From contig JANXER010000005.1 in the NCBI GenBank assembly GCA_025057955.1, forward strand, positions 1 to 63,222: a DNA stretch of 63,222 bases. The letters are read 5' to 3'. Under the pieces are notes generated by a model that worked only from the letters and a program-made list of their open reading frames with translations, did not search any database and had not been told where the DNA came from. This DNA is from Candidatus Methanomethylicaceae archaeon (GTDB taxonomy: Archaea; Thermoproteota; Methanomethylicia; Methanomethylicales; Methanomethylicaceae). Position numbers and translations under genes: made by a program. This document shows, in pieces, positions 1 through 63,222 of the stretch (the first letter of the stretch is position 1; every line of letters starts with the position of its first letter).

Positions 1-1
1 T

Positions 2-1582
2 GGTACTCTCAACAGCTCTAAATTAGTAACATTAAGTGAGACTGGTGCCAATACTGGAATATTCACAGATCACTACACATTATCTATGAGTCCAGATCAA
101 GCATTCATAAATGGCTGGATTAGAGCATCATATGTCGATCCAGCAAGTGGTAAGAATGTAACTGTCACCGCACCATTAGTAGCAACAGATGCCTCAATTT
201 CTGTAGATAAGACAGTAGTTAGAGCTGGAGATAAATTAACAATTACTGTAACAGACGCTGACAGGAACCTTGATTCAAAATCGAAAGATCCTGGAGTATC
301 AATTAGTTATGAATATATAGATGACACTGGTACTAAACAGACAGGAACTTGGACTTTGACTGAGACCGATGTAAATACTGGCAGGTTCACAATATCAAGG
401 ACAATAGGTTCAGATATTAGAGTTAAACCAGGATCTACCATGACCTTCAAATATTCTGAGCTCTCACCATCTTATGTCACTGCAACAGCAGGATATCCAA
501 CAACACCAATTGAGTATACGGCTACAGCTAAAGTAGCAAGTTTCACAGGAAGGCTAACTATAGATAAAACAGAATATGGTCCTGGATCAAAGATGACTGT
601 AACACTAGTTGATCCAGACCTTAACACTGATATTACAACAGTCCAGAGTGGTGTTCTTACATTAAGGGTCTCAGAACTTTCTGACAAACCAATTCCAATC
701 ACTGAAGAAAATGCTAGTAGCTCAGTATTCAATGGCGAATGGACATGGAATGGTGCTGCTTGGGGTCTCACTGTTGATAAATTAATCGGGAGGACTTTCC
801 AAATATTCTATAAAGATGATGCTGATGCTACTGGAAAAGTTGCCTTCATATCAGTGATGGGAAGCATTAAGAGCTGGGATGGAGAGGTATCATTTGATAA
901 AGCTTATTACAACCTAGGTGATATAGCAGTAATAACTATTAAAGATCCAGATGCTAATCTTGATCCAACAAAAATTGAAACAATTACTACTGTAACTGTA
1001 ACATCACCAAGAGATCCAATAGGTCAAACAATTACTTGTACTGAAACTGGTGCTAATACAGGAATATTCGTTGGTAGAATACAAATAGTGGATGCATATG
1101 AAACTGGAAAGATCTTTGCTAGAGTTGGAGATACCGTTACTGCAAAGTACACTGATGAATATCCAGCAGATTATGCCACTACAGGAAAGAAGAAGACATT
1201 TACTGGAACAGCAATTGTTGGTGTGCCAATTGAGAGACCTGTGCCTGCAAGCGATGCTAAATTTGTTGATCCAACAACTGGAGCAGAGAAAGTTACAGCA
1301 AAGGTTGGAGAAACTACAATGTTACAAGCAACTGTTAGAAACGTGGATGTTGTAGATAGACCATTTACAGCAATATTCAAAGTTAAAGATGCTGCTGGTG
1401 TAACAATATTCATAAGCTGGATTACAGGAACAATTGCACCCGGTCAATCACTATCACCTGCAGTTTCATGGACTTCAACAGCGCCTGGAACTTATACCAT
1501 TGAAGTATTAGTAATTAGGTCTATTGCTGAGCCAACGCCATATTCAGATCCAGTCACAAGGACTTTAACAGTAACAAGGTGA
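2..1582 (+). CDS. Cell-envelope / S-layer-like repeat protein, C-terminal part (5' end lies outside the window)
   Basis: The frame is open from nt 2, with no stop before the first ATG at 86, and the upstream residues (LSETGANTGIF) repeat a motif seen later, so the gene is cut by the window edge. It has several roughly 100-aa Thr/Val-rich repeats with D-x-D-x-N-x-D motifs (TVTDADRNLD, LVDPDLNTD, IKDPDANLD) and ETGxNTGxF motifs. The last ~100 aa look like a CARDB-type beta-sandwich. Confidence 0.6.
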   Translation, partial: GTLNSSKLVTLSETGANTGIFTDHYTLSMSPDQAFINGWIRASYVDPASGKNVTVTAPLVATDASISVDKTVVRAGDKLTITVTDADRNLDSKSKDPGVSISYEYIDDTGTKQTGTWTLTETDVNTGRFTISRTIGSDIRVKPGSTMTFKYSELSPSYVTATAGYPTTPIEYTATAKVASFTGRLTIDKTEYGPGSKMTVTLVDPDLNTDITTVQSGVLTLRVSELSDKPIPITEENASSSVFNGEWTWNGAAWGLTVDKLIGRTFQIFYKDDADATGKVAFISVMGSIKSWDGEVSFDKAYYNLGDIAVITIKDPDANLDPTKIETITTVTVTSPRDPIGQTITCTETGANTGIFVGRIQIVDAYETGKIFARVGDTVTAKYTDEYPADYATTGKKKTFTGTAIVGVPIERPVPASDAKFVDPTTGAEKVTAKVGETTMLQATVRNVDVVDRPFTAIFKVKDAAGVTIFISWITGTIAPGQSLSPAVSWTSTAPGTYTIEVLVIRSIAEPTPYSDPVTRTLTVTR

Positions 1583-2514
1583 TGGCAATGAAAGCAAAAA
1601 TCTTTCTTCCTTTTTTCTTATTAATGCTATTAGTGGTTCCAGTTATAGCTCAAACACTAACTGTTACAACTAATGTTGATGTTTATGCTCCAGGAGAAAC
1701 CATAATTGTAACTGGAAGCGCCCTTCCAAATACAGATGTGACAATTCAATTGTTCAATCCAAACAATGAACTAGTGGATATTACATATGTGAGATCAGGA
1801 GCAGACGGTAAATATGCTACTTCCTTTAGACTACCATCAGTAATGCCCATGGATAAATGGATTTTGGGAACTTATACCGTAAAAGCATTTATGGCAGGAC
1901 AATCAGCCACTAAAACTATAACAGTTCAATTGAGGATTGCTGTTATTGGAAAAGTTGTTGATTCTACTGGAGCTGGAGTTCCAGATGCTACAGTTACAAT
2001 AGGCACAGTCTCTGCTACAACAGGAGCAGATGGAAGCTTCACAGTGGCGCTTACAGCAGAGGGAAGATATGTGATGAAAGTGACTAAGACTGGATATTAT
2101 ACATATACTGCTAATGTTACTGCAGCCATAGGTACAACCAATGTTGGAACCATAACACTTACAAGCCTTGAGGATGTTATTGCAAGCCTTCAGAAGCAAG
2201 TGAGCGATTTAACTAAGCAAGTGAGCGATTTGAATTCATTAGTAATTAGATTGAATTCATCATTAGCTGCAGCCACAAGTGAAATAGCAACCCTTAAGGA
2301 TCAAGTTAGAACACTTCAAGGAATAGCAACAACAGTTTCAGATCTTCAAAGGGCTGCCTCAAGCCTTGATGCAAGTGTTAAGACTTTACAAACCACAGTT
2401 ACATCCCTTCAAGCTGCCATAGCACAATTGCCAGCCTTCTATGCATTAGCATTCATTGGCATAGTAATAGCTATTATAGCAATAATACTTGTATACAGGA
2501 AAATAGCTAAATAA
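1579..2514 (+). CDS. SlaB-like membrane anchor protein: signal peptide, beta-sandwich plus carboxypeptidase-regulatory-like domain, coiled coil, C-terminal TM helix
   Basis: The ATGA start/stop overlaps the upstream envelope gene. It has an N-terminal hydrophobic signal (FLPFFLLMLLVVPVIA) and a VIGKVVDSTGAGVPDATVTIG...GSF...GYY segment typical of the CarboxypepD_reg fold. A ~90-aa heptad-like Leu/Val/Gln/Ser-rich stretch follows (QKQVSDLTKQVSDLNS...), then a C-terminal TM helix (FYALAFIGIVIAIIAIILVY) and a basic tail (RKIAK). Confidence 0.55.
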   Translation: MMAMKAKIFLPFFLLMLLVVPVIAQTLTVTTNVDVYAPGETIIVTGSALPNTDVTIQLFNPNNELVDITYVRSGADGKYATSFRLPSVMPMDKWILGTYTVKAFMAGQSATKTITVQLRIAVIGKVVDSTGAGVPDATVTIGTVSATTGADGSFTVALTAEGRYVMKVTKTGYYTYTANVTAAIGTTNVGTITLTSLEDVIASLQKQVSDLTKQVSDLNSLVIRLNSSLAAATSEIATLKDQVRTLQGIATTVSDLQRAASSLDASVKTLQTTVTSLQAAIAQLPAFYALAFIGIVIAIIAIILVYRKIAK

Positions 2515-2516
2515 TA

Positions 2517-2530
2517 TTTTTTCTTTTTTT
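2517..2530 (+). terminator. Oligo-T tract (T6 C T7) immediately after the envelope operon
   Basis: The sequence ttttttcttttttt starts 3 nt after the stop at 2514. Oligo-T runs are the usual archaeal intrinsic termination signal. Confidence 0.4.
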
Positions 2531-2532
2531 AG

Positions 2533-3213
2533 TTAATTTCTCTTGCTTAACTTCTTAAATCCCTCTTTATTTCCAACGTATACTACATCCACCATATCCA
2601 TAAATAATCCAACTTCCACTACGCCTGGAATAATTTTCAACTTTACTTCTAAATCTCTTTCAATCTTTTCAAACCTTGCATCTATTATGAAATTTCCATT
2701 ATCCGTTATTATTGGGCCATCCTTTCTATCTCCTCCATCTCTAAGCACAGCCTTTCCTCCAAGCCTCTCTACAGCTTTAGCAACCTTTTTCCAAGCCATA
2801 GGTATGACTTCAATTGGAACAGCACATCTCTCTCCTAATCTTTTCACAAGCTTAGAGCTATCAACTATTACCACAAACTTTTTAGCTGAGGAATCCACTA
2901 TTTTCTCTCTAGTTAAAGCCGCCCCCCCGCCTTTTATTAAATTCAATTCAGAATCCACTTCATCAGCTCCATCCACAGCTAAATCAATTTCTGGATATTC
3001 CTCTAAGCTTGTTAGCTCAATTCCATTTTCCATAGCAATATAAGCTGATTGATAGGATGTAGGTATGGCTTTTATTTTAATTCCTTCGTTTCTTATTTTC
3101 TCTCCCAATAGCCTTATGAAAATTGCCACAGTGGATCCTGTTCCTATTCCAACTATAAATCCATCCTTAATTTCATCTAGAGCAGCTTTTGCAGCATTAA
3201 TTTTCTCAATCAT
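2533..3213 (-). CDS. rpiA: Ribose-5-phosphate isomerase A
   Basis: It carries the RpiA motifs GIGTGSTV, DGADEVD and KGGGAALTREKIV at a typical length (226 aa). Confidence 0.9.
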   Translation of the reverse strand: MIEKINAAKAALDEIKDGFIVGIGTGSTVAIFIRLLGEKIRNEGIKIKAIPTSYQSAYIAMENGIELTSLEEYPEIDLAVDGADEVDSELNLIKGGGAALTREKIVDSSAKKFVVIVDSSKLVKRLGERCAVPIEVIPMAWKKVAKAVERLGGKAVLRDGGDRKDGPIITDNGNFIIDARFEKIERDLEVKLKIIPGVVEVGLFMDMVDVVYVGNKEGFKKLSKRN

Positions 3214-3255
3214 GGAAACACCACATATATATTCTTGAAAATAATTTTGAGCTTT

Positions 3256-4083
3256 ATGAAGAAATATACTTTATTATTTGCAATTTTCTTTTGGGGTGCA
3301 TCTTTTATATTTGTTAAAATTGGGCTTGAGGAAGTTCCTCCCATAAATCTTGCTCTTTTTAGATCGGCCACAGCTCTTCCAATTCTCTTTATTATTTCTG
3401 GATTTAGAAGAATTAAGAAAGAGTTTCTTCTGCTTGGTCTCATGGGAATAACTGGTTATCATTTATTTCAAAATTTGGGAATGATGAGCACTGGAGCAGC
3501 TGAGGCTAGTATAATAATTGCATCCAATCCAATTTTCATAGCAATTTTCAGTAGATTAATATTGAAGGAGAGGATTACTATAATTGAAGCATTGGGAATT
3601 GCCTTGGCATTTTTAGGAGTATTTATAATAATATTAAGAGAGGGCATGGGAAAAGGATCTTTTATTGGAAATTTACTTTGTTTAGGCTCGGTTTTCAGTT
3701 GGGTTGGTTACTCCATATATGGAAAAATTAAGCTTAGAAATTCAAATGCAAATGAAATAACTGCTTATTCCACTCTTTTTGGAACTATTTTTCTATTGCC
3801 AATAGCAATTGTGCTTGAGGGCATAGTAATTCCAAAATCCACAATGGCATGGATTTCAATAATTGCACTGGGAATTTTTTGCTCTGGATTAGCTTATCTA
3901 TTCTGGTATAAAGCGCTTGAAGATATGGATGTTTCAAAAGCAGGATTTTATTTATTTCTCATACCTGTGATATCCTCAATATTGGCTTTCTTCATATTAG
4001 GAGAGAGATTGGATTTTAAGTTTATAATAGGGGCCTTTCTTGTGATAATTGGTTTAATTCTTTCATCGAGGAGGAATTTTTGA
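3256..4083 (+). CDS. EamA/DMT-family transporter
   Basis: It has about 10 predicted TM helices in two EamA-like halves. I prefer the ATG at 3256 (MKKYTLLF) over the TTG at 3235 given in the track. Confidence 0.7.
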   Translation: MKKYTLLFAIFFWGASFIFVKIGLEEVPPINLALFRSATALPILFIISGFRRIKKEFLLLGLMGITGYHLFQNLGMMSTGAAEASIIIASNPIFIAIFSRLILKERITIIEALGIALAFLGVFIIILREGMGKGSFIGNLLCLGSVFSWVGYSIYGKIKLRNSNANEITAYSTLFGTIFLLPIAIVLEGIVIPKSTMAWISIIALGIFCSGLAYLFWYKALEDMDVSKAGFYLFLIPVISSILAFFILGERLDFKFIIGAFLVIIGLILSSRRNF

Positions 4084-4203
4084 ATAAGTCTTAATAATGC
4101 CTTGATTATATATAATTATTTATAAATTATTTATAATATGATTATAATTATATTGTTATTATTAATTAATAATTAAAAATTAAGAATTATTAAAAAGCTT
4201 ATT

Positions 4204-4280
4204 TGGAGCCCCAGAGGGGCTTTGAACCCCTGACCAACGGTTTACGAGACCGTCGCTCTACCGGGCTGAGCTACTGGGGC
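4204..4280 (-). tRNA. tRNA-Thr (anticodon CGU), CCA encoded
   Basis: The reverse complement folds as GCCCCAG-UA-GCUC..GAGC-G-ACGGU-CUCGUAA-ACCGU-UGGUC-AGGGG-UUCAAAG-CCCCU-CUGGGGC-U-CCA. All four stems pair. Confidence 0.9.
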
Positions 4281-4359
4281 CTTCAAAATTCTTTGAAATA
4301 ATTTTAAATAAATTCTTTTCCAAAATATGCTTTTATTTTCCAAAGGAAAATCATAATAT

Positions 4360-5346
4360 ATGCGAGTATCAGATCTCGGTGAGAGAAAAATCATAGATCT
4401 CATATGGTCTATAATGGAAAGGGATGGACATCTATTAAATCAAATAATGCCCCCTCCCGATGATGCATCTGCTATAGCCATGGATGATAAATATTTTATT
4501 CTTAAAACAGATATGTTTGTAAAAATGACTGATGCTCCTAAGGGTATGAAGCCGGAGCACATGGGCTCAAAGGTTGTTACAATGAATGTAAGCGATCTTG
4601 CAGCAAAAGGAGCTAGACCAATAGCATTAATGCTCTCTCTGGGCTTACCCAAGAGATATTCCATTAAAGATCTTGAAAGGCTTATAGCTGGAATAAGTAG
4701 AAAAGCTAAAGATTATGGCATTAAAGTATTGGGAGGGGATGTTGGAGAGGCTAAGGATTTAATAATATGTGGATTTTTGCTTGGAATTACCAAAAGGCTT
4801 ATTAAAAGATCAGGGGCTTCTCCAGGAGATGTTATAGCTACTACTGGAAGCTTTGGAGATACTGCTGCTGCATATAAGATATTATTGGAAGGATATAAAG
4901 CTCCAAGAAAATTGAGAAAAGCCCTCTGTGAAAAAGTTTACAATCCAATAGCAAGATTAGACTTGGGAATTGCATTAGCAGAATCTGGAGTTGTAACCTC
5001 AAGCATGGATTCAAGCGATGGATTGGCATTTACATTAAATGAGCTTTCAAAATCAAATAATCTATGCTTTAAAATATTTGATATTCCTATATCAAATGAA
5101 GCCATGGAGTTTGCTCATCTCCACTCCTTAAATCCAATGGATCTTGCGCTTTATGGAGGAGAGGAGTATGAGCTTATTCTCACAATAAAAAGGGATGAAT
5201 GGAATAGAGCTATGGAGATTGCTAAAGGAATTGGATGTAATTTAATAAAAATTGGTGAAGTTGAAGCTGGAAGAGGTGTTGTATTAATAAAAGGTAATAG
5301 AGAAATCGTAATTCCATCTAAGGGATGGGAGCATTTGAAGCCATGA
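4360..5346 (+). CDS. thiL: Thiamine-monophosphate kinase
   Basis: It shows an AIR-synthase-related fold signature: GERKIIDLI, DDASAI, KTDMFV and NVSDLAAKGARP at a typical ThiL length. Confidence 0.8.
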   Translation: MRVSDLGERKIIDLIWSIMERDGHLLNQIMPPPDDASAIAMDDKYFILKTDMFVKMTDAPKGMKPEHMGSKVVTMNVSDLAAKGARPIALMLSLGLPKRYSIKDLERLIAGISRKAKDYGIKVLGGDVGEAKDLIICGFLLGITKRLIKRSGASPGDVIATTGSFGDTAAAYKILLEGYKAPRKLRKALCEKVYNPIARLDLGIALAESGVVTSSMDSSDGLAFTLNELSKSNNLCFKIFDIPISNEAMEFAHLHSLNPMDLALYGGEEYELILTIKRDEWNRAMEIAKGIGCNLIKIGEVEAGRGVVLIKGNREIVIPSKGWEHLKP

Positions 5347-7040
5347 GAGCTTTAATAATAGATGGATATACTGATGAACCTGCGGGATTAGGAGTTCCTC
5401 CATATATAGATGTTTATCCTAGATATATTGCAGGAGCCATTTGGAGCTTTAATCCTCATGCAGAAATAATTTATATGACAATAGATGCTGTTAGAAGAGA
5501 TTTAAATAAATTGAAGCAAATATCCTCTAAATGTGAAATTTCAATATTAATTGCTGGTGTTACAGTTCCAGGAAAGTATCTAGGCGGAAATCCCGCTGGT
5601 TTAAAGGATGTTATGAAGCTTCCAATATATTTGAAATCCAAGCATACCATATTTTGTGGTCCTGCTGCTAGGTTTGGTTTTGCAAAGGGAGGAGGTAGCA
5701 TAGCACATATTCCAAAGGAGTTGAATTCAATATATGATTTTGTAATAGAAGGAGATTCAGAAGTTGTAATATATGAGCTATTGAAGAATAATTTTTATGG
5801 CGTGGATTTAAACCTCATTAGAGATTCCTCTGATTCCATAAATGAATATGCCATAAGAGGAGCTAAAATAATACAACAGCATCCCTATTATCCTGATGGA
5901 TTAATTTGTGAAATAGAGACCTTTAGAGGTTGTCCAAGATCTATTACAGGAGGATGTTCATTTTGCATAGAGCCATTATATGGAATTCCAGATTTTAGAA
6001 GCATAGATGGCATTGTTAAAGAGATTGAAGCCTTAAGCTTTTTTGGAGCTAAAAACTTCAGATTGGGAAGACAGCCAGATATTCTAATATATGGAAGCGA
6101 GGATTATTGTCCCTCTCCATCAATAATGGAAAAATTATTCTCCTCCATAAGGGCTGTTGCCTCAAACCTTAAAGTTCTACATATAGATAATGTAAATCCC
6201 TCCACTATATATGCTCATCCTGAGGAATCAGAAAAAGTTCTTAAAATTATAGTGAAATATCATACCCCAGGGGATGTAGCAGCCCTTGGAATAGAATCAG
6301 TGGATGAAGAAGTAATAAAGAGAAATAATCTTAAAATCGATCCAGAGGGGGCAATGTTCGCCATAGAGCTTATAAATAAAATAGGCTCTGAAAGAGGGGA
6401 AAATGGCCTACCGCATTTATTGCCAGGGGTGAACTTTGTATATGGGCTTGCTGGTGAAACAGAGAAAACATTTGAGAGAAACTTTGAATTTATGAGGGAA
6501 GTATTGAATAGAGGATTAATGGTTAGAAGAATAAACCTCAGACAAGTGATGATTCTTCCATATACTAGAATGCGGTCCATTGGAAGCTATTTAGTTAAAA
6601 AGCATAGGAGATTATTTCTAGAGCATAAAAATAAAATGAGAAGAGAAATCGATCTTCCAATGATGAAAAGAATTTTGCCTGAATATACTGTAATGAAAGA
6701 TGTGAGAACTGAGGCCATAGAGGGAAATATAACTTGGGCTAGACAAATAGGCTCTTATCCAATATTGGTTGGAATACCCAGAAGAATTACCTTGGGAATT
6801 TTTTTAGATGTTTTGGTTTTAACTCATGGTCCTAGATCAGTAAGCGCCATTCCCATACCCATAAATATTAATTTATTAACAATGAGGGAATTAAAAGCCA
6901 TTCCTGGCATAGGAAGTAAAAGAGCAGCCTCAATAATTAAAAATAGACCATTTCATGGAATTGAGGATATTAAAGCTTGTCTTGATGATCCCTCAATAGT
7001 GGAAAAATTAATTCCCTTCTTGGAATTTAATAAAATATAA
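5343..7040 (+). CDS. Radical SAM protein with C-terminal helix-hairpin-helix motif
   Basis: A CxxxCxxC-like cluster (FRGCPRSITGGCSFC) lies in a radical SAM core, and the C-terminus has LKAIPGIGSKRAASII (HhH). The ATG at 5343 overlaps the thiL stop (ATGA); the track start at 5325 is also possible. Confidence 0.7.
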   Translation: MRALIIDGYTDEPAGLGVPPYIDVYPRYIAGAIWSFNPHAEIIYMTIDAVRRDLNKLKQISSKCEISILIAGVTVPGKYLGGNPAGLKDVMKLPIYLKSKHTIFCGPAARFGFAKGGGSIAHIPKELNSIYDFVIEGDSEVVIYELLKNNFYGVDLNLIRDSSDSINEYAIRGAKIIQQHPYYPDGLICEIETFRGCPRSITGGCSFCIEPLYGIPDFRSIDGIVKEIEALSFFGAKNFRLGRQPDILIYGSEDYCPSPSIMEKLFSSIRAVASNLKVLHIDNVNPSTIYAHPEESEKVLKIIVKYHTPGDVAALGIESVDEEVIKRNNLKIDPEGAMFAIELINKIGSERGENGLPHLLPGVNFVYGLAGETEKTFERNFEFMREVLNRGLMVRRINLRQVMILPYTRMRSIGSYLVKKHRRLFLEHKNKMRREIDLPMMKRILPEYTVMKDVRTEAIEGNITWARQIGSYPILVGIPRRITLGIFLDVLVLTHGPRSVSAIPIPININLLTMRELKAIPGIGSKRAASIIKNRPFHGIEDIKACLDDPSIVEKLIPFLEFNKI

Positions 7041-7066
7041 ATAATAATAGAAGCTCCATATTCCTA

Positions 7067-7798
7067 ATGGATCTCAATCACATTATATTTGGATTAATAC
7101 AAGGTGCTACAGAATGGCTACCAATATCAAGCTCGGGCCATCTTTTAATATTTAAACATTTTATGAAATTGGATTTCACCATAGAATTTTTCATAGCAGT
7201 TCATTTGGGAACACTCTTCTCAGTTATTATATATTTTAGGAGGGAGATTTTAGAAATATTAAAATCAATTAAGGATTCAAAAAGCGAAGGATTTAAGCTA
7301 TTGATATACATATTGATTGGAAATTTAGTTACAGCTGTTATAGCCTTAACATTTGAGGAATATTTTGAGAGGTTGTTTTCAGAGATAAGCACCTTGCCTT
7401 ATGCATTTATCGCCTCTGGTATATTGATTTTATTATCTTGGAGAAGAAAAGGAAATTATGGAATTGATTTGAAAAGAGCCATAGTTATAGGGGCTTTTCA
7501 AGGAATTTCCATAATACCTGGAATCTCAAGAAGTGGAGCAACTATATCCTCAGCCCTTATTCTTGGAGTTAAAGCTGAAGAAGCCTTTAAGTTTTCCTTT
7601 CTTCTTTCCATTCCTGCTATAATTGGAGCTAATATTTTTAAAATATGGAATATGAGTTCATTGATAATCATTCCTATGATATCGGCTTTTTTAAGCGGTT
7701 ATATAGCTATATACATAGTTAGAAAAACATTGAAAAGATTTCATTTATTTTCAATATATTGTTTTTTAATTGGAATAATTATTTGGATTTTAAAATGA
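7067..7798 (+). CDS. uppP: Undecaprenyl-diphosphate phosphatase (BacA/UppP family)
   Basis: It carries the EWLPISSSGHL and PGISRSGATI motifs in a polytopic membrane protein. Confidence 0.85.
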   Translation: MDLNHIIFGLIQGATEWLPISSSGHLLIFKHFMKLDFTIEFFIAVHLGTLFSVIIYFRREILEILKSIKDSKSEGFKLLIYILIGNLVTAVIALTFEEYFERLFSEISTLPYAFIASGILILLSWRRKGNYGIDLKRAIVIGAFQGISIIPGISRSGATISSALILGVKAEEAFKFSFLLSIPAIIGANIFKIWNMSSLIIIPMISAFLSGYIAIYIVRKTLKRFHLFSIYCFLIGIIIWILK

Positions 7799-7802
7799 AG
7801 AA

Positions 7803-7896
7803 TGGCGGGCCTGAAGGGATTTGAACCCTTGACCAGTGGGTTAAGAGCCTCGGCCGCTTAAGCGTCCACCGCTCTACCGTACTGAGCTACAGGCCC
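7803..7896 (-). tRNA. tRNA-Lys (anticodon CUU) with a 17-nt intron in the anticodon stem, CCA encoded
   Basis: The reverse complement is GGGCCUG-UA-GCUC-AGUACGGUA-GAGC-G-GUGG[ACGCUUAAGCGGCCGAG]G-CUCUUAA-CCCAC-UGGUC-AAGGG-UUCAAAU-CCCUU-CAGGCCC-G-CCA. Removing the bracketed segment restores a 5-bp anticodon stem and a loop with U33. Confidence 0.85.
7849..7865 (-). other. tRNA-Lys intron (position 30/31) inside a full hBHBh' splicing motif
   Basis: The outer helix is AGAG/CUCU and the central 4-bp helix is CGGU/GCCG. It is flanked by 3-nt bulges GG|A and AG|G on opposite strands, and the inner hairpin is CGC-UUAA-GCG. Confidence 0.75.
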
Positions 7897-7962
7897 TAAG
7901 ATTTTGATATATGAGCAAAAATTTAAGAATTACTCATGATAGCATGAAATTTTGGAGAAACT

Positions 7963-8751
7963 ATGGGATCATTGAATTTTATAGGATTGGGAACTTATGA
8001 TGAAAAGGGAATGACATTATATGGACTTGAGCTTGCGAGAAATTGTGAAATTATATTTTTAGAGCATTATACAAGCCTTATGCCATATCTCAATTTAGAG
8101 AGCTTGGAGCGAATTATAGGAAAAAAAATCATAATCATTGATAGAAAATACCTTGAGGATGGAAGTGCTATATTAAGAAATGCCATGGAAAAGGATGTGG
8201 CCATTCTCATACCTGGAGATCCATTCATAGCTACAACTCATATAGATTTAAGAATAAGAGCTGAAAAGCAGAATATAAAGGTTAGAGTGGCTCATGCTCC
8301 ATCCATAATATCCATAGTTCCAGGGGAGACGGGACTACAAAATTATAAATTTGGTAAATCAGCTACAATAACTTTTCCTGATAATTATTCTGAAGTTCCT
8401 TATGATACATTGAAGCAGAATCTATCCCTTGGTTTACATACTCTTCTCTTTTTAGATATTAAAGTGGATGAAGGAAAATATATGACTGCTAATGATGGAA
8501 TGGCAATTCTAATGGAAATTGAGAATAGAAGAAAAGAGGGAATTATAAAATCAAATACTTTAGTTATAGGAATTGCAAGAGCAGGAGGTCCAAATCAATT
8601 GATAAAGGGAGATGTAATTGAAAAATTGATATGTTTTGATTTTGGCCCTCCTCCACATTGCTTAGTATTTCCAGGGAGATTACATTTCATGGAAGCAGAG
8701 GCTCTTGTTATGCTGGCTAAAGTTGATAGAGAATTACTTAAGGTGATTTAA
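7963..8751 (+). CDS. dphB: Diphthine synthase
   Basis: It has a tetrapyrrole-methylase-fold N-terminus (LNFIGLGTYDEKGMTLYGLE), then EHYTS and GDPFIATTH, and is 262 aa. Confidence 0.85.
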   Translation: MGSLNFIGLGTYDEKGMTLYGLELARNCEIIFLEHYTSLMPYLNLESLERIIGKKIIIIDRKYLEDGSAILRNAMEKDVAILIPGDPFIATTHIDLRIRAEKQNIKVRVAHAPSIISIVPGETGLQNYKFGKSATITFPDNYSEVPYDTLKQNLSLGLHTLLFLDIKVDEGKYMTANDGMAILMEIENRRKEGIIKSNTLVIGIARAGGPNQLIKGDVIEKLICFDFGPPPHCLVFPGRLHFMEAEALVMLAKVDRELLKVI

Positions 8752-8752
8752 T

Positions 8753-9010
8753 ATGGAAGAGGCAGCTAAAAGATTAGAACGCTATATAAAAAATACGGAA
8801 GAGTTGTTTACTAAAATTAAAATATTTATGCCAGAGGATGCCTCAATTGCCTCAGCTTTAAAATATAATATATCGCTTTCCAAGCAATATCTCGAGGATG
8901 CTAAATATTATTTCAAAAATGGAGATTATATTACAGGAATAGTTTGTATAGCCTATTGTGAAGGAATATTAGATGCTTGTAGAAATTTTGGTTGGATTAG
9001 GTGGGATTGA
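8753..9010 (+). CDS. DUF357-family protein
   Basis: This is a small helical protein with SKQYLEDAKYYFKNGDY...AYCEGILDA. It sits directly upstream of ribL, as is common in archaea. Confidence 0.6.
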   Translation: MEEAAKRLERYIKNTEELFTKIKIFMPEDASIASALKYNISLSKQYLEDAKYYFKNGDYITGIVCIAYCEGILDACRNFGWIRWD

Positions 9011-9432
9011 TGGGAAAAAAAGTATTGGCCTCAGGGTGCTTTGATTTAATTCATTATGGTCACTTGAGGTATTTAGAAGAGGCGAAAAAACTTGGAGGAG
9101 AAGGGGCTGAGCTTATAGTAGTAGTAGCTAGAGATTCCACAATAATCAAAAGAAAAGGCCATCCTCCAATAATGAATGAAAATCATAGAAGAGCACTTGT
9201 TGAAGCTCTTAAGCCAGTGGATAAAGCTATACTTGGTAAGGAGAATTTCGATATCATTTCCATTATAAATGAAGTGAAGCCAGATATAATAGCATTGGGA
9301 TATGATCAAGGGGATTTGGAAGAACTATTGCTCAATCTTGGAATTAAAGTTATTAAATTGGAAAAATATGGAAATATAAGCTCCTCTATTATAAGAGAGA
9401 GAATAAAATCAGAGGATAAAAGCTTCATATAA
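9010..9432 (+). CDS. ribL: FAD synthase (archaeal FMN adenylyltransferase, cytidylyltransferase fold)
   Basis: It carries the GCFDLIHYGHLRYLEEAKKLG nucleotidyltransferase motif and is about 140 aa. The ATG at 9010 overlaps the upstream stop; the track start is GTG at 9001. Confidence 0.75.
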   Translation: MGKKVLASGCFDLIHYGHLRYLEEAKKLGGEGAELIVVVARDSTIIKRKGHPPIMNENHRRALVEALKPVDKAILGKENFDIISIINEVKPDIIALGYDQGDLEELLLNLGIKVIKLEKYGNISSSIIRERIKSEDKSFI

Positions 9433-10117
9433 TCACTTTTAAAAATACAACATCTCCATCCTTAAGTCCAAATTTTTTCCTTAGGTTCTCCTCAGATATT
9501 AATTCAATTACATCATTTCCATAATGCGTTCTATTTATTATTAATAATGCTCCATCAACTTCATCAAATATCCTTGCTTTAAAACATTTTACATTTCCAT
9601 AGCTTCTTCCTTCATCCATAAATCCCTCTATTAATATTCCTGGAAGAAGCTCAAGCTCTCTTCTTATCTTTATATCCTCAGGGGATTTCAATCTGAGATT
9701 TAAGGTTCCAGGATATGGTTTAAAGCCCAATTTTTCCTCAAACTGCCTACTATAACCGCTTCTTGTAACATAATAAGCCCCCTCTCCAAACCCAGTGAAT
9801 ACTACTCCCTTTAAGCAGTAGGCTCTTTCTAAACCTTCAAATCCTATTCTTAAAACTTCATAAACCTCTCTTAAAGCCTCTAATCCCTTTTTTGTAATAG
9901 TAATTCTTTGCCCTCTTATGGTGAGCTCTCTCTCTATATAGCCCTCTTTCAATAATTTTAGGAGTTTTCTTGAAGCAGTTTGTTGAGAAATTTTCATTAA
10001 TTTTCCAAGCTCATTAGTTGCTAAAAATACTGTTCCTCTATAACCTCCCATTTTAAATATTTGATATAGCATGAACCAAAGATTGCTATCCATATAATTC
10101 CCTCCTTGAAAATTCAT
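9425..10117 (-). CDS. ribK: CTP-dependent riboflavin kinase fused to an N-terminal winged-helix domain (RbkR-like)
   Basis: The N-terminal wHTH is LGKLMKISQQTASRKLLKLLKEGYIERE. The C-terminal half carries PYPGTLNLRL, typical of archaeal MJ0056-type riboflavin kinase. The start may be M9 (10093). Confidence 0.75.
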   Translation of the reverse strand: MNFQGGNYMDSNLWFMLYQIFKMGGYRGTVFLATNELGKLMKISQQTASRKLLKLLKEGYIERELTIRGQRITITKKGLEALREVYEVLRIGFEGLERAYCLKGVVFTGFGEGAYYVTRSGYSRQFEEKLGFKPYPGTLNLRLKSPEDIKIRRELELLPGILIEGFMDEGRSYGNVKCFKARIFDEVDGALLIINRTHYGNDVIELISEENLRKKFGLKDGDVVFLKVII

Positions 10118-10628
10118 GAGCCAATTTAATTGGCTCTGGCATGGAATTTTTAATGCATTTAATTGTTATTTCTATAACTTCCTCCAATGTAATCATATTT
10201 CCCACGCTTACATAGAAATTATTAATTTTTTTACCAACTATTCTTCCATTTAACATTATGTAGTCCTCCTTAAGCTTTAGACCCTTCAATAATCCTCTAG
10301 CTATACCTATTGTAGGAACTTTGAATGCTACACCAAATTGAGTGGCAATTCCACATCCTCTAGGATGAGCAATTCCATGACCATTTATCATAAATAAATC
10401 TGCTTTAACCCTTTTGAATAATTTGAATAGAAAGGGCATTTCTCTAAAGGCTAAAAAAGTTGGCACATAAGGTATGAAAGCACTATCCTTTACAATTATT
10501 GAATTTAATAATTTTAAATCAGGATAGGATAGCACAACAGCTGCTCCAACTCCAATATCCTTTGTATATGATACATCCATTCCACATATGGAGTTTGGAG
10601 TTTTTTCAAGCTTTTTTTCTAAAACCAT
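10086..10628 (-). CDS. nfi: Endonuclease V
   Basis: It has the motifs GMDVSY, PYVPTFLAFRE, INGHGIAHPRGCGIATQFGV and PTIGIAR. Confidence 0.8.
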   Translation of the reverse strand: MVLEKKLEKTPNSICGMDVSYTKDIGVGAAVVLSYPDLKLLNSIIVKDSAFIPYVPTFLAFREMPFLFKLFKRVKADLFMINGHGIAHPRGCGIATQFGVAFKVPTIGIARGLLKGLKLKEDYIMLNGRIVGKKINNFYVSVGNMITLEEVIEITIKCIKNSMPEPIKLAHEFSRRELYG

Positions 10629-10669
10629 TTTTGCTATTTTCTCTTGAGCAATAGCTGCTTTTTCAAAAT

Positions 10670-12238
10670 CTATACCACTTTTGAGGATATTCCTATGAAT
10701 ACTGGCCCCCTCACATCTATTTTACCTCTCTTACTTGTTATATATCTCATACCAACATCTGTTAACATTAAGTTTATATCGCTGAGAAGTTTAACCATTC
10801 TCACTCTTATTTCCATATTACCATCTCTTTCTATTCTTGCTGCAGCTGCCTTTGCTATAGCATCTAAATATCTTATTCCCGTTTTTATTCCTCTTTCCCT
10901 TGCTTCCTTCACTAAAATTATATTCTCTAAGCCCTTTTCTGGAATACCAAGAATATTAGCATTATAAACAACAATTTCATTAAATGCTGCTGGTCCTACG
11001 AGCTTCTCTCCAGGATCCCTTTCAAATACTTTCACTTCAACTCTTCTTCCACCTACATAGCCCTCAAAAGCTTTAACTTCACATGGACTTTCAAGATTTC
11101 TATTCTCCTCTATGGTTTTAACAATGGCTTTTTCAATTTCCATTCCTTCCTTAGTAATCGGCTCCTCTATGAATTTTATTTGTTTAGCTAAAGCTTCATC
11201 TGATAATATCCATTCTCCATAGAATTGAGGATAGACAAGCTCTCTTAAATCCTTAAATCCATAAAGAAGAGCAGCTACTCTTTCTACACCTATTCCTATA
11301 TTTAATATTGGATATTCAATTTCATATTTAGCTAATGCTATGGGACTATAGAGTCCAAAGTCTATTACCTCAAACCATTCAGAATTTCCAAGCCTTGCAA
11401 ATACTTCATATTCAGTTCCTGGAGCATAATATTTTGCAGTAACTTTTTTCTTTTCAAATTTTATATCACTAAATCCAAGCCTCTTCAATATTTCCTCTGA
11501 AACTTTCTTTCCATCTTCCACAGATACTTCTTCATCCATTATCACCGAGGAGGCAACGTGATGAAACTTTAAGTGGCTTTCATCCTCCCTTTGTTCTCTT
11601 CTCGCTCTTAATCCCACTGAGAAAAGCATTATTGGCTTCTCCAATTTATGTTGAATAGCAGCACATGTTATAAACCAAGCACTTGTCATATGTGATCTCA
11701 ATAATTGTCTTGTGGGAATTGGTTCAAGCTTTGTGAACTGTGGAAAAGCCTCATTTAAAATCTTTAATGCTGTTACATCATCTATTTTTAATGCTTCAGC
11801 AATTTTTTCCACAAGATCATCTCCATCTATTTTCCCCTTCTTATAATCATGAAGCGTCTCTCTTAATCTCTCTATGTTATCAATGGGAGCGCCTATTTTC
11901 TTAATTATCTCTATTTCCCTAGCTCCAATTCCAACATCAGGCCTTGGGAGCACTGCTAAATAATAGCATCTATCTAATATGGCTGGAGCTTCTCTTCCAT
12001 ATTGTTTATAAACATCAGCTTCTTCAACCACCATTGGATTTACAACTTCATCAAATCCAAGCTCCAAATAAATCTCTCTTAATTTATTCATTGTTTCAAT
12101 AAGTAAATGTGGAGTTCCTCTTCTTCTGGGTTTAAATGCTCCTTTTCCTCCAATTAGCTTTCCACTTTCAATCCATGTTCTCTCAAAATCTTCATCAGCT
12201 TTTCTCAATATTTCTTTCGTTATTTTCATCCCTCTCAA
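10670..12238 (-). CDS. sepS: O-phosphoserine--tRNA(Cys) ligase (SepRS)
   Basis: It resembles methanogen SepRS along the whole length: DRCYYLA.LPRPDVG, LRSHMTSAWF, YPQFY, GIRYLDA, KLLSDINL and IDVRGPVF. It is 522 aa. Confidence 0.9.
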   Translation of the reverse strand: MRGMKITKEILRKADEDFERTWIESGKLIGGKGAFKPRRRGTPHLLIETMNKLREIYLELGFDEVVNPMVVEEADVYKQYGREAPAILDRCYYLAVLPRPDVGIGAREIEIIKKIGAPIDNIERLRETLHDYKKGKIDGDDLVEKIAEALKIDDVTALKILNEAFPQFTKLEPIPTRQLLRSHMTSAWFITCAAIQHKLEKPIMLFSVGLRARREQREDESHLKFHHVASSVIMDEEVSVEDGKKVSEEILKRLGFSDIKFEKKKVTAKYYAPGTEYEVFARLGNSEWFEVIDFGLYSPIALAKYEIEYPILNIGIGVERVAALLYGFKDLRELVYPQFYGEWILSDEALAKQIKFIEEPITKEGMEIEKAIVKTIEENRNLESPCEVKAFEGYVGGRRVEVKVFERDPGEKLVGPAAFNEIVVYNANILGIPEKGLENIILVKEARERGIKTGIRYLDAIAKAAAARIERDGNMEIRVRMVKLLSDINLMLTDVGMRYITSKRGKIDVRGPVFIGISSKVV

Positions 12239-12824
12239 CCTCTCTTATGCTATTTCTTATCAATCTACCATGATATGCCAATGTTATATCTGATCTTGTT
12301 TCCTCAACCATTTTTCTAATTAAATCAACTTTCCTCTTAAGACCAGGAACTAAATTTTTGAAGTATTCTAATCCCTTCAATAGCCAATAAATTTCATCCA
12401 TGAAATTCAATAATCTCTCTGCCTCTTCTATTCTATCCTCTCTTAAAGAATCTAAGATTTGTCTTCTTATCTCTCCAACAGAATCAGCCAATCCAGCTAT
12501 ATAAGACTCTACAGTAACTCCAACCTCATTTAATGAGGGCATCTTTCCATCCTTTATTAATGATATTGTTATTATGGCCTCAGCATACTCTTGCATGGCT
12601 TGAGGCAATGGGCCTATATGTTTATACTCTGGAAATCTCTCACATATGTTCAAGGATGTTTCTAATATTTCTCTTGCTTGATTCAATAGGCTCAAGGTTT
12701 TATCTAAATCTCTCCTATGAAATGCTAATATAGCATTTCCCGATCTTCTTATTATTTCCCTTGAATTAATTATTAATTTCTCTCTATTTTCATCCTTCTC
12801 CTTCAAAATTTTTTCAACTTCCAT
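12195..12824 (-). CDS. Translin-family protein
   Basis: It is all-helical and carries YIAGLADSVGEIRR...EEAERLLNFMDEIY, as in translin/TRAX. I prefer the start MEVEKIL (12824) because the track start at 12884 would overlap taw1 by 44 nt. Confidence 0.6.
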   Translation of the reverse strand: MEVEKILKEKDENREKLIINSREIIRRSGNAILAFHRRDLDKTLSLLNQAREILETSLNICERFPEYKHIGPLPQAMQEYAEAIITISLIKDGKMPSLNEVGVTVESYIAGLADSVGEIRRQILDSLREDRIEEAERLLNFMDEIYWLLKGLEYFKNLVPGLKRKVDLIRKMVEETRSDITLAYHGRLIRNSIREVERDENNERNIEKS

Positions 12825-12840
12825 TATTATATCATCCAAT

Positions 12841-13755
12841 TCAACCACCCTTAAGCAATACCACTCTACTTGCAGGAACTTCATCTATGATTTCATATCC
12901 TGAGCTTTCAGCTATCATCTTGGCAAAGGAAAGCACTTCATTATGGCTTGGCATAGCATCTGCTCCAAGCCTCCATATTGAGCATCCTACATGCATATAT
13001 GCTTTTACTTCAATATATCTTGGCATTCCAATTTTTATTATATTTGCATATCCACTTGGATCTTCCATATTTAAGCCCTTCACTAAAGTAATTCTTATGA
13101 CTGTTGAGCAATTAAAGCTTTTAAGTAAAGAGAGTGAGGTTAATAATTTTTCCCAATTTTCCTCATATAGTGGTCTACATACTTTTTTATAGATTTCTTT
13201 GGATGGAGCGCTTACAGATATATAGAGTTGAGTTGGCTCAACAATTTTTTCAAGAACATTTGGTAGTGTTCCATTAGTTACAAGAAATGTAGTCATTTTT
13301 CTTCTTTTGAATTCCTCTATTAATTCTCCTATTCTAGAATAAAGCATTGGTTCTCCACTCAAGCTTATTGCTACATGTTTTGGATTCATTGCTTCCTCCA
13401 GCTTCTCTTTTAATACTTTTGGATTTCCCTTATAACCTGTGAGGGCTCTTCTATGAGCTTCTATGGCCTTCTCAACAATGTATTTGGGATCATCTTCTTC
13501 TATGATTTTCTCACCTTCCCATTGGGCCCCTCTCTCCCCTGGTAAAATCCTCCAGCAATATATGCATCTATTTGTACAGAAGGCTACAGCTGGACTCATT
13601 TGAAGACATCTATGCGTTTCTATTCCATAGAATTTACTCTTATAACATATGGTTTCACTAGTAAGAGCTTTTCTAACCCAATGGCAAATTTTCACGCCTG
13701 AATGTTTTCCCACTATTTGATATCCTTGCTTCCTCAAAATTTTGAGGATTTGCAA
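12841..13755 (-). CDS. taw1: tRNA 4-demethylwyosine synthase (Taw1/TYW1, radical SAM)
   Basis: It has the CTNRCIYCWR cluster motif, upstream Cys residues (KICHW, CYKSKFYG, HRCLQMSP) and a typical archaeal Taw1 length. Confidence 0.85.
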   Translation of the reverse strand: MQILKILRKQGYQIVGKHSGVKICHWVRKALTSETICYKSKFYGIETHRCLQMSPAVAFCTNRCIYCWRILPGERGAQWEGEKIIEEDDPKYIVEKAIEAHRRALTGYKGNPKVLKEKLEEAMNPKHVAISLSGEPMLYSRIGELIEEFKRRKMTTFLVTNGTLPNVLEKIVEPTQLYISVSAPSKEIYKKVCRPLYEENWEKLLTSLSLLKSFNCSTVIRITLVKGLNMEDPSGYANIIKIGMPRYIEVKAYMHVGCSIWRLGADAMPSHNEVLSFAKMIAESSGYEIIDEVPASRVVLLKGG

Positions 13756-13761
13756 AACCCA

Positions 13762-14370
13762 CTACCTTGCGGGTATGAAATCTTCCTTTGCTCCATCCCT
13801 AGATATTACAACTAAATCTATACCATCTCCAGATATGACATCCCTGGAAATAGCTGCTTTAATGGCTTTTATTGCTAATTCTCTTCCCTCCTCTACTGTA
13901 ATAGCTTCTTTATATGAAGCTTCAATTACACTTATGGCTAAGGCTGCTCCTGTTCCTACTGCAGCATATTTATCCTCTATAAGCGATCCCAATTGATCAA
14001 GAATAAATAGTTTAAATCCTTCTTCATCAAATCCTCCTATAATTGTTTCAGTGAACACTGGAAACCATCTCTGTGAATAAAGCAAATTAGCAAGAAACTT
14101 TGCTGCAGCTTTTACACTCATTCTACTGTTCTTTCCCAACTCATATAATCTTATTTCAGCTGCTAATCTTCTTAATACTGCTTGAGCATCAGAGATTAAT
14201 CCAGCGAAAGCAACTCCTATTCTATCATTTACAAGGAATACTTTTTTCCCAGCTTTACTCATTAATGATAATCCATAAGTTATTCTCTTTTCTGATGCTA
14301 ATACTACTCCATCCTTACATAGTATGCCTATTGTGGTAGCTCCAGTTATAGGATATCCTATTTCAGGCAA
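13762..14370 (-). CDS. psmB: Proteasome subunit beta (copy 1)
   Basis: A short propeptide is followed by the catalytic TTIGILCKDGVVLASEKR. It has an Ntn-hydrolase pattern. Confidence 0.9.
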   Translation of the reverse strand: MPEIGYPITGATTIGILCKDGVVLASEKRITYGLSLMSKAGKKVFLVNDRIGVAFAGLISDAQAVLRRLAAEIRLYELGKNSRMSVKAAAKFLANLLYSQRWFPVFTETIIGGFDEEGFKLFILDQLGSLIEDKYAAVGTGAALAISVIEASYKEAITVEEGRELAIKAIKAAISRDVISGDGIDLVVISRDGAKEDFIPAR

Positions 14371-14433
14371 ATATTAAAATCCCTCCACTATTGAAAGCAT
14401 AAGTTGGTGTATTAAATAAGCTTGTTGGTGAAT

Positions 14434-14661
14434 ATGAAGACAATAAGAGATGTGCTTAATAAAATAAAATGGACTTCTGGCTTAAATGGAGTGGAGATAA
14501 TAATTATTCATAGAGGAAATCCAAATAATATGAAGATTATAAAGGGCGAAGAAATTATAGATATAGCTCCAAGGGCAATAATTTGTGAAAATGCCATTAT
14601 TCCATATCATAGAGTAATTTGTATTAAAAAAGATGGATTAGAGGTTTGGAGGAAAAAATGA
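14434..14661 (+). CDS. DUF504 (MJ1316-like) protein
   Basis: This small protein has VLNKIKW at the N-terminus and IPYHRV near the C-terminus, both characteristic of DUF504. I prefer the ATG at 14434 over the TTG at 14422. Confidence 0.6.
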   Translation: MKTIRDVLNKIKWTSGLNGVEIIIIHRGNPNNMKIIKGEEIIDIAPRAIICENAIIPYHRVICIKKDGLEVWRKK

Positions 14662-15650
14662 AACAACCATTTGAAGATATTCCAACCATAATTATGGCTG
14701 AGGAATTAATAGAAAAAAGCATAAGAGAGGCTAAGAGAATGGAGTTATCTTTTCCTAGAAATGCATCTGCAATAGTAAAGGCAAGAAGAAGAGAGATAAG
14801 CAGAATTAATGCTATGGCGAATACTTCAGCAAAATATTTGGAGAAAATTGTTAAATCCTTTCCAAATATAGATTCTTTACATCCCTTTTATAGAGAAATG
14901 TTGGAGATAATTGGTGGAACATCAAATATAAGGGCAATCTTAGGAAGAATAAATAGAGCATCTAGAATAATACGTGAAATTGCCTCTTCCTCAATATTTG
15001 AATTGAAAAAAATTGAAAATCCAATTGAAGCAAATAAAATAAGAAGAGCCTTTATTGGAAGAATGGCCTCAATAATAAGAGATTTAAGCCAAGATCTTGA
15101 AAAATTATCTGAAGTAAGAAATAAGCTTAAGGATGTTCCTTCCATTGATCCAAATATTCCCATAGTAATTTTAGCGGGCTATCCTGGTGTAGGAAAATCC
15201 ACAATAGTTGGAGCATTATCCTCAGCGAAACCAGAAGTAAGATCCTATCCTTTTACCACAAAGGAAGTAATAGTAGGTCATATTAAGATTGATGAAAAAA
15301 TAATTCAAATTGTAGATACTCCAGGCCTCTTAGATAGACCTATAGAGAAAAGAAGTAAGGAAGAGCTTATGGCAATATCTGCTTTAAACTATTTGAAGGG
15401 ATTGATAGCATTTATAGTGGATACTTCAGAGTCCAATGGATTTACGCTTGAGGAGCAGAGAGCTCTTTTTGAAAGCTTAAGTAAATTTTTAACCTCAAAA
15501 ATAATAATATTCTTTAATAAAGTGGATATTTCAAGTGAAGAACAAATTTTAAAAGCAGAATCCATCTTTGGATTATGCATAAAAATGGCTGCAGCTAAAG
15601 GTATTGGACTTGAGAAGTTCTTAGAATCAATTAAAAATGCTCTTATGTGA
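14658..15650 (+). CDS. NOG1-family GTPase
   Basis: The N-terminal NOG1-type helical region is followed by a G domain with GYPGVGKST and DTPGLLDRP. The ATG at 14658 overlaps the upstream stop (ATGA). Confidence 0.8.
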   Translation: MKQPFEDIPTIIMAEELIEKSIREAKRMELSFPRNASAIVKARRREISRINAMANTSAKYLEKIVKSFPNIDSLHPFYREMLEIIGGTSNIRAILGRINRASRIIREIASSSIFELKKIENPIEANKIRRAFIGRMASIIRDLSQDLEKLSEVRNKLKDVPSIDPNIPIVILAGYPGVGKSTIVGALSSAKPEVRSYPFTTKEVIVGHIKIDEKIIQIVDTPGLLDRPIEKRSKEELMAISALNYLKGLIAFIVDTSESNGFTLEEQRALFESLSKFLTSKIIIFFNKVDISSEEQILKAESIFGLCIKMAAAKGIGLEKFLESIKNALM

Positions 15651-16677
15651 TTTTACTCAATCTTAATATGGCCTTTCCATTCATTTTTTCAATATTCCAT
15701 TTTATATTGAAGAATTTCTCAGTAAGCCAAATCATGGTTTCAGCATGAAGTGTAAGTGAGGAAACTCCCATTTGAAATCCCCCTGCTATTGCCATATAAA
15801 GTATCATCATATCCCCCATATGTCTATCTATAGCCATACCACTTCTTAATTCTTCTAAGAGTTTCATTCCTGCTTCCCTTCCAACTTCCTCAGCTGATTT
15901 TCCTTTTGCTCCTAGAGCATCAGCTCCTATTCTAAATCCATTTTCTATTTCTGCCCAAAGTGCTATTCCACTCCCCGGCCCAAGCCCTTGACTCACTTCC
16001 TCCTTTAATTCAATATTTTTTACTTCACTTTTTATTACATCTATTGCAGCTTTAGCTTGTCTAATGGCTATATGATTTGGAAGATTTGTACAATGGGAAA
16101 CTCCATGAATTGCTATAATATTTCCTCTATAGACTGTGGATAATGGTATAATTTTACTTATTGGTTTCACTTTTAATATGACTTTACCTCCTCCCTTGGG
16201 ATAATGTCCTCTTCTTATGAGATCCACAGAGGCATCTATTCCAAGCCTTCTCAAATTTTCAATTACAACATATTTGAAGTAATCTATTGTAGGGCTCCAA
16301 GGAACATCTGTGCCCCCTATTATTGTCACTTCAGAGGGCTCCTTAGCAAAGCAAAGTATGGGCAAAATTGCTTGTATAACTAATGTTACACTTCCAGCAG
16401 TTTTTATATCAAATTCATATTTTCCTCCTGAGATTTCTTCAGGCTTAAAGAATACTGTAGTACTTCCTATTGAAAGTCCTTTTACATTTGCTTTAGAAAT
16501 TTCAACCGCTGCTTTAAGCGCGGTCATATGTTGATGTTGAAGGCCCGGATTTGGTCTTTTACTTCTTATATTATGAACTTTTACAGCTCTATTTGTAATA
16601 CAAGATAGAGCAATTGCAGTTCTTAATAGTTGTCCCCCTCCCTCGCCATAAGAGCCATCTATTTCCAAAAATTCCAT
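15643..16677 (-). CDS. rtcA: RNA 3'-terminal phosphate cyclase
   Basis: It has the N-terminal motif IDGSYGEGGGQLLRTA at a typical length (344 aa). Confidence 0.9.
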   Translation of the reverse strand: MEFLEIDGSYGEGGGQLLRTAIALSCITNRAVKVHNIRSKRPNPGLQHQHMTALKAAVEISKANVKGLSIGSTTVFFKPEEISGGKYEFDIKTAGSVTLVIQAILPILCFAKEPSEVTIIGGTDVPWSPTIDYFKYVVIENLRRLGIDASVDLIRRGHYPKGGGKVILKVKPISKIIPLSTVYRGNIIAIHGVSHCTNLPNHIAIRQAKAAIDVIKSEVKNIELKEEVSQGLGPGSGIALWAEIENGFRIGADALGAKGKSAEEVGREAGMKLLEELRSGMAIDRHMGDMMILYMAIAGGFQMGVSSLTLHAETMIWLTEKFFNIKWNIEKMNGKAILRLSKIT

Positions 16678-16712
16678 AGTTTAAAATATAGCTCAGAGGG
16701 AAAAATAAAAGT

Positions 16713-18502
<1,790 letters not shown>

Positions 18503-18570
18503 TTTTAATTCACCCATCGAAAATTCTATATAATTAGTAGTAAATAAAAATTAAAATTAAAATATTCGAG

Positions 18571-19728
18571 GTGCTACACTTGGAAATACCTCAACTTATA
18601 ATGTTACCTGGACCAACGAATGTTCATCCCAGAGTATATGCTGCTATGTGCAAACCAATGATAGATCATAGAAGCAAGGAATTTCGAGTGCTTTATATGA
18701 GATTGCTTGAAAGTGTTAAGAAGGTTTTTCAAACTGAGAATGATGTTTTCATACTAACATCCTCTGGAACGGGAGGAGTGGAATGCGCTGCTAGCAATTT
18801 ACTTTTGCCTGGTGAAAAGATTATATTACCAGTGGCTGGCAACTTTGGAGAGAGGTTCGCAGAAAGCTTTAGCAATTATGGAATAAAAGTTATTAGAATA
18901 AATATTGAGCCAGGTAAATCTCCTAAATTAGAACAAATAGAAGCTGCTATAAGAAATAATCCTGATGCAAAAGCAGTGGCAATAATTTATAATGAAACCT
19001 CCACTGGCACTACGGTTAGAGATTTATCCAAGATTTGTAAAATGGCGAAGGATTTGGGCATGATAACCATAGTGGATGCTATATCCATTCTTGGAGGAGA
19101 TGATCTTCCAGTTGATGAGTGGGAAGTGGACTTTTGCATTGCTGCCTCTCAGAAGTGTCTTGCCGCCCCTCCTGGCTTAGCTTTAGTATCTGTAAGTAGA
19201 GATGCTTGGAAGCTTATTGAGAGGGCTAAGCCTAGAAGCGATTACTTTGATTTAATAAAATATAGAAAATATAGAGATGAACAAAAGGAAACTCCATTTA
19301 CTCCTGCAATAAATTTATTCTATGCACTTGATGAAGCCATAAATATTGTATTGGAATATGGCTTTGATAAATGGATTGAGAGGCATAAAATTACATCCAA
19401 AGCTTATTATAGTGCAATATTTGCAATGGGATTGCCATTTTTAGCTGAGGAATGGTGCAGATCAAATACTGTAATAGCTGTAAAAATGCCAAATGGTATT
19501 CCTGCAAAACTTTTGAGAGAGCTATTGGCTGAAAAATATAGAGTCGTAGTTGCAGGGGGATTTGGGGGTTTAAGAAACTCTATATTCAGAATAGGAAACA
19601 TGGGCTTAATAAATCCAAGAGATATTCTTACAACTCTTTCTTCGATAGAATCTGCATTCTTCGAACTGGGCTATCCAATTAAATCTGGCATAGAGGCTGC
19701 TATACCAATATTAAAAAACCTTGATTGA
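18571..19728 (+). CDS. Class V PLP aminotransferase (serine-pyruvate / alanine-glyoxylate family)
   Basis: It has the LPGPTNV start region, a SQKCL lysine motif and a typical length of about 380 aa. Confidence 0.7.
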   Translation: MLHLEIPQLIMLPGPTNVHPRVYAAMCKPMIDHRSKEFRVLYMRLLESVKKVFQTENDVFILTSSGTGGVECAASNLLLPGEKIILPVAGNFGERFAESFSNYGIKVIRINIEPGKSPKLEQIEAAIRNNPDAKAVAIIYNETSTGTTVRDLSKICKMAKDLGMITIVDAISILGGDDLPVDEWEVDFCIAASQKCLAAPPGLALVSVSRDAWKLIERAKPRSDYFDLIKYRKYRDEQKETPFTPAINLFYALDEAINIVLEYGFDKWIERHKITSKAYYSAIFAMGLPFLAEEWCRSNTVIAVKMPNGIPAKLLRELLAEKYRVVVAGGFGGLRNSIFRIGNMGLINPRDILTTLSSIESAFFELGYPIKSGIEAAIPILKNLD

Positions 19729-20802
19729 ATGCTTATAAGCTATAGCACAAGCTCCTTCAATGCTCACCATACATGGTCCAATGGGATGTGTAGGTGTACA
19801 TACTTTTTTGAATAAAGGGCATTCCTCAGGCATTATTTCCCCCTTAAGCACTTCACCACACTTACATCCCTCTGGCATATAATCTTCCTTAGCTAATTCC
19901 ATATTGAATTTTTTCAAAGCATCATATTTCTCATATTTACTTTTGAGCTTCAATCCTGATCTCTCTATTAATCCTATTCCTCGCCACCAAGAATCGCTAT
20001 ACTCAAAAGCCTCATTTAATAATCTTAAGGCCTCAATATTTCCCTCCTCTTTTACTGCTCTACTATATTCATTGTAAACATAGTAAGTTCCTTCCTCTAT
20101 TTGAGTTATTATATTAAATATTCCTATTATTACATCTAATGGCTCAAATCCTGCTATCACCATTGGTTTTCTATAAGCTTCAGCTAAGCTTCTATATGGT
20201 CTTGCGCCTATTATAGTTGATACATGGCCAGGGCAAATAAATCCATCAATTTTACAGCCTTGTTTCAATAGAAATTCCATGGCTGGAGGTATGAGCTTAT
20301 GAGTTACAAAAGCGCTAAAATTTTCAGGTGGATTTCTTAATATTTCAAGAGCTGTAGTAGGAGCAGTGGTCTCAAAGCCTATTGAAAAATGCACAACTTT
20401 TCTATTTGTTTTTTTAGCTATTTCTATACTTTCTGAAATACTATATACAATTCTTACATCTCCTCCCATGGCCTTTGCCTCAATTAATGATGTTTTTGAG
20501 CCAGGAACTCGAAAAACATCACCGAAGGTAGTTACAATAACATCTTTTTCCAATGATAAATTTGCTATAGCATCTATTTCATTAGCAGGAGTTACACATA
20601 CTGGACATCCAGGACCTGCTACAACCTTTATATTATCTGGCAATAAACTCCTTATACCGAAATGAGCTATAGTCCATTCATGAGTCCCACAAACATGCAT
20701 TATTTTTATGATTTCAAGATGCTTTGCCTTCTCCTCAATCTTCTTTACAATTTTCTCCACAATCTCCTTATTTCTGAAAAATCTTAGGAAATCCCCTTCC
20801 AT
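19711..20802 (-). CDS. hypD: [NiFe]-hydrogenase maturation protein HypD
   Basis: It has the motifs HVCGTHE, GPGCPVCV, CPGHVS and PCMVSIEGACAIAY. Confidence 0.9.
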   Translation of the reverse strand: MEGDFLRFFRNKEIVEKIVKKIEEKAKHLEIIKIMHVCGTHEWTIAHFGIRSLLPDNIKVVAGPGCPVCVTPANEIDAIANLSLEKDVIVTTFGDVFRVPGSKTSLIEAKAMGGDVRIVYSISESIEIAKKTNRKVVHFSIGFETTAPTTALEILRNPPENFSAFVTHKLIPPAMEFLLKQGCKIDGFICPGHVSTIIGARPYRSLAEAYRKPMVIAGFEPLDVIIGIFNIITQIEEGTYYVYNEYSRAVKEEGNIEALRLLNEAFEYSDSWWRGIGLIERSGLKLKSKYEKYDALKKFNMELAKEDYMPEGCKCGEVLKGEIMPEECPLFKKVCTPTHPIGPCMVSIEGACAIAYKHSIKVF

Positions 20803-20993
20803 ATCTCCAGCAACTCCTCTGCTTCCTCTTTACTTATCTTAGCAATAGCATATCCAGTATGAATTAGAACGTAATCTCCCTCCTTTACCTCTTTAACTAA
20901 TGCAATTGAAGCCTCTTTTATAATACCGCCTATATCCACTTCTGCTCTTTCTCCTATAATTTTAACGATTCTTGCTGGTATAGCCAAGCACAA
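20784..20993 (-). CDS. hypC: [NiFe]-hydrogenase maturation protein HypC
   Basis: It has the MCLAIPARIV N-terminus, is 69 aa and overlaps the hypD start. Confidence 0.9.
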   Translation of the reverse strand: MCLAIPARIVKIIGERAEVDIGGIIKEASIALVKEVKEGDYVLIHTGYAIAKISKEEAEELLEIWKGIS

Positions 20994-21045
20994 AATAAAA
21001 CACCTTAAAGATTAAATTTAACAACTCTGATAAATAATTATTTCA

Positions 21046-21708
21046 GTGATGGAAATGAAGCTTTTAGCCCTCTCTGATATACATGGAAAGGAGTCAACTT
21101 TGAAATCTATCCTAGATGTAGCTAAATCCTTTGAAATTAAAGCAATTTCCATATCTGGAGATATAACGAATTTTGGTGGTTTTGAGGATTTGGAAAGAGT
21201 TCTAAAAATAGTAGAGGATTTTGATGTTCCATTCTTCTATGTGCTTGGAAATTGCGATTCCATAAGCTTGAGAAATGGAATAGAGTCGCTTGGAATATGT
21301 TTAGAATCAAGATGTTATAATATTTTTGGCATTAATATAATTGGCTCTGGTGGCTCCACTCCTACACCATTTAATACTCCATTTGAAATTAGTGAGGAAG
21401 AGCTTATTTCAAATTTAAGAAGGGCGAAATCAACTTGTGAAGAAGTTACTATGATTTTAACTCATAATCCTCCACTTGGATCCATAGTGGATCTTACTAA
21501 AATGGGCATTCATGTTGGGAGTAAAGCTCTAAGAGATTTCATAATTCTCTCAAAGCCAAAAATTGCTCAATGTGGCCATATACATGAAGCTAGAGGAAGG
21601 GAGATGATAGGTAATACTTTAGTATTTAATCCTGGTCCAGCCATGCGTGGATATTATGCTATTGTATCACTTCATGATTTAAACATTGAGTTTATGTCTT
21701 TGACTTAA
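21046..21708 (+). CDS. Calcineurin-like metallophosphoesterase
   Basis: It has the motifs LSDIHG, GDITNFG, GNCD, THNPP and GHIHE. Confidence 0.75.
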   Translation: MMEMKLLALSDIHGKESTLKSILDVAKSFEIKAISISGDITNFGGFEDLERVLKIVEDFDVPFFYVLGNCDSISLRNGIESLGICLESRCYNIFGINIIGSGGSTPTPFNTPFEISEEELISNLRRAKSTCEEVTMILTHNPPLGSIVDLTKMGIHVGSKALRDFIILSKPKIAQCGHIHEARGREMIGNTLVFNPGPAMRGYYAIVSLHDLNIEFMSLT

Positions 21709-22186
21709 TAATCATTTCCAAATAAGACTCTGTGGTTAAATTTCTTATTCCAAGCTTTTCTGCAATTTCCAATAATTTCTCTCCTCCTTCCAATTCTATA
21801 AATGATCCCAGTCCATTCACATCATCCAAGCATATTATAATTTCATTCAATAGAAACTCTCTTCTTCTCTTTCTTATTGTATAGGCCTTTTTAAAACCAA
21901 GCCTCTCCAAAATATTTATGAAGGCCTTAGAATCTTTAATTTCCACCTCAATTTCCTCTCTAATTTTTAAATTCTCACTTTCCCTCTTTCCTTTGTAAGT
22001 AATTATGCTTTTATTACCCTCAATCCTCAATCTAAATGCTTCATCACTTTTTACAAAATCTCTACAAGGATGTTCAAAGTAAATATCCTCTTGAATTTTT
22101 TCGCCTAGAAATCTTCCTCCCATTTTTAAAATCTTCTCAGTGAGATCTTCTTCAACCCTTGCCTTTGCCTCTATTTCCCTTCCCAT
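21692..22186 (-). CDS. CYTH-domain protein (CyaB-type class IV adenylyl cyclase / triphosphatase family)
   Basis: It has the EIEAKARV start, then FRLR...YKGK and a FIELE pattern. Confidence 0.75.
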   Translation of the reverse strand: MGREIEAKARVEEDLTEKILKMGGRFLGEKIQEDIYFEHPCRDFVKSDEAFRLRIEGNKSIITYKGKRESENLKIREEIEVEIKDSKAFINILERLGFKKAYTIRKRRREFLLNEIIICLDDVNGLGSFIELEGGEKLLEIAEKLGIRNLTTESYLEMIIKSKT

Positions 22187-22295
22187 AATAATAAATTCTA
22201 GGGAAAAAGCTTAAACTTAGCTATGTAAACTTTGAATAGCAACGGAAAATTTTAAAGATGAGAAATATTAGTTTTTCCTCTGTTGGTGCATTTAA

Positions 22296-23012
22296 ATGCC
22301 AATAAAGAACGGAGATTTCATACTATTGGATTATATATTGAGAATTAAGGATAGTGGTGAAGTTTTTGATACAACCATAGAGGAAGAGGCAAAAAAAGCA
22401 AACATCCATAATCCAGAAAACATCTATGAACCTAAACTTATAGTGGTTGGACAAGGCTGGATTATAAAGGGAATTGATGAAGCTCTATTGAACATGGAAG
22501 AGGGGGGAGAAAAGGAGATTGAGATACCTCCAGAGAAGGCCTTTGGAGAAAGGGATTCATCAAAGGTGAAAATAATTCCAGCTAAAGAGCTCACAAAGCA
22601 AGGCATTACCCCAAGACCTGGAGCAAGAATAGATTTAGGAGGATCCATAGCTACAATAAGAAGCGTTGGAAGTGGAAGAGTAACAATAGACTATAATCAT
22701 CCATTATCTGGAAAATCAATAATTGCAAAAATAATTGTAAGAAAACTTCTCACAGATACCTCAGATAAAATAAGGGAACTTGTGCACATGAGAATTAGAG
22801 GAGTATCAAAAGAGAAGTTCATAATCTCCATAATTGGAAACATGGTCACCATAGAAATGCCTGAGGAGACGTTTATGGCAGAGGATATACGCTTTGCAAA
22901 AAGAGGAATAGTTAGAGATATAAACAAATTCTTCAGCGATATAACCTCAGTGCAATTTATTGAAACATATAACATAAAACCTACTAGTCAGCAACCTCAA
23001 CAATCACTCTAA
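22296..23012 (+). CDS. FKBP-type peptidyl-prolyl isomerase, long archaeal form with insert-in-flap and C-terminal domain
   Basis: It has the motifs DGEVFDTT, VGQGWIIKGIDEALLNMEEGGEK, PPEKAFGERD and YNHPLSGK. Confidence 0.8.
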   Translation: MPIKNGDFILLDYILRIKDSGEVFDTTIEEEAKKANIHNPENIYEPKLIVVGQGWIIKGIDEALLNMEEGGEKEIEIPPEKAFGERDSSKVKIIPAKELTKQGITPRPGARIDLGGSIATIRSVGSGRVTIDYNHPLSGKSIIAKIIVRKLLTDTSDKIRELVHMRIRGVSKEKFIISIIGNMVTIEMPEETFMAEDIRFAKRGIVRDINKFFSDITSVQFIETYNIKPTSQQPQQSL

Positions 23013-23430
23013 CCATCTCCTTACCACATAATGCCATTTCGGAAACATCATTCAATACATTTAAAATTTTAATTCTTTCTCCTATTTTTAATCCAATTGG
23101 CTTACATAGATTTCTTAAGATGCAATTCATTTCATTACATTCAATCCATGAGAATCTAATTATTGCTCCTTCAATGGCTATACTCTTTCTTAATATAATC
23201 TCCATTGGAAGTTCTACTACTTTAACTACAACCAATTTTCCCTCGTAAAGTTTACAATAATGCTTCCTTCCTCTAACTTCTATTATTTCATAAAATCTTC
23301 CTGCTATAACATTCTTCATGCATATATCGAATAGATTGCATGATTTACATATCTGAGGGGCCTCTATGGCCATGAATTTTAAGCCCCTTTTAGCCATTCC
23401 CTCTCCTACTAAGGTAACCGTTTCCCTCAA
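22984..23430 (-). CDS. UPF0179-family Cys-rich protein
   Basis: The ~148-aa archaeal pattern is TLVGEGMAKRGLKF....CKSCNLFDIC, with further Cys residues near the C-terminus. Confidence 0.55.
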   Translation of the reverse strand: MRETVTLVGEGMAKRGLKFMAIEAPQICKSCNLFDICMKNVIAGRFYEIIEVRGRKHYCKLYEGKLVVVKVVELPMEIILRKSIAIEGAIIRFSWIECNEMNCILRNLCKPIGLKIGERIKILNVLNDVSEMALCGKEMVRVIVEVAD

Positions 23431-24479
23431 TCTATTACCCCTGTAATTCTAGCTACTTCTATGGCTGCATCCCTTGTTAATCCTCTCTCCCCTAAAATAG
23501 TATATCTCTCAGGCCTTATGGTGTGAGCTATGGTTAAAGCCTCAATAATCTTTTCATCCTCTACGCCTAGCTCCTTAGCAGTTGTAGGTGCTCCCACTTT
23601 AACAAGCACTTCCTTCACCTTCTTCCAATTTCCACCATGTAGATACATCATCATTATAGTTCCAATGCCACACCTCTCTCCATGATATGTTCTATTTCCA
23701 ATAATCCTCTCTAATGCATGAGCGAATAAATGCTCTGAGCCACTACATGGTCTACTACTTCCTGCAATACACATAGCATAGCCGCAGCTTATGAGAGCCT
23801 CCACAAGCACTCTTATACCCGCCTCAAGTCCTCTTGCTATTAATTCTGAGTTTTTTGCCACAAGCTTAGCTGACATAAGCGCTAAGGATGCTGCATGCTC
23901 TCCATAATATTCTCCCTTCAATCTATGAGCAAGGCTCCAATCTCTAACCGCTGTAAACTTAGCAATAATATCTCCAACACCACTTATTATATGCCTTCTT
24001 GGTGAGTTAATAATCAATTCCATATCTGCTATAAGTGCTATTGGAGGATGAGCCATAATTGATATGGAACCTTTTTCTCCCTTCAATGAGGCTACTGGGG
24101 AGGAAATTCCATCATGTGTTGCAGAAGTTGGTATGCTTATAAATTGTACTCCTCTATTGAATGATGCAAGCTTAGCTACATCTATAGTCTTTCCTCCTCC
24201 TACTCCTATAACTATCTTAGCTTTTATTTCATCTATTGCTCGACTAACCATATCAACTTCCTCATATGTAGAGTCCTTTACTATGACTTTATGAACAGAG
24301 TAAATTCTCTTATCTAAGTTAATCTCAATTCTCTCAGCCACTCCCTTTGTTATACCCTCTCCACAGGCTATCAAAATTTCCCCTTCATAATTCAATTTCT
24401 TTAAAATTTCCCCCACTTTTCCTAATACCTCTGATCCAACTATTACAAACCTTGGAAGATTTATTGCATGAATTTGCAA
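23427..24479 (-). CDS. egsA: sn-Glycerol-1-phosphate dehydrogenase (archaeal lipid backbone)
   Basis: It has an iron-type alcohol dehydrogenase fold: GVGGGKTIDVAK, SATHDGISSP and GSEHLFAHALE. It is 350 aa. Confidence 0.85.
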   Translation of the reverse strand: MQIHAINLPRFVIVGSEVLGKVGEILKKLNYEGEILIACGEGITKGVAERIEINLDKRIYSVHKVIVKDSTYEEVDMVSRAIDEIKAKIVIGVGGGKTIDVAKLASFNRGVQFISIPTSATHDGISSPVASLKGEKGSISIMAHPPIALIADMELIINSPRRHIISGVGDIIAKFTAVRDWSLAHRLKGEYYGEHAASLALMSAKLVAKNSELIARGLEAGIRVLVEALISCGYAMCIAGSSRPCSGSEHLFAHALERIIGNRTYHGERCGIGTIMMMYLHGGNWKKVKEVLVKVGAPTTAKELGVEDEKIIEALTIAHTIRPERYTILGERGLTRDAAIEVARITGVID

Positions 24480-24552
24480 TTTTATTCACACTCCATATTT
24501 CGTCATCCTTAAATATATGGAGAGTAGTCATTAAAATTGATCTCGTTTTAAT

Positions 24553-25191
24553 TTGGAGGAAATTATGTTGCAGTTGTATGAAAGCTTTAAAAAAGGTACT
24601 ACTACAGTTGGGGTAGTATGCAGAGATGGAGTAGTACTTGCCACCGATAGAAGGGTTACAGCTGGTCTATATATAGCTCATAAAAGGGGAAGAAAAATAT
24701 ACATTTTAGATGATAATAAGGCTGCTACAATTGCAGGACTTGTTGCTGATGCTCAAATGATAATGGATTTCTTAAAATCTCAAATAGCTCTTATGAAACT
24801 CAGCAATAGAATTCCTCCATCCACTAAAGCTATTGCTACATTAGCCTCAAATATACTATTCAGCTCTAGATATTTCCCTTATATTGTGCAATTCATAATT
24901 GCAGGAGTGGATGAAGAAGGACCGAAAATTTATGTTCTTGATTGGTTTGGTACACTTACTGAGGAAAAATTTGTAGCCACTGGATCAGGAACTCCATATG
25001 CCGTAGGTGTTTTAGAAGCCATGCTTAAAAAGAATCCAACTATTTCAGAGGCCCTTCCAACCATAGCTAAAGCGGTGAAATCTGCTATGGAAAGAGATCC
25101 AGGTAGTGGAGAGGGGATAGATATTGTAGTATTAAGTAAGGAGGGTGTTAGAGAACTTACAGATGAGGAAATAGCTAAGCTCTTGGAGTGA
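24553..25191 (+). CDS. psmB: Proteasome subunit beta (copy 2)
   Basis: A propeptide is followed by GTTTVGVVCRDGVVLATDRR. Confidence 0.9.
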   Translation: MEEIMLQLYESFKKGTTTVGVVCRDGVVLATDRRVTAGLYIAHKRGRKIYILDDNKAATIAGLVADAQMIMDFLKSQIALMKLSNRIPPSTKAIATLASNILFSSRYFPYIVQFIIAGVDEEGPKIYVLDWFGTLTEEKFVATGSGTPYAVGVLEAMLKKNPTISEALPTIAKAVKSAMERDPGSGEGIDIVVLSKEGVRELTDEEIAKLLE

Positions 25192-25201
25192 TGGTTAATT
25201 C

Positions 25202-27109
25202 ATGGAAGGATTGGATACCTTTGGTGAAATTAGAAAAATAGTGCAAAGAGAAATACCACAAGAAGCTGGACTTACAAAAATAGAGTTTGAAGGACCATTC
25301 ATTATAATTTATGTTAAAAATTTAGGAGTATTAATTGAAAATAGTGAGCCCATAAGAAAAATAGTACATGAAATAAAGAAAAGAATTATAGTTAGAGCTG
25401 ATCCAAGCGTAAGAAAGCCAGAAAATGAAGCTAAACATATAATAGAGAACATCATACCTAAGGAGGCGGAAGTTACAGATATAACCTTTGATGAAGAGGC
25501 TGGAGAAGTTATAATTTTAGCAAAGAAGCCTGGGCTTGTTATTGGAAAAGGAGGATCTACATTAAAGGATATTGTACATCAAACTGGCTGGAGAGCTAAT
25601 ATAATAAGATCCCCCCCTTTAAAGTCGAAGATAATTGAACAAACTGTTTATTATATAAATAGAGAGAGCGAATATAGGCTTAAATTTCTTAGACAAGTAG
25701 GAAGAAGAATACATCGCCCAATTATTTATGAAAATGAATGGGTTGTACTATCTGCTCTTGGTGGATTTAGAGAGGTAGGAAGGCAAGCTATGTTAGTTCA
25801 AACCTTGAATAGCAAAGTGCTAATAGATTGTGGTGTAAAGCCTGGCGTTAATGATTTCTTCAATGAATTTCCCAGATTGGAGGAAGTTGATTTAGAGGAT
25901 TTGGATGCTGTAATAATAACTCATGCTCACTTGGATCATTGTGGTCTTGTTCCTTTGCTCTTTAAGTATGGATACTCTGGACCAGTATATTGTACTAAAC
26001 CAACCAAGAGCTTGATGACATTACTTCAACTTGATTATTTAGATGTAGCAATTAAGGAGGGAAAATCAACTCCATATTCTCTCAAGGATATTAAGAAGGC
26101 CTTACTTCATACTATAGCATTGGATTATGGCGAAGTAACAGATATAGCCCCTGATATAAGATTGACATTTCACAATGCTGGACATATTTTAGGATCAGCC
26201 ATGGTTCATTTACATATAGGAGAGGGGCTTCATAATATTGTATTCACTGGAGACTTCAAATATGCGAGAACAAGATTGCTTGAACCAGCATCTTCATCCT
26301 TTCCAAGGGTTGAGACGCTTATAATGGAGAGCACCTATGGTGCTCCATCTGATGTAATTCCCTCTAGAGAAGAAACAGAGCATTTATTCCTAGAATATAT
26401 AAAATCCACTATAGAGAAAAATGGAAAGGTCCTCATTCCTATATTAGCGGTTGGAAGAGCTCAAGAAATAATGCTTGTATTAGATGAAGCTATAAAGCTT
26501 GGAACAATCCCTCAAATTCCAATATATATTGAGGGAATGCTTCAAGAGGTAACAGCTATTCATACTGCATATCCAGAGAGTTTAGCAAAGGATTTGAAGA
26601 ATAGAATATTCCATAAAGGGGAGAATCCCTTTCTCTCGGAGCATTTCATAAGTGTTGATGATAGAAATGCTAGACCAGAAATTGCTGAGGGAGGACCATG
26701 CATAATAATGGCAACTTCAGGAATGCTAACGGGAGGTCCAGCTTTAGAGTATTTCAAGCTGCTTGCACCAGATCCTAAAAATACTATGATATTTGTAAAT
26801 TATCAAATAGAGGGCACTCTTGGAAGATCAATTCTAAAGGGTGCTAGAGAAGTAACATTAATGGATTCCAGTGGAAAGCTTCAAGTAATAGAGGTAAAAA
26901 TGAGTGTGAACGCACTAGATGGTTTCTCTGGGCATAGTGATAGAAAGCAATTATTAAGGTTTGTAAATAATATATCGCCTAAGCCTAAACAAATAATATT
27001 AGTTCATGGAGAGGAGTCCAAGTGTATTAATATGGCAGACGTCATAAGAAAAATATTTAAGACTGAGGTACTCGCCCCTAGAGTTGGGGATAGGATTAGA
27101 CTTGTTTAA
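25202..27109 (+). CDS. aCPSF1: KH-domain plus metallo-beta-lactamase/beta-CASP ribonuclease
   Basis: It has N-terminal KH repeats (GLVIGKGGSTLKDI), the HAHLDHCG motif, a beta-CASP region and a C-terminal GFSGHSD....VHGE. It is 635 aa. Confidence 0.9.
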   Translation: MEGLDTFGEIRKIVQREIPQEAGLTKIEFEGPFIIIYVKNLGVLIENSEPIRKIVHEIKKRIIVRADPSVRKPENEAKHIIENIIPKEAEVTDITFDEEAGEVIILAKKPGLVIGKGGSTLKDIVHQTGWRANIIRSPPLKSKIIEQTVYYINRESEYRLKFLRQVGRRIHRPIIYENEWVVLSALGGFREVGRQAMLVQTLNSKVLIDCGVKPGVNDFFNEFPRLEEVDLEDLDAVIITHAHLDHCGLVPLLFKYGYSGPVYCTKPTKSLMTLLQLDYLDVAIKEGKSTPYSLKDIKKALLHTIALDYGEVTDIAPDIRLTFHNAGHILGSAMVHLHIGEGLHNIVFTGDFKYARTRLLEPASSSFPRVETLIMESTYGAPSDVIPSREETEHLFLEYIKSTIEKNGKVLIPILAVGRAQEIMLVLDEAIKLGTIPQIPIYIEGMLQEVTAIHTAYPESLAKDLKNRIFHKGENPFLSEHFISVDDRNARPEIAEGGPCIIMATSGMLTGGPALEYFKLLAPDPKNTMIFVNYQIEGTLGRSILKGAREVTLMDSSGKLQVIEVKMSVNALDGFSGHSDRKQLLRFVNNISPKPKQIILVHGEESKCINMADVIRKIFKTEVLAPRVGDRIRLV

Positions 27110-27883
27110 TTACCAGAGATAGGTAAGATCGCCCTTCCAAGTTCTTCCTCTTTCCTCTCTTACAGTTTTCTCCTCTGCCTCTCTGAATCTTCTAATCATA
27201 TTTTCAAAACTTTTCGCCTTCTCCTCTATATCTAATAAATCTATTTTTATTCCAGTAATTGTTGTTATCACTTTTACTAAAGCTTCTGCAGCTTTTACAT
27301 CTGCAAAATATCCATATGTGTAGGCAAGAGTTTCACTAAGGAGACAAGCTGCAGGTATTTCATATTCTTTAGCATAGGTTAGTATTATTCCATTTGCCCC
27401 AGATATACTTCCACCACTCATTGGAATTACTCCAAATCCCTCTAAAGCTTTCATTAAACTTAAATCAGTTACAGCTCCATAGATTTTTGGCTCTCCTACT
27501 CTACCTTCAACTACATATGCTGCCATGGCATATATCTTTGAAATTCCATATTTCCTTTGAAGCTCTTTAACTATGAAGTCAGTAAGCTCATGTTGTCCCT
27601 CTGGAGTTGCTGGTTGAGCATTTCCTGTAATGAATACAAAGTTATCTGAATTATAGAGCTCCACTCTAATTGGATCCACCGTTCCATCATGTTTAACGAT
27701 TAAGAAGGATGGAAAGGAATAGGAGTATATTTCAGCAAACTTCTCTGCCTTAAGCTTCTCTACTATATAGTCCAAAGCTATTTTCGCTACATATCCTATA
27801 CCTGGAAATCCAACTATAACATATGGATTGCTTAGCCTCAAATCCTTTAGGATTTTAATTCTAATAACCATATTTCTTTCCAT
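27110..27883 (-). CDS. PAC2-family proteasome assembly chaperone-like protein
   Basis: It has the VGFPGIGYVAKIA N-terminal motif and about 250 aa of PAC2 architecture, ending in a C-terminal tail (LTYLW). Confidence 0.6.
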   Translation of the reverse strand: MERNMVIRIKILKDLRLSNPYVIVGFPGIGYVAKIALDYIVEKLKAEKFAEIYSYSFPSFLIVKHDGTVDPIRVELYNSDNFVFITGNAQPATPEGQHELTDFIVKELQRKYGISKIYAMAAYVVEGRVGEPKIYGAVTDLSLMKALEGFGVIPMSGGSISGANGIILTYAKEYEIPAACLLSETLAYTYGYFADVKAAEALVKVITTITGIKIDLLDIEEKAKSFENMIRRFREAEEKTVREERGRTWKGDLTYLW

Positions 27884-27902
27884 AGAAGATATAGAGAAAG
27901 TC

Positions 27903-28514
27903 CTATAATAATCTAACCTTTTTAATTAATAACTGATGTATTCTTGAATCATTTGTAAGCTCTGGATGAAAAGAAGTCCCTATTATATTATCTTGCATAA
28001 CGGCCACTATAACTCCTCCAAGCTTACATAGAACTTCCACATTAGGTCCAATCTCCCTTATGGCAGGAGCTCTTATGAAAACTCCTTTAAATTTTTTATC
28101 TCCAATTATTGGAATATCTAAATCAGCCTCAAAGGAATCCCTTTGTCTTCCAAAGGCATTTCTTTCCACAACCACATCCATTAAGCCAATGATTGGTTGT
28201 TCAGTTTTTCCTAAAACTCTATCATAAACGCTCTTAGCTAATAAAATTAATCCAGCACAAGTGCCTAATACTGGCATTCCTTCAGAGATTCTTTGCTTTA
28301 TTAATTGAAGCAATTGACTCATGCTAGCAGCTCTTCCTATGGTTGTACTTTCTCCTCCAGGTATTATTAATCCATTTATCCTCCCTACATCGCTTGATTT
28401 TTTAACTTGAATAATCTCTCCATCTATTCCCATATCTTTAAATGCTAATTTTGTCATTGCTAAATGCTCTTCTATTGCTCCTTGAAGTGCTAATACTCCT
28501 ATTACAGGCCTCAA
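27903..28514 (-). CDS. pdxT: PLP synthase glutaminase subunit
   Basis: It has the motifs [20 protein letters not shown] and FHPE. Confidence 0.9.
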
Positions 28515-29476
28515 GAGGTTCCCCTTTCCTGCATTCTAAGCTCCAAAGTCTTTATATCCATTCCAATCATGGATTTTTTCTCATCTATCATTTTTTGAGC
28601 TTCTGCAACAACCTCAGGATCATCATAAAATGTAGTTGCAATTACTATGGCTTGAGCTCTTTCCAATGGATCCTCAGACTTGAATATTCCTGATCCAACA
28701 AAGATTCCATCACATCCAAGGTTCATCATTAATGCTGCATCAGCTGGTGTTGCTATTCCTCCAGCTGCAAAATTAACCACTGGAAGCCTTCCCAATCTTC
28801 CAACTTCCTCCACAAGCTCATATGAGACTTTAAGCTCTCTGGCAATTCTTATAAGCTCTTGTTGATCTCCACTTTCATAAATTGATTTAACTCTTCTTAT
28901 TTCATTATTTACAATTCTTATATGTTTAATAGCTTCAGCCACATTTCCTGTGCCAGGCTCTCCTTTAGTTCTAATCATTGAAGCTCCTTCTTCTATTCTT
29001 CTTAAAGCTTCTCCCAAATCCCTTGCACCACATACAAATGGAGTTGTAAAGTCCCATTTCCAAATGTGCCTCTCTTCATCCGCAGGGGTGAGAACTTCAG
29101 ATTCATCTATCATATCCACACCTATTGCCTCAAGCACCTTAGCTTCATAAGTATGTCCTATTCTACATTTTGCCATTACTGGTATTGTTACATGATCCAT
29201 GATTTCTTCAATAACTTTTAGGCTTGCAGTTCTTGCTACACCTCCTGCCTTTCTAACATCATATGGAAGCTTATCTAAAACCATTACTGCTACTGCTCCA
29301 GCTTCTTCAGCTATTTGAGCTTGCTCTATACTAGTTACATCCATTATTACGCCGTGCTTTTGCATATGAGCAAATCCTCTCTTTACCAATGCTGTGCCTC
29401 TTTTAACCTCTAGGTTCTCCAATCTATCAAGTTTAATTCCCTTGGAATTTACAACCTCAGCAATCAATGATATCAT
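28511..29476 (-). CDS. pdxS: PLP synthase lyase subunit
   Basis: It has the motifs [37 protein letters not shown] and FVGSGIFKS. It overlaps pdxT by 4 nt. Confidence 0.95.
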
Positions 29477-29527
29477 ACAATTCCCAATAAATTAATTTTA
29501 GAGGGAAATAAATATTTTCCTTTTGAA

Positions 29528-30226
29528 ATGGCTGAGATTCAAGTTCTTTTAGTGCCAAACTTAAGGAAATCCTATGAGAAAGCCTCTCTCATTATTGAAG
29601 AATCTCATTTTGATATGTTATTTCTAAATCTTCCAAGGAATACCCAATATGCTATTTCAAGCTATTGCTCCGGAAAAATTACACTTAATGAGCTTAAAGA
29701 GAGATTGAATTTCTTACCCCCTGAGCCCACGAATTCATGGATTTATTTTTTTGAGCCTATTTTGAAGGTTTTAAAACATGAGACTTATTGTTATATTGAA
29801 AGTTATGATGATTTTGCAAAAATTACCTCAGAAATACTTGTTTTAACCTTTAGATCTATAGTAACTGGAAAAATAAACTTAAGGGAATGGATTGAACTAC
29901 TTAAGCCAAAATCCATGGATTTTGAAGTTGAGTTTATTTCACATAGAGCTAGAGGAAAATGTCTATGTATTTCTGATATTCATGGTTGGAATTTAGCTCA
30001 TGGAATTAGAAAATATGATCATAAGGTTAGTATTAAGTCTGTGGAGAGATTATATTTTCTAAAACCATTAGAATCCCTATGCCTTCTCATAGAGAGAGGA
30101 AAGCTTGATATGGCTGAAGCATTAATAAAAGAGCATATAAAGTTTATAAGTGAATTTGTTTTAAAATCAAATAACATAGATGAAGCATATTTTTCATGGA
30201 TTAAAAAATATAGTTATTTTAGGTAG
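29528..30226 (+). CDS. Hypothetical protein (no recognisable motif)
   Basis: This clean 232-aa ORF has a coding-like composition and lies between pdxS and the ATPase. I recognise no family. Confidence 0.5.
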   Translation: MAEIQVLLVPNLRKSYEKASLIIEESHFDMLFLNLPRNTQYAISSYCSGKITLNELKERLNFLPPEPTNSWIYFFEPILKVLKHETYCYIESYDDFAKITSEILVLTFRSIVTGKINLREWIELLKPKSMDFEVEFISHRARGKCLCISDIHGWNLAHGIRKYDHKVSIKSVERLYFLKPLESLCLLIERGKLDMAEALIKEHIKFISEFVLKSNNIDEAYFSWIKKYSYFR

Positions 30227-32880
30227 TTAATTTTCCTCAATATAACCTTGCTGCTCTCCATGGTTATCAATGTTATCATCGATAAAATTAGAGCCAGCCA
30301 TATTGCATATGAATCTATCTCTACAATTTCAAGTGCATGACGAGTTATTGGAAAGCTGAGTAGAATGATTAGAAGTAAGATCTCCCAAATTATTGCTAGC
30401 AATAAGAACTTATGTGGTTTAGTCTCAAAGATGCTATACTTTAATGATCTACAGCTTATTGCTAAAGTCAATTCGAATAGCACGAATATTGTGAAAATCC
30501 TACTTCGAGCTAAATCAATGCCACTTGGTAAAGAGAATAGAAAGGCCCAGAATATGAAGGGCGCTCCTATTATTATTGTGCGTAATATCATGGACTTTAC
30601 ATCTTTAGTGAATATGGACTCCCTTGGGTTTCTGGGCGGTCTTCTCATGATATCAGGATCTGGCGGGCTTACTCCTAGAGCAATGGCTGGAAGTCCATCT
30701 GTAGCTAGATTAACATAGAGTATATGTACTGGCAATAGTGGAGTTGGATAACCCATGAAAACTGCTAATGATAGTATTAAAACTTCAATAAAGTTAGCTT
30801 GCAATAGATATGTCAAGTATTTCTTTATGTTATCATAGATCCATCTTCCCAATTCTATGGCATTAACAATAGTAGCAAAATTATCATCTGCTAAGACCAT
30901 ATCAGCAGTTTCTTTTGTGACTTCAGTTCCAGTTATTCCCATTGCAACACCTATATCCGCTTGCTTAAGGGCGGGGGCATCATTAACTCCATCTCCAGTC
31001 ATTGCCACTATTTGACCTCTTCTTTTCCAAGCTTTAACAATCTTAAGTTTATGTTCAGGAGAGACTCTAGCATAAACTGTTACTTTTTCAACAATCCCCT
31101 CCAAATCCTCTTCGCTCATTTTCTCCAATTCCTCTCCAGTTAGTACGATATCTCCCTCGCTATAGATTCCCAACTCCTTTGCCACAGCCATGGCAGTAAG
31201 CTTATGATCTCCAGTGATCATTATGGGCTTTATTCCAATTTGCTTACAAACCTCAACAGCCCTCAGAGCCTCTTCACGTGGTGGATCTAGCATACCCATA
31301 AGGCCAAGAAATATCATATTTCCTTCGATATTATCATCAACTTCATCCACTCTTCTATAAGCTATGGCTAAAACCCTTAGAGCTTCCTTTGCCATTTCAT
31401 CATTAATTTTAAGTATTCTATCCTTTACATCCTTAGTAATTTCTTCAATGCCCTTTTCGCTATAAATATAGGTACACCTATCTAAAACCCTTTCAGAAGC
31501 TCCCTTCATACATATTAGCCTATCTCCTTCAGGAGTGCTATGAATAGTTGTCATAAGTTTTCTCTCAGAGCTAAATGGAATTTCACCTATACGTGGATAT
31601 GAACTTCTGATCTCATCTTGTTGAAATCCAGCCTTAATTGCAGCTACAACCAAAGCCCCCTCAGTTGGATCGCCCTTTATCTTCCAGCCCCCTCCCTCAT
31701 GTATTAGCTCAGCATCATTGCATAGCAGAGAGGATAGCATTAGAAGCTTAAATCCCTCGCTTTTCACTATATTGGGATTATTGCTTTTGAAATCTCCCTT
31801 GGGCTCATAGCCCACTCCAGAAACCTCTATTATATTATTCAAGCAGTATATTTTTCGAACGGTCATCTCCCCTTTGGTTAGCGTACCAGTCTTATCTGAG
31901 CATATTACTGTTACTGAGCCAAGCGTTTCCACAGCTGGCATTTTTCTAACAAGGGCATTTCTTCTAGCCATTCTATACATTCCAATCGCTAGGCTTCCTG
32001 TAACTACAGCTGGCAAAGCCTCTGGAACTGCTGCTACTGCTAGAGCTACACTGAATAGAAAAATATCCATAATTGATAATCCTCTTATGATACCGAAAAA
32101 TATCAATAGTGCTGTTATGGATAGAGCTATAATTCCAAACCATTTACCAATTTCTTTTGCCCTCCTCTCTAGAGGACTCTCTTCTTTTTCGGCTATTGTT
32201 ACAAACTTGGCTATTTTACCGAATTCAGTGCTCATACCAGTGGCTACTACAATTGCTCTCCCCTTGCCACTTACTACTTCTGTTCCAGAGAAAACCATGT
32301 TTCTTCTATCTGGTAGGGGTGTCTCAATCGGAAGAGTGGAAACATTCTTTAATACTGGTACTGACTCTCCTGTTAGGGATGCCTCATTCACTTGAAGATT
32401 TATAGCTTCAATTAACCTAGCATCAGCTGGAATTTTATCTCCTTCCTTTAATACTATGATATCGCCTGGCACAATCTCCTTAGTAGGTATGGAGATCTCC
32501 TTAGAATCTCTTATTACTGTAATGGTTGGACTGAGCATTTTCCTCAAGGCATCAAGTGCTCTTTCAGCACGATACTCCTGAACAAAGCCTAGTATGGATG
32601 AAATCATGACTATTATGAAAATTACTAGAGCATCAATCTCCTCACCTATAATTAAAGAAATTGCTATGGCTATTAATAGAATCCATATTAAAATGCTCTT
32701 GAATTGACTTAGGAAGATTCTTATGGGTGAAATCTTCTTTGCTCTTATGAGTTCATTATATCCAAACTTTATTAATCTACTCTTGGCCTCAGCATCACTT
32801 AAGCCATGTAGTAGATTGCTATTAAGTATTTTTTCTACTTCATCCTTGTTTAAGGAGTGCCAATTTGAAGTCCCCTTCAT
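30214..32880 (-). CDS. P2-type cation-transporting P-type ATPase
   Basis: It has the motifs TGES, PEALPAVVT, CSDKTGTLT, MITGDH and GDGVNDAPAL, plus about 10 TM helices. I prefer the start MKGTSNWHSL (32880), which matches the usual Cation_ATPase_N start and coincides with the duplicated segment. The track start at 32937 adds 19 unlikely residues. Confidence 0.85.
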   Translation of the reverse strand: MKGTSNWHSLNKDEVEKILNSNLLHGLSDAEAKSRLIKFGYNELIRAKKISPIRIFLSQFKSILIWILLIAIAISLIIGEEIDALVIFIIVMISSILGFVQEYRAERALDALRKMLSPTITVIRDSKEISIPTKEIVPGDIIVLKEGDKIPADARLIEAINLQVNEASLTGESVPVLKNVSTLPIETPLPDRRNMVFSGTEVVSGKGRAIVVATGMSTEFGKIAKFVTIAEKEESPLERRAKEIGKWFGIIALSITALLIFFGIIRGLSIMDIFLFSVALAVAAVPEALPAVVTGSLAIGMYRMARRNALVRKMPAVETLGSVTVICSDKTGTLTKGEMTVRKIYCLNNIIEVSGVGYEPKGDFKSNNPNIVKSEGFKLLMLSSLLCNDAELIHEGGGWKIKGDPTEGALVVAAIKAGFQQDEIRSSYPRIGEIPFSSERKLMTTIHSTPEGDRLICMKGASERVLDRCTYIYSEKGIEEITKDVKDRILKINDEMAKEALRVLAIAYRRVDEVDDNIEGNMIFLGLMGMLDPPREEALRAVEVCKQIGIKPIMITGDHKLTAMAVAKELGIYSEGDIVLTGEELEKMSEEDLEGIVEKVTVYARVSPEHKLKIVKAWKRRGQIVAMTGDGVNDAPALKQADIGVAMGITGTEVTKETADMVLADDNFATIVNAIELGRWIYDNIKKYLTYLLQANFIEVLILSLAVFMGYPTPLLPVHILYVNLATDGLPAIALGVSPPDPDIMRRPPRNPRESIFTKDVKSMILRTIIIGAPFIFWAFLFSLPSGIDLARSRIFTIFVLFELTLAISCRSLKYSIFETKPHKFLLLAIIWEILLLIILLSFPITRHALEIVEIDSYAIWLALILSMITLITMESSKVILRKINYLK

Positions 32881-32891
32881 ATGAAATACCA
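32797..32891. repeat. 95-bp perfect direct repeat, copy 1 (11 nt of leader plus the first 28 codons of the ATPase gene)
   Basis: It is identical base for base to 33018..33112, as read directly from the sequence. Confidence 0.95.
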
Positions 32892-32969
32892 ATGAGTAAA
32901 TAGGGCATGACCTCTTAAGCTTTTTTATCATCGGCAATTAGGTCAATTGTTTATAATCCTTTGGATAAC

Positions 32970-33101
32970 TTAATTCACAAGAACTTTAAAATTATCGTAT
33001 GTTGAAAATAAAATATTACTTAAGCCATGTAGTAGATTGCTATTAAGTATTTTTTCTACTTCATCCTTGTTTAAGGAGTGCCAATTTGAAGTCCCCTTCA
33101 T
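32970..33101 (-). CDS. Possible 43-codon upstream ORF created by the duplication (first 28 aa identical to the ATPase N-terminus)
   Basis: The ATG at 33101 sits in the same leader context as the ATPase ATG. It reads MKGTSNWHSLNKDEVEKILNSNLLHGLS, then 15 unique codons and a TAA at 32970. Expression is not demonstrated. Confidence 0.3.
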   Translation of the reverse strand: MKGTSNWHSLNKDEVEKILNSNLLHGLSNILFSTYDNFKVLVN

Positions 33102-33112
33102 ATGAAATACCA
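33018..33112. repeat. 95-bp perfect direct repeat, copy 2 (221 bp upstream of copy 1 with respect to the minus-strand gene)
   Basis: It is identical to 32797..32891 and lies next to the AT-rich putative promoter region 33113..33222. Confidence 0.95.
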
Positions 33113-33222
33113 TTAAAAAATAATTAATTTTTCTTGATAAAGATTAAAAATATATAATTATTAGTATGATAAAAGAGAAATATTTTTAAGTTAGAATGCC
33201 ATAAATAAATTGGTGATTTTCC

Positions 33223-33519
33223 TTGGTAAAAAAAGAGAGAATTCCTCTATTGCCTGATACCTGCTTTTACCATGATGAGGAAAAGTATGTATTTGAGATA
33301 GAGCTACCTGGGGTTACAAAGGAGAACATCAATCTTGAGGTTACTGAGAGGAGTCTATGTTTATGCGCACCAAGAAACGAAGTGGAATACAATGGATGTT
33401 GGTTTCTTGTACATGAAGTTAAGCCGGAAAAGGCAAAGGCACACTTCAAAAATGGTTTACTCACAGTGGAGATTCCACTGGCAAAGCCAATGAGGGGAGT
33501 AAAAGTTCCAATAGAATAG
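33223..33519 (+). CDS. Small heat-shock protein (Hsp20 / alpha-crystallin domain only)
   Basis: It has FEIELPGVTKENINLEV and GLLTVEIP motifs, with a TTG start. At 98 aa it is short and lacks a long N-terminal arm. Confidence 0.75.
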   Translation: MVKKERIPLLPDTCFYHDEEKYVFEIELPGVTKENINLEVTERSLCLCAPRNEVEYNGCWFLVHEVKPEKAKAHFKNGLLTVEIPLAKPMRGVKVPIE

Positions 33520-33531
33520 CGAGAATATATC

Positions 33532-33538
33532 TTTTTTT
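33532..33538 (+). terminator. T7 tract downstream of hsp20
   Basis: The sequence ctttttttg lies 13 nt after the stop codon. Confidence 0.35.
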
Positions 33539-33688
33539 GTGAATTTATCGATGAGTTTTCCAAATCAATTTTCATAGAATGAAAATCACTGAAATTTTCC
33601 AGATTACATGAAATTCAAATGAATTATTGATTTAATCCCTAGTAAAAGCTTTTATTAGGTCCACTTAAAATACTGTGAGGGAAATTAA

Positions 33689-33982
33689 ATGAAAATTCCA
33701 GGGATGTTCTACATCACATTATCCTTTATTCCATGGATTATTTATTGGACTCTCTGCAGTTTGGAATCACATCTTGGCATTATCATTCCCTTAATTATTT
33801 CATTTATTCTAGTAGCCCCTCAAATAGAATGGAAGAATTATAATCTAATGAATTTTATCTCCTTAGCATATTTTAGCTTAGCTTGGATGAGCACTTTCCT
33901 ATTTAAATTCGAGTTTTCATTGAGCAAAGTGGATTTGCTGGATATCTTTATTTATCATATCAGCCCTTTCCATAGCCATTAA
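33689..33982 (+). CDS. Membrane protein fragment, probably the N-terminal part of the downstream oxidoreductase gene, separated by a frameshift
   Basis: It has three hydrophobic helices, and its last ~19 codons look non-membrane. The downstream gene's frame is already open from 33924 and encodes TM-like sequence there. Confidence 0.4.
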   Translation: MKIPGMFYITLSFIPWIIYWTLCSLESHLGIIIPLIISFILVAPQIEWKNYNLMNFISLAYFSLAWMSTFLFKFEFSLSKVDLLDIFIYHISPFHSH

Positions 33983-34082
33983 ACAACCCTTTGCGCTTAT
34001 TGTTTCTAGAAGGGATTGGCCTAAGAGCTATTGGAAAGAGAGATCCTTTCTTTTTATCAACAATATAATTTCAGCAGTTTGG

Positions 34083-35720
34083 ATGCTAATATTTTTGATC
34101 AATTCAATGCTTTTTATAATCCTAACATCTCCCTATGAATTGATTCTCTCAAATTTTTTAGTTGTTTTTGGAATAATTTTCTCAATAGTTTTTCCAATCA
34201 AGGCTCCTACATACTTTGTTATAAAGGAGTATGTCAAGCCATTTGAGAGATTCGATTGGAGGATTGAAACTAAAAGTGAATATGATGTTATAATTATAGG
34301 GGCTGGAATTGGAGGATTAACTTGCGGCTCTATTCTTGCCAAGAGGGGTTATAAAGTTCTTATCCTAGAGCAACATTATCGAGGCTTTTGCTCATCTTTC
34401 GAAAGAGGGAATTTCATCTTTAATGCTGGTGTTGAGGATGTAAGTGGCTTATGGGAAAGAGGAACTATATCTTTCCTATTGAGGGAGATTGGATTAAATA
34501 AAGATGATTTGTTTGTAAAGAATACTGTAAGGTATATATTCAAGGGAAGGAGCATTGAAGCAAAAAATCTGGATGATTATATAAGAATTCTTTCAGAAAT
34601 ATTTCCACATGAGAGTAAAAATATAGTGGCTTTTTTTGATGATGCCAGAAGAGCTTACATGGAATGTTATAGCAATGTTGATTATTATGGTGCGCCTTTT
34701 CCTCCGGAGATTATTACTAAAATTTTCGGTGTAAGAAAGCTTGTGAATTATCCAAGAGAGCATCCTTACTTCTATGATTGGCTTGGAAAAAGCTATAGGC
34801 AAAAACTTGAGTATTTTACTGATGAGGATTTAGAGGAGTTTTTATGTGCTCTACTATCCTATCTTGGAACAACTCCTGAAAGAGCTTCAGCTTCAGCAGC
34901 TCTTACAGCAAGTCTATCCTATTATTTACATGGAGGCTATTTTCCAAGAGGAGGAGCACAGAGATATGCAGAAACTCTCAAAAATGTTATTGAGAGATAT
35001 GGTGGAAAAGTTCTGTTAAGGCATAGAGTAGATAAAATAATTGTAGAAGAAGGAGTGGTAAAAGGGGTTAAGGTTGGAGAAAAAATCTTTCAAAGCTCCA
35101 TTGTTGTTTCAAATGCTAATGCTAAAACCACATTTCTAAAACTCATTGGAGAGGAAAATTTGGATAGAGAATTCATTAATTATATCAAGGGATTAAAGAT
35201 GTCTCCATCATGTTTCATGGTATTTTTAGGTGTTAACTTAGATTTATCCAATTATCCCACCATAATTAAAAACTTGGATGATGGATATGAAATGGTTATC
35301 AACTCTAATGCAGATCCAAATTTGGCACCCAAGGGAAAATCAAGCATTACAATTTTAACTTATGCTAATTATTATGACTTTCCAGAAAGAGGAACTGAGG
35401 AATACTTGAAAAAGAAGCGTGAGATTACTGAAAAGTTAATTCAGAAAGCTGAGAAAGTAATTCCAGGATTAAGTAAGCATATAATTGTTCAAGATGCTGC
35501 AACTCCAAAAACCTTCGAAAGATATACCTCAATGCCCGAGGGAGCAATTTACGCCTTTGATCAATCAATAGATGTAAAGAGACCATACTTCAAAACTCCG
35601 ATAAAGGGATTATATCTTGTGGGAGCATCCACTTTTCCAGGAGGAGGAATAGAGGGTGTTACAATATCGGGAATAATATGTGCAAATGATATATGTGGTT
35701 GGAAAAAAAGGCCTGATTGA
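34083..35720 (+). CDS. Phytoene-desaturase-family (CrtI/CrtD-like) FAD-dependent oxidoreductase with N-terminal TM segments
   Basis: It has the Rossmann motif DVIIIGAGIGGLTCGSILAKRGYKVLILEQ and the C-terminal GLYLVGASTFPGGGIEGVTISG. The reading frame is open upstream to 33924 without a start codon. Confidence 0.8.
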   Translation: MLIFLINSMLFIILTSPYELILSNFLVVFGIIFSIVFPIKAPTYFVIKEYVKPFERFDWRIETKSEYDVIIIGAGIGGLTCGSILAKRGYKVLILEQHYRGFCSSFERGNFIFNAGVEDVSGLWERGTISFLLREIGLNKDDLFVKNTVRYIFKGRSIEAKNLDDYIRILSEIFPHESKNIVAFFDDARRAYMECYSNVDYYGAPFPPEIITKIFGVRKLVNYPREHPYFYDWLGKSYRQKLEYFTDEDLEEFLCALLSYLGTTPERASASAALTASLSYYLHGGYFPRGGAQRYAETLKNVIERYGGKVLLRHRVDKIIVEEGVVKGVKVGEKIFQSSIVVSNANAKTTFLKLIGEENLDREFINYIKGLKMSPSCFMVFLGVNLDLSNYPTIIKNLDDGYEMVINSNADPNLAPKGKSSITILTYANYYDFPERGTEEYLKKKREITEKLIQKAEKVIPGLSKHIIVQDAATPKTFERYTSMPEGAIYAFDQSIDVKRPYFKTPIKGLYLVGASTFPGGGIEGVTISGIICANDICGWKKRPD

Positions 35721-36124
35721 AATATCATGAGTATAAGTAGAGTGAGAACATTAAGTCCATAGAGAGGAATTAAGGCACATAAATGGATCAATTAGGAATT
35801 TTTTAGGTCTAATAGCAGGGTTTTTAGCCCAAAACTCATATGTGAAGCCCTCGACCCTTATATATAGAATTTCCTTCCTAATAGGCCCCTCCAATTTAAA
35901 TATTCAACTCTTATACGTTAATCTCCTATAACTCATTTAATTTCCCTACTTTGGCAAAAAGTGAGCATAAAAAATCACTAATATCATTTTTAAATTGAAT
36001 TAAGTTTTTAACATTGAATTCTGAGCTTTTTAACTCTTGCTAAATCAATATATAATTGTTCAATTGATTAAATAAAGCATCCCTAATAGGCTTAATATCA
36101 AAAGAGCTAGATATTATAATTCTA

Positions 36125-36202
<78 letters not shown>

Positions 36203-36305
36203 ACTTTATTAAATTGAGAAAGTGCTCCTTTTTTAAGTTTTTGAGGAAAATTTTATGAACAAATTTAATATTTTTTCTCACCATAATTTTACTAGGGATT
36301 AAAAG

Positions 36306-36803
36306 ATGATTGATGACTTAGAACTACTCATAAAAGAAATCATTGAAAATTATAATAGAACTCCAAAAGGTTGGAGATTTCTATCAGACTATAAAGGAAA
36401 TGTTGTTATTATAGGGCCTGATGTAAGCTATCAATTTAAAATTATGATGATTAATCCAAGCGAAAGTATTGGTGTTGGTGCAAGAATTTCAAACTCCGAA
36501 TCCTTAAATAAACTAACTGCTAAAGAGTTCGATTCTGGCTTTAGAGCTATTGATGAGTCAAAATTTCATGCTTTAATCTCTGGCAAAATTTCCGAGGAAT
36601 TAATATTAGAGCTATTGAAGAAGGATCCATCTCCATTGAATGAGCTTGAGAAAAGTAGAGCTATCCTTGGAGGCCCAATATTCTCTCATCCTGATATAAG
36701 AATGTTATCAAAATCTCAACAGGAACTTGAGAGCAAGCTTGCTATTGAACTCAATAAACTATTTAGGAGAAAATATCCACATAGGGCAAATATCTATTGG
36801 TGA
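36306..36803 (+). CDS. Hypothetical protein, first gene of an overlapping five-gene string
   Basis: This 165-aa ORF has no motif I recognise. Its stop overlaps the next start. Confidence 0.5.
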   Translation: MIDDLELLIKEIIENYNRTPKGWRFLSDYKGNVVIIGPDVSYQFKIMMINPSESIGVGARISNSESLNKLTAKEFDSGFRAIDESKFHALISGKISEELILELLKKDPSPLNELEKSRAILGGPIFSHPDIRMLSKSQQELESKLAIELNKLFRRKYPHRANIYW

Positions 36804-37093
36804 TTGACTTGAGGAATAAAATAAAGCTCTATAAGAGTTCTGATTGTTTAAAGTGCTCAGCAGCCAAGTTCATAATTCAGAGAATTCTAATAAGCAAAGG
36901 GTTTTCCTATAATGATTTTGTTGAAGAAAAGGATGTAAAAATGGATAGAGATGCCATGGCAGATTTGCTAATGTATGATACTATTAATATTCCATTGATT
37001 ATAATTGGCAATCGCATATTAAAGGATGAGGATGTTACAAAGGAACAATTAATAAAAGAGGCAATTGAGGAATGGTTAAAAAACCTCAATTGA
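36797..37093 (+). CDS. Glutaredoxin/NrdH-like thioredoxin-fold protein
   Basis: It has the pattern KLYKSSDCLKCSAAK (CxxC after beta-1) followed later by IPLIIIGN, which is Grx-like. The start is TTG/GTG at 36797/36800. Confidence 0.6.
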   Translation: MVIDLRNKIKLYKSSDCLKCSAAKFIIQRILISKGFSYNDFVEEKDVKMDRDAMADLLMYDTINIPLIIIGNRILKDEDVTKEQLIKEAIEEWLKNLN

Positions 37094-37239
37094 TGTGCAA
37101 GGATTGTGAATATTGGTATGGAGCTGATGATAATGATTATGGACCTTGTAGCATAAAACATGCGAGAGGAGATAAAAAATTTATTACACATGGCTTTCAT
37201 GAGTGTGATGAATTTGAATATAAGATTAGCAATGCGTGA
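37093..37239 (+). CDS. Unannotated 48-aa Cys/His-rich protein (putative metal-binding mini-protein)
   Basis: It is absent from the ORF track because it is under 60 aa. The ATG overlaps the upstream TGA. It translates as MCKDCEYWYGADDNDYGPCSIKHARGDKKFITHGFHECDEFEYKISNA (Cys2, Cys5, Cys19, Cys38 plus three His). Its stop overlaps the GNAT start by 8 nt. Confidence 0.5.
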   Translation: MCKDCEYWYGADDNDYGPCSIKHARGDKKFITHGFHECDEFEYKISNA

Positions 37240-37984
37240 AGATTATGAAGAACTTTTAGAACTCTCAAATGAAGCTGAATGGAATTATGAAATTGAGGAT
37301 TTTGTTTTAATGAATGAATCTGGAATATCCAAAATTTTAGTGGTTGAGAGATCTAATGCTATAGAGAAATCTGATATTATTGGAATGATTACAATATTTG
37401 ATTACGGTCAAATAGGTTGGATATCAAATTTAATAGTTAGGGAGAATTGGCGAAGAAAGGGAATAGGAAGTTTATTGCTTAGAGAAGCTTTGAAATTACT
37501 AAATGGTAAGAAAACCATCGCTCTATTTTCAAAGCAAGAATCCATAGGGTTCTATTTAAAAAATGGATTTAAAATTGATAGAGAGTTCTATTTCGTGAGG
37601 TTTAATGGTAATGGTAAGGAATATGAAAACCTTATAGGAGATTGGGATGAGGATATTTACATTATGGATCGCTTTTGCTTTGGCTATGATAGGAAGCCGC
37701 TGTTAAAGCTGATGATGAGCCGTGGATATATTATTAAGAGAAATAGAGAGTTTGCAATCATTCGTCCAAGCCCTAAGGAGAGCACAATTGGTCCAGTAAT
37801 ATCTAATAATGAATCCTTTCTTTTTATTGCCATGGCCTCTTCTGGCAAAGGATCAGTGGCGGTTACTACTACTTATTATGATTTTGTGGATATTATATAC
37901 AAAGTTTATAGAATGTATTTAGGAGAACCTCCATATACATATTACCCACTTGTTAAAGCCTTTGCAGGATTAGAGTATGGGTAG
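37232..37984 (+). CDS. GNAT-family N-acetyltransferase with an additional C-terminal domain
   Basis: It has the acetyl-CoA motif LIVRENWRRKGIGSLLLREAL...FYLKNGF, followed by about 120 aa (DRFCFGYDRKPLL...). I prefer the start MREDYEEL (37232) because the track start at 37160 lies inside the mini-ORF. Confidence 0.7.
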   Translation: MREDYEELLELSNEAEWNYEIEDFVLMNESGISKILVVERSNAIEKSDIIGMITIFDYGQIGWISNLIVRENWRRKGIGSLLLREALKLLNGKKTIALFSKQESIGFYLKNGFKIDREFYFVRFNGNGKEYENLIGDWDEDIYIMDRFCFGYDRKPLLKLMMSRGYIIKRNREFAIIRPSPKESTIGPVISNNESFLFIAMASSGKGSVAVTTTYYDFVDIIYKVYRMYLGEPPYTYYPLVKAFAGLEYG

Positions 37985-37992
37985 GTGTGAAT

Positions 37993-39117
37993 ATGTTAAT
38001 ATTCAATACTAGAACTCAAAATAAGGAGGAATTCATTCCAAGTGAGCCAAGTAAGGTTAAGATATATGTATGTGGCCCCACAGTTTATGATCTTTGCCAT
38101 ATAGGTCATGCGAGAAGCTATGTTTGCTTTGATGTATTAAAACGATATCTTATTGAACTGGGCTATAGAGTAGTTCATATTCAAAATTTCACGGATATAG
38201 ATGATAAAATTTTTGAAAGAGCGAGAAGAGAAGGGGTTAGTTCAAGCGAAATTTCAGAAAGATATATAAATGAATACTTTAAGGATATGGATGCACTTAA
38301 TATAATGAGAGCCAGCAAATATACTAGAGTAACAGAATATTTACAGAAAATTGTTGAAATTGTTGAAAAGCTATTGAACTCTGGCTATGCATATCGCTAT
38401 GGCAATGAGATATACTTTGATGTAGAAGCTTCTGGTGGTTTTGGTGAATTAATTAAAAATGTAGAAGAATTCATAGTGGATAGCATAAAAGTGGAAGGTA
38501 AGAGAAAACCATTTGACTTTGTTCTATGGAAATTTGATGAAAATGGCTTTAATAGTAAGATTGGAAGAGGATTTCCAGGATGGCATGCTGAATGTGTAGT
38601 AATGTCCATGGAAAATCTAGGAAATGAAATAGATATACATTGGGGAGGAAAAGATTTAATTTATCCTCATCATGAATGTGAATCTTTAATAGCCAAAGCT
38701 TTAGTAGGAAAGAGATTTGTAAAGTATTGGATGCATAATGGTTTAGTATTGCTTGAAGGCAGAAAGATGTCTAAATCCTCCTCAAAAATATACATAAGAG
38801 AAATTTTAAAGTACTATCCTGCGCCTGTTTTAAGAATGTGGATTTTATCAAAACATTATAGGAGGGATTTGAGCTTCTCTGAGGAAGATTTAAACACAGC
38901 TTGGAAGAAATATGAGAAAATAAAAAGAGCAGCTAAAAAAGCTGGGGATGAAGAGAACTCTAAGACAAAGGAATATATTCAAGAGTTCCTTTCAGCAATG
39001 AATGATGATATGAATACGGAAAAAGCCATTGAAGTAGTGGAGGAATTTTCTGAGAAAAATTTGCATGGATTAAGGTTATATAAAATCTTTGAGAGAGTTC
39101 TTGGAATAGAATTATAA
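37993..39117 (+). CDS. cysS: Cysteinyl-tRNA synthetase-like class I ligase, C-terminally short
   Basis: It has the motifs CGPTVYDLCHIGHARSY (HIGH), WHAEC, HHECE and KMSKS, and a DALR-like FLSAMNDDMNTEKA. The protein ends about 40 aa later, and the stop overlaps the convergent lysS by 6 nt. That leaves no room for the usual C-terminal anticodon-binding domain. Confidence 0.75.
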   Translation: MLIFNTRTQNKEEFIPSEPSKVKIYVCGPTVYDLCHIGHARSYVCFDVLKRYLIELGYRVVHIQNFTDIDDKIFERARREGVSSSEISERYINEYFKDMDALNIMRASKYTRVTEYLQKIVEIVEKLLNSGYAYRYGNEIYFDVEASGGFGELIKNVEEFIVDSIKVEGKRKPFDFVLWKFDENGFNSKIGRGFPGWHAECVVMSMENLGNEIDIHWGGKDLIYPHHECESLIAKALVGKRFVKYWMHNGLVLLEGRKMSKSSSKIYIREILKYYPAPVLRMWILSKHYRRDLSFSEEDLNTAWKKYEKIKRAAKKAGDEENSKTKEYIQEFLSAMNDDMNTEKAIEVVEEFSEKNLHGLRLYKIFERVLGIEL

Positions 39118-40698
39118 AACGCTCTTTAAGCGGCTTAAAAGCCAATCTCTATCCAATGCCATAAGCAATGGAGCTAATCTTGGTCCTTTATCAGAACCAA
39201 GAATTATTTTATATATTATACTAAAGGCTCTTCCAACCTCAAGTCCATATGCTCTTGCAGTATTGAAGATTTCATTTTGAAGTTCATTCTCTGATAAATC
39301 CCTCTCTATTAAAAGAATCAAACTTCTTATGAATTCCTTTTCCTCTTGGCTCGGTCTATATATGGGCTTTTCCATTGAAATTTTGAACTTAATATTTTCA
39401 GGTGCATAGAGCTCAAGCCATCTCTTAGCCATCTTCAATCTTCTCTTTGCATCTTCTATATCTTCATTCGATGGTTGAACTCCACTAAGCTTCTTCAAAT
39501 AATCTATTGTTTTCTTCAAAATCTTTTCCATTTCAAGGAGATTTTCCAATTGAACCATTATTATACAATATCTATAGGGTAATCTAATGGGAGGTCTACT
39601 TGGAATATTGCTCATAATACATAATTCATATAAATCCTTATAATATTGAAAATTCTCTTCAGATGATAATTTTTCCAAACCAAAGTATATCCTTTCAAGT
39701 CTATCAAATCCATCCACTATATCAGGAATGCGCTCTGGAAGAAATTCTATATGGCGCATTGGATCGACGTTTAAAATCATAAATCTCATGGCCTCAGGGG
39801 GGGCAATTTCAAGCCATTCTTTAGGAGTAAAGGTTATTCCTTTATGAGTTTTCATGGCTTTTCCACCTAGAGTTAACCATTCATATGGAACCTTCAGCGG
39901 TCCTTTATAGCCGAATAATTTTGAACAAACCTCTAAGGCCATATCATAAGCTCCACCCTTAACACAATGATCTTTTCCAGCTGGTTCGCAGCTCACATTG
40001 AATATAGCCCATTTAGCTGCCCAATCCACCCTCCAGCTCAGTTTGAGCTGTAAATCAGAAATTCTTCCAATTCCTTCATAACCACATACTAAACATCTAT
40101 ATTTTGCTAAATCTCTATCTAAATTCCACCAATCAAGCTTATTGGGTGAAACTTCCTTCTCCTTTGAAGCAATTTTTCCACAGTTTTCGCATACAACCAT
40201 TACTGGATTCCAATCCTCTTCATTTCCAATATACTTATTCCTTATTTCCTTTATTAATTCCAAATTTTTGAGAACAATTCTTATGGCATTTTTCATTTCC
40301 TTTCTTCTATAAAGTTCATGAGCATATATTATGTTTGGATTTACTCCAAGCTCATCTTGATATTGAATAAATTCCTCAGAGAAATGAACGGCATAGCTTT
40401 CATGACAGCCATAAGGATCTGGCACTTGTGAAAGTGGTCTTCCAATGTTTTCTTCAAATCCCTTTGGAATTTCCAATCCTACTGGTATAGATTTCAATGG
40501 ATCATAGGAGTCAATTATAAAATTGAATATGGATTCATAACCTCTATTCTTAAGCTCTCTTTGAATGGCACTACATATGAATTGTTCCCTCTCAGCGCCT
40601 ATGTGTATTGGTCCCGAGGGGGTTTTTCCAGTATGTATAACTATTTGTGGATCATTTCTAGCTAGAATTTCATCCACAATTCTCTTTATCCAATGCAT
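39112..40698 (-). CDS. lysK: Lysyl-tRNA synthetase, class I
   Basis: The start region is TGKTPSGPIHIGAEREQ (HIGH-like). It has a Zn-finger-like CENCGK...CLVCGY insert and a KMSKS-equivalent GGKAMKTHKG, at a typical length of 528 aa. Confidence 0.85.
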   Translation of the reverse strand: MHWIKRIVDEILARNDPQIVIHTGKTPSGPIHIGAEREQFICSAIQRELKNRGYESIFNFIIDSYDPLKSIPVGLEIPKGFEENIGRPLSQVPDPYGCHESYAVHFSEEFIQYQDELGVNPNIIYAHELYRRKEMKNAIRIVLKNLELIKEIRNKYIGNEEDWNPVMVVCENCGKIASKEKEVSPNKLDWWNLDRDLAKYRCLVCGYEGIGRISDLQLKLSWRVDWAAKWAIFNVSCEPAGKDHCVKGGAYDMALEVCSKLFGYKGPLKVPYEWLTLGGKAMKTHKGITFTPKEWLEIAPPEAMRFMILNVDPMRHIEFLPERIPDIVDGFDRLERIYFGLEKLSSEENFQYYKDLYELCIMSNIPSRPPIRLPYRYCIIMVQLENLLEMEKILKKTIDYLKKLSGVQPSNEDIEDAKRRLKMAKRWLELYAPENIKFKISMEKPIYRPSQEEKEFIRSLILLIERDLSENELQNEIFNTARAYGLEVGRAFSIIYKIILGSDKGPRLAPLLMALDRDWLLSRLKSVL

Positions 40699-41382
40699 TT
40701 ACATCCCCAGCATTTTTCTTACTTCTTCACATCCTCCTCTTTCCTTAGCCGCTATAATTTTGAAAGCCGATATTCCCTTAGGAAGCACTTCCAGATCCCT
40801 TCCAGTACATTCCTTTATGATATCTCTTGCTGCAAATAATACCTCATCATTTATTTCAGCATCTGTTCTATCTGCCATATGTACTAATAAAGCTTCAATA
40901 GTTCTTGGCTCTATTGGACTAGATTTTCCATGATGAGCTATAACTGCATGTATAACCTCCAATGGAAACTTTCTCAAATATAATTCTCCAATAATTAATG
41001 ATAGATGATCTATTCTTTCACCTAGCTTTGATCTTTTGAATCTTCCATCTTCAGCTTGAATATATGTTATATATTTGAATACATCATGAAGAAGCGAAGC
41101 AGCAATTATGACATCCCTATTGATCTTCACATCATACATTTCCTCTAATATATCTGAAAGAGCAAGAGCTATTTTTGTGGTAGCCAAGGTATGAATTATA
41201 AGACCTCTTTCATAGGAATGATGTCTCCTTTTACTCGCTGGAGATTCCTCAAATTCTATAGAATCTTTAAAATCCATTAATAATGGTCTAGGATTCTTCA
41301 ATAATTCAATTACCTTCTCCCTTAGTTCATCATTCCTAATTTTTTCAGCAATTTTTATTAATTCTTCCATATCATTCCTCAT
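40699..41382 (-). CDS. HD-domain metal-dependent phosphohydrolase
   Basis: It has the motifs HSYERGLIIH, LLHDVFK and IAHHGK, and abuts the lysK start with no gap. Confidence 0.7.
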   Translation of the reverse strand: MRNDMEELIKIAEKIRNDELREKVIELLKNPRPLLMDFKDSIEFEESPASKRRHHSYERGLIIHTLATTKIALALSDILEEMYDVKINRDVIIAASLLHDVFKYITYIQAEDGRFKRSKLGERIDHLSLIIGELYLRKFPLEVIHAVIAHHGKSSPIEPRTIEALLVHMADRTDAEINDEVLFAARDIIKECTGRDLEVLPKGISAFKIIAAKERGGCEEVRKMLGM

Positions 41383-41473
41383 AAAATTTTGGAGGTATTT
41401 TAGGATTTTGGACTCACACTTTTAATTCATGAGCGACAAGATTAAAACTCAGTTCTTTATAGAAATACTATGA

Positions 41474-41561
41474 GCGGGGATTCCCAAGCCAGGTCAAAGG
41501 GGTAGGACTGAGGCTCCTATGGCGTAGGCCTTCGTGGGTTCAAATCCCACTCCCCGCACCA
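41474..41561 (+). tRNA. tRNA-Leu (anticodon GAG), long variable arm, CCA encoded
   Basis: It folds as GCGGGGA-UU-CCC..GGG-G-UAGGA-CUGAGGC-UCCUA-(variable arm UGGCGUAGGCCUUC)-GUGGG-UUCAAAU-CCCAC-UCCCCGC-A-CCA. Confidence 0.9.
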
Positions 41562-41565
41562 TTAT

Positions 41566-41865
41566 TCATATTAATTGTTTCAAGAATAATTTGTAAACCA
41601 TCAATACTATCACAGCTGGAATAAGCCCCATTGCTATAATAAATGCTAGATTTCCCAGAGGAAACTCCAATTCCATCGCTCTATTCCTTTCCGCTAAATT
41701 TTCATTAACGGAAGTTTTCATAGGCTCTTTCATAGGATCTGAGGGAATTTCCTGTAGAGTCCTCTGTTGTAGTACTATAAGCGGCATAGTCATTACTACT
41801 ATCCCCATTACCATAGCTATGATATAGAGCTTTATTCTCAATTTCATCAAGTATATTCTCTTCAA
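41566..41865 (-). CDS. Small two-TM membrane protein, co-directional with the wHTH gene
   Basis: It is 99 aa, with two hydrophobic helices flanking a polar loop, and starts 14 nt downstream of the wHTH gene. Confidence 0.45.
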   Translation of the reverse strand: MKRIYLMKLRIKLYIIAMVMGIVVMTMPLIVLQQRTLQEIPSDPMKEPMKTSVNENLAERNRAMELEFPLGNLAFIIAMGLIPAVIVLMVYKLFLKQLI

Positions 41866-41879
41866 AATTATATATTAAT

Positions 41880-42323
41880 CTACATTTTTGAACGGTTTTC
41901 AATAATGAGCTTTATGCTCTCGGCCCATAAAATTGCTGAAGATATAGTTCCAAATATTATGGCCACAATGTTATGTATGGACCAATCATGCTTGTAAAGC
42001 AATATATATGTAATCAACATACTCGTTATGAAGACAGCATAGAATATAAATCTCGGTATGAGAAATCTTCCAAATTTAACAAAAAACTTCATCACTCCAA
42101 CTTTAACATTTTGCACCAAAAAGTACTCTCCGCCATTTGTTTTTCCCACTAATCCTAGAGAAACTAATTTTTCCAGATGATATGCGGCCAGGCTTGGGCT
42201 TGAGAAATTTAGCTTCCTCTGAATCTCTCTTACGCCAACTTTTTCATCAGCCCTCTCAAGCAAATATCTATAGACTTTTAGAGTCTTTCCCCTTAGCTGC
42301 CCCTCTATATCTTTATCCCTCAT
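41880..42323 (-). CDS. Membrane-anchored winged-helix (ArsR/TrmB-like) DNA-binding protein
   Basis: The N-terminal wHTH is LKVYRYLLERADEKVGVREIQRKLNFSSPSLAAYHLEKLVSLGLV. Two or three TM helices follow (FLIPRFIFYAVFITSMLITYILLY, IVAIIFGTISSAILWA). Confidence 0.6.
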   Translation of the reverse strand: MRDKDIEGQLRGKTLKVYRYLLERADEKVGVREIQRKLNFSSPSLAAYHLEKLVSLGLVGKTNGGEYFLVQNVKVGVMKFFVKFGRFLIPRFIFYAVFITSMLITYILLYKHDWSIHNIVAIIFGTISSAILWAESIKLIIENRSKM

Positions 42324-42357
42324 ATGGAATAACTTATAATTCTTTAATTAAAAAATT

Positions 42358-42376
42358 TGTTCGAAGCATTCGAACA
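42358..42376. promoter_or_regulatory. Perfect 8-3-8 palindrome TGTTCGAA-GCA-TTCGAACA in the divergent intergenic region (candidate operator)
   Basis: I read it directly from the sequence. It lies 35-53 nt upstream of the wHTH start and 57-75 nt upstream of the beta-propeller start, between two AT-rich TATA-like tracts. Confidence 0.5.
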
Positions 42377-42432
42377 TCTGTCCTAAATTATAGGATTATC
42401 TTATTGCAATACAAAATTAATTTTGTGAAATC

Positions 42433-44142
42433 ATGCATAGGAAATTCATTATCACAATAATCCTGATGTTGCTAATTCCTTTCATTAGTACAGATGCCGC
42501 AGGAATGAAGACATTTCAATCAAAGGAAGAACTTGAGAGATTCATAAATATGAGAATGAATGCCACGTTGATATTTGATTCCCCAAGCATTTCAATTTTT
42601 GAAGCCTCTCGTAACAATCTAGCCGCTAAATCATCCAATGATTATTCCACGACTAATATACAGGTGGAGGGGGTGGATGAAGCAGATATTGTTAAGACTG
42701 ATGGTGAGAGAATTTTCCTAGCTTCAAATAATAAAATCTATATAATAAAGGCATTTCCAGCTTATGAAATGAAAATAATTTCAATGCTGGAAATTGATGG
42801 AAATATTCATGGACTCTTTATAAAGGGAAATAACTTGGTCATCATATATTCCAAGTCGATATTAATACTAGATGAAATATTAAAAAAGATCATTCGACCT
42901 AGGCATCATGTCTGGCTATATATGGATGTGTATGATATAGCTGACAAGCCTAATAGAATAGGCAGCATTGCAATTGATGGATGGTATATTGCTTCGAGAA
43001 TGGTTGAAAATTATGTCTATATGGTTTCTATACAACCAATTCGAAAAATTGAACTGCCCAGAATCTCAATAGATGGATTTGAAATTACCATTCCGCCTAA
43101 TAGTATATACTACTCTGAAGCTATAGATCGGCCATATGGATTTACCATAATTACAGCAGTGGACATTTCAAGCCCAAGCCTGATGGCAGCAAAGGCAGTG
43201 CTTACAGGTTCCACAACTGACATTTATATGTCCAAAAATAATCTCTATGTGGCGTTTCCAAAGTTTCGCTTCACCACTGAATTATATAGAATCTCCATAA
43301 AAGGCCTTGATATTTCATGTAAAAATGGCTTGGAAGTTCCAGGGATGATTATAAATCAATTCTCAATGGATGAATATGATGGATACTTCAGAGTAGCTAC
43401 AACATCAACTAATGGCAACAATATATATGTTATAAGAGTAGATGATATGAAAATTGTTGGAAAACTTGAAGGATTGGCGTATGGTGAGCGAATATATTCT
43501 GCTAGGTTTATGGGAGATCGTTGCTATTTAGTTACCTTCAAGATAATTGATCCATTATTTACTATAGATCTATCCAATCCACTTGAACCAAGGGTTTTGG
43601 GAGAGCTAAAAATACCTGGCTTCAGTCAGTATCTCCACCCATATGATAACAACCATCTTATTGGTATAGGTAGAGACGTCATACTTTCTGAATACGGCGA
43701 TTTTGCATGGCATCAAGGCTTGAAGATCTCTCTCTTTGATGTATCCAATGTTAGCTATCCAAAGGAAGTTAGCAGCATTATAATAGGTGATAGAGGCACG
43801 TATTCTCCTGTACTATTTGATCATCATGCTTTTCTCCTAATTAAGGAGAAGAATATGTTTGTAATTCCAATCCTTGAAATAGAGAAACTTAGTGACGCCC
43901 CTCCATGGGAATATGGAAAGCCCATATTTCAAGGAGCTTATGTATTCAAAATCTCATATGAAGGGATTATTTTAATAGGAAAAATCTCCCATTGTGATAG
44001 CAATTATTATGAGGTTAAGAGATGTGTTTATATCGATAATGCACTCTATACTATAAGTGATGCTAAAGTTAAGGCAAACTCCCTTATAGATTTGAGCGAA
44101 ATTCATGAATTAAAAATCCATGAATTAATATTGACTAAATAA
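42433..44142 (+). CDS. Secreted beta-propeller-domain protein (Beta_propel family)
   Basis: It has a signal peptide and the family-typical N-terminal block YSTTNIQVEGVDEADIVKTDGERIF. Repetitive beta-rich sequence follows, including RFMGDRCYLVTF...DPLFTIDLSNP and HQGLKISLFDVSN. Confidence 0.7.
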   Translation: MHRKFIITIILMLLIPFISTDAAGMKTFQSKEELERFINMRMNATLIFDSPSISIFEASRNNLAAKSSNDYSTTNIQVEGVDEADIVKTDGERIFLASNNKIYIIKAFPAYEMKIISMLEIDGNIHGLFIKGNNLVIIYSKSILILDEILKKIIRPRHHVWLYMDVYDIADKPNRIGSIAIDGWYIASRMVENYVYMVSIQPIRKIELPRISIDGFEITIPPNSIYYSEAIDRPYGFTIITAVDISSPSLMAAKAVLTGSTTDIYMSKNNLYVAFPKFRFTTELYRISIKGLDISCKNGLEVPGMIINQFSMDEYDGYFRVATTSTNGNNIYVIRVDDMKIVGKLEGLAYGERIYSARFMGDRCYLVTFKIIDPLFTIDLSNPLEPRVLGELKIPGFSQYLHPYDNNHLIGIGRDVILSEYGDFAWHQGLKISLFDVSNVSYPKEVSSIIIGDRGTYSPVLFDHHAFLLIKEKNMFVIPILEIEKLSDAPPWEYGKPIFQGAYVFKISYEGIILIGKISHCDSNYYEVKRCVYIDNALYTISDAKVKANSLIDLSEIHELKIHELILTK

Positions 44143-44316
44143 TTTCTTTAACATTATTGAATGCGAATCTGTGAAACATAATGAGCATTATACCTTGCAA
44201 TTTTTAATAATTTCTAATTTATGATAAATACTCAAAATTTTATGATTATAGAAAATCCATCGCCATATTGAAAACAAAATATATTATAAAAAGCATATAA
44301 TTAAATTGGAGGTTCT

Positions 44317-44520
44317 ATGCCAATTATTCATGTATATGGTTGGAAGGGACTCTCAGATGAAGCTAAGAGGAAAATTATAGCAGGAATTACAAAAGTCTTC
44401 ACTGATATGGGAATACCAAAGGAGGCTGTTGAAGTAATTATTCATGAAATTCCTAAGGAGAGCTGGGGAGTTGGTGGTGAGCTTGCAAGCGAGAAGCTGC
44501 GTGATTTTCGTCCACCATAG
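44317..44520 (+). CDS. 4-oxalocrotonate tautomerase-family protein
   Basis: It is 67 aa with Pro at position 2 (MPIIHVY) and a beta-alpha-beta pattern. A GGAGG-like SD lies upstream. Confidence 0.7.
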   Translation: MPIIHVYGWKGLSDEAKRKIIAGITKVFTDMGIPKEAVEVIIHEIPKESWGVGGELASEKLRDFRPP

Positions 44521-44523
44521 AAA

Positions 44524-44530
44524 TTTTTTT
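44524..44530 (+). terminator. T7 tract after the tautomerase gene
   Basis: The sequence aaatttttttaa starts directly after the stop codon. Confidence 0.35.
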
Positions 44531-44607
44531 AATAATTATTATTTCAGAAAATTAGCATAAAGAATTTATAATATAATTATATTATCAAATTATGGAGAGG
44601 TAAATTT

Positions 44608-44790
44608 ATGCCAAAAGTAAGAGTGGATCCAGATAAATGCAATGGCGATGGCCTTTGCATATCAGTTTGTCCAACAAACGTTTTCGACTTTATAAACAAT
44701 AAAGCTGTTCCTGCTAGAGAACAAGACTGTATACTATGCATGGCTTGTGTAACTCAATGTCCAACTCAAGCAATAACTGTGGAGGAATAA
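44608..44790 (+). CDS. Small ferredoxin with one CxxCxxCxxxCP motif and one CxxDxxCxxxCP motif
   Basis: The motifs are CNGDGLCISVCP (Asp replaces the second Cys) and CILCMACVTQCP, in 60 aa. Confidence 0.8.
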   Translation: MPKVRVDPDKCNGDGLCISVCPTNVFDFINNKAVPAREQDCILCMACVTQCPTQAITVEE

Positions 44791-45126
44791 CCTCTTTATA
44801 TTCATTTTTTAATAACTCTGAAGTTTTGGTTGAAGAATTATTAAAAATTGAGATGGTTAATATTTCTAAGGAAATACAACTTCCTTAAGGAGCATTTAGA
44901 TTGCTCCAAAGCAATAATTGGAAATAATAATTGGGAATAATTAAAGAAATAATAAAATAAATAAAATTATCTATGAAGATTTAAAAGCATCTCTTTATTT
45001 TTGTTCATTTTTCGAAAAGTCATGACATTAAATCTATTATGCTAAATGAGTTTAATGAAACTCTTAAATTGAACCTGGGCGTATTCAAAGGGTTGAAAAT
45101 TAAATTGTACCGCCATAATAGAGAAA

Positions 45127-46023
45127 TTAAGTGATTAAAATTACCTCCTTATCTGTTGTTAGTATAGTGTGTTCTGCTTGAGCTACAGTTTTTCTTGAAG
45201 CCTCTATTAATACTGGATATTCATAAATTATTTTATTTTTCATGAGATTCTTCAGAATTTCTTCAGGCAAATCTATCCATCTTTTAGCAAAGGGGAGTGT
45301 TCTATATCTTCTGAAGATTTCATCAAAGTATTCTTTGATTTTTTGATCCTTTGGGCCCTTCAATTTAACTATGTGCAAAATATTGCCAGGAGGTCCATTA
45401 ATAACTTCTCCTTTTGCATCAGATAATGTAACAAAGGGCTCTATGGCATATATTGACCATGGTTCTATCCTTCCAGGATGAGTGCCTGAGATATTAGGTA
45501 TACTGATGCCTGAGTGTACTATATATCTGGATATACTATGTCCTGTTAAATTTGATATAGGCTTATAGCCATATGAGTTTATTACTTTTTCTATAATCCC
45601 TCCAATGTCTGATACTTTCATTCCAATATTTATTACCTCAAGCGCTTTATCCAAAGCTTCTTCTGCAACATCAACCATTTCCTCATAATCTGATTCCAAT
45701 GATATTGTTATAGCAGTATCAGCTATTAATCCATTTACATGAGCTCCAAAGTCTATCTTAATGAGACTTCCATAGTTTATTATACTATCATCCTTTGGAG
45801 GAGAGGTATAATGCGCTCCTACATAATCTATTCCAATATTACATGGAAAGGCTGGTTCTCCTCCTAATCTTCTAATCTCTCCTTCTATTATCTCACATAA
45901 TTCTAATATCTTCATTTTCTCCTTGATGAAATACTTAATTCTATTTCTTACCTCTCTTGTTATTTTTCCAGCCTTAATCGTCCATTCAATTTCCTCCTCA
46001 GTAAGCATAAGTCTTATATGCAA
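45127..46023 (-). CDS. map: Methionine aminopeptidase, type 2 (archaeal)
   Basis: It has a pita-bread fold pattern: FPCNIGIDYVGAHY, IDFGAHVNGLIADTA, GHSI, AIEPF and AQAEHT. Confidence 0.85.
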   Translation of the reverse strand: MHIRLMLTEEEIEWTIKAGKITREVRNRIKYFIKEKMKILELCEIIEGEIRRLGGEPAFPCNIGIDYVGAHYTSPPKDDSIINYGSLIKIDFGAHVNGLIADTAITISLESDYEEMVDVAEEALDKALEVINIGMKVSDIGGIIEKVINSYGYKPISNLTGHSISRYIVHSGISIPNISGTHPGRIEPWSIYAIEPFVTLSDAKGEVINGPPGNILHIVKLKGPKDQKIKEYFDEIFRRYRTLPFAKRWIDLPEEILKNLMKNKIIYEYPVLIEASRKTVAQAEHTILTTDKEVILIT

Positions 46024-46058
46024 AAATTATTTATAAAAACTAATTTAATTGATTCCAT

Positions 46059-46592
46059 ATGTGTGTACTAGGAAAGGATATTTTAATTGAACTTAATAAA
46101 AAATATAAAATAATAAATCCCTTCAATGAATCTCAACTTGATGGAGATAGCTATGTGCTAACGGTCGGTCAAGATATAACGCTTCAATATTTAGAGCATC
46201 AAAACGTCATTTCTCATGAAATTGTATTCACTCCACCAAATTATATAGCATATTTAACTGCAAAGAGCAGATATGGTAGAATGGGTTTATCCTTTTTAAA
46301 TGCTGCAAAAGTTCATAGCGGCTTCTGTGGGAGACTTGCTTTGGAAATAGTGAATTTAAACAACGAGAGAAAGCCAATAACAATAAGAAGAGGAGATCCA
46401 TTCATGCATATTGAATTTATAAAGAGAGAGGGAGGCCCATCTCCTTACGAGGGTGAATATCAATTTCAATATATGACGCGTGAGGAAATAGAAGAATATA
46501 TTCCAATATTGAAAGAGATCATTCCTAACTTTGAAAGACTATTCAAGATATGGATGAGTAGACATTATGACTGGACGAGCTTCCATAAGTGA
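46059..46592 (+). CDS. dCTP deaminase / dUTPase-superfamily protein
   Basis: It has SRYGRMGLSF...VHSGFCGRLALEIVN...I.RGDPFMHIEF, which resembles the Dcd family core. Confidence 0.55.
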   Translation: MCVLGKDILIELNKKYKIINPFNESQLDGDSYVLTVGQDITLQYLEHQNVISHEIVFTPPNYIAYLTAKSRYGRMGLSFLNAAKVHSGFCGRLALEIVNLNNERKPITIRRGDPFMHIEFIKREGGPSPYEGEYQFQYMTREEIEEYIPILKEIIPNFERLFKIWMSRHYDWTSFHK

Positions 46593-47050
46593 TCTCCAAT
46601 ATGGTGAAGATTTTTAATTGCCTTTCCTTTCCTTTTTTCTAAAACTTCCATAGGACTCATGATAATTTTTCCTATGGCTATGGGTTTTCCATATTTCTCA
46701 TCAACTATTACTACAACGTCGTTCAAATTTCCATGAATACTTCTTATGCCTGGCGCCATTACATCAGCTCCATTTACTATGTGTGGAACAGCCCCCATAT
46801 CGATTATTACTTTTGGAAAGGACTCTAAAAGCTCCTGCCTCAGTGGAGGAATGAGCTCTTCATTAATTACTATGGCTATGGCTTTTTCCTCTTGAACGTA
46901 TATTTTATTTCCATCTTTTATTTCTAAAATTTCTATTACTTTTCTTCTATCTATTTTCTCATAAATTGATGGAAGTTTATCTTTTAAAATTTCGAGGAAT
47001 TCCTTTTGTTCCTTAGAACTCAATGGATGTCTCTTTTTAATCATTTTCAA
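46565..47050 (-). CDS. PUA-domain RNA-binding protein (MCT-1/Tma20-like)
   Basis: Its C-terminal PUA-like block is VIIDMGAVPHIVNGADVMAPGI...VVIVDEKYGKPIAIG. Confidence 0.6.
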   Translation of the reverse strand: MKMIKKRHPLSSKEQKEFLEILKDKLPSIYEKIDRRKVIEILEIKDGNKIYVQEEKAIAIVINEELIPPLRQELLESFPKVIIDMGAVPHIVNGADVMAPGIRSIHGNLNDVVVIVDEKYGKPIAIGKIIMSPMEVLEKRKGKAIKNLHHIGDHLWKLVQS

Positions 47051-47117
47051 ACTCTCCGATAGGCTTAAATAATGTATTTTATTAACCCATTGTTAGCTTT
47101 TACGGTAGGCGTTAGAT

Positions 47118-47348
47118 ATGAGCGAGCATAGTGCTACTGAGCTATTAACACAATCCCTTGGCTCAATTGTATTGGTAAAATTGAAGGGTGGAAGGGTAGT
47201 AAGAGGGCTTCTGAGGAGCTTTGATCAGCACTTGAATCTAGTCTTGGATGAAGCCGATGAGCTTATAAGTGAAGGTGAAACTAGAAAATTGGGAACAATA
47301 ATAGTTAGAGGAGATAACGTAGTCATAATATCTCCATCTCCAAAGTGA
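47118..47348 (+). CDS. Sm-like archaeal protein (LSm/SmAP)
   Basis: It carries Sm1/Sm2 motifs: LKGGRVVRGLLRSFDQHLNLVLDEA....IIVRGDNVV. Confidence 0.9.
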   Translation: MSEHSATELLTQSLGSIVLVKLKGGRVVRGLLRSFDQHLNLVLDEADELISEGETRKLGTIIVRGDNVVIISPSPK

Positions 47349-47354
47349 TGAAAT

Positions 47355-47498
47355 ATGAAAGGAACACCCTCCATGGGTAGGAGATCGAGAGGAAAAACTC
47401 ATATAATTTGCAGAAGATGTGGTAATCATAGCTATCATATACGTAAAAAGAAATGCGCCGCTTGTGGCTATGGAAGATCAAAGCGTAGAAATGATTGA
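47355..47498 (+). CDS. rpl37e: Ribosomal protein L37e (absent from the ORF track, 47 aa)
   Basis: It translates as [47 protein letters not shown], which has the C4 zinc ribbon and the GTPS.G.R...KTH..CRRCG signature. It lies 6 nt after the Sm gene, the classic archaeal pairing. Confidence 0.85.
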
Positions 47499-47533
47499 AA
47501 AAATTTAAAATGAAGCCTTTCATATAGAAAAAT

Positions 47534-47622
47534 GGGCCGGTAGCTCAGCTGGCAGAGCGCCCGCTTGGCGTTGTTATACACCAAAATGCGGGAGGCCACG
47601 GGTTCAAATCCCGTCCGGTCCA
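47534..47622 (+). tRNA. tRNA-Ala (anticodon GGC) with a 16-nt canonical intron; CCA not encoded
   Basis: It folds as GGGCCGG-UA-GCUC..GAGC-G-CCCGC-UUGGCG[intron]U-GCGGG-AGGCC-ACGGG-UUCAAAU-CCCGU-CCGGUCC-A. The G3:U70 identity pair is present, and the next bases are CUU. Confidence 0.9.
47571..47586 (+). other. tRNA-Ala intron at 37/38 with a canonical BHB motif
   Basis: The central helix UUGG/CCAA is flanked by bulges CG|U and AA|U. The inner helix is UGU/ACA and the outer helix is the anticodon stem. Confidence 0.8.
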
Positions 47623-47786
47623 CTTTATCAATTTTCATTTGATTGCTAAGCGTTTTGGCATTGAGCAAGAAATATAATTAAGCAATGAGAATGAATGGCC
47701 ATCTGAAATAGAGGTTTTTAACAAACAATACCATTTAAACGAATTTAACATGCTGAACTATATCAAATAGAGCAAACTTTCAGCAA

Positions 47787-48146
47787 TCATTTATCTCCAT
47801 TCATTATAGAAAATATATTCAAGTCATCCCTTAGGACTATTCTATATTTTATGGCCTCAGTAATCATTGGCTCTCCCTTCTCCAACAATTTTTCAAACTC
47901 TTTGAGCGTTAAGGCGATAACTTGATAGCCTGGGGGTATGTCTAGATCCTTTAATCTCTTCAGTGGATTCTCTGTAAGCTCCTCTGAAATGATAAGAACA
48001 TCTATATCACTCCAAATGTTAAAATCCCCTCTAGCATAGGAGCCAATTAAGATAGCTGTAACCTTGAACTGGATTCTCGAGGCCCATTCCTTTGCCTCTA
48101 GTATACACCTTTCCCTTAACTTTCTCCTTTCTTCAATGATCTCCAT
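47787..48146 (-). CDS. Minimal nucleotidyltransferase (MNT) of a HEPN-MNT pair
   Basis: It has the GSYARGDFNIWSDIDVLII motif, is 119 aa and overlaps the HEPN gene by 31 nt. Confidence 0.8.
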   Translation of the reverse strand: MEIIEERRKLRERCILEAKEWASRIQFKVTAILIGSYARGDFNIWSDIDVLIISEELTENPLKRLKDLDIPPGYQVIALTLKEFEKLLEKGEPMITEAIKYRIVLRDDLNIFSIMNGDK

Positions 48147-48523
48147 TTCTCTTCAACCCAGCCTATTATATCCTCAGCCAACCTTATGGCATCCTCAGCA
48201 TCCTCCTTTGTATAATATTCATCTGGACTACCCTCAACCCATGCATTCGGATATCTTGTTGGCACATAATATTTATCTAAAGTCTTAACAGTCTGAATTA
48301 TTCCATCCTTAAGGATGTCCTCCATGCCCTTTAGAAGTTTTGATAAACTATGCCCATATGAAGGCATACCCAAACCCCTAAGCAGAGCTTTTACAGCAAA
48401 CTCAGCTGCTTGATGTGATTTGAAACAGGCCCAGTTATAATCGCCTCTCTCAAGATCTCCCTTTGCAGAATCTAAAGTCCTCCTACTGAAGAGCATCCAC
48501 CTCAAGTACTCACTTTCGTCCAT
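48116..48523 (-). CDS. HEPN-domain protein of a HEPN-MNT pair
   Basis: It has DYNWACFKSHQAAEFAVKALL...GHSL and a C-terminal Y.P.RYP pattern (YYVPTRYPN). Confidence 0.8.
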   Translation of the reverse strand: MDESEYLRWMLFSRRTLDSAKGDLERGDYNWACFKSHQAAEFAVKALLRGLGMPSYGHSLSKLLKGMEDILKDGIIQTVKTLDKYYVPTRYPNAWVEGSPDEYYTKEDAEDAIRLAEDIIGWVEEKWRSLKKGES

Positions 48524-48792
48524 AAACTTTTCACAATAATCTAAACCGTGAGTTATTTTTTAACTTTCTGGGTTGAGAGAAATGATAGAACACCTTTAAG
48601 TCATTTGAGCATTAAAAACCTCAACTTCATGGTGATTGGTTTACATCGCCTCCCTTTTATTATATAATGCAATTTTGACCAATTTATTTTTCAGCTTTTC
48701 ACTGTATATGCTATCCTCAATCTTCTCACATCATTTTCCATAGGATCAATTCAAAGGATCAATTCATCAAAATAAAAATTTAATAAATTACC

Positions 48793-49203
48793 TCAATCAA
48801 TTCTTTCATTGAGATGAATTAATTTCTCTATAAGCTTCAATACCCTCTCTTTTATTATATCCCTAATTTTTCTAGCCTCTTCTAAGGACATTTTAGCTGG
48901 ATCTGGCAAATTCCAATTTTCAACATATTTAGCATTAACAGCTGGGCATAGAGAACCACTACAAACTATTATAACCACATCAGCCTCTTTCTGATACTCC
49001 TTTTTCATCAACTTAGGCCTTTTATCGCTTATATCTATTCCTTCCTCTTGCATTAGTTTAATGGCATTTGGATGTACATTTTCTGCAGGCATTAGGCCAG
49101 CACTTATTGCCCTCCATCCCTTAGGTGCAAATTTATTAAAATAGGCCTCAGCAATTTGACTTCTAAAACTATTTTCAACACATACAAATAGAATGGTCTT
49201 CAA
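48793..49203 (-). CDS. arsC: Low-molecular-weight phosphatase-family protein (ArsC-type arsenate reductase / LMW-PTP)
   Basis: It has the P-loop ILFVCVENSFRSQIAEA (CX5R) and a later VCSGSLCP pair of Cys, as in thioredoxin-coupled ArsC. Confidence 0.6.
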   Translation of the reverse strand: MKTILFVCVENSFRSQIAEAYFNKFAPKGWRAISAGLMPAENVHPNAIKLMQEEGIDISDKRPKLMKKEYQKEADVVIIVCSGSLCPAVNAKYVENWNLPDPAKMSLEEARKIRDIIKERVLKLIEKLIHLNERID

Positions 49204-49549
49204 TTATATACACCTTAATTTCATTACTCAGCATTACTAGTTTAAAAGAATTTTCCCTAAATATTATTAATTTTTATAAATATTTTTACTAATATTATTA
49301 AATTTTTTATAATTTCAAAATTTATAAAAAATAGGTTTATATTTAGAAATATAATTCTATTAAAATTATAATGAATTGAAAGAATTATGTGATCAAATGA
49401 ATGGGAAATATATTGTCAATTCATGACAACTTTAGATTAATTTCTGATAAAATAGAGGATATGTTAAATTCATAAATGAAAATTAGCTAATTAGCTAAGG
49501 CTGCAAAAACTTATTGCAATTAGAGGGAAATGCCTTCAGTAAATTAAGC

Positions 49550-49942
49550 TTATTCCAAAATACTCATCAATGAAAAGCTCATCTGTCTCACATTAGCGCT
49601 TGCCTTAAGTCCATCCATTAACTTCTTTAACTTCTCCACCCTTCCTTTTATTACCATTACTTCCAAACAATTTTTTTCATCTACATGAACGTGAACAAAT
49701 GCAATTATTATATCTCCGAATTCATGTTGTAATTTTTCTGTGGCCTTTTCTCCCTTTTCATAGAGGACGCTAAGTGTGCCAATTACTTCACCCTTTATGC
49801 TCTCCAAAGTTTTATGCTCATATATGTACTTTCTCAGAGCATGTCTCAAGATTTCTGATCGACTAATGTACCATTCTTTACTTAGCATTTTGTTTAACTC
49901 TTCCAAGAGTTCATCTGGAATAGATATGCTTACTATTACCAC
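49550..49942 (-). CDS. nikR: NikR-family nickel-responsive ribbon-helix-helix regulator
   Basis: It has an N-terminal RHH (VSISIPDELLEEL......SRSEILRHALRKYI). The C-terminal metal site is HEF...FVHVHVDEKNCLEVMVIKG, which matches the NikR H-x-H...C signature. Confidence 0.8.
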   Translation of the reverse strand: MVIVSISIPDELLEELNKMLSKEWYISRSEILRHALRKYIYEHKTLESIKGEVIGTLSVLYEKGEKATEKLQHEFGDIIIAFVHVHVDEKNCLEVMVIKGRVEKLKKLMDGLKASANVRQMSFSLMSILE

Positions 49943-50787
49943 CTCTTTCTCACCACTATTATCATATATATCAATAAGAGAATTAATACAATCATGGCTG
50001 AAGTTGCTATTCTATAGTATGCTGATATGATTATACCAGAGATTACTCCAATAATGGCTATTGTAATAGAGGAAATTAAGGTTTTTATGAAAGAGCATTT
50101 CAGTCTTAATGCTGCTAGAGCTGGTATTACCATAAGAGCTACGACTAACACTGTTCCAACCATCTTTATGGATAATATTATAGCAACTGCAATCATTAGA
50201 TTGAAGCATATTGAAATCCTTCTCACGGGTATTCCCATTATTTTCGCCTCATCCTCATTGAAGATAATGGCTAAAATCTCCCTATGAAAATTGCTTAGAA
50301 ATGCTGCTATAGAAGTTGCAAGCAAGGTTATCAAAATAATTTCCTCTCTACTTATTGTAAGTATGGAACCGAAGAGAAAAGAAAAGATATCAACACCAAA
50401 ACCTCTAGTTACACTAATTATAGCAAGGCCAATAGAGAATCCTACAGCTAACATGAGTGCAATGGCTGAATCCGAATAAGCATGCCCTTTACTTCTCATA
50501 TGGCTAATTAAAAATATTGAAATTATCGATACAATCAATGCTGTTAGAAATGGATCGATGCCTATTAAGAGACCAAGCGCTAATCCTCCAAAAGCCGTAT
50601 GAGCAGCTCCATCAACAATCATTGATTCCTTTTTGAGAACCAAGAATAGTCCTATCCATGCTGATATTATTCCTATTAATATTCCTCCAATAATTGCATT
50701 TTGAAAAAATTGATAATTAAGAAGTTCAATCAACAAATTCACCTCTACATTCATGTCTATGAAATACAAAGTAGAAGTGTTCTCCAT
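49936..50787 (-). CDS. Metal ABC transporter permease (ZnuB/TroC/MntB family)
   Basis: It has 8-9 TM helices and a family-typical length. It overlaps both neighbours, and the start may be M12 (50754). Confidence 0.8.
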   Translation of the reverse strand: MENTSTLYFIDMNVEVNLLIELLNYQFFQNAIIGGILIGIISAWIGLFLVLKKESMIVDGAAHTAFGGLALGLLIGIDPFLTALIVSIISIFLISHMRSKGHAYSDSAIALMLAVGFSIGLAIISVTRGFGVDIFSFLFGSILTISREEIILITLLATSIAAFLSNFHREILAIIFNEDEAKIMGIPVRRISICFNLMIAVAIILSIKMVGTVLVVALMVIPALAALRLKCSFIKTLISSITIAIIGVISGIIISAYYRIATSAMIVLILLLIYMIIVVRKRW

Positions 50788-51487
50788 AAGCCTTTCTTAA
50801 AACTTCTTCAGCTTCCTTTCCAACTTTTGCCACATAAACTTCTTTATTAACACATATCACCTTATTCATTTTACAAAATACTACAGATAAATCATGAGAT
50901 ACCATAAGTATGGTTACATTCATTTTATGATTTAATTCAGACATTTTTTGATAGAATTTTTCTTGAATCGATGCATCCATGCCAGCTATTGGCTCATCAA
51001 GTATTAATACCTCTGGCTTTCTTACTAAAGCTCTAGCTACGAACATTCTTTGCTTTTGTCCTTCTGAAAGCTCCCCTATTCTCTTATTTGCAACCTCAGC
51101 TAATCCCATGAATTCTAATGCTAAATCAACCTCCTCCCAATCCTCTCTATTAATTTTCCTTCCAGCCTTTCTTCCAAGCCTTCCAAGAACTACAAACTCT
51201 TTTACTGATAGAGGAAAATTTCTATCGAAATTTGTGGCATCTTGTGGTATGAATGCAATTCTATGCCAATCCTTGAAATCTTTCAACTCCTTTCCAAACC
51301 ACTTAATTGATCCACTAATTCTGGGAATTCTACCAAGTATAGCTAAAAGTAATGTAGTTTTTCCTCCACCATTCGGCCCAATAATTCCAATGTAATCTCC
51401 TTTTAGAACTTCAAATTCCGCTCCATCTATTACAATCCTTCCATTTCTTATCACTTTTAATTCCTTTACTTCTAAAACTTTCTCCAT
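50726..51487 (-). CDS. Metal ABC transporter ATP-binding protein (ZnuC/TroB family)
   Basis: It has Walker A GPNGGGKTT, the signature LSEGQKQR and Walker B LILDEP. Confidence 0.9.
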   Translation of the reverse strand: MEKVLEVKELKVIRNGRIVIDGAEFEVLKGDYIGIIGPNGGGKTTLLLAILGRIPRISGSIKWFGKELKDFKDWHRIAFIPQDATNFDRNFPLSVKEFVVLGRLGRKAGRKINREDWEEVDLALEFMGLAEVANKRIGELSEGQKQRMFVARALVRKPEVLILDEPIAGMDASIQEKFYQKMSELNHKMNVTILMVSHDLSVVFCKMNKVICVNKEVYVAKVGKEAEEVLRKAYGEHFYFVFHRHECRGEFVD

Positions 51488-51491
51488 ATTA

Positions 51492-52385
51492 TCATCCCAA
51501 TCCCTTCTTTAATGCCTTCAAATTTTCCTCAAGTTGTTCTAAATAGTCCTTTCCATCAATTGGCCCTAACATCAAGTAGAGCTCTTCTATTTCAACATTT
51601 GGGACTTCTTTTTTAATAGTTTCAATATAAGCCTTTGGATAAGTTGGATCAGTGTAAATTATCGTAATATTATGCTTTATAATTAAGTCTATTATTTCCT
51701 TAATTACTATAGCACTTGGCTCCTCCTCAGCTGAAATACCAATTACTCCAATTTGCTTAAAACCATATCTTACAGCTAAATAGCCAAAAGCTTCATGAGA
51801 AACAATAATTACTTCTCTTTTCTTATTCAAAAGCTCTTTTTGATATTTTAAGTCTAAATCTTCTAATTTAGTTTTCAATTCATTGAATCTTTCTTGATAA
51901 TAGCTCTTTCCTTTAGGATCCTTTTCCATAAGAGCAAGGAATATTTTCTCAGCTTGCCTCATGGCCATATAGGGAGAGATCCAAGTATGTGGATCAGTTT
52001 CACCATTATGCTCTATCAATGGAAGATCCTTCGTAGTATCTATTATTAATTTATCTCTTACGTTTACTAATTTCATTATTTCATACTTTAACCAATCATC
52101 CATTCCTGCTCCATTGATGACTACTACATCAGCTTTTTGCACCTCCAATATATCTGAAGGAGAGGGCTGCCAATGATGAGGATCCACGTTATAAGGTATT
52201 AATGTTGTTACTGTTATTCTTTCTCCTCCTATTTTCTCAGTTAAGTAAGCTAAGGGATAGAAGGTTACTACTACTCTTATTTTACCTTCATTTATCAAAT
52301 ATGGATTAGGGGATGTGAATATAAGTGCTATAATAGATGCCATAATAGATGCTAAAATAATCAAAGCAATTATGCGCCCTTTCAT
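51492..52385 (-). CDS. Metal ABC transporter substrate-binding protein (cluster A-I, ZnuA/TroA/MntC family)
   Basis: It has an N-terminal anchor and the motifs DPHHWQPSP and DPHTWISP. A long linking helix pattern connects to a second lobe carrying SHEAFGYL. Confidence 0.85.
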   Translation of the reverse strand: MKGRIIALIILASIMASIIALIFTSPNPYLINEGKIRVVVTFYPLAYLTEKIGGERITVTTLIPYNVDPHHWQPSPSDILEVQKADVVVINGAGMDDWLKYEIMKLVNVRDKLIIDTTKDLPLIEHNGETDPHTWISPYMAMRQAEKIFLALMEKDPKGKSYYQERFNELKTKLEDLDLKYQKELLNKKREVIIVSHEAFGYLAVRYGFKQIGVIGISAEEEPSAIVIKEIIDLIIKHNITIIYTDPTYPKAYIETIKKEVPNVEIEELYLMLGPIDGKDYLEQLEENLKALKKGLG

Positions 52386-52508
52386 ATGCTACATTATTGC
52401 TTCTCAATTTATTAATTTTTCTATAATTTTTTAATAAAAATTATTAATTTAAAATTTAGAATTAATAATTGCGAAAGAATTATCATTAAGGGAGGGAATT
52501 AATTTACT

Positions 52509-53369
52509 ATGGCTGATAGACCGAGATTTGGACCAGCAGGAATTCCACCCTCTTTTAGGGAAATGAAAGCAAGCCTTCTAGATGTTCCAAGATTATTGAG
52601 AGAAGAGGGTCTTGATGCTTTTGAATATCAAGCTGTTCGCTGGGGGGAAAAACCTCAGATAAAACAGAAGGATGCTGAGGCCTTTGGAATAAAAGCTAAA
52701 GAAAATGATGTGATTTTAAGTATTCATGCCTCATATTTTATCAATTTTTGCGGAAATAAAGATATAGTAAGAGCAAGTAGAAATAGATTGATAGCATGTG
52801 CTTTAGCCTCAAATTGGATGAGAGCTAGTCCAGTAGTTTTTCATGTTGGATACTATGGTGGAAGAAGCCCAAGGGAAACTCTTGAGCATTGTAAGAATGA
52901 GCTAAAGAGTTTAGTTGAAGAGCTTAAGTCAATGGGTATAAATTCAAGCCTAGGTCCGGAGACCATGGGGAAACTTTCTCAATTTGGATCTCTTGAGGAA
53001 ATAATATCACTTTGTGAACACATTGAAGGTCTGAAACCAGTAATAGATTGGGCTCATTTACATGCAAGAGATGTTGGAAAATTTAAAACTATAGAGGATT
53101 ATAGAGAGGTTTTAATTACTATAGAGAATAGGCTTGGATCAGAGTATCTTAAAGACTTACATTGTCACTTCACAAAAATAGAGTTTACAAATAAAGGAGA
53201 GAGGCAACATCATACTTTAGATGAAGAGGGTTATGGGCCTAATTTTGAACTATTAGCTGAAGTAATTATAGAGTTTAAAATTGCTCCAATAATAATAAGT
53301 GAAAGTCCAGTGCTTGATGTTGATGCTATAAAAATGAAGAATATCTTAATGAAAAAAATGAAATTTTAG
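52509..53369 (+). CDS. nfo: Endonuclease IV-like xylose-isomerase-fold TIM-barrel protein
   Basis: It has the motifs SIHASYFINF, VVFHVGYY, GPETMG, DWAHLHA and LHCHF, which resemble AP endonuclease family 2 metal ligands. Confidence 0.6.
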   Translation: MADRPRFGPAGIPPSFREMKASLLDVPRLLREEGLDAFEYQAVRWGEKPQIKQKDAEAFGIKAKENDVILSIHASYFINFCGNKDIVRASRNRLIACALASNWMRASPVVFHVGYYGGRSPRETLEHCKNELKSLVEELKSMGINSSLGPETMGKLSQFGSLEEIISLCEHIEGLKPVIDWAHLHARDVGKFKTIEDYREVLITIENRLGSEYLKDLHCHFTKIEFTNKGERQHHTLDEEGYGPNFELLAEVIIEFKIAPIIISESPVLDVDAIKMKNILMKKMKF

Positions 53370-53623
53370 AGACCTGCTTCTCTCAAGGCCTCCCTTAAAG
53401 TCTCCTCACTTGGGCAAACGCCTATTATTCTTATGTCCTTATCTATAACAATGGCTGGGCCCATCTCTATGCCATATTCATTGAGCTTTGGATTAATTCC
53501 TCTATAGATTTCAATTTCTATTCTATCTTTGTATTCTTCCTTTATTTTCTCTATAAGTTTAAGTAAGTTTCTTCCTCCTGAACATGGAGGCTCTGATACA
53601 AATACTTCAACCTTTATTGCCAT
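53366..53623 (-). CDS. Thioredoxin-fold small protein, paralog B (CSGG instead of CxxC)
   Basis: MAIKVEVFVSEPPCSGGRNLL... aligns with the upstream paralog but lacks the second Cys. I prefer the start at 53623, just after the upstream stop. Confidence 0.6.
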   Translation of the reverse strand: MAIKVEVFVSEPPCSGGRNLLKLIEKIKEEYKDRIEIEIYRGINPKLNEYGIEMGPAIVIDKDIRIIGVCPSEETLREALREAGL

Positions 53624-53625
53624 AA

Positions 53626-53895
53626 TTACACCCCCATTTCCTTCAATGCATTTTCTATAGTTTTCATGCTGGGGCAAACTCCCATGATCTTTATTTTACC
53701 TTCATTAAACACAATGGCTGGAACTACTGTTAATCCATATTTTTTGAACTCCTCACAAGGTCCCATGTGTTTTATCACTTCTACTCTATCTCCATATTTG
53801 CTTTTTATTATATCGCAGTATTCTAAGAGCTTAGCACAGCCTGGACATGGCGGTTGGGCTGTAAATGCCTCTACCTTAACCACCATATTACTCAC
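53626..53895 (-). CDS. Thioredoxin-fold small protein, paralog A (CPGC active site)
   Basis: It has VKVEAFTAQPPCPGCAKLLEY...VPAIVFNEGKIKIMGVCPS, a redox-active-disulfide-protein-like layout. Confidence 0.65.
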   Translation of the reverse strand: MSNMVVKVEAFTAQPPCPGCAKLLEYCDIIKSKYGDRVEVIKHMGPCEEFKKYGLTVVPAIVFNEGKIKIMGVCPSMKTIENALKEMGV

Positions 53896-53987
53896 CGAAT
53901 TTTTTTAATAATTATCCTCAATTTAAGCTTATAGCACGAGCCTTCAACCGCCTTATAAATTCATATTAATGTAGATTTTATGAGGCT

Positions 53988-56900
53988 ATGATGAATATAA
54001 AACATTTTGTATTTTTACTTACCACTGTTTCTTTACTTACTATTGTTTTCTCAGTACAACCAATATTGGCTTATTCCGAGAGCCAATATATACCATATTC
54101 TAACTTTAATTTCATATATAATTTATCTCCTGCTGGATTAGATGAAGGTCAAAAAATTGGATTCATTCAAAATCACCCTATTCGTGAAAATATTGCGGAA
54201 TGGGGTTGGTTTAATCTTCGTGTCAGGGCATATGCAGCAACCCCCATAGGTGGAACACAGCCCTATAGACCTAATGTTAATGTTACAGCTGAGCTATATT
54301 ATTCAGGAAGCTTTTGGCGTCCATTTAGCTATGTTGAATCTAGAACGATAAATCCATCTATTGAGGTTTTAGATTTTAAAATACCATATGATCCATTTGG
54401 CAATCAAATAGGAAATTCTAGTTATGGATATTCAACGCTTAGCATGAATACATCGGGAAGTATGAACTATAGTATTAGGCTAGCTCAATTATATGCCTCA
54501 GCAGATTATTGGTTTAGCAATCATGAAGCTCTCTTTGAATGGGCTGTAGCGGATGTTAAATTGAAAATGATTACAGGGGCAATTTTAACATTTTATTGGA
54601 CTGAGATTGCTTCAATTCAATGTTCTTCAAGCCCTTCAGTGGGTTATCCTATATTGTTTATAGCCATGATAAGGGATGGTGTGCCTCCTTATAATATTAA
54701 ATGGAATTTTGAGGGGCGAATAATTGAACAACAAGTACAAGGAAAAATAGGAGAGAGTGTTTTCACAAGCATACAATATACCTTTACAACACCTGGTAAT
54801 TATAATATAACTTTAACAGCAATAGATTCCATGGGAATTTCAGATACAAAGTGGATTTTGATTAAAGTTTCTTCAGTTTATTTAACCATACAAACATCCA
54901 TAGGTGGAACAACAAACCCTCCTCCTGGCATATATAGCTATATGAAGGGTGAGCAGATTTCCATTCAAGCTCTGCCAAGCCCTGAATATGTATTGGGTTG
55001 GTGGGAATTGGATGGTGTTATTTCTGGGGATGAGGATTCCTTTCGTATCATTATGGATAGAAATCATACAGTTAAAGCGATTTTTGTACAAAGGCTTATT
55101 GCATCATTAACAGCAGCCCCCTCCTTTGGATTAGTTCCATTAAATACAACATTCACATGTATTACATCTGGAGGCCTTTCGCCCTATAGCTATGAATTGG
55201 AATTTGGGGATTCAGGCGTTTTTATTTTGAATCAGAGCAATTTTACGACGATTCAAACTTGGCATGTTTACTCTCAAGCTGGAAATTATAATGCTAAATT
55301 AACTATAGTGGACTCTATGGGAAGAAAAGGCTATGCTTCTACAACAGTAATAGTTCAAAATCCCTTGGGGTTGGATATAACACTTTCGAAATCAAATGAT
55401 ATAATTATAGCTCCTGGACAAACTGGGACATCTATTATATATGTAAATGCATCAAGAGCAGAACCTGTTTTACTTTCAATGCAATGGATTGGAAATGTAC
55501 CAGCTGATGTATTTTCATCAATAAATCCAACGTCATTAATTCCAAATGGAACTGCCATGCTTATAATATCAGCAGATTCAAAAACTCCATTGGGCAATTA
55601 CGTTTGTAGAATTATAGGTACTGCTGGAAATACTACAGCATATGTGGATGTTCATGTAAGTATATTACAGCGAATCTATTATCTTACAATATCTTCAGCT
55701 AATGGTGGAACTACAGAACCACCTCCTGGAATATATGCTCATCCATCTGGATCGATTGTTCATATAAAGGCAATTCCAAATGTGAATTGGAGTTTATCTG
55801 CTTGGAGAGTTGATGGATTGTTATCTGGGGGTAATGAGGTTTTAATTATAAAAATGGATGGAAATAGAACCATACAACCAATATTCCTTCAGAATAACTT
55901 TTCTCAATCACAATTTATTATTGATGTAAAATATTTTGAAGCAGGTGTATGGAGATCTGGCTCACAGAGTAATCCATTGGATTTCTCAAAATATGGAGCA
56001 GTGAAATGGAACATAAGTAATATAGAACTTCTATCTCCCATCACCATATCTACAACTTTAGGATCTCAAATTTCCATTCAATTTGATCCATTAAATACAG
56101 ATAATAAGTTTATTAGCACTTGGGGGGGAAAGCCAAAATCAAAAGTATGGTCAGCTAGATTATATACAACAAGCGGCAGCTATAATAATGATATATTACC
56201 TTCACTAATAACATATCCTTCTTCTTATTCGGCTATAGTTCTTCCACCTTCATCAATATTAGAAATAAAATTGAAGTGGATGGATTATCCTATAAATGTT
56301 ACATGCAATGCCCCTTGGGGCTATGTTTATGTTACATCAAATTCCCCAGGATGGGAGCTATATGATTATTCAAAGTATGAAAATGGATTTGGAGTTTATT
56401 ATGTAGATCATGGACATAAATTTTCCATTACCGCCATACCTTTTACAGGATATTATCTTGATAGAATTGAGGTTAATGGAACATGTTATTATAGAGATTA
56501 CGTTATAATTGAGGATGTGAGGGCGCCCCATGATATTAAAGTCTATTTCTCAGCCATTTCACCCACATTTATTTTGACAATTATTTCTACCGAGGGTGGA
56601 ACAACAATTCCATCACCTGGCAATTACGCTGTACCGCGCTATAGCACTCAAACCATTAAAGCTCAAGTTATAAATGCATCGTATTATTTCACAGGTTGGA
56701 TGGTTAATGGATTTCCAGCGGGTTTGAATGATAGCATTTCAATCTATATGGATGGGGATAAAATAGCTATGGCAACCTTCGATACAGATTTGCTAGCGCT
56801 TGTAGGACCATGTAGTCTCATCAATGGAAATATGTTCAAAAGAGTGATTATAAATGAAAAATTTGGAATTAATGTGACATGGCAAGTGCCAGGGGTTAAA

Positions 56901-57995
56901 CAGCCAACTTTGATTCAAGTAACAGCATGGCTTGATTCAATGGGTGCATGGTGGTGGAATGGTAAAAAGTTCATGAATACTACATATAAATTCAATGGAA
57001 GTGTGATGACAGATTCACAAGGAAAATTTACAATAAGATTTGGCTCTTTAGATGAAGTATTTTATACCACAGCAGAGGATGCAAAAGTTGGAGAGAAATT
57101 TTATGCCTATGCTAATATCACCGTGGGCTCAAATACATATAATTTAATAAGCGTTTGGAGAATTGATAACATAATGCCTTGGATGATCTTCAATTATAAT
57201 TTAACTGGAGTAAATGCAACAGTTTATTTCAAATATTCTACAGATGGATCACCAATAAAGGGTAGAGCTGGATATTATGCAGCATCTATAAGCATTTATC
57301 CACCAATAGTAAATAATCAATTTAAAAGTGAAAGATTATCTACACCTTGTGATGAAAATGGAAAATCATGGTTGTGGATTCCTTATTCAGAAATGAAACA
57401 AATTAGAAGAGGAAATGCCAGCATTATAGTTTGGGATTTAACAAGAAGATTCAATTCAAATAATGAAACCATATATTTTGCCATAACATGGGCCATAAGA
57501 ACAAATGTAACCTATTCAGCTATAGCAGCAATGATATTCTTTTTCAATGCCACTCATATGCTAATTGAACCAATAGATTGGGGAAGTTCTAATTTATTAC
57601 CAATAGAGAATGCATATGCTTATCTCTATTGGGATACATATGAACATCCCTTCAATGGAAGAAATGGACTTATAGGCATATTTGGGCCATCCAAAATAAT
57701 ACCAATAATTAAGGAGGAATGGCAGAAGTATAGAGCATATTTAAATATCAATGGAACTCCATGGCCTATATTTAACAATATAAAATTGAGTCCATTGAAG
57801 AATAGTATAGCAGCAATAGTCCTTCAATATCCCAATGCATATGAATTGATTTATGATAATGTTAATGCGCCAAAGCGCTTATATCTATTCCTAGTGCCAG
57901 GGTTTACAGAAGGGATATTATATAATCCAGCCGTGGAAATGCCAGATATCATTTTCCATAAACCTCATAATGAAGAGGAATTGTATAATTCCTGA
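53988..57995 (+). CDS. Giant secreted surface protein: signal peptide, 2 PKD-like domains, 3 InlB-B-repeat-like modules, ~470-aa C-terminal region of unknown fold
   Basis: The signal is FVFLLTTVSLLTIVFSVQPILAYS. The PKD-like blocks end in YTFTTPGNYNITLTAIDSMG and HVYSQAGNYNAKLTIVDSMG. Three modules share LTI.....GGTT.PPPG.Y.....(I.A.P)...W..DG (about nt 54876-55082, 55677-55884 and 56566-56790). It has many N-x-S/T sequons. Confidence 0.8.
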   Translation: MMNIKHFVFLLTTVSLLTIVFSVQPILAYSESQYIPYSNFNFIYNLSPAGLDEGQKIGFIQNHPIRENIAEWGWFNLRVRAYAATPIGGTQPYRPNVNVTAELYYSGSFWRPFSYVESRTINPSIEVLDFKIPYDPFGNQIGNSSYGYSTLSMNTSGSMNYSIRLAQLYASADYWFSNHEALFEWAVADVKLKMITGAILTFYWTEIASIQCSSSPSVGYPILFIAMIRDGVPPYNIKWNFEGRIIEQQVQGKIGESVFTSIQYTFTTPGNYNITLTAIDSMGISDTKWILIKVSSVYLTIQTSIGGTTNPPPGIYSYMKGEQISIQALPSPEYVLGWWELDGVISGDEDSFRIIMDRNHTVKAIFVQRLIASLTAAPSFGLVPLNTTFTCITSGGLSPYSYELEFGDSGVFILNQSNFTTIQTWHVYSQAGNYNAKLTIVDSMGRKGYASTTVIVQNPLGLDITLSKSNDIIIAPGQTGTSIIYVNASRAEPVLLSMQWIGNVPADVFSSINPTSLIPNGTAMLIISADSKTPLGNYVCRIIGTAGNTTAYVDVHVSILQRIYYLTISSANGGTTEPPPGIYAHPSGSIVHIKAIPNVNWSLSAWRVDGLLSGGNEVLIIKMDGNRTIQPIFLQNNFSQSQFIIDVKYFEAGVWRSGSQSNPLDFSKYGAVKWNISNIELLSPITISTTLGSQISIQFDPLNTDNKFISTWGGKPKSKVWSARLYTTSGSYNNDILPSLITYPSSYSAIVLPPSSILEIKLKWMDYPINVTCNAPWGYVYVTSNSPGWELYDYSKYENGFGVYYVDHGHKFSITAIPFTGYYLDRIEVNGTCYYRDYVIIEDVRAPHDIKVYFSAISPTFILTIISTEGGTTIPSPGNYAVPRYSTQTIKAQVINASYYFTGWMVNGFPAGLNDSISIYMDGDKIAMATFDTDLLALVGPCSLINGNMFKRVIINEKFGINVTWQVPGVKQPTLIQVTAWLDSMGAWWWNGKKFMNTTYKFNGSVMTDSQGKFTIRFGSLDEVFYTTAEDAKVGEKFYAYANITVGSNTYNLISVWRIDNIMPWMIFNYNLTGVNATVYFKYSTDGSPIKGRAGYYAASISIYPPIVNNQFKSERLSTPCDENGKSWLWIPYSEMKQIRRGNASIIVWDLTRRFNSNNETIYFAITWAIRTNVTYSAIAAMIFFFNATHMLIEPIDWGSSNLLPIENAYAYLYWDTYEHPFNGRNGLIGIFGPSKIIPIIKEEWQKYRAYLNINGTPWPIFNNIKLSPLKNSIAAIVLQYPNAYELIYDNVNAPKRLYLFLVPGFTEGILYNPAVEMPDIIFHKPHNEEELYNS

Positions 57996-58035
57996 TTTTA
58001 AATTTGTTTTTAAATTATAAATTTAGGATGATTAT

Positions 58036-58716
58036 ATGGAGCATGCTTTAAGCACTGCTATTATAACAGTGGCATTAATAGCTATATCTATTTCAGCCAT
58101 GGGAATAGCATATACATATGCCTTACAAATACAAGATGCTCCAATATTAGCATTAAGATCTAAAATTTTTGAAATAGCTGCTGCTCTAGAGCAAGCATCT
58201 TCCCTTGAAATAAAGAGGAGCGTTCATGGCATTAGCATGGGAAGATTTATAATGGAAAGCATTGACATGGGATATTTCAATATAACATTGGAACTTCCTG
58301 GAGGCATTTATGAAATTAAACTTAATAGAATTGCACTAAAGGGATTGGGTATTATTGAATCCTTTGGAAATAGTTTCAACTTTGGTCAACCTTCCATAAG
58401 AGTTTTGAATAATGAATTCATAGTTCCTTCCATAGGAATAAGCTATTTTGGAACTGATGTGGAAATGAACTCAAACCTTCACACAATAGTATTGAGAATA
58501 CCCTTAATTCAAAATTTCAAGGCCTCAGGAACATTTACAATGAATATAATTCCTATGGACAAAAAATATGAAACTCATGTTTTTGAATTATCTCAAGAAG
58601 GCTTAGTAAACTTGAGAATTGATGGTGAACATGCTCTAAGCATTAATGTTAAGATAGGAGATAAAATAAAAATCGTGGTAAATTACATTCTAATAAAATT
58701 GGAGAAACATTTATGA
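58036..58716 (+). CDS. Type IV pilin-like protein with a class III signal peptide-like N-terminus
   Basis: Its N-terminus MEHALSTAIITVALIAISISAMGIAYTYAL resembles the archaeal pilin N-terminal domain. It starts 40 nt after the giant ORF on the same strand. Confidence 0.5.
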   Translation: MEHALSTAIITVALIAISISAMGIAYTYALQIQDAPILALRSKIFEIAAALEQASSLEIKRSVHGISMGRFIMESIDMGYFNITLELPGGIYEIKLNRIALKGLGIIESFGNSFNFGQPSIRVLNNEFIVPSIGISYFGTDVEMNSNLHTIVLRIPLIQNFKASGTFTMNIIPMDKKYETHVFELSQEGLVNLRIDGEHALSINVKIGDKIKIVVNYILIKLEKHL

Positions 58717-58732
58717 AAAACCTTTTAATTTA

Positions 58733-59149
58733 TCATAATTCACGTGGATCTATTCTTTTTATCCCTGGTACATTGTCAAAAATATTATCGGTTGAGATAA
58801 TGGTTCGATCTGATACTTTGTTAAGCACTGTGGCTGCATAATAGGCATCGAAAATTGAGCTAATATTATATTGTTTCATTAATGCTAAAGCCAATAAATC
58901 AATTTCATAAGTTGTTTCTAAGAAAATTAAATTATCTATAGTTATTAGAGCTGAAAGTCTATATATAATTTCATCAATAGAAATTCCCTCAGCCCTTGAA
59001 ACATAATATATTTCATGAAGACTTTCTCTTGAAGCATAAATCTTGCCTAAATCTCCTCTTACGATCTTAGTCATAATCTTATTGGCTATTGGCTTAAGCC
59101 AATCATCCTTCTTAATATAGGCATAGAGTATATCAGTTTCAACCATCAA
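58733..59149 (-). CDS. vapC: PIN-domain toxin VapC
   Basis: The acidic residues fall in a PIN layout: VETDIL, LHEIYY, SIFDAYYAA and ISTDNIFD. It overlaps vapB by 4 nt. Confidence 0.8.
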   Translation of the reverse strand: MMVETDILYAYIKKDDWLKPIANKIMTKIVRGDLGKIYASRESLHEIYYVSRAEGISIDEIIYRLSALITIDNLIFLETTYEIDLLALALMKQYNISSIFDAYYAATVLNKVSDRTIISTDNIFDNVPGIKRIDPREL

Positions 59150-59394
59150 AGTTGTTTTCTCCTCCTTGCTCTTTTAATGGCATCTTCACCAGCCATTTTC
59201 TCTGCTATAGCTTTAAGTTCCTTTTCACTTTTCTCAGTAGTCAACCATCCCTTAGCTTCTTCATGTGGAACCTTCGGAAGAGGGATGGTGACAAAAAATG
59301 ATCCAGCTGGTATGACTATGACTTTAGTTTCTTTTATTCCAAATTCCTTCGGAATTGTCATTCTTCCTCTTTCATCAACCTTAACTATGGCCAT
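59146..59394 (-). CDS. vapB: AbrB/SpoVT-family antitoxin VapB
   Basis: MAIVKVDERGRMTIPKEF is the swapped-hairpin barrel motif. I prefer the start at 59394 over the track start at 59442. Confidence 0.8.
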   Translation of the reverse strand: MAIVKVDERGRMTIPKEFGIKETKVIVIPAGSFFVTIPLPKVPHEEAKGWLTTEKSEKELKAIAEKMAGEDAIKRARRRKQL

Positions 59395-59529
59395 ATAATC
59401 CCCAAAATAAAAGTTAATCCCAAAAATATAAATATTACCCATATATAGTAATTTTTCCCATTATTTATTTTTAATATTAGCTTTGAAAAATTACCATTTA
59501 ATTCCTTCTTTGGTTCTTCAATTGCCTTA

Positions 59530-60166
59530 TTATATAACTTCAATGTTAAGATTAATCCTATAATCAAAACTATGGATTCTATGGTAATTAATATTACTTT
59601 GTGTAAATTGATATATTAAAGTATCAATAGTTCCATGAATTACAATTATCAATATTAATCCTAAAATTCCCTTCTTCTTAACCATATCTACCATAAATAT
59701 AGTGCTACCAGTATGAAACATTGTTGCTGAAAACCTTTCTAAAGCTGATATCATATATATTGGTATAGTTAGCCCAGCTGCTACTGAAGCAATTAATCCA
59801 GAAACTCCAATATGGAATGCCTCTGTTAATCCAAACCCCAATCCAATATTTAAAGCTCCAGTATATGATTTATTCCTTATAAATATGTATTTAAAGCCAG
59901 ATCGCACCAAACCTGCTATAAGCCATAATGAAATGCCAACCATAAATCCTTGGCTTAAAATTAATTTCATAGCCTCTTCTTGATTTACATTATTGAAGAG
60001 TATTATTAATAATATTGACAATTGTTGAATTAAAGATTGAACAATTATAGAAATGAAGAATATGAAAAGACCTAGGAGAATTTCTCCTCAATTTCCTAAA
60101 GCCAAGAGAGCGAAGAAGGATTAATCCAACTAATCCTCCTAAAATTGGAAATAAAATCATCCACAT
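59530..60166 (-). pseudogene. YhfC-like polytopic membrane protein with an apparent frameshift near 60075-60090
   Basis: The N-terminal 57-codon frame (MWMILFPILGGLVGLILLRSLGFRKL..., 60166-59993) is followed in the +1 frame by EILLGLFIFFISIIVQSLIQQLSILLIILF..., which continues into ORF 59530-60021. The blocks GLGFGLTEAF, LERFSATMFH and IHGTIDTL resemble YhfC-family blocks, though some catalytic residues appear substituted. Confidence 0.45.
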
Positions 60167-60175
60167 AATGGTACC

Positions 60176-60505
60176 TTACTCTTTTTCTATAACTACAGCA
60201 GTTCCATATGCGTATATTTCAGCCATCCTTGTACTAATAGTAGCAGTTGCAAATCTAAATCCTATTATAGCATTTGCACCCATATCTTTAGCTGATTTCA
60301 CAAGCCTTTTAATAGCCTCTTCTCTTGCTTCTGCAAGAAGTTGTGTATATTCCTTTATTTCTCCTCCAGCAATATTTCTAAGTGCAGCCATTATATCTCT
60401 ACCAAGGTGTGTAGCTCTTACAACACCACCCTTAGCAATACCCTTTATCTCTTTTATCCTATATCCAGGAATAGTATCAGTTGTAACTAATATTATATCC
60501 TCCAT
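60176..60505 (-). CDS. YbjQ/UPF0145-family protein
   Basis: It has ILVTTDTIPGYRI.E..G.A.G..V and a C-terminal AIIGFRF....I......YGTAV pattern. I prefer the start MEDIILV (60505). Confidence 0.75.
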   Translation of the reverse strand: MEDIILVTTDTIPGYRIKEIKGIAKGGVVRATHLGRDIMAALRNIAGGEIKEYTQLLAEAREEAIKRLVKSAKDMGANAIIGFRFATATISTRMAEIYAYGTAVVIEKE

Positions 60506-60620
60506 ATCTTTCACCAATAGAATGAAGTGAGCTTCATATATTAAAGGATTTAATTGATGAATTTCTTATTTTTTGAAAACCACTTTTTAAATTTCCATGT
60601 ATTGATATAATTGAGCGACC

Positions 60621-61010
60621 ATGCATAAGCCTCTAACTGAAATTATAGCAATAATTACCTCTCTTTCAATGGGTTCAATATTAATAGGATTAACTTATGT
60701 TCAAGGAATAAGTGCATCCATAGTTGCTGAAGAGATAACAGCAGCTTCATTAGCATCCTCAATAGCATCAACATGTATTCAAAGTGTAGAAATGGCTAGA
60801 ATACAAGGTAATTCAGTAAGCATAATAATGCTTTTTTCAAAACCTATTATAATAAATACTAATAATTGTTTAATATCTTGTACACTAACATCCTCATTTG
60901 CCACAGTTTACATTAATGCTAGTTTGAATATTGTTGATTTCAAAGGAATGGTAAATTATCTCAATATTACAGCATATCCAAATGGAATGGTGATTATAAC
61001 TGGTGGATAG
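60621..61010 (+). CDS. Small pilin-like protein (class III signal peptide-like N-terminus)
   Basis: The N-terminus is MHKPLTEIIAIITSLSMGSILIGLTYV, followed by a Ser/Thr/Ile-rich beta-type region. It is 129 aa. Confidence 0.45.
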   Translation: MHKPLTEIIAIITSLSMGSILIGLTYVQGISASIVAEEITAASLASSIASTCIQSVEMARIQGNSVSIIMLFSKPIIINTNNCLISCTLTSSFATVYINASLNIVDFKGMVNYLNITAYPNGMVIITGG

Positions 61011-61029
61011 ATAATGGAGCGATTGAAAT

Positions 61030-61452
61030 ATGGATAAGCCCATAGAGATGGTTATGGCTTTTACAATATTTCTTTTAGCATTTTTCTTTGTATACACTAT
61101 AGGATTAGGATTATATACAGCTGGAATAAATGCAAAGATTTCATCCATACTTACATCAATGGCTGAGGCAACAGCCTCAACAATAATATTGCAAAATGGA
61201 GCATCTTCATCACTATGGCAATTATGGAATCCAGAAATAATTCCCACCATAAATATTATTCATCCATCATATTTGATAATAAAGCCAAAAATAAGCTTGA
61301 AGGCAACATGTTTCGGAGATGAAGGAGAAATATTATGGATTAAGGGAAGTGAAGCAAAAACTGAGGTAAAAACTCCTATTGGAAGTGCTTTTAGATTCTT
61401 AATTTTAGATAATGGAAATGCTGTGAAGCTAGAGGTGTATATAATTGGATAA
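61030..61452 (+). CDS. Small pilin-like protein (class III signal peptide-like N-terminus)
   Basis: The N-terminus is MDKPIEMVMAFTIFLLAFFFVYTIGLGLY. It is 140 aa and overlaps the next gene by 8 nt. Confidence 0.45.
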   Translation: MDKPIEMVMAFTIFLLAFFFVYTIGLGLYTAGINAKISSILTSMAEATASTIILQNGASSSLWQLWNPEIIPTINIIHPSYLIIKPKISLKATCFGDEGEILWIKGSEAKTEVKTPIGSAFRFLILDNGNAVKLEVYIIG

Positions 61453-61855
61453 TTTACTAAATAATAAGGGAATTACACTTATGTATGATGCAATATTTGC
61501 ATGTATAATCATGTTTTTTGCCTTGGCAATTTTTGCAAATTCAATTCCTCGACCCATTTTAATTCAAAAAGATCTAAGTGAATATGCTAATTCAGTTTTA
61601 ATATGGATGGATTCCAAGGGATTATTAACTAAATGCATTTATGAGGAAGATTTAAAGCTACTATCCTCTATTCTCAATAAACTTTGTCCTAAAAATTACA
61701 GGCTTGAGGTATATTCATTAGAAGGAACTTTATTATGGTCTTATACATCTTCTGGATTCGATTTTGATAGATCGTCAGCCTCCCAACAATATCTATTGAT
61801 AAGCTATCAAGGAATTCCCAGCCCTAGGTTTGTGATTTTAAAAATTTCGCCTTAA
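61445..61855 (+). CDS. Small pilin-like protein (KG|I putative prepilin cleavage context)
   Basis: The N-terminus is MDNLLNNKGITLMYDAIFACIIMFFALAIFA, a short polar leader ending in KG followed by about 22 hydrophobic residues. Confidence 0.5.
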   Translation: MDNLLNNKGITLMYDAIFACIIMFFALAIFANSIPRPILIQKDLSEYANSVLIWMDSKGLLTKCIYEEDLKLLSSILNKLCPKNYRLEVYSLEGTLLWSYTSSGFDFDRSSASQQYLLISYQGIPSPRFVILKISP

Positions 61856-61877
61856 AAATTTCCATTCGATTATCCCT

Positions 61878-62345
61878 TTGGGGAGAATTTTGGTATTACT
61901 TGAGAAAATATTGAACAAAGGTCTTACAACTCCACTCAGCACTATTATAATAGTAATTTCCATGCTTACCATTAATTCTATAGTATTTACAAAGGCATTT
62001 ACTATAGCCCTCAACCTATGGCAAGAGATTAACTCAAGACAACAAGATGTTATCCTACTTCATAATACAATAATTGGAATTTCATTATCTAATCCCGGCA
62101 GCTCTTCAATAGTTTATTTAAGGCCTCATTCCTCAATAATTTGCACTAATTCATCTATAAAGTATCCAATTTCATTTGAAGCGAGAGCTCCAGCTGGAAC
62201 GATAATTGCTGTAGAAAGAACTTCTACTTACACCATAGTCAAATATGCTATGAGGATTAATCCCTTCATCATACCTTCAGGCCAAGTTAAAGTTGTTGTA
62301 AGTAAAAATATTGATGGTTCAATATCTGTGGATGTGAAAATATGA
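61878..62345 (+). CDS. Small pilin-like protein (KG|L putative prepilin cleavage context)
   Basis: It reads ...LNKGLTTPLSTIIIVISMLTINSIVF. An alternative TTG start at 61911 would give (M)NKGLTTPL..., parallel to the next gene's MNKGFSLS. Confidence 0.5.
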   Translation: MGRILVLLEKILNKGLTTPLSTIIIVISMLTINSIVFTKAFTIALNLWQEINSRQQDVILLHNTIIGISLSNPGSSSIVYLRPHSSIICTNSSIKYPISFEARAPAGTIIAVERTSTYTIVKYAMRINPFIIPSGQVKVVVSKNIDGSISVDVKI

Positions 62346-63109
62346 ACAAGGGCTTTTCTCTTTCAATATCAGCTCTAATAATGATGCTTATTCTCATTTC
62401 ATTTGCTGTATCAATTCAATCCATGGACAATGATATATTCATTATAAACTTAAATGATTCACGAATGAAAATTCAAAGATCTCTAATAGCGGAATTACTA
62501 CTGGCTGAAATGAAAGGTATTAGAGATCATTTACAGAATGTTTCAGGATTATTTATTAATATAACTAAAGCTCATTTACCTCCTCCATCAGGAATAATAA
62601 CAAAGATTGTTAATGGAACTGGAGGAAATCCATATAAAGTCACTGTGATGGCCTCAGAAGGAGCGATTATAGTTATTACAGATAGCCAATATATAGTCAA
62701 AGCCATTGAAGTTATTCCATTCGGAAGAGGTTTCATTGATTTAATGCTTCCATCCGAAATAATTTCATCTGGCTGTCTTTTAATATATGATTCACTGCCA
62801 ATTTATACTTATTTAGGAAACATCAGCCCCTCTTTAAATTATACAGTAATAAGACATCCCCCCTCCATTATTTCAACATCATGGTCTCCTCCTCAAGGAT
62901 TTAATCAAATTTTATTGCATGGGGCCCCTCCTCTCTCACTAATAGAGCTCGCTGTAAATTTGCAAAGAGTATATGCAGTCATGGATCTAACATCAACTTT
63001 AATAGCCATAAGTGGGCCATTCGGAAGTGGAAGCATTCATGTAAGAATTCCCATGAGTTGGTATTATGGCGATATAAAGAGTGGTGATGTTTATTTATAC
63101 TATCCATAA
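62342..63109 (+). CDS. Pilin-like protein, largest of the set (KG|F putative prepilin cleavage context)
   Basis: The N-terminus is MNKGFSLSISALIMMLILISFAVSI. The start overlaps the upstream stop (ATGA), and the protein is 255 aa. Confidence 0.5.
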   Translation: MNKGFSLSISALIMMLILISFAVSIQSMDNDIFIINLNDSRMKIQRSLIAELLLAEMKGIRDHLQNVSGLFINITKAHLPPPSGIITKIVNGTGGNPYKVTVMASEGAIIVITDSQYIVKAIEVIPFGRGFIDLMLPSEIISSGCLLIYDSLPIYTYLGNISPSLNYTVIRHPPSIISTSWSPPQGFNQILLHGAPPLSLIELAVNLQRVYAVMDLTSTLIAISGPFGSGSIHVRIPMSWYYGDIKSGDVYLYYP

Positions 63110-63136
63110 TAAAATCACAATAATTACAATAGTTCT

Positions 63137-63222
63137 AATGATTTTCTCTCCTATATCGCTTGCCTCTAATAATTTTACCATAATTTATTTGAGCGATGTT
63201 AAGCTCGATTTGAGCGGAGGAA
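63137..63222 (+). CDS. 5' end of a further ORF continuing past the window edge
   Basis: The ATG at 63137 opens MIFSPISLASNNFTIIYLSDVKLDLSGG... with no stop before the window end. It is too short to classify. Confidence 0.3.

Follow-up and report, generated by a model that had tools for sequence, protein, structure and literature searches.

What kind of system is encoded by the one giant secreted protein and six small single-helix proteins at positions 53988-63222 of a 63,222-nucleotide stretch of DNA (the window) from a Candidatus Methanomethylicaceae archaeon, a stretch that ends inside the locus itself? An earlier note, made from the letters of the window, had proposed a surface filament or scaffold displaying the giant protein. 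The genes gathered here make it very probable that the region is the 5′ part of a conserved, chromosomal cluster for an archaeal type IV pilus that spans about 25 kb and recurs in Methanomethylicaceae-type Thermoproteota.

All seven plus-strand open reading frames named in that note were recovered in the ORF listing at the coordinates it gave: the 1335-aa giant (53988-57995), a 226-aa protein (58036-58716), two pilin-like proteins of 129 aa (60621-61010) and 140 aa (61030-61452), and three minor-pilin candidates of 136 aa (61445-61855), 155 aa (61878-62345), and 255 aa (62342-63109). The last five are indeed chained: 19 nt separate the first two of them, the next pair overlaps by 8 nt, a 22-nt gap follows, and the final two overlap by 4 nt. 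The seven genes are not contiguous, however, because positions 58733-60517 hold four minus-strand genes, which the note had passed over and which are not part of the pilus system. This island of about 1.9 kb splits the set just after the 226-aa gene and comprises, according to Pfam, a PIN/VapC toxin (58733-59149), an AbrB/MazE-like antitoxin (59146-59442), a truncated YhfC-type intramembrane protease (59530-60021), and YbjQ (60176-60517). In lineages C and D the same junction is free of the island and measures only 52-75 nt, while YbjQ likewise occupies it in locus L001 of a sister assembly.

As the note had observed, the window contains no assembly ATPase, platform protein, or prepilin peptidase: tblastn with the ATPase, platform, pilin, and type IV secretion-type proteins of relatives found nothing in it, and none of its ORFs with at least four predicted membrane segments carries a GxGD motif (by eye these are an EamA-like transporter, UppP, a P-type ATPase, and an ABC permease). 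That the locus runs past the 3′ edge was borne out by the sister assembly, which carries the downstream genes. Locus L001 (GCA_033582615.1) matches the final 3000 nt of the window without a single mismatch and lengthens the gene at the edge by 433 nt, and L005 of the same assembly opens with the last 751 codons of that gene. The two contig ends have 9 nt in common, read directly from the ends, the scripted end-overlap test covering overlaps of more than 10 nt only. Joined in this way, the edge gene encodes 190 + 751 = 941 aa, compared with 940-946 aa for its orthologues, and the window holds its first 45 codons (63087-63222, plus strand). The note had placed the start of this ORF at 63137; the ORF exists, but that ATG lies at 63138 and the likelier start is the ATG at 63087, which lies within the 255-aa gene, was chosen in the gene call of the sister assembly, and yields a Sec-type signal (…SPISLA|SNNFT).

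Directly after the 941-aa gene, L005 encodes a 142-aa pilin (RG|DISSPIIV...), a T2SSE ATPase of the FlaI family, and a T2SSF platform resembling UpsF. On the evidence of this matching assembly, the window organism carries the genes for a canonical major pilin, ATPase, and platform just beyond its contig end, about 3 kb past the edge. The scores against named families all fall below the equivalog cut-offs, the ATPase reaching 248-264 bits with the FlaI model and 170-175 bits with BasE, the platform 96-132 bits with UpsF, and the major pilin an E-value of 2e-7 with UpsA. The pilin is highly conserved in alignments, and its profile matches solved structures over nearly its full length (PDB 8q30, E 0.006; pilin 6w8u, E 0.037).

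The proposal of a type IV filament system is upheld by the presence of ATPase, platform, and major pilin in the sister assembly and in four further lineages. Common to five lineages is the order giant PKD/B-repeat protein, 226, 129, 140, 136, 155, and 255 aa, and the ~941-aa secreted protein, followed by a major pilin, single or paired (132-143 aa, [KR]G|DISSPIIVILVTVAALAVAG), the FlaI-family ATPase, the UpsF-like platform, and a ~570-aa surface protein with a C-terminal membrane anchor. The grouping of the giant, the 226-aa, and the five small genes is thus kept across lineages, even though the orthologues are just 31-60% identical. The filament is known here from its genes, and its link to the ATPase and platform is drawn from the sister assembly and the orthologous loci.

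The cluster then continues, directly and on the same strand, into genes for a polytopic membrane protein, a PrgI/VirB3-like protein (PrgI assignment, E 2e-4), and a VirB4-type ATPase. The VirB4-like protein (607-616 aa) is recognized by NCBIfam VirB4_plasma (7.5e-46), the CD1110 family (1.4e-40), and PDB 4ag5 (2.6e-19). The 607-aa version matches archaeal conjugative plasmid proteins with E-values of 1e-52 to 2e-55, aligning over 99% of its length with VirB4/TrbE of Sulfolobus conjugative plasmids at 29-31% identity and sharing 27% identity with the Thermococcus pT33-3 protein. The polytopic protein is possibly a VirB6, given a single weak TrbL match in one of five members (E 0.003). The reading of a type IV filament stands, but this conjugation-type module alters its likely role: because the cluster runs unbroken into these three genes, the pilus probably serves cell-cell contact for DNA transfer and not surface adhesion alone.

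Could the whole cluster instead be a conjugation apparatus derived from a mobile element, whether an integrated conjugative element or what remains of one after domestication, with the type IV pilus as its mating pilus, as on the bacterial island PAPI-1 or the IncI plasmid R64? The VirB4-like protein is indeed closest to VirB4 of archaeal conjugative plasmids, lineage D additionally encodes a single-stranded DNA-binding protein (SSB) and a VirD4-like coupling protein, the genes flanking the cluster vary between lineages, and a toxin-antitoxin pair sits inside the window locus. In other metagenomes, loci devoid of a type IV pilus carry the same set of 570-aa-like, VirB6-like, VirB4, VirD4, and PrgI genes, so this module travels as a unit, and hybrids of type IV pili with VirB4/VirD4 have been described in a review (PMC12857230). 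Against this, none of the loci examined showed an integrase, attachment-site repeats, or genes for replication, the locus does not differ from the window in GC content (0.31-0.35), and the flanks are of housekeeping type (nuoH in L016, TFIIB and Cren7 in L014, thioredoxins and AP endonuclease in the window). No VirD4 lies within the DNA in view for lineages A and C, and the cluster genes have diverged in a way that resembles vertical descent. A mobile origin is judged unlikely. It overlaps the preferred reading and differs in that the element would be mobile and its pilus dedicated to self-transfer.

The giant protein that heads the cluster carries a Sec-type signal (…VQPILA|YSES) and 32 N-glycosylation sequons, has no membrane anchor, and contains two PKD and three InlB-B-repeat (Flg_new_2) stretches above the Pfam cut-offs (Flg_new_2 4e-16, PKD 3e-11, PKD_4 4e-11). 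The ~700 aa that follow these domains have no family match, and a sequence search of the PDB with the giant returned none. Full-length orthologues of 42-60% identity lie directly 5′ of the 226-aa gene in L006, L013, and L014. The 226-aa protein has the four-residue N-terminus MEHA, one membrane helix, and a beta-rich body, belongs to no Pfam or NCBIfam family, and lacks a canonical class III site; it is pilin-like or else an accessory protein anchored in the membrane. Its orthologues are located 3′ of the giant gene in L006, L003, L013, L016, and L014, and its C-terminal part is recognizable in L011.

The size, signal, sequons, and missing anchor of the giant recall SlaA-type S-layer proteins, and it might, perhaps with the 226-aa protein, be an S-layer or canopy protein that merely neighbours the pilus genes and is not displayed on the pilus. 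The island separates this pair, which has a TATA-like element of its own, from the small genes, and S-layer-like proteins have been noted in type IV pilus loci (Makarova et al., PMC4858521). However, the PKD and InlB-B-repeat domains point to an adhesin, of which they are typical, the giant gene is tightly linked to the 226-aa and pilin-like genes in four lineages (spacing of 13-150 nt or a 4-nt overlap), and the locus in Methanosuratincola, a simple pilin-ATPase-platform locus only, has no giant-type gene beside it. Mere neighbourhood is improbable, and the giant is likely an adhesin or surface protein of the pilus cluster.

The six small proteins share the N-terminal layout previously described, each with a single strongly hydrophobic segment, which begins no later than residue 20 (19-aa Kyte-Doolittle maxima of 1.9-2.6). 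Class III-type sites had been suggested for all six; the three K-G sites in the 136-, 155-, and 255-aa proteins are real, but the 129-, 140-, and 226-aa proteins have no such glycine in any lineage. Only the 136- and 255-aa proteins matched a FlaFind-like regex among 99 window ORFs of at least 80 aa, and the 155-aa protein (…LNKG|LTTPLSTIIIV) misses it solely through the Pro at +4. In every lineage with a readable N-terminus, variable basic leaders ending in [KR]G characterize the major pilin and the 136-, 155-, and 255-aa families, whereas the 129-, 140-, and 226-aa families have fixed four-residue N-termini (MH[KR]P, M[DE][KQ][PSA], and M[EH]H[AV], respectively).

In the latter group, the 129-aa protein starts with MHKP and a membrane helix, carries a conserved NITAYPNG motif in its C-terminal part, and has orthologues in L002, L006, L016, L011, and L014, with neither a family match nor a glycine cleavage site. 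The 140-aa protein begins with MDKP|IE before its membrane helix; position 4 varies between lineages (P, S, or A), and Glu6, invariant in a four-sequence alignment, is kept in 7/7 orthologues read. No similarity was detected between the 129- and 140-aa families or, for these two (hhalign) and the 136-aa family, with the major pilin. The 136-aa protein is the best conserved of the small proteins in alignments: its variable-length leader ends in [KR]G and is followed by ITLMYD with invariant Tyr and Asp, and its wider family spans 54 representative clusters with [KR]G|xxR[IV]x[ED] N-termini. Its AlphaFold model (pLDDT 83.7) combines an N-terminal helix (residues 5-33) with a globular alpha/beta head, a layout that speaks for the pilus reading. 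The head has no structural neighbour, pilin or other, among PDB structures (best E 0.047, TM-score <0.45), and this one confident model matches no known pilin head. The 155-aa gene starts at the TTG at 61878, or 12 nt later in the sister-assembly gene call, and in a GC-rich lineage (L008, L011, L014) its orthologues extend to 378-401 aa by an inserted lectin-type Laminin_G_3 domain and share the same C-terminal motif. The 255-aa protein (MNKG|FSLSISALIMM…) has a beta-rich body, an invariant C-terminal IKSGDVY motif, and a poor AlphaFold model (pLDDT 52.7), and a word-based search of 5.8 billion proteins found only three clusters. Profiles of the 136- and 255-aa families found no counterpart among solved structures, and the small-protein families, matching no Pfam or NCBIfam model, are unnamed and rare.

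Within the type IV pilus reading, a PibD/FlaK-type peptidase encoded elsewhere, none having been found in the DNA in view, would cut the major pilin and the 136-, 155-, and 255-aa proteins after [KR]G, and the ATPase and platform would build the cut pilins into a filament. The low-abundance pilin-like proteins may form a priming or tip complex that bears as adhesins the 941-aa protein, a Sec-exported non-pilin, and possibly the giant too; the 129-, 140-, and 226-aa proteins would be minor pilins processed atypically, or uncleaved single-pass proteins at the pilus base. The 941-aa protein is a candidate tip adhesin with a PilY1-like role, as its orthologue in L008 (2119 aa) contains DUF2341, which together with Laminin_G_3 on the 155-aa orthologue suggests adhesion. 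A pseudopilus- or bindosome-type system, in which pilin-like proteins, ATPase, and platform export or position the giant, 941-aa, and 570-aa proteins with no long pilus, is very improbable: weak matches to the NCBIfam models for BasA, BasC, BasE, and BasF, which belong to bindosome assembly in Sulfolobus, the many pilin-like genes beside one major pilin, and the three large secreted proteins in the operon speak for it, but these large proteins have Sec-type signals, unlike bindosome substrates, which carry class III signals, the highly conserved major pilin resembles solved filament-forming archaeal pilins over nearly its full length, and UpsA and UpsF outscore the Bas models for pilin and platform.

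The composition of the cluster had been called unusual, but the archaeal type IV pilus model of Makarova et al. (2016) already comprises at least five minor pilins, a large PilY-like adhesin, and an S-layer-like protein, with a PilY-like tip role for DUF2341 proteins (PMC4858521). This kind of locus is therefore known, since minor pilins, a large adhesin, and a C-terminally anchored surface protein were modelled there together. Those loci, especially the crenarchaeal 'clade 4', rank among the closest systems known, and they have counterparts here for the FlaI/VirB11-family ATPase, TadC/FlaJ-like platform, short major pilin, several fast-evolving minor pilins, large signal-peptide adhesin (DUF2341 in some), and S-layer-like protein with a C-terminal membrane anchor. 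In contrast, the small families described here match no Pfam/NCBIfam model, the host lineage lies outside that census, a PKD/B-repeat giant heads the cluster, and a VirB4-type module follows it; 'VirB4' and 'conjugat' are absent from the text of that paper. The bacterial type IVa priming complex (FimU-PilVWXE with PilY1) likewise combines five or six pilin-like proteins with a large Sec-exported non-pilin protein, whose counterpart here has an orthologue with DUF2341, a domain tied to PilY adhesins (PMC4858521). This likeness is an analogy because it concerns gene content only, with no sequence or fold similarity detected.

The combination with conjugation ATPases is reminiscent of PAPI-1 of Pseudomonas aeruginosa and the IncI plasmid R64, which use a type IV pilus with such ATPases for DNA transfer (PMC12857230); here, too, VirB4 is encoded with the pilus, and lineage D has VirD4 as well. 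PAPI-1 and R64 are mobile elements of bacteria, whereas the present cluster is archaeal and apparently chromosomal, has no relaxase or integrase in view, and encodes ATPases of archaeal-plasmid and monoderm type. The Sulfolobus plasmids pNOB8, pKEF9, pHVE14, and pING1 and Thermococcus pT33-3 encode the VirB4/TrbE proteins that align over 99% with the one here (27-31% identity), whose gene lies outside the window. No type IV pilus cluster is known from these plasmids. Ups pili with Ced (or Ted) of Sulfolobales and Thermoproteales are alike in pairing a cell-contact type IV pilus with a chromosomal DNA-transfer module derived from VirB4/VirB6, and UpsA and UpsF are the best named matches of pilin and platform, at scores far below the equivalog cut-offs. 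The ATPase here, however, is a full VirB4 and not a split CedB/CedD (22 and 43 bits, respectively), and no VirB2-like pilin (CedA1/TedC) was seen. Unlike in Ups with Ced/Ted, the pilus and transfer modules stand in line on one strand, which suggests a pilus coupled to DNA transfer, and it is this direct run from pilus genes into the possible VirB6, PrgI, and VirB4 genes that looks new.

All seven plus-strand open reading frames that the earlier note, read from the sequence alone, had grouped at 53988–63222 were confirmed at their coordinates, as were the overlaps and short gaps chaining the last five. The first (53988–57995) encodes a giant 1335-aa protein bearing a Sec-type signal and two PKD and three InlB-B-repeat (Flg_new_2) stretches above the Pfam cut-offs, with no sequence match to solved structures in the PDB. 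The next six encode proteins of 226, 129, 140, 136, 155, and 255 aa, and the single N-terminal hydrophobic helix ascribed to each was found in 6/6, as one strongly hydrophobic segment starting within residues 1–20. The final window ORF most likely starts at the ATG at 63087, overlapping the 255-aa gene, and carries a Sec-type signal. Recent horizontal acquisition of the locus was rejected, its GC content being without deviation.

The window is a complete contig, and its continuation was found in the sister assembly GCA_033582615.1. There, a 3.4-kb contig (L001) contains the last 3000 nt of the window with 0 mismatches and runs 433 nt further, and its end has 9 nt in common with the start of a 33-kb contig (L005). 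Joining the two gives 190 + 751 = 941 codons, equal to the length of the orthologous gene, and the resulting secreted protein is continuous with its orthologue in a related locus (L002). Downstream on L005 follow, in order, genes for a 142-aa pilin, a T2SSE ATPase (497 aa), a T2SSF platform (564 aa), a 568-aa protein, a 623-aa polytopic protein, a 220-aa protein, and a 608-aa DUF87/AAA_10/TraG-P-loop ATPase. The gene for the assembly ATPase, first reported as lacking from the window, therefore sits about 3 kb past the contig break. The lesson for annotation is that diagnostic genes may be hidden by contig ends; the "absent" ATPase was simply on the following contig.

Homologues of the proteins carry the label Candidatus Methanomethylicaceae archaeon, a member of the phylum Thermoproteota. 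The cluster was recovered in five lineages: A (the window with L001 and L005), B (L002, 255-aa protein 81% identical to that of the window), C (L006, L003, and L007, 48–50% for the same protein), D (L013, L016, and L019, 41% for the 136-aa protein, 42% by BLASTP), and the GC-rich lineage E (L008, L011, and L014, 31–34% for the 255-aa protein). Gene order is constant, with the giant and 226-aa genes followed by those for the 129-, 140-, 136-, 155-, and 255-aa proteins and the ~941-aa secreted protein, then one or two major pilins, the ATPase, the platform, and a ~570-aa protein bearing a Sec signal and anchored in the membrane by its C-terminus. Orthologues of the giant protein align over their whole length at 42–60% identity, and its gene abuts the 226-aa gene in lineages C, D, and E, so that the co-localisation on which the earlier note had staked its reading is observed across relatives. 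In lineage E, the 155-aa orthologue contains a Laminin_G_3 lectin-type insert and the L008 orthologue of the 941-aa protein is enlarged to 2119 aa and carries DUF2341, domains which indicate what the accessory proteins do. Methanosuratincola encodes an ATPase of 46% identity in a locus of three genes only (pilin, ATPase, and platform); the complex cluster is therefore not universal in the family.

Within the window, the gene set is split between the 226-aa and 129-aa genes by a 1.9-kb minus-strand island (58733–60517), overlooked at first reading, which encodes a PIN/VapC toxin, an AbrB/MazE-like antitoxin, a truncated YhfC-type protease, and YbjQ. The island is absent in lineages C and D, and a different 175-aa plus-strand gene occupies the site in lineage E, so that insertion appears to have recurred at this junction. 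The ORF of the YhfC-type intramembrane metalloprotease (59530–60021, minus strand, 163 aa), whose best matched stretch covers profile positions 145–205 of 222, is probably a truncated gene or remnant.

Several further features were noted around the cluster. The giant gene is directly preceded by two small tandem Thioredoxin_3 genes that point the other way (103 and 89 aa, 53366–53895, minus strand) and overlap by 52 nt; Methanosuratincola likewise has a thioredoxin-like gene close to its three-gene pilus locus (L009, 14464–14760). Three adjacent minus-strand genes at 49936–52385 resemble, by eye only, a ZnuABC-type metal ABC transporter (permease, ATPase, and substrate-binding protein). Two tRNA genes of 89–94 nt (7803–7896 and 47534–47622) were both detected by Rfam, while ARAGORN misses one and gives the other with an undetermined anticodon; they probably carry introns. 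A secreted protein of 249–256 aa is encoded directly upstream of the giant gene in lineages D (L013, 3933–4682) and E (L014, 2689–3459), with 48–53% identity between them, and tblastn found no counterpart in the window. In lineage E, an additional gene separates the 136-aa and 155-aa orthologues (L011, 3177–3464; L008, 196–456; L014, 11368–11661); its product of 86–97 aa contains zinc-finger motifs of the DnaJ type (CxxCxGxG) and is absent from the window. The 140-aa orthologue in L003 (3794–4214) was called as two fragments (73 and 62 aa) and is intact (137 aa) in the near-identical L006, making a frameshift or assembly error likely. A few kb upstream of the cluster in L014 lie a TFIIB-family gene (1–653), which may be the housekeeping TFB, and Cren7 (2324–2467); in Sulfolobales, the TFB paralogue TFB3 controls ups and ced.

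Comparison of the N-termini divided the small proteins into two groups. In nearly all lineages, the hydrophobic helix of the major pilin and of the 136-, 155-, and 255-aa families is preceded by a leader that is rich in basic residues, varies in length, and ends in [KR]G. Such a combination of a variable leader length with an unchanging Gly at −1 marks substrates of prepilin peptidases, and these four families are accordingly classed as bearing class III signal peptides with predicted cleavage. The 129-, 140-, and 226-aa families have, in nearly all lineages read, fixed four-residue N-termini (MH[KR]P, M[DE][KQ][PSA], and M[EH]H[AV], respectively) with no Gly, and may be atypical minor pilins or uncleaved single-pass base proteins. 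The class III signals originally proposed for all six small proteins thus hold for the 136-, 155-, and 255-aa proteins but not for those of 129, 140, and 226 aa. The three K-G sites singled out in the window are real. A FlaFind-like pattern, modelled on Szabo et al. 2007, was applied to the 99 window ORFs of at least 80 aa. Its only two matches were the proteins of 136 and 255 aa, and a proline at +4 is all that excludes the 155-aa protein (NKG/LTTP). Because only these two match among 99, the K-G sites are judged specific to the locus and no compositional accident of an AT-rich genome (GC 0.31–0.38).

The small families matched nothing in Pfam or NCBIfam, and a FlaF/FlaG-like identity was rejected since no model matched. 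Hhalign comparisons of the 129-, 140-, and 136-aa families with the major pilin, and of the 129-aa with the 140-aa family, gave probabilities of ≤2.5%. The 136-aa family, with an invariant Tyr-Asp at +5/+6, is represented among 5.8 billion proteins by only 16 clusters (90% identity), and exhaustive profile search extended it to 54 representative clusters with N-termini of the form [KR]G/xxR[IV]x[ED] and an acidic residue at +6; among 40 members of this wider family, Pfam gave only five weak DUF7288 matches (best E 0.017). An AlphaFold model of the 136-aa protein (15 sequences, pLDDT 83.7) places a helix at residues 5–33 ahead of an alpha/beta head. The lollipop fold that had been suggested for inspection is therefore supported by the model in its general layout but not by any pilin neighbour, Foldseek returning only weak PAS/Cache-like and ribosomal-protein matches, none of them convincing. 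The model of the 255-aa protein (pLDDT 52.7) was too poor for structure search, and PDB profile searches with this family and with small and large alignments of the 136-aa family yielded nothing meaningful.

The identity of the machinery was addressed through the genes beyond the window. The assembly ATPase, present in L005 and all orthologous loci, scores 109 bits against Pfam T2SSE (cut-off 24.9) and 248–264 bits against the FlaI model (cut-off 550), and is assigned to the FlaI family though it lies under every named equivalog cut-off. The platform scores 36.3 bits against Pfam T2SSF (cut-off 25.2), its closest named model being UpsF (96–132 bits, cut-off 400), and the closest named model for the major pilin is UpsA (E 2e-7, 19–31 bits, cut-off 130). 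UpsA and UpsF are thus the closest named relatives, but their scores fall below the equivalog cut-offs and membership of the Ups pilus was rejected. Membership of the archaellum was rejected on the FlaI score and on the lack of any archaellin, FlaH, or FlaX match in any locus, and that of the bindosome assembly system on scores of 170–175 bits for BasE (cut-off 1000), 48–66 for BasF (1300), and 16.7 for BasA (230). The major-pilin profile aligned over nearly its full length with PDB entries 8q30 (E 0.006, labelled "DUF4352 domain-containing protein") and 6w8u (E 0.037, labelled "pilin"), which we take to be Sulfolobus and Pyrobaculum pili, respectively. No Peptidase_A24 (PibD/FlaK/EppA) prepilin peptidase was found in the 63-kb window or in the fetched orthologous loci. 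Judged by these comparisons, the cluster is a predicted archaeal type IV pilus outside the named systems (Ups, Aap, Bas, and archaellum).

Systems of this kind are already known. In the model of Makarova et al. 2016 (PMC4858521), archaeal type IV pili comprise at least five minor pilins together with a PilY-like adhesin and an S-layer-like protein, and the composition, which had at first seemed unusual, is therefore ordinary for archaea. What is new is the host lineage, several unnamed protein families, and the giant protein at the head of the cluster, together with the direct linkage, on one strand, to a VirB4 module of the archaeal-plasmid type, of which a limited literature search found no published description.

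The genes of this module come next after the 570-aa gene, share its strand, and are separated by short gaps or overlap slightly; they encode a polytopic protein, a PrgI-like protein, and a VirB4-like ATPase. The polytopic protein (554–629 aa) matched Pfam TrbL/VirB6 weakly in one of five orthologues (E 0.003, below cut-off); its position and membrane topology fit VirB6/TrbL, and PDB profile search returned nothing relevant. The 212–220-aa protein scores 21.9–22.2 bits against PrgI in two lineages (cut-off 27, E 2e-4) and has a conserved T[PL]RQ motif ahead of its first membrane helix, again with nothing meaningful from PDB profile search. PrgI is the VirB3 equivalent of monoderm systems. The 607–616-aa ATPase matched Pfam P-loop_TraG (54 bits, cut-off 25.8) and AAA_10 (46 bits, cut-off 27.5), NCBIfam VirB4 families (E 7.5e-46 and 1.4e-40) with matches extending well upstream of the ATPase core, and PDB 4ag5 (E 2.6e-19). 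It aligns with VirB4/TrbE of Sulfolobus conjugative plasmids at 99% coverage and 29–31% identity, and with that of Thermococcus pT33-3 at 27%, and is assigned as a genuine VirB4 relative, at family level only since its scores are below equivalog cut-offs. With 62–65% identity between lineages A or C and D, it is better conserved than the pilin-like genes. In lineage D, the position after the VirB4-like gene is taken by genes for an OB-fold protein resembling Ssb and for a VirD4-like coupling protein (TrwB_AAD_bind 31 bits, cut-off 20.5; CD1115 family 2.7e-10), the latter having no counterpart in the available DNA of lineages A and C. In these two lineages, the gene directly 3′ of the VirB4-like gene encodes a methyl-accepting chemotaxis signalling domain, in L005 (12751–13683) as a complete, soluble-looking 310-aa protein with a strong match and in L006 (19197–19673) cut by the locus end with a weak match only. 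No relaxase was seen in the loci; none is known from archaeal conjugative plasmids (PMC12857230).

A VirB6-like gene likewise lies 3′ of the 570-aa gene in L015. Across several distant metagenome loci (L022–L033), a relative of the 570-aa N-terminal domain occurs with relatives of VirB6, VirB4, VirD4, and PrgI and with no type IV pilus ATPase; it is therefore likely that the 570-aa protein is part of the transfer module and, given this, that the Methanomethylicaceae cluster is a fusion of two modules. One such distant locus, L029 (VirD4, PrgI, VirB4, and the 570-aa relative), encodes a 262-aa Peptidase_A24 prepilin peptidase (6253–7041, minus strand) adjoining a TBP gene (5665–6249, plus strand), which suggests that a class III signal peptide may be present on some component of its transfer module.

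Gene content, synteny, N-terminal motifs, and family-level identities are directly established, and the following mechanism is proposed. A peptidase encoded outside the cluster would cleave the prepilins behind [KR]G, and the ATPase and platform would polymerise the 132–143-aa pilin. The pilin-like proteins would serve to start the filament or to cap it and would carry the Sec-exported 941-aa protein, possibly along with the giant protein, as adhesins, a tip complex for which the bacterial minor-pilin/PilY1 complex and the Makarova model (PMC4858521) serve as templates. Because the VirB4 module lies downstream, the pilus would then draw cells together for DNA transfer via the VirB4 machine. 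In Sulfolobales, the Ups pilus brings cells together for Ced, and bacterial type IV pili play a cell-contact role for PAPI-1 and R64 (PMC12857230). It is conceivable, at somewhat less than even chances, that the pilus cluster and VirB4 module form one chromosomal DNA-transfer apparatus, in which the pilus replaces the missing VirB2-type conjugative pilus, and the giant PKD/B-repeat protein and the lectin-bearing minor pilins set partner specificity. A VirB4 module would also suit a mobile conjugative element; however, the fetched loci showed neither an integrase nor att repeats, the GC content is unremarkable, and the cluster is flanked by housekeeping genes. A filament-free system of the bindosome type was considered as well, but the large proteins carry Sec-type and not class III signals, and the pilin is similar to those that form filaments. 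The view that the giant protein belongs to an S-layer is countered by its adhesin-type domains and its tight linkage to the pilin-like genes.

To our knowledge, hardly any work exists on surface appendages or DNA exchange in Methanomethylicia (methyl-reducing Thermoproteota methanogens and relatives), for which the locus provides a concrete parts list of 16–20 genes, several from families without a name. Should pilus and VirB4 module cooperate, they would be an archaeal counterpart of bacterial type IV pilus/conjugation-ATPase hybrids and a third solution, beside Ced and Ted, for chromosomal DNA exchange in Thermoproteota, with a bearing on the domestication of conjugation machinery. The module differs from Ced in that the downstream ATPase scores only 22 bits for CedB (cut-off 700) and 43 bits for CedD (cut-off 600); no small VirB2-like pilin (CedA1/TedC) was recognised, and no Ted model was among the NCBIfam matches. 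Ups and Ced are two separate systems in Sulfolobales, whereas here, if the proposed cooperation is true, one gene cluster would do both jobs.
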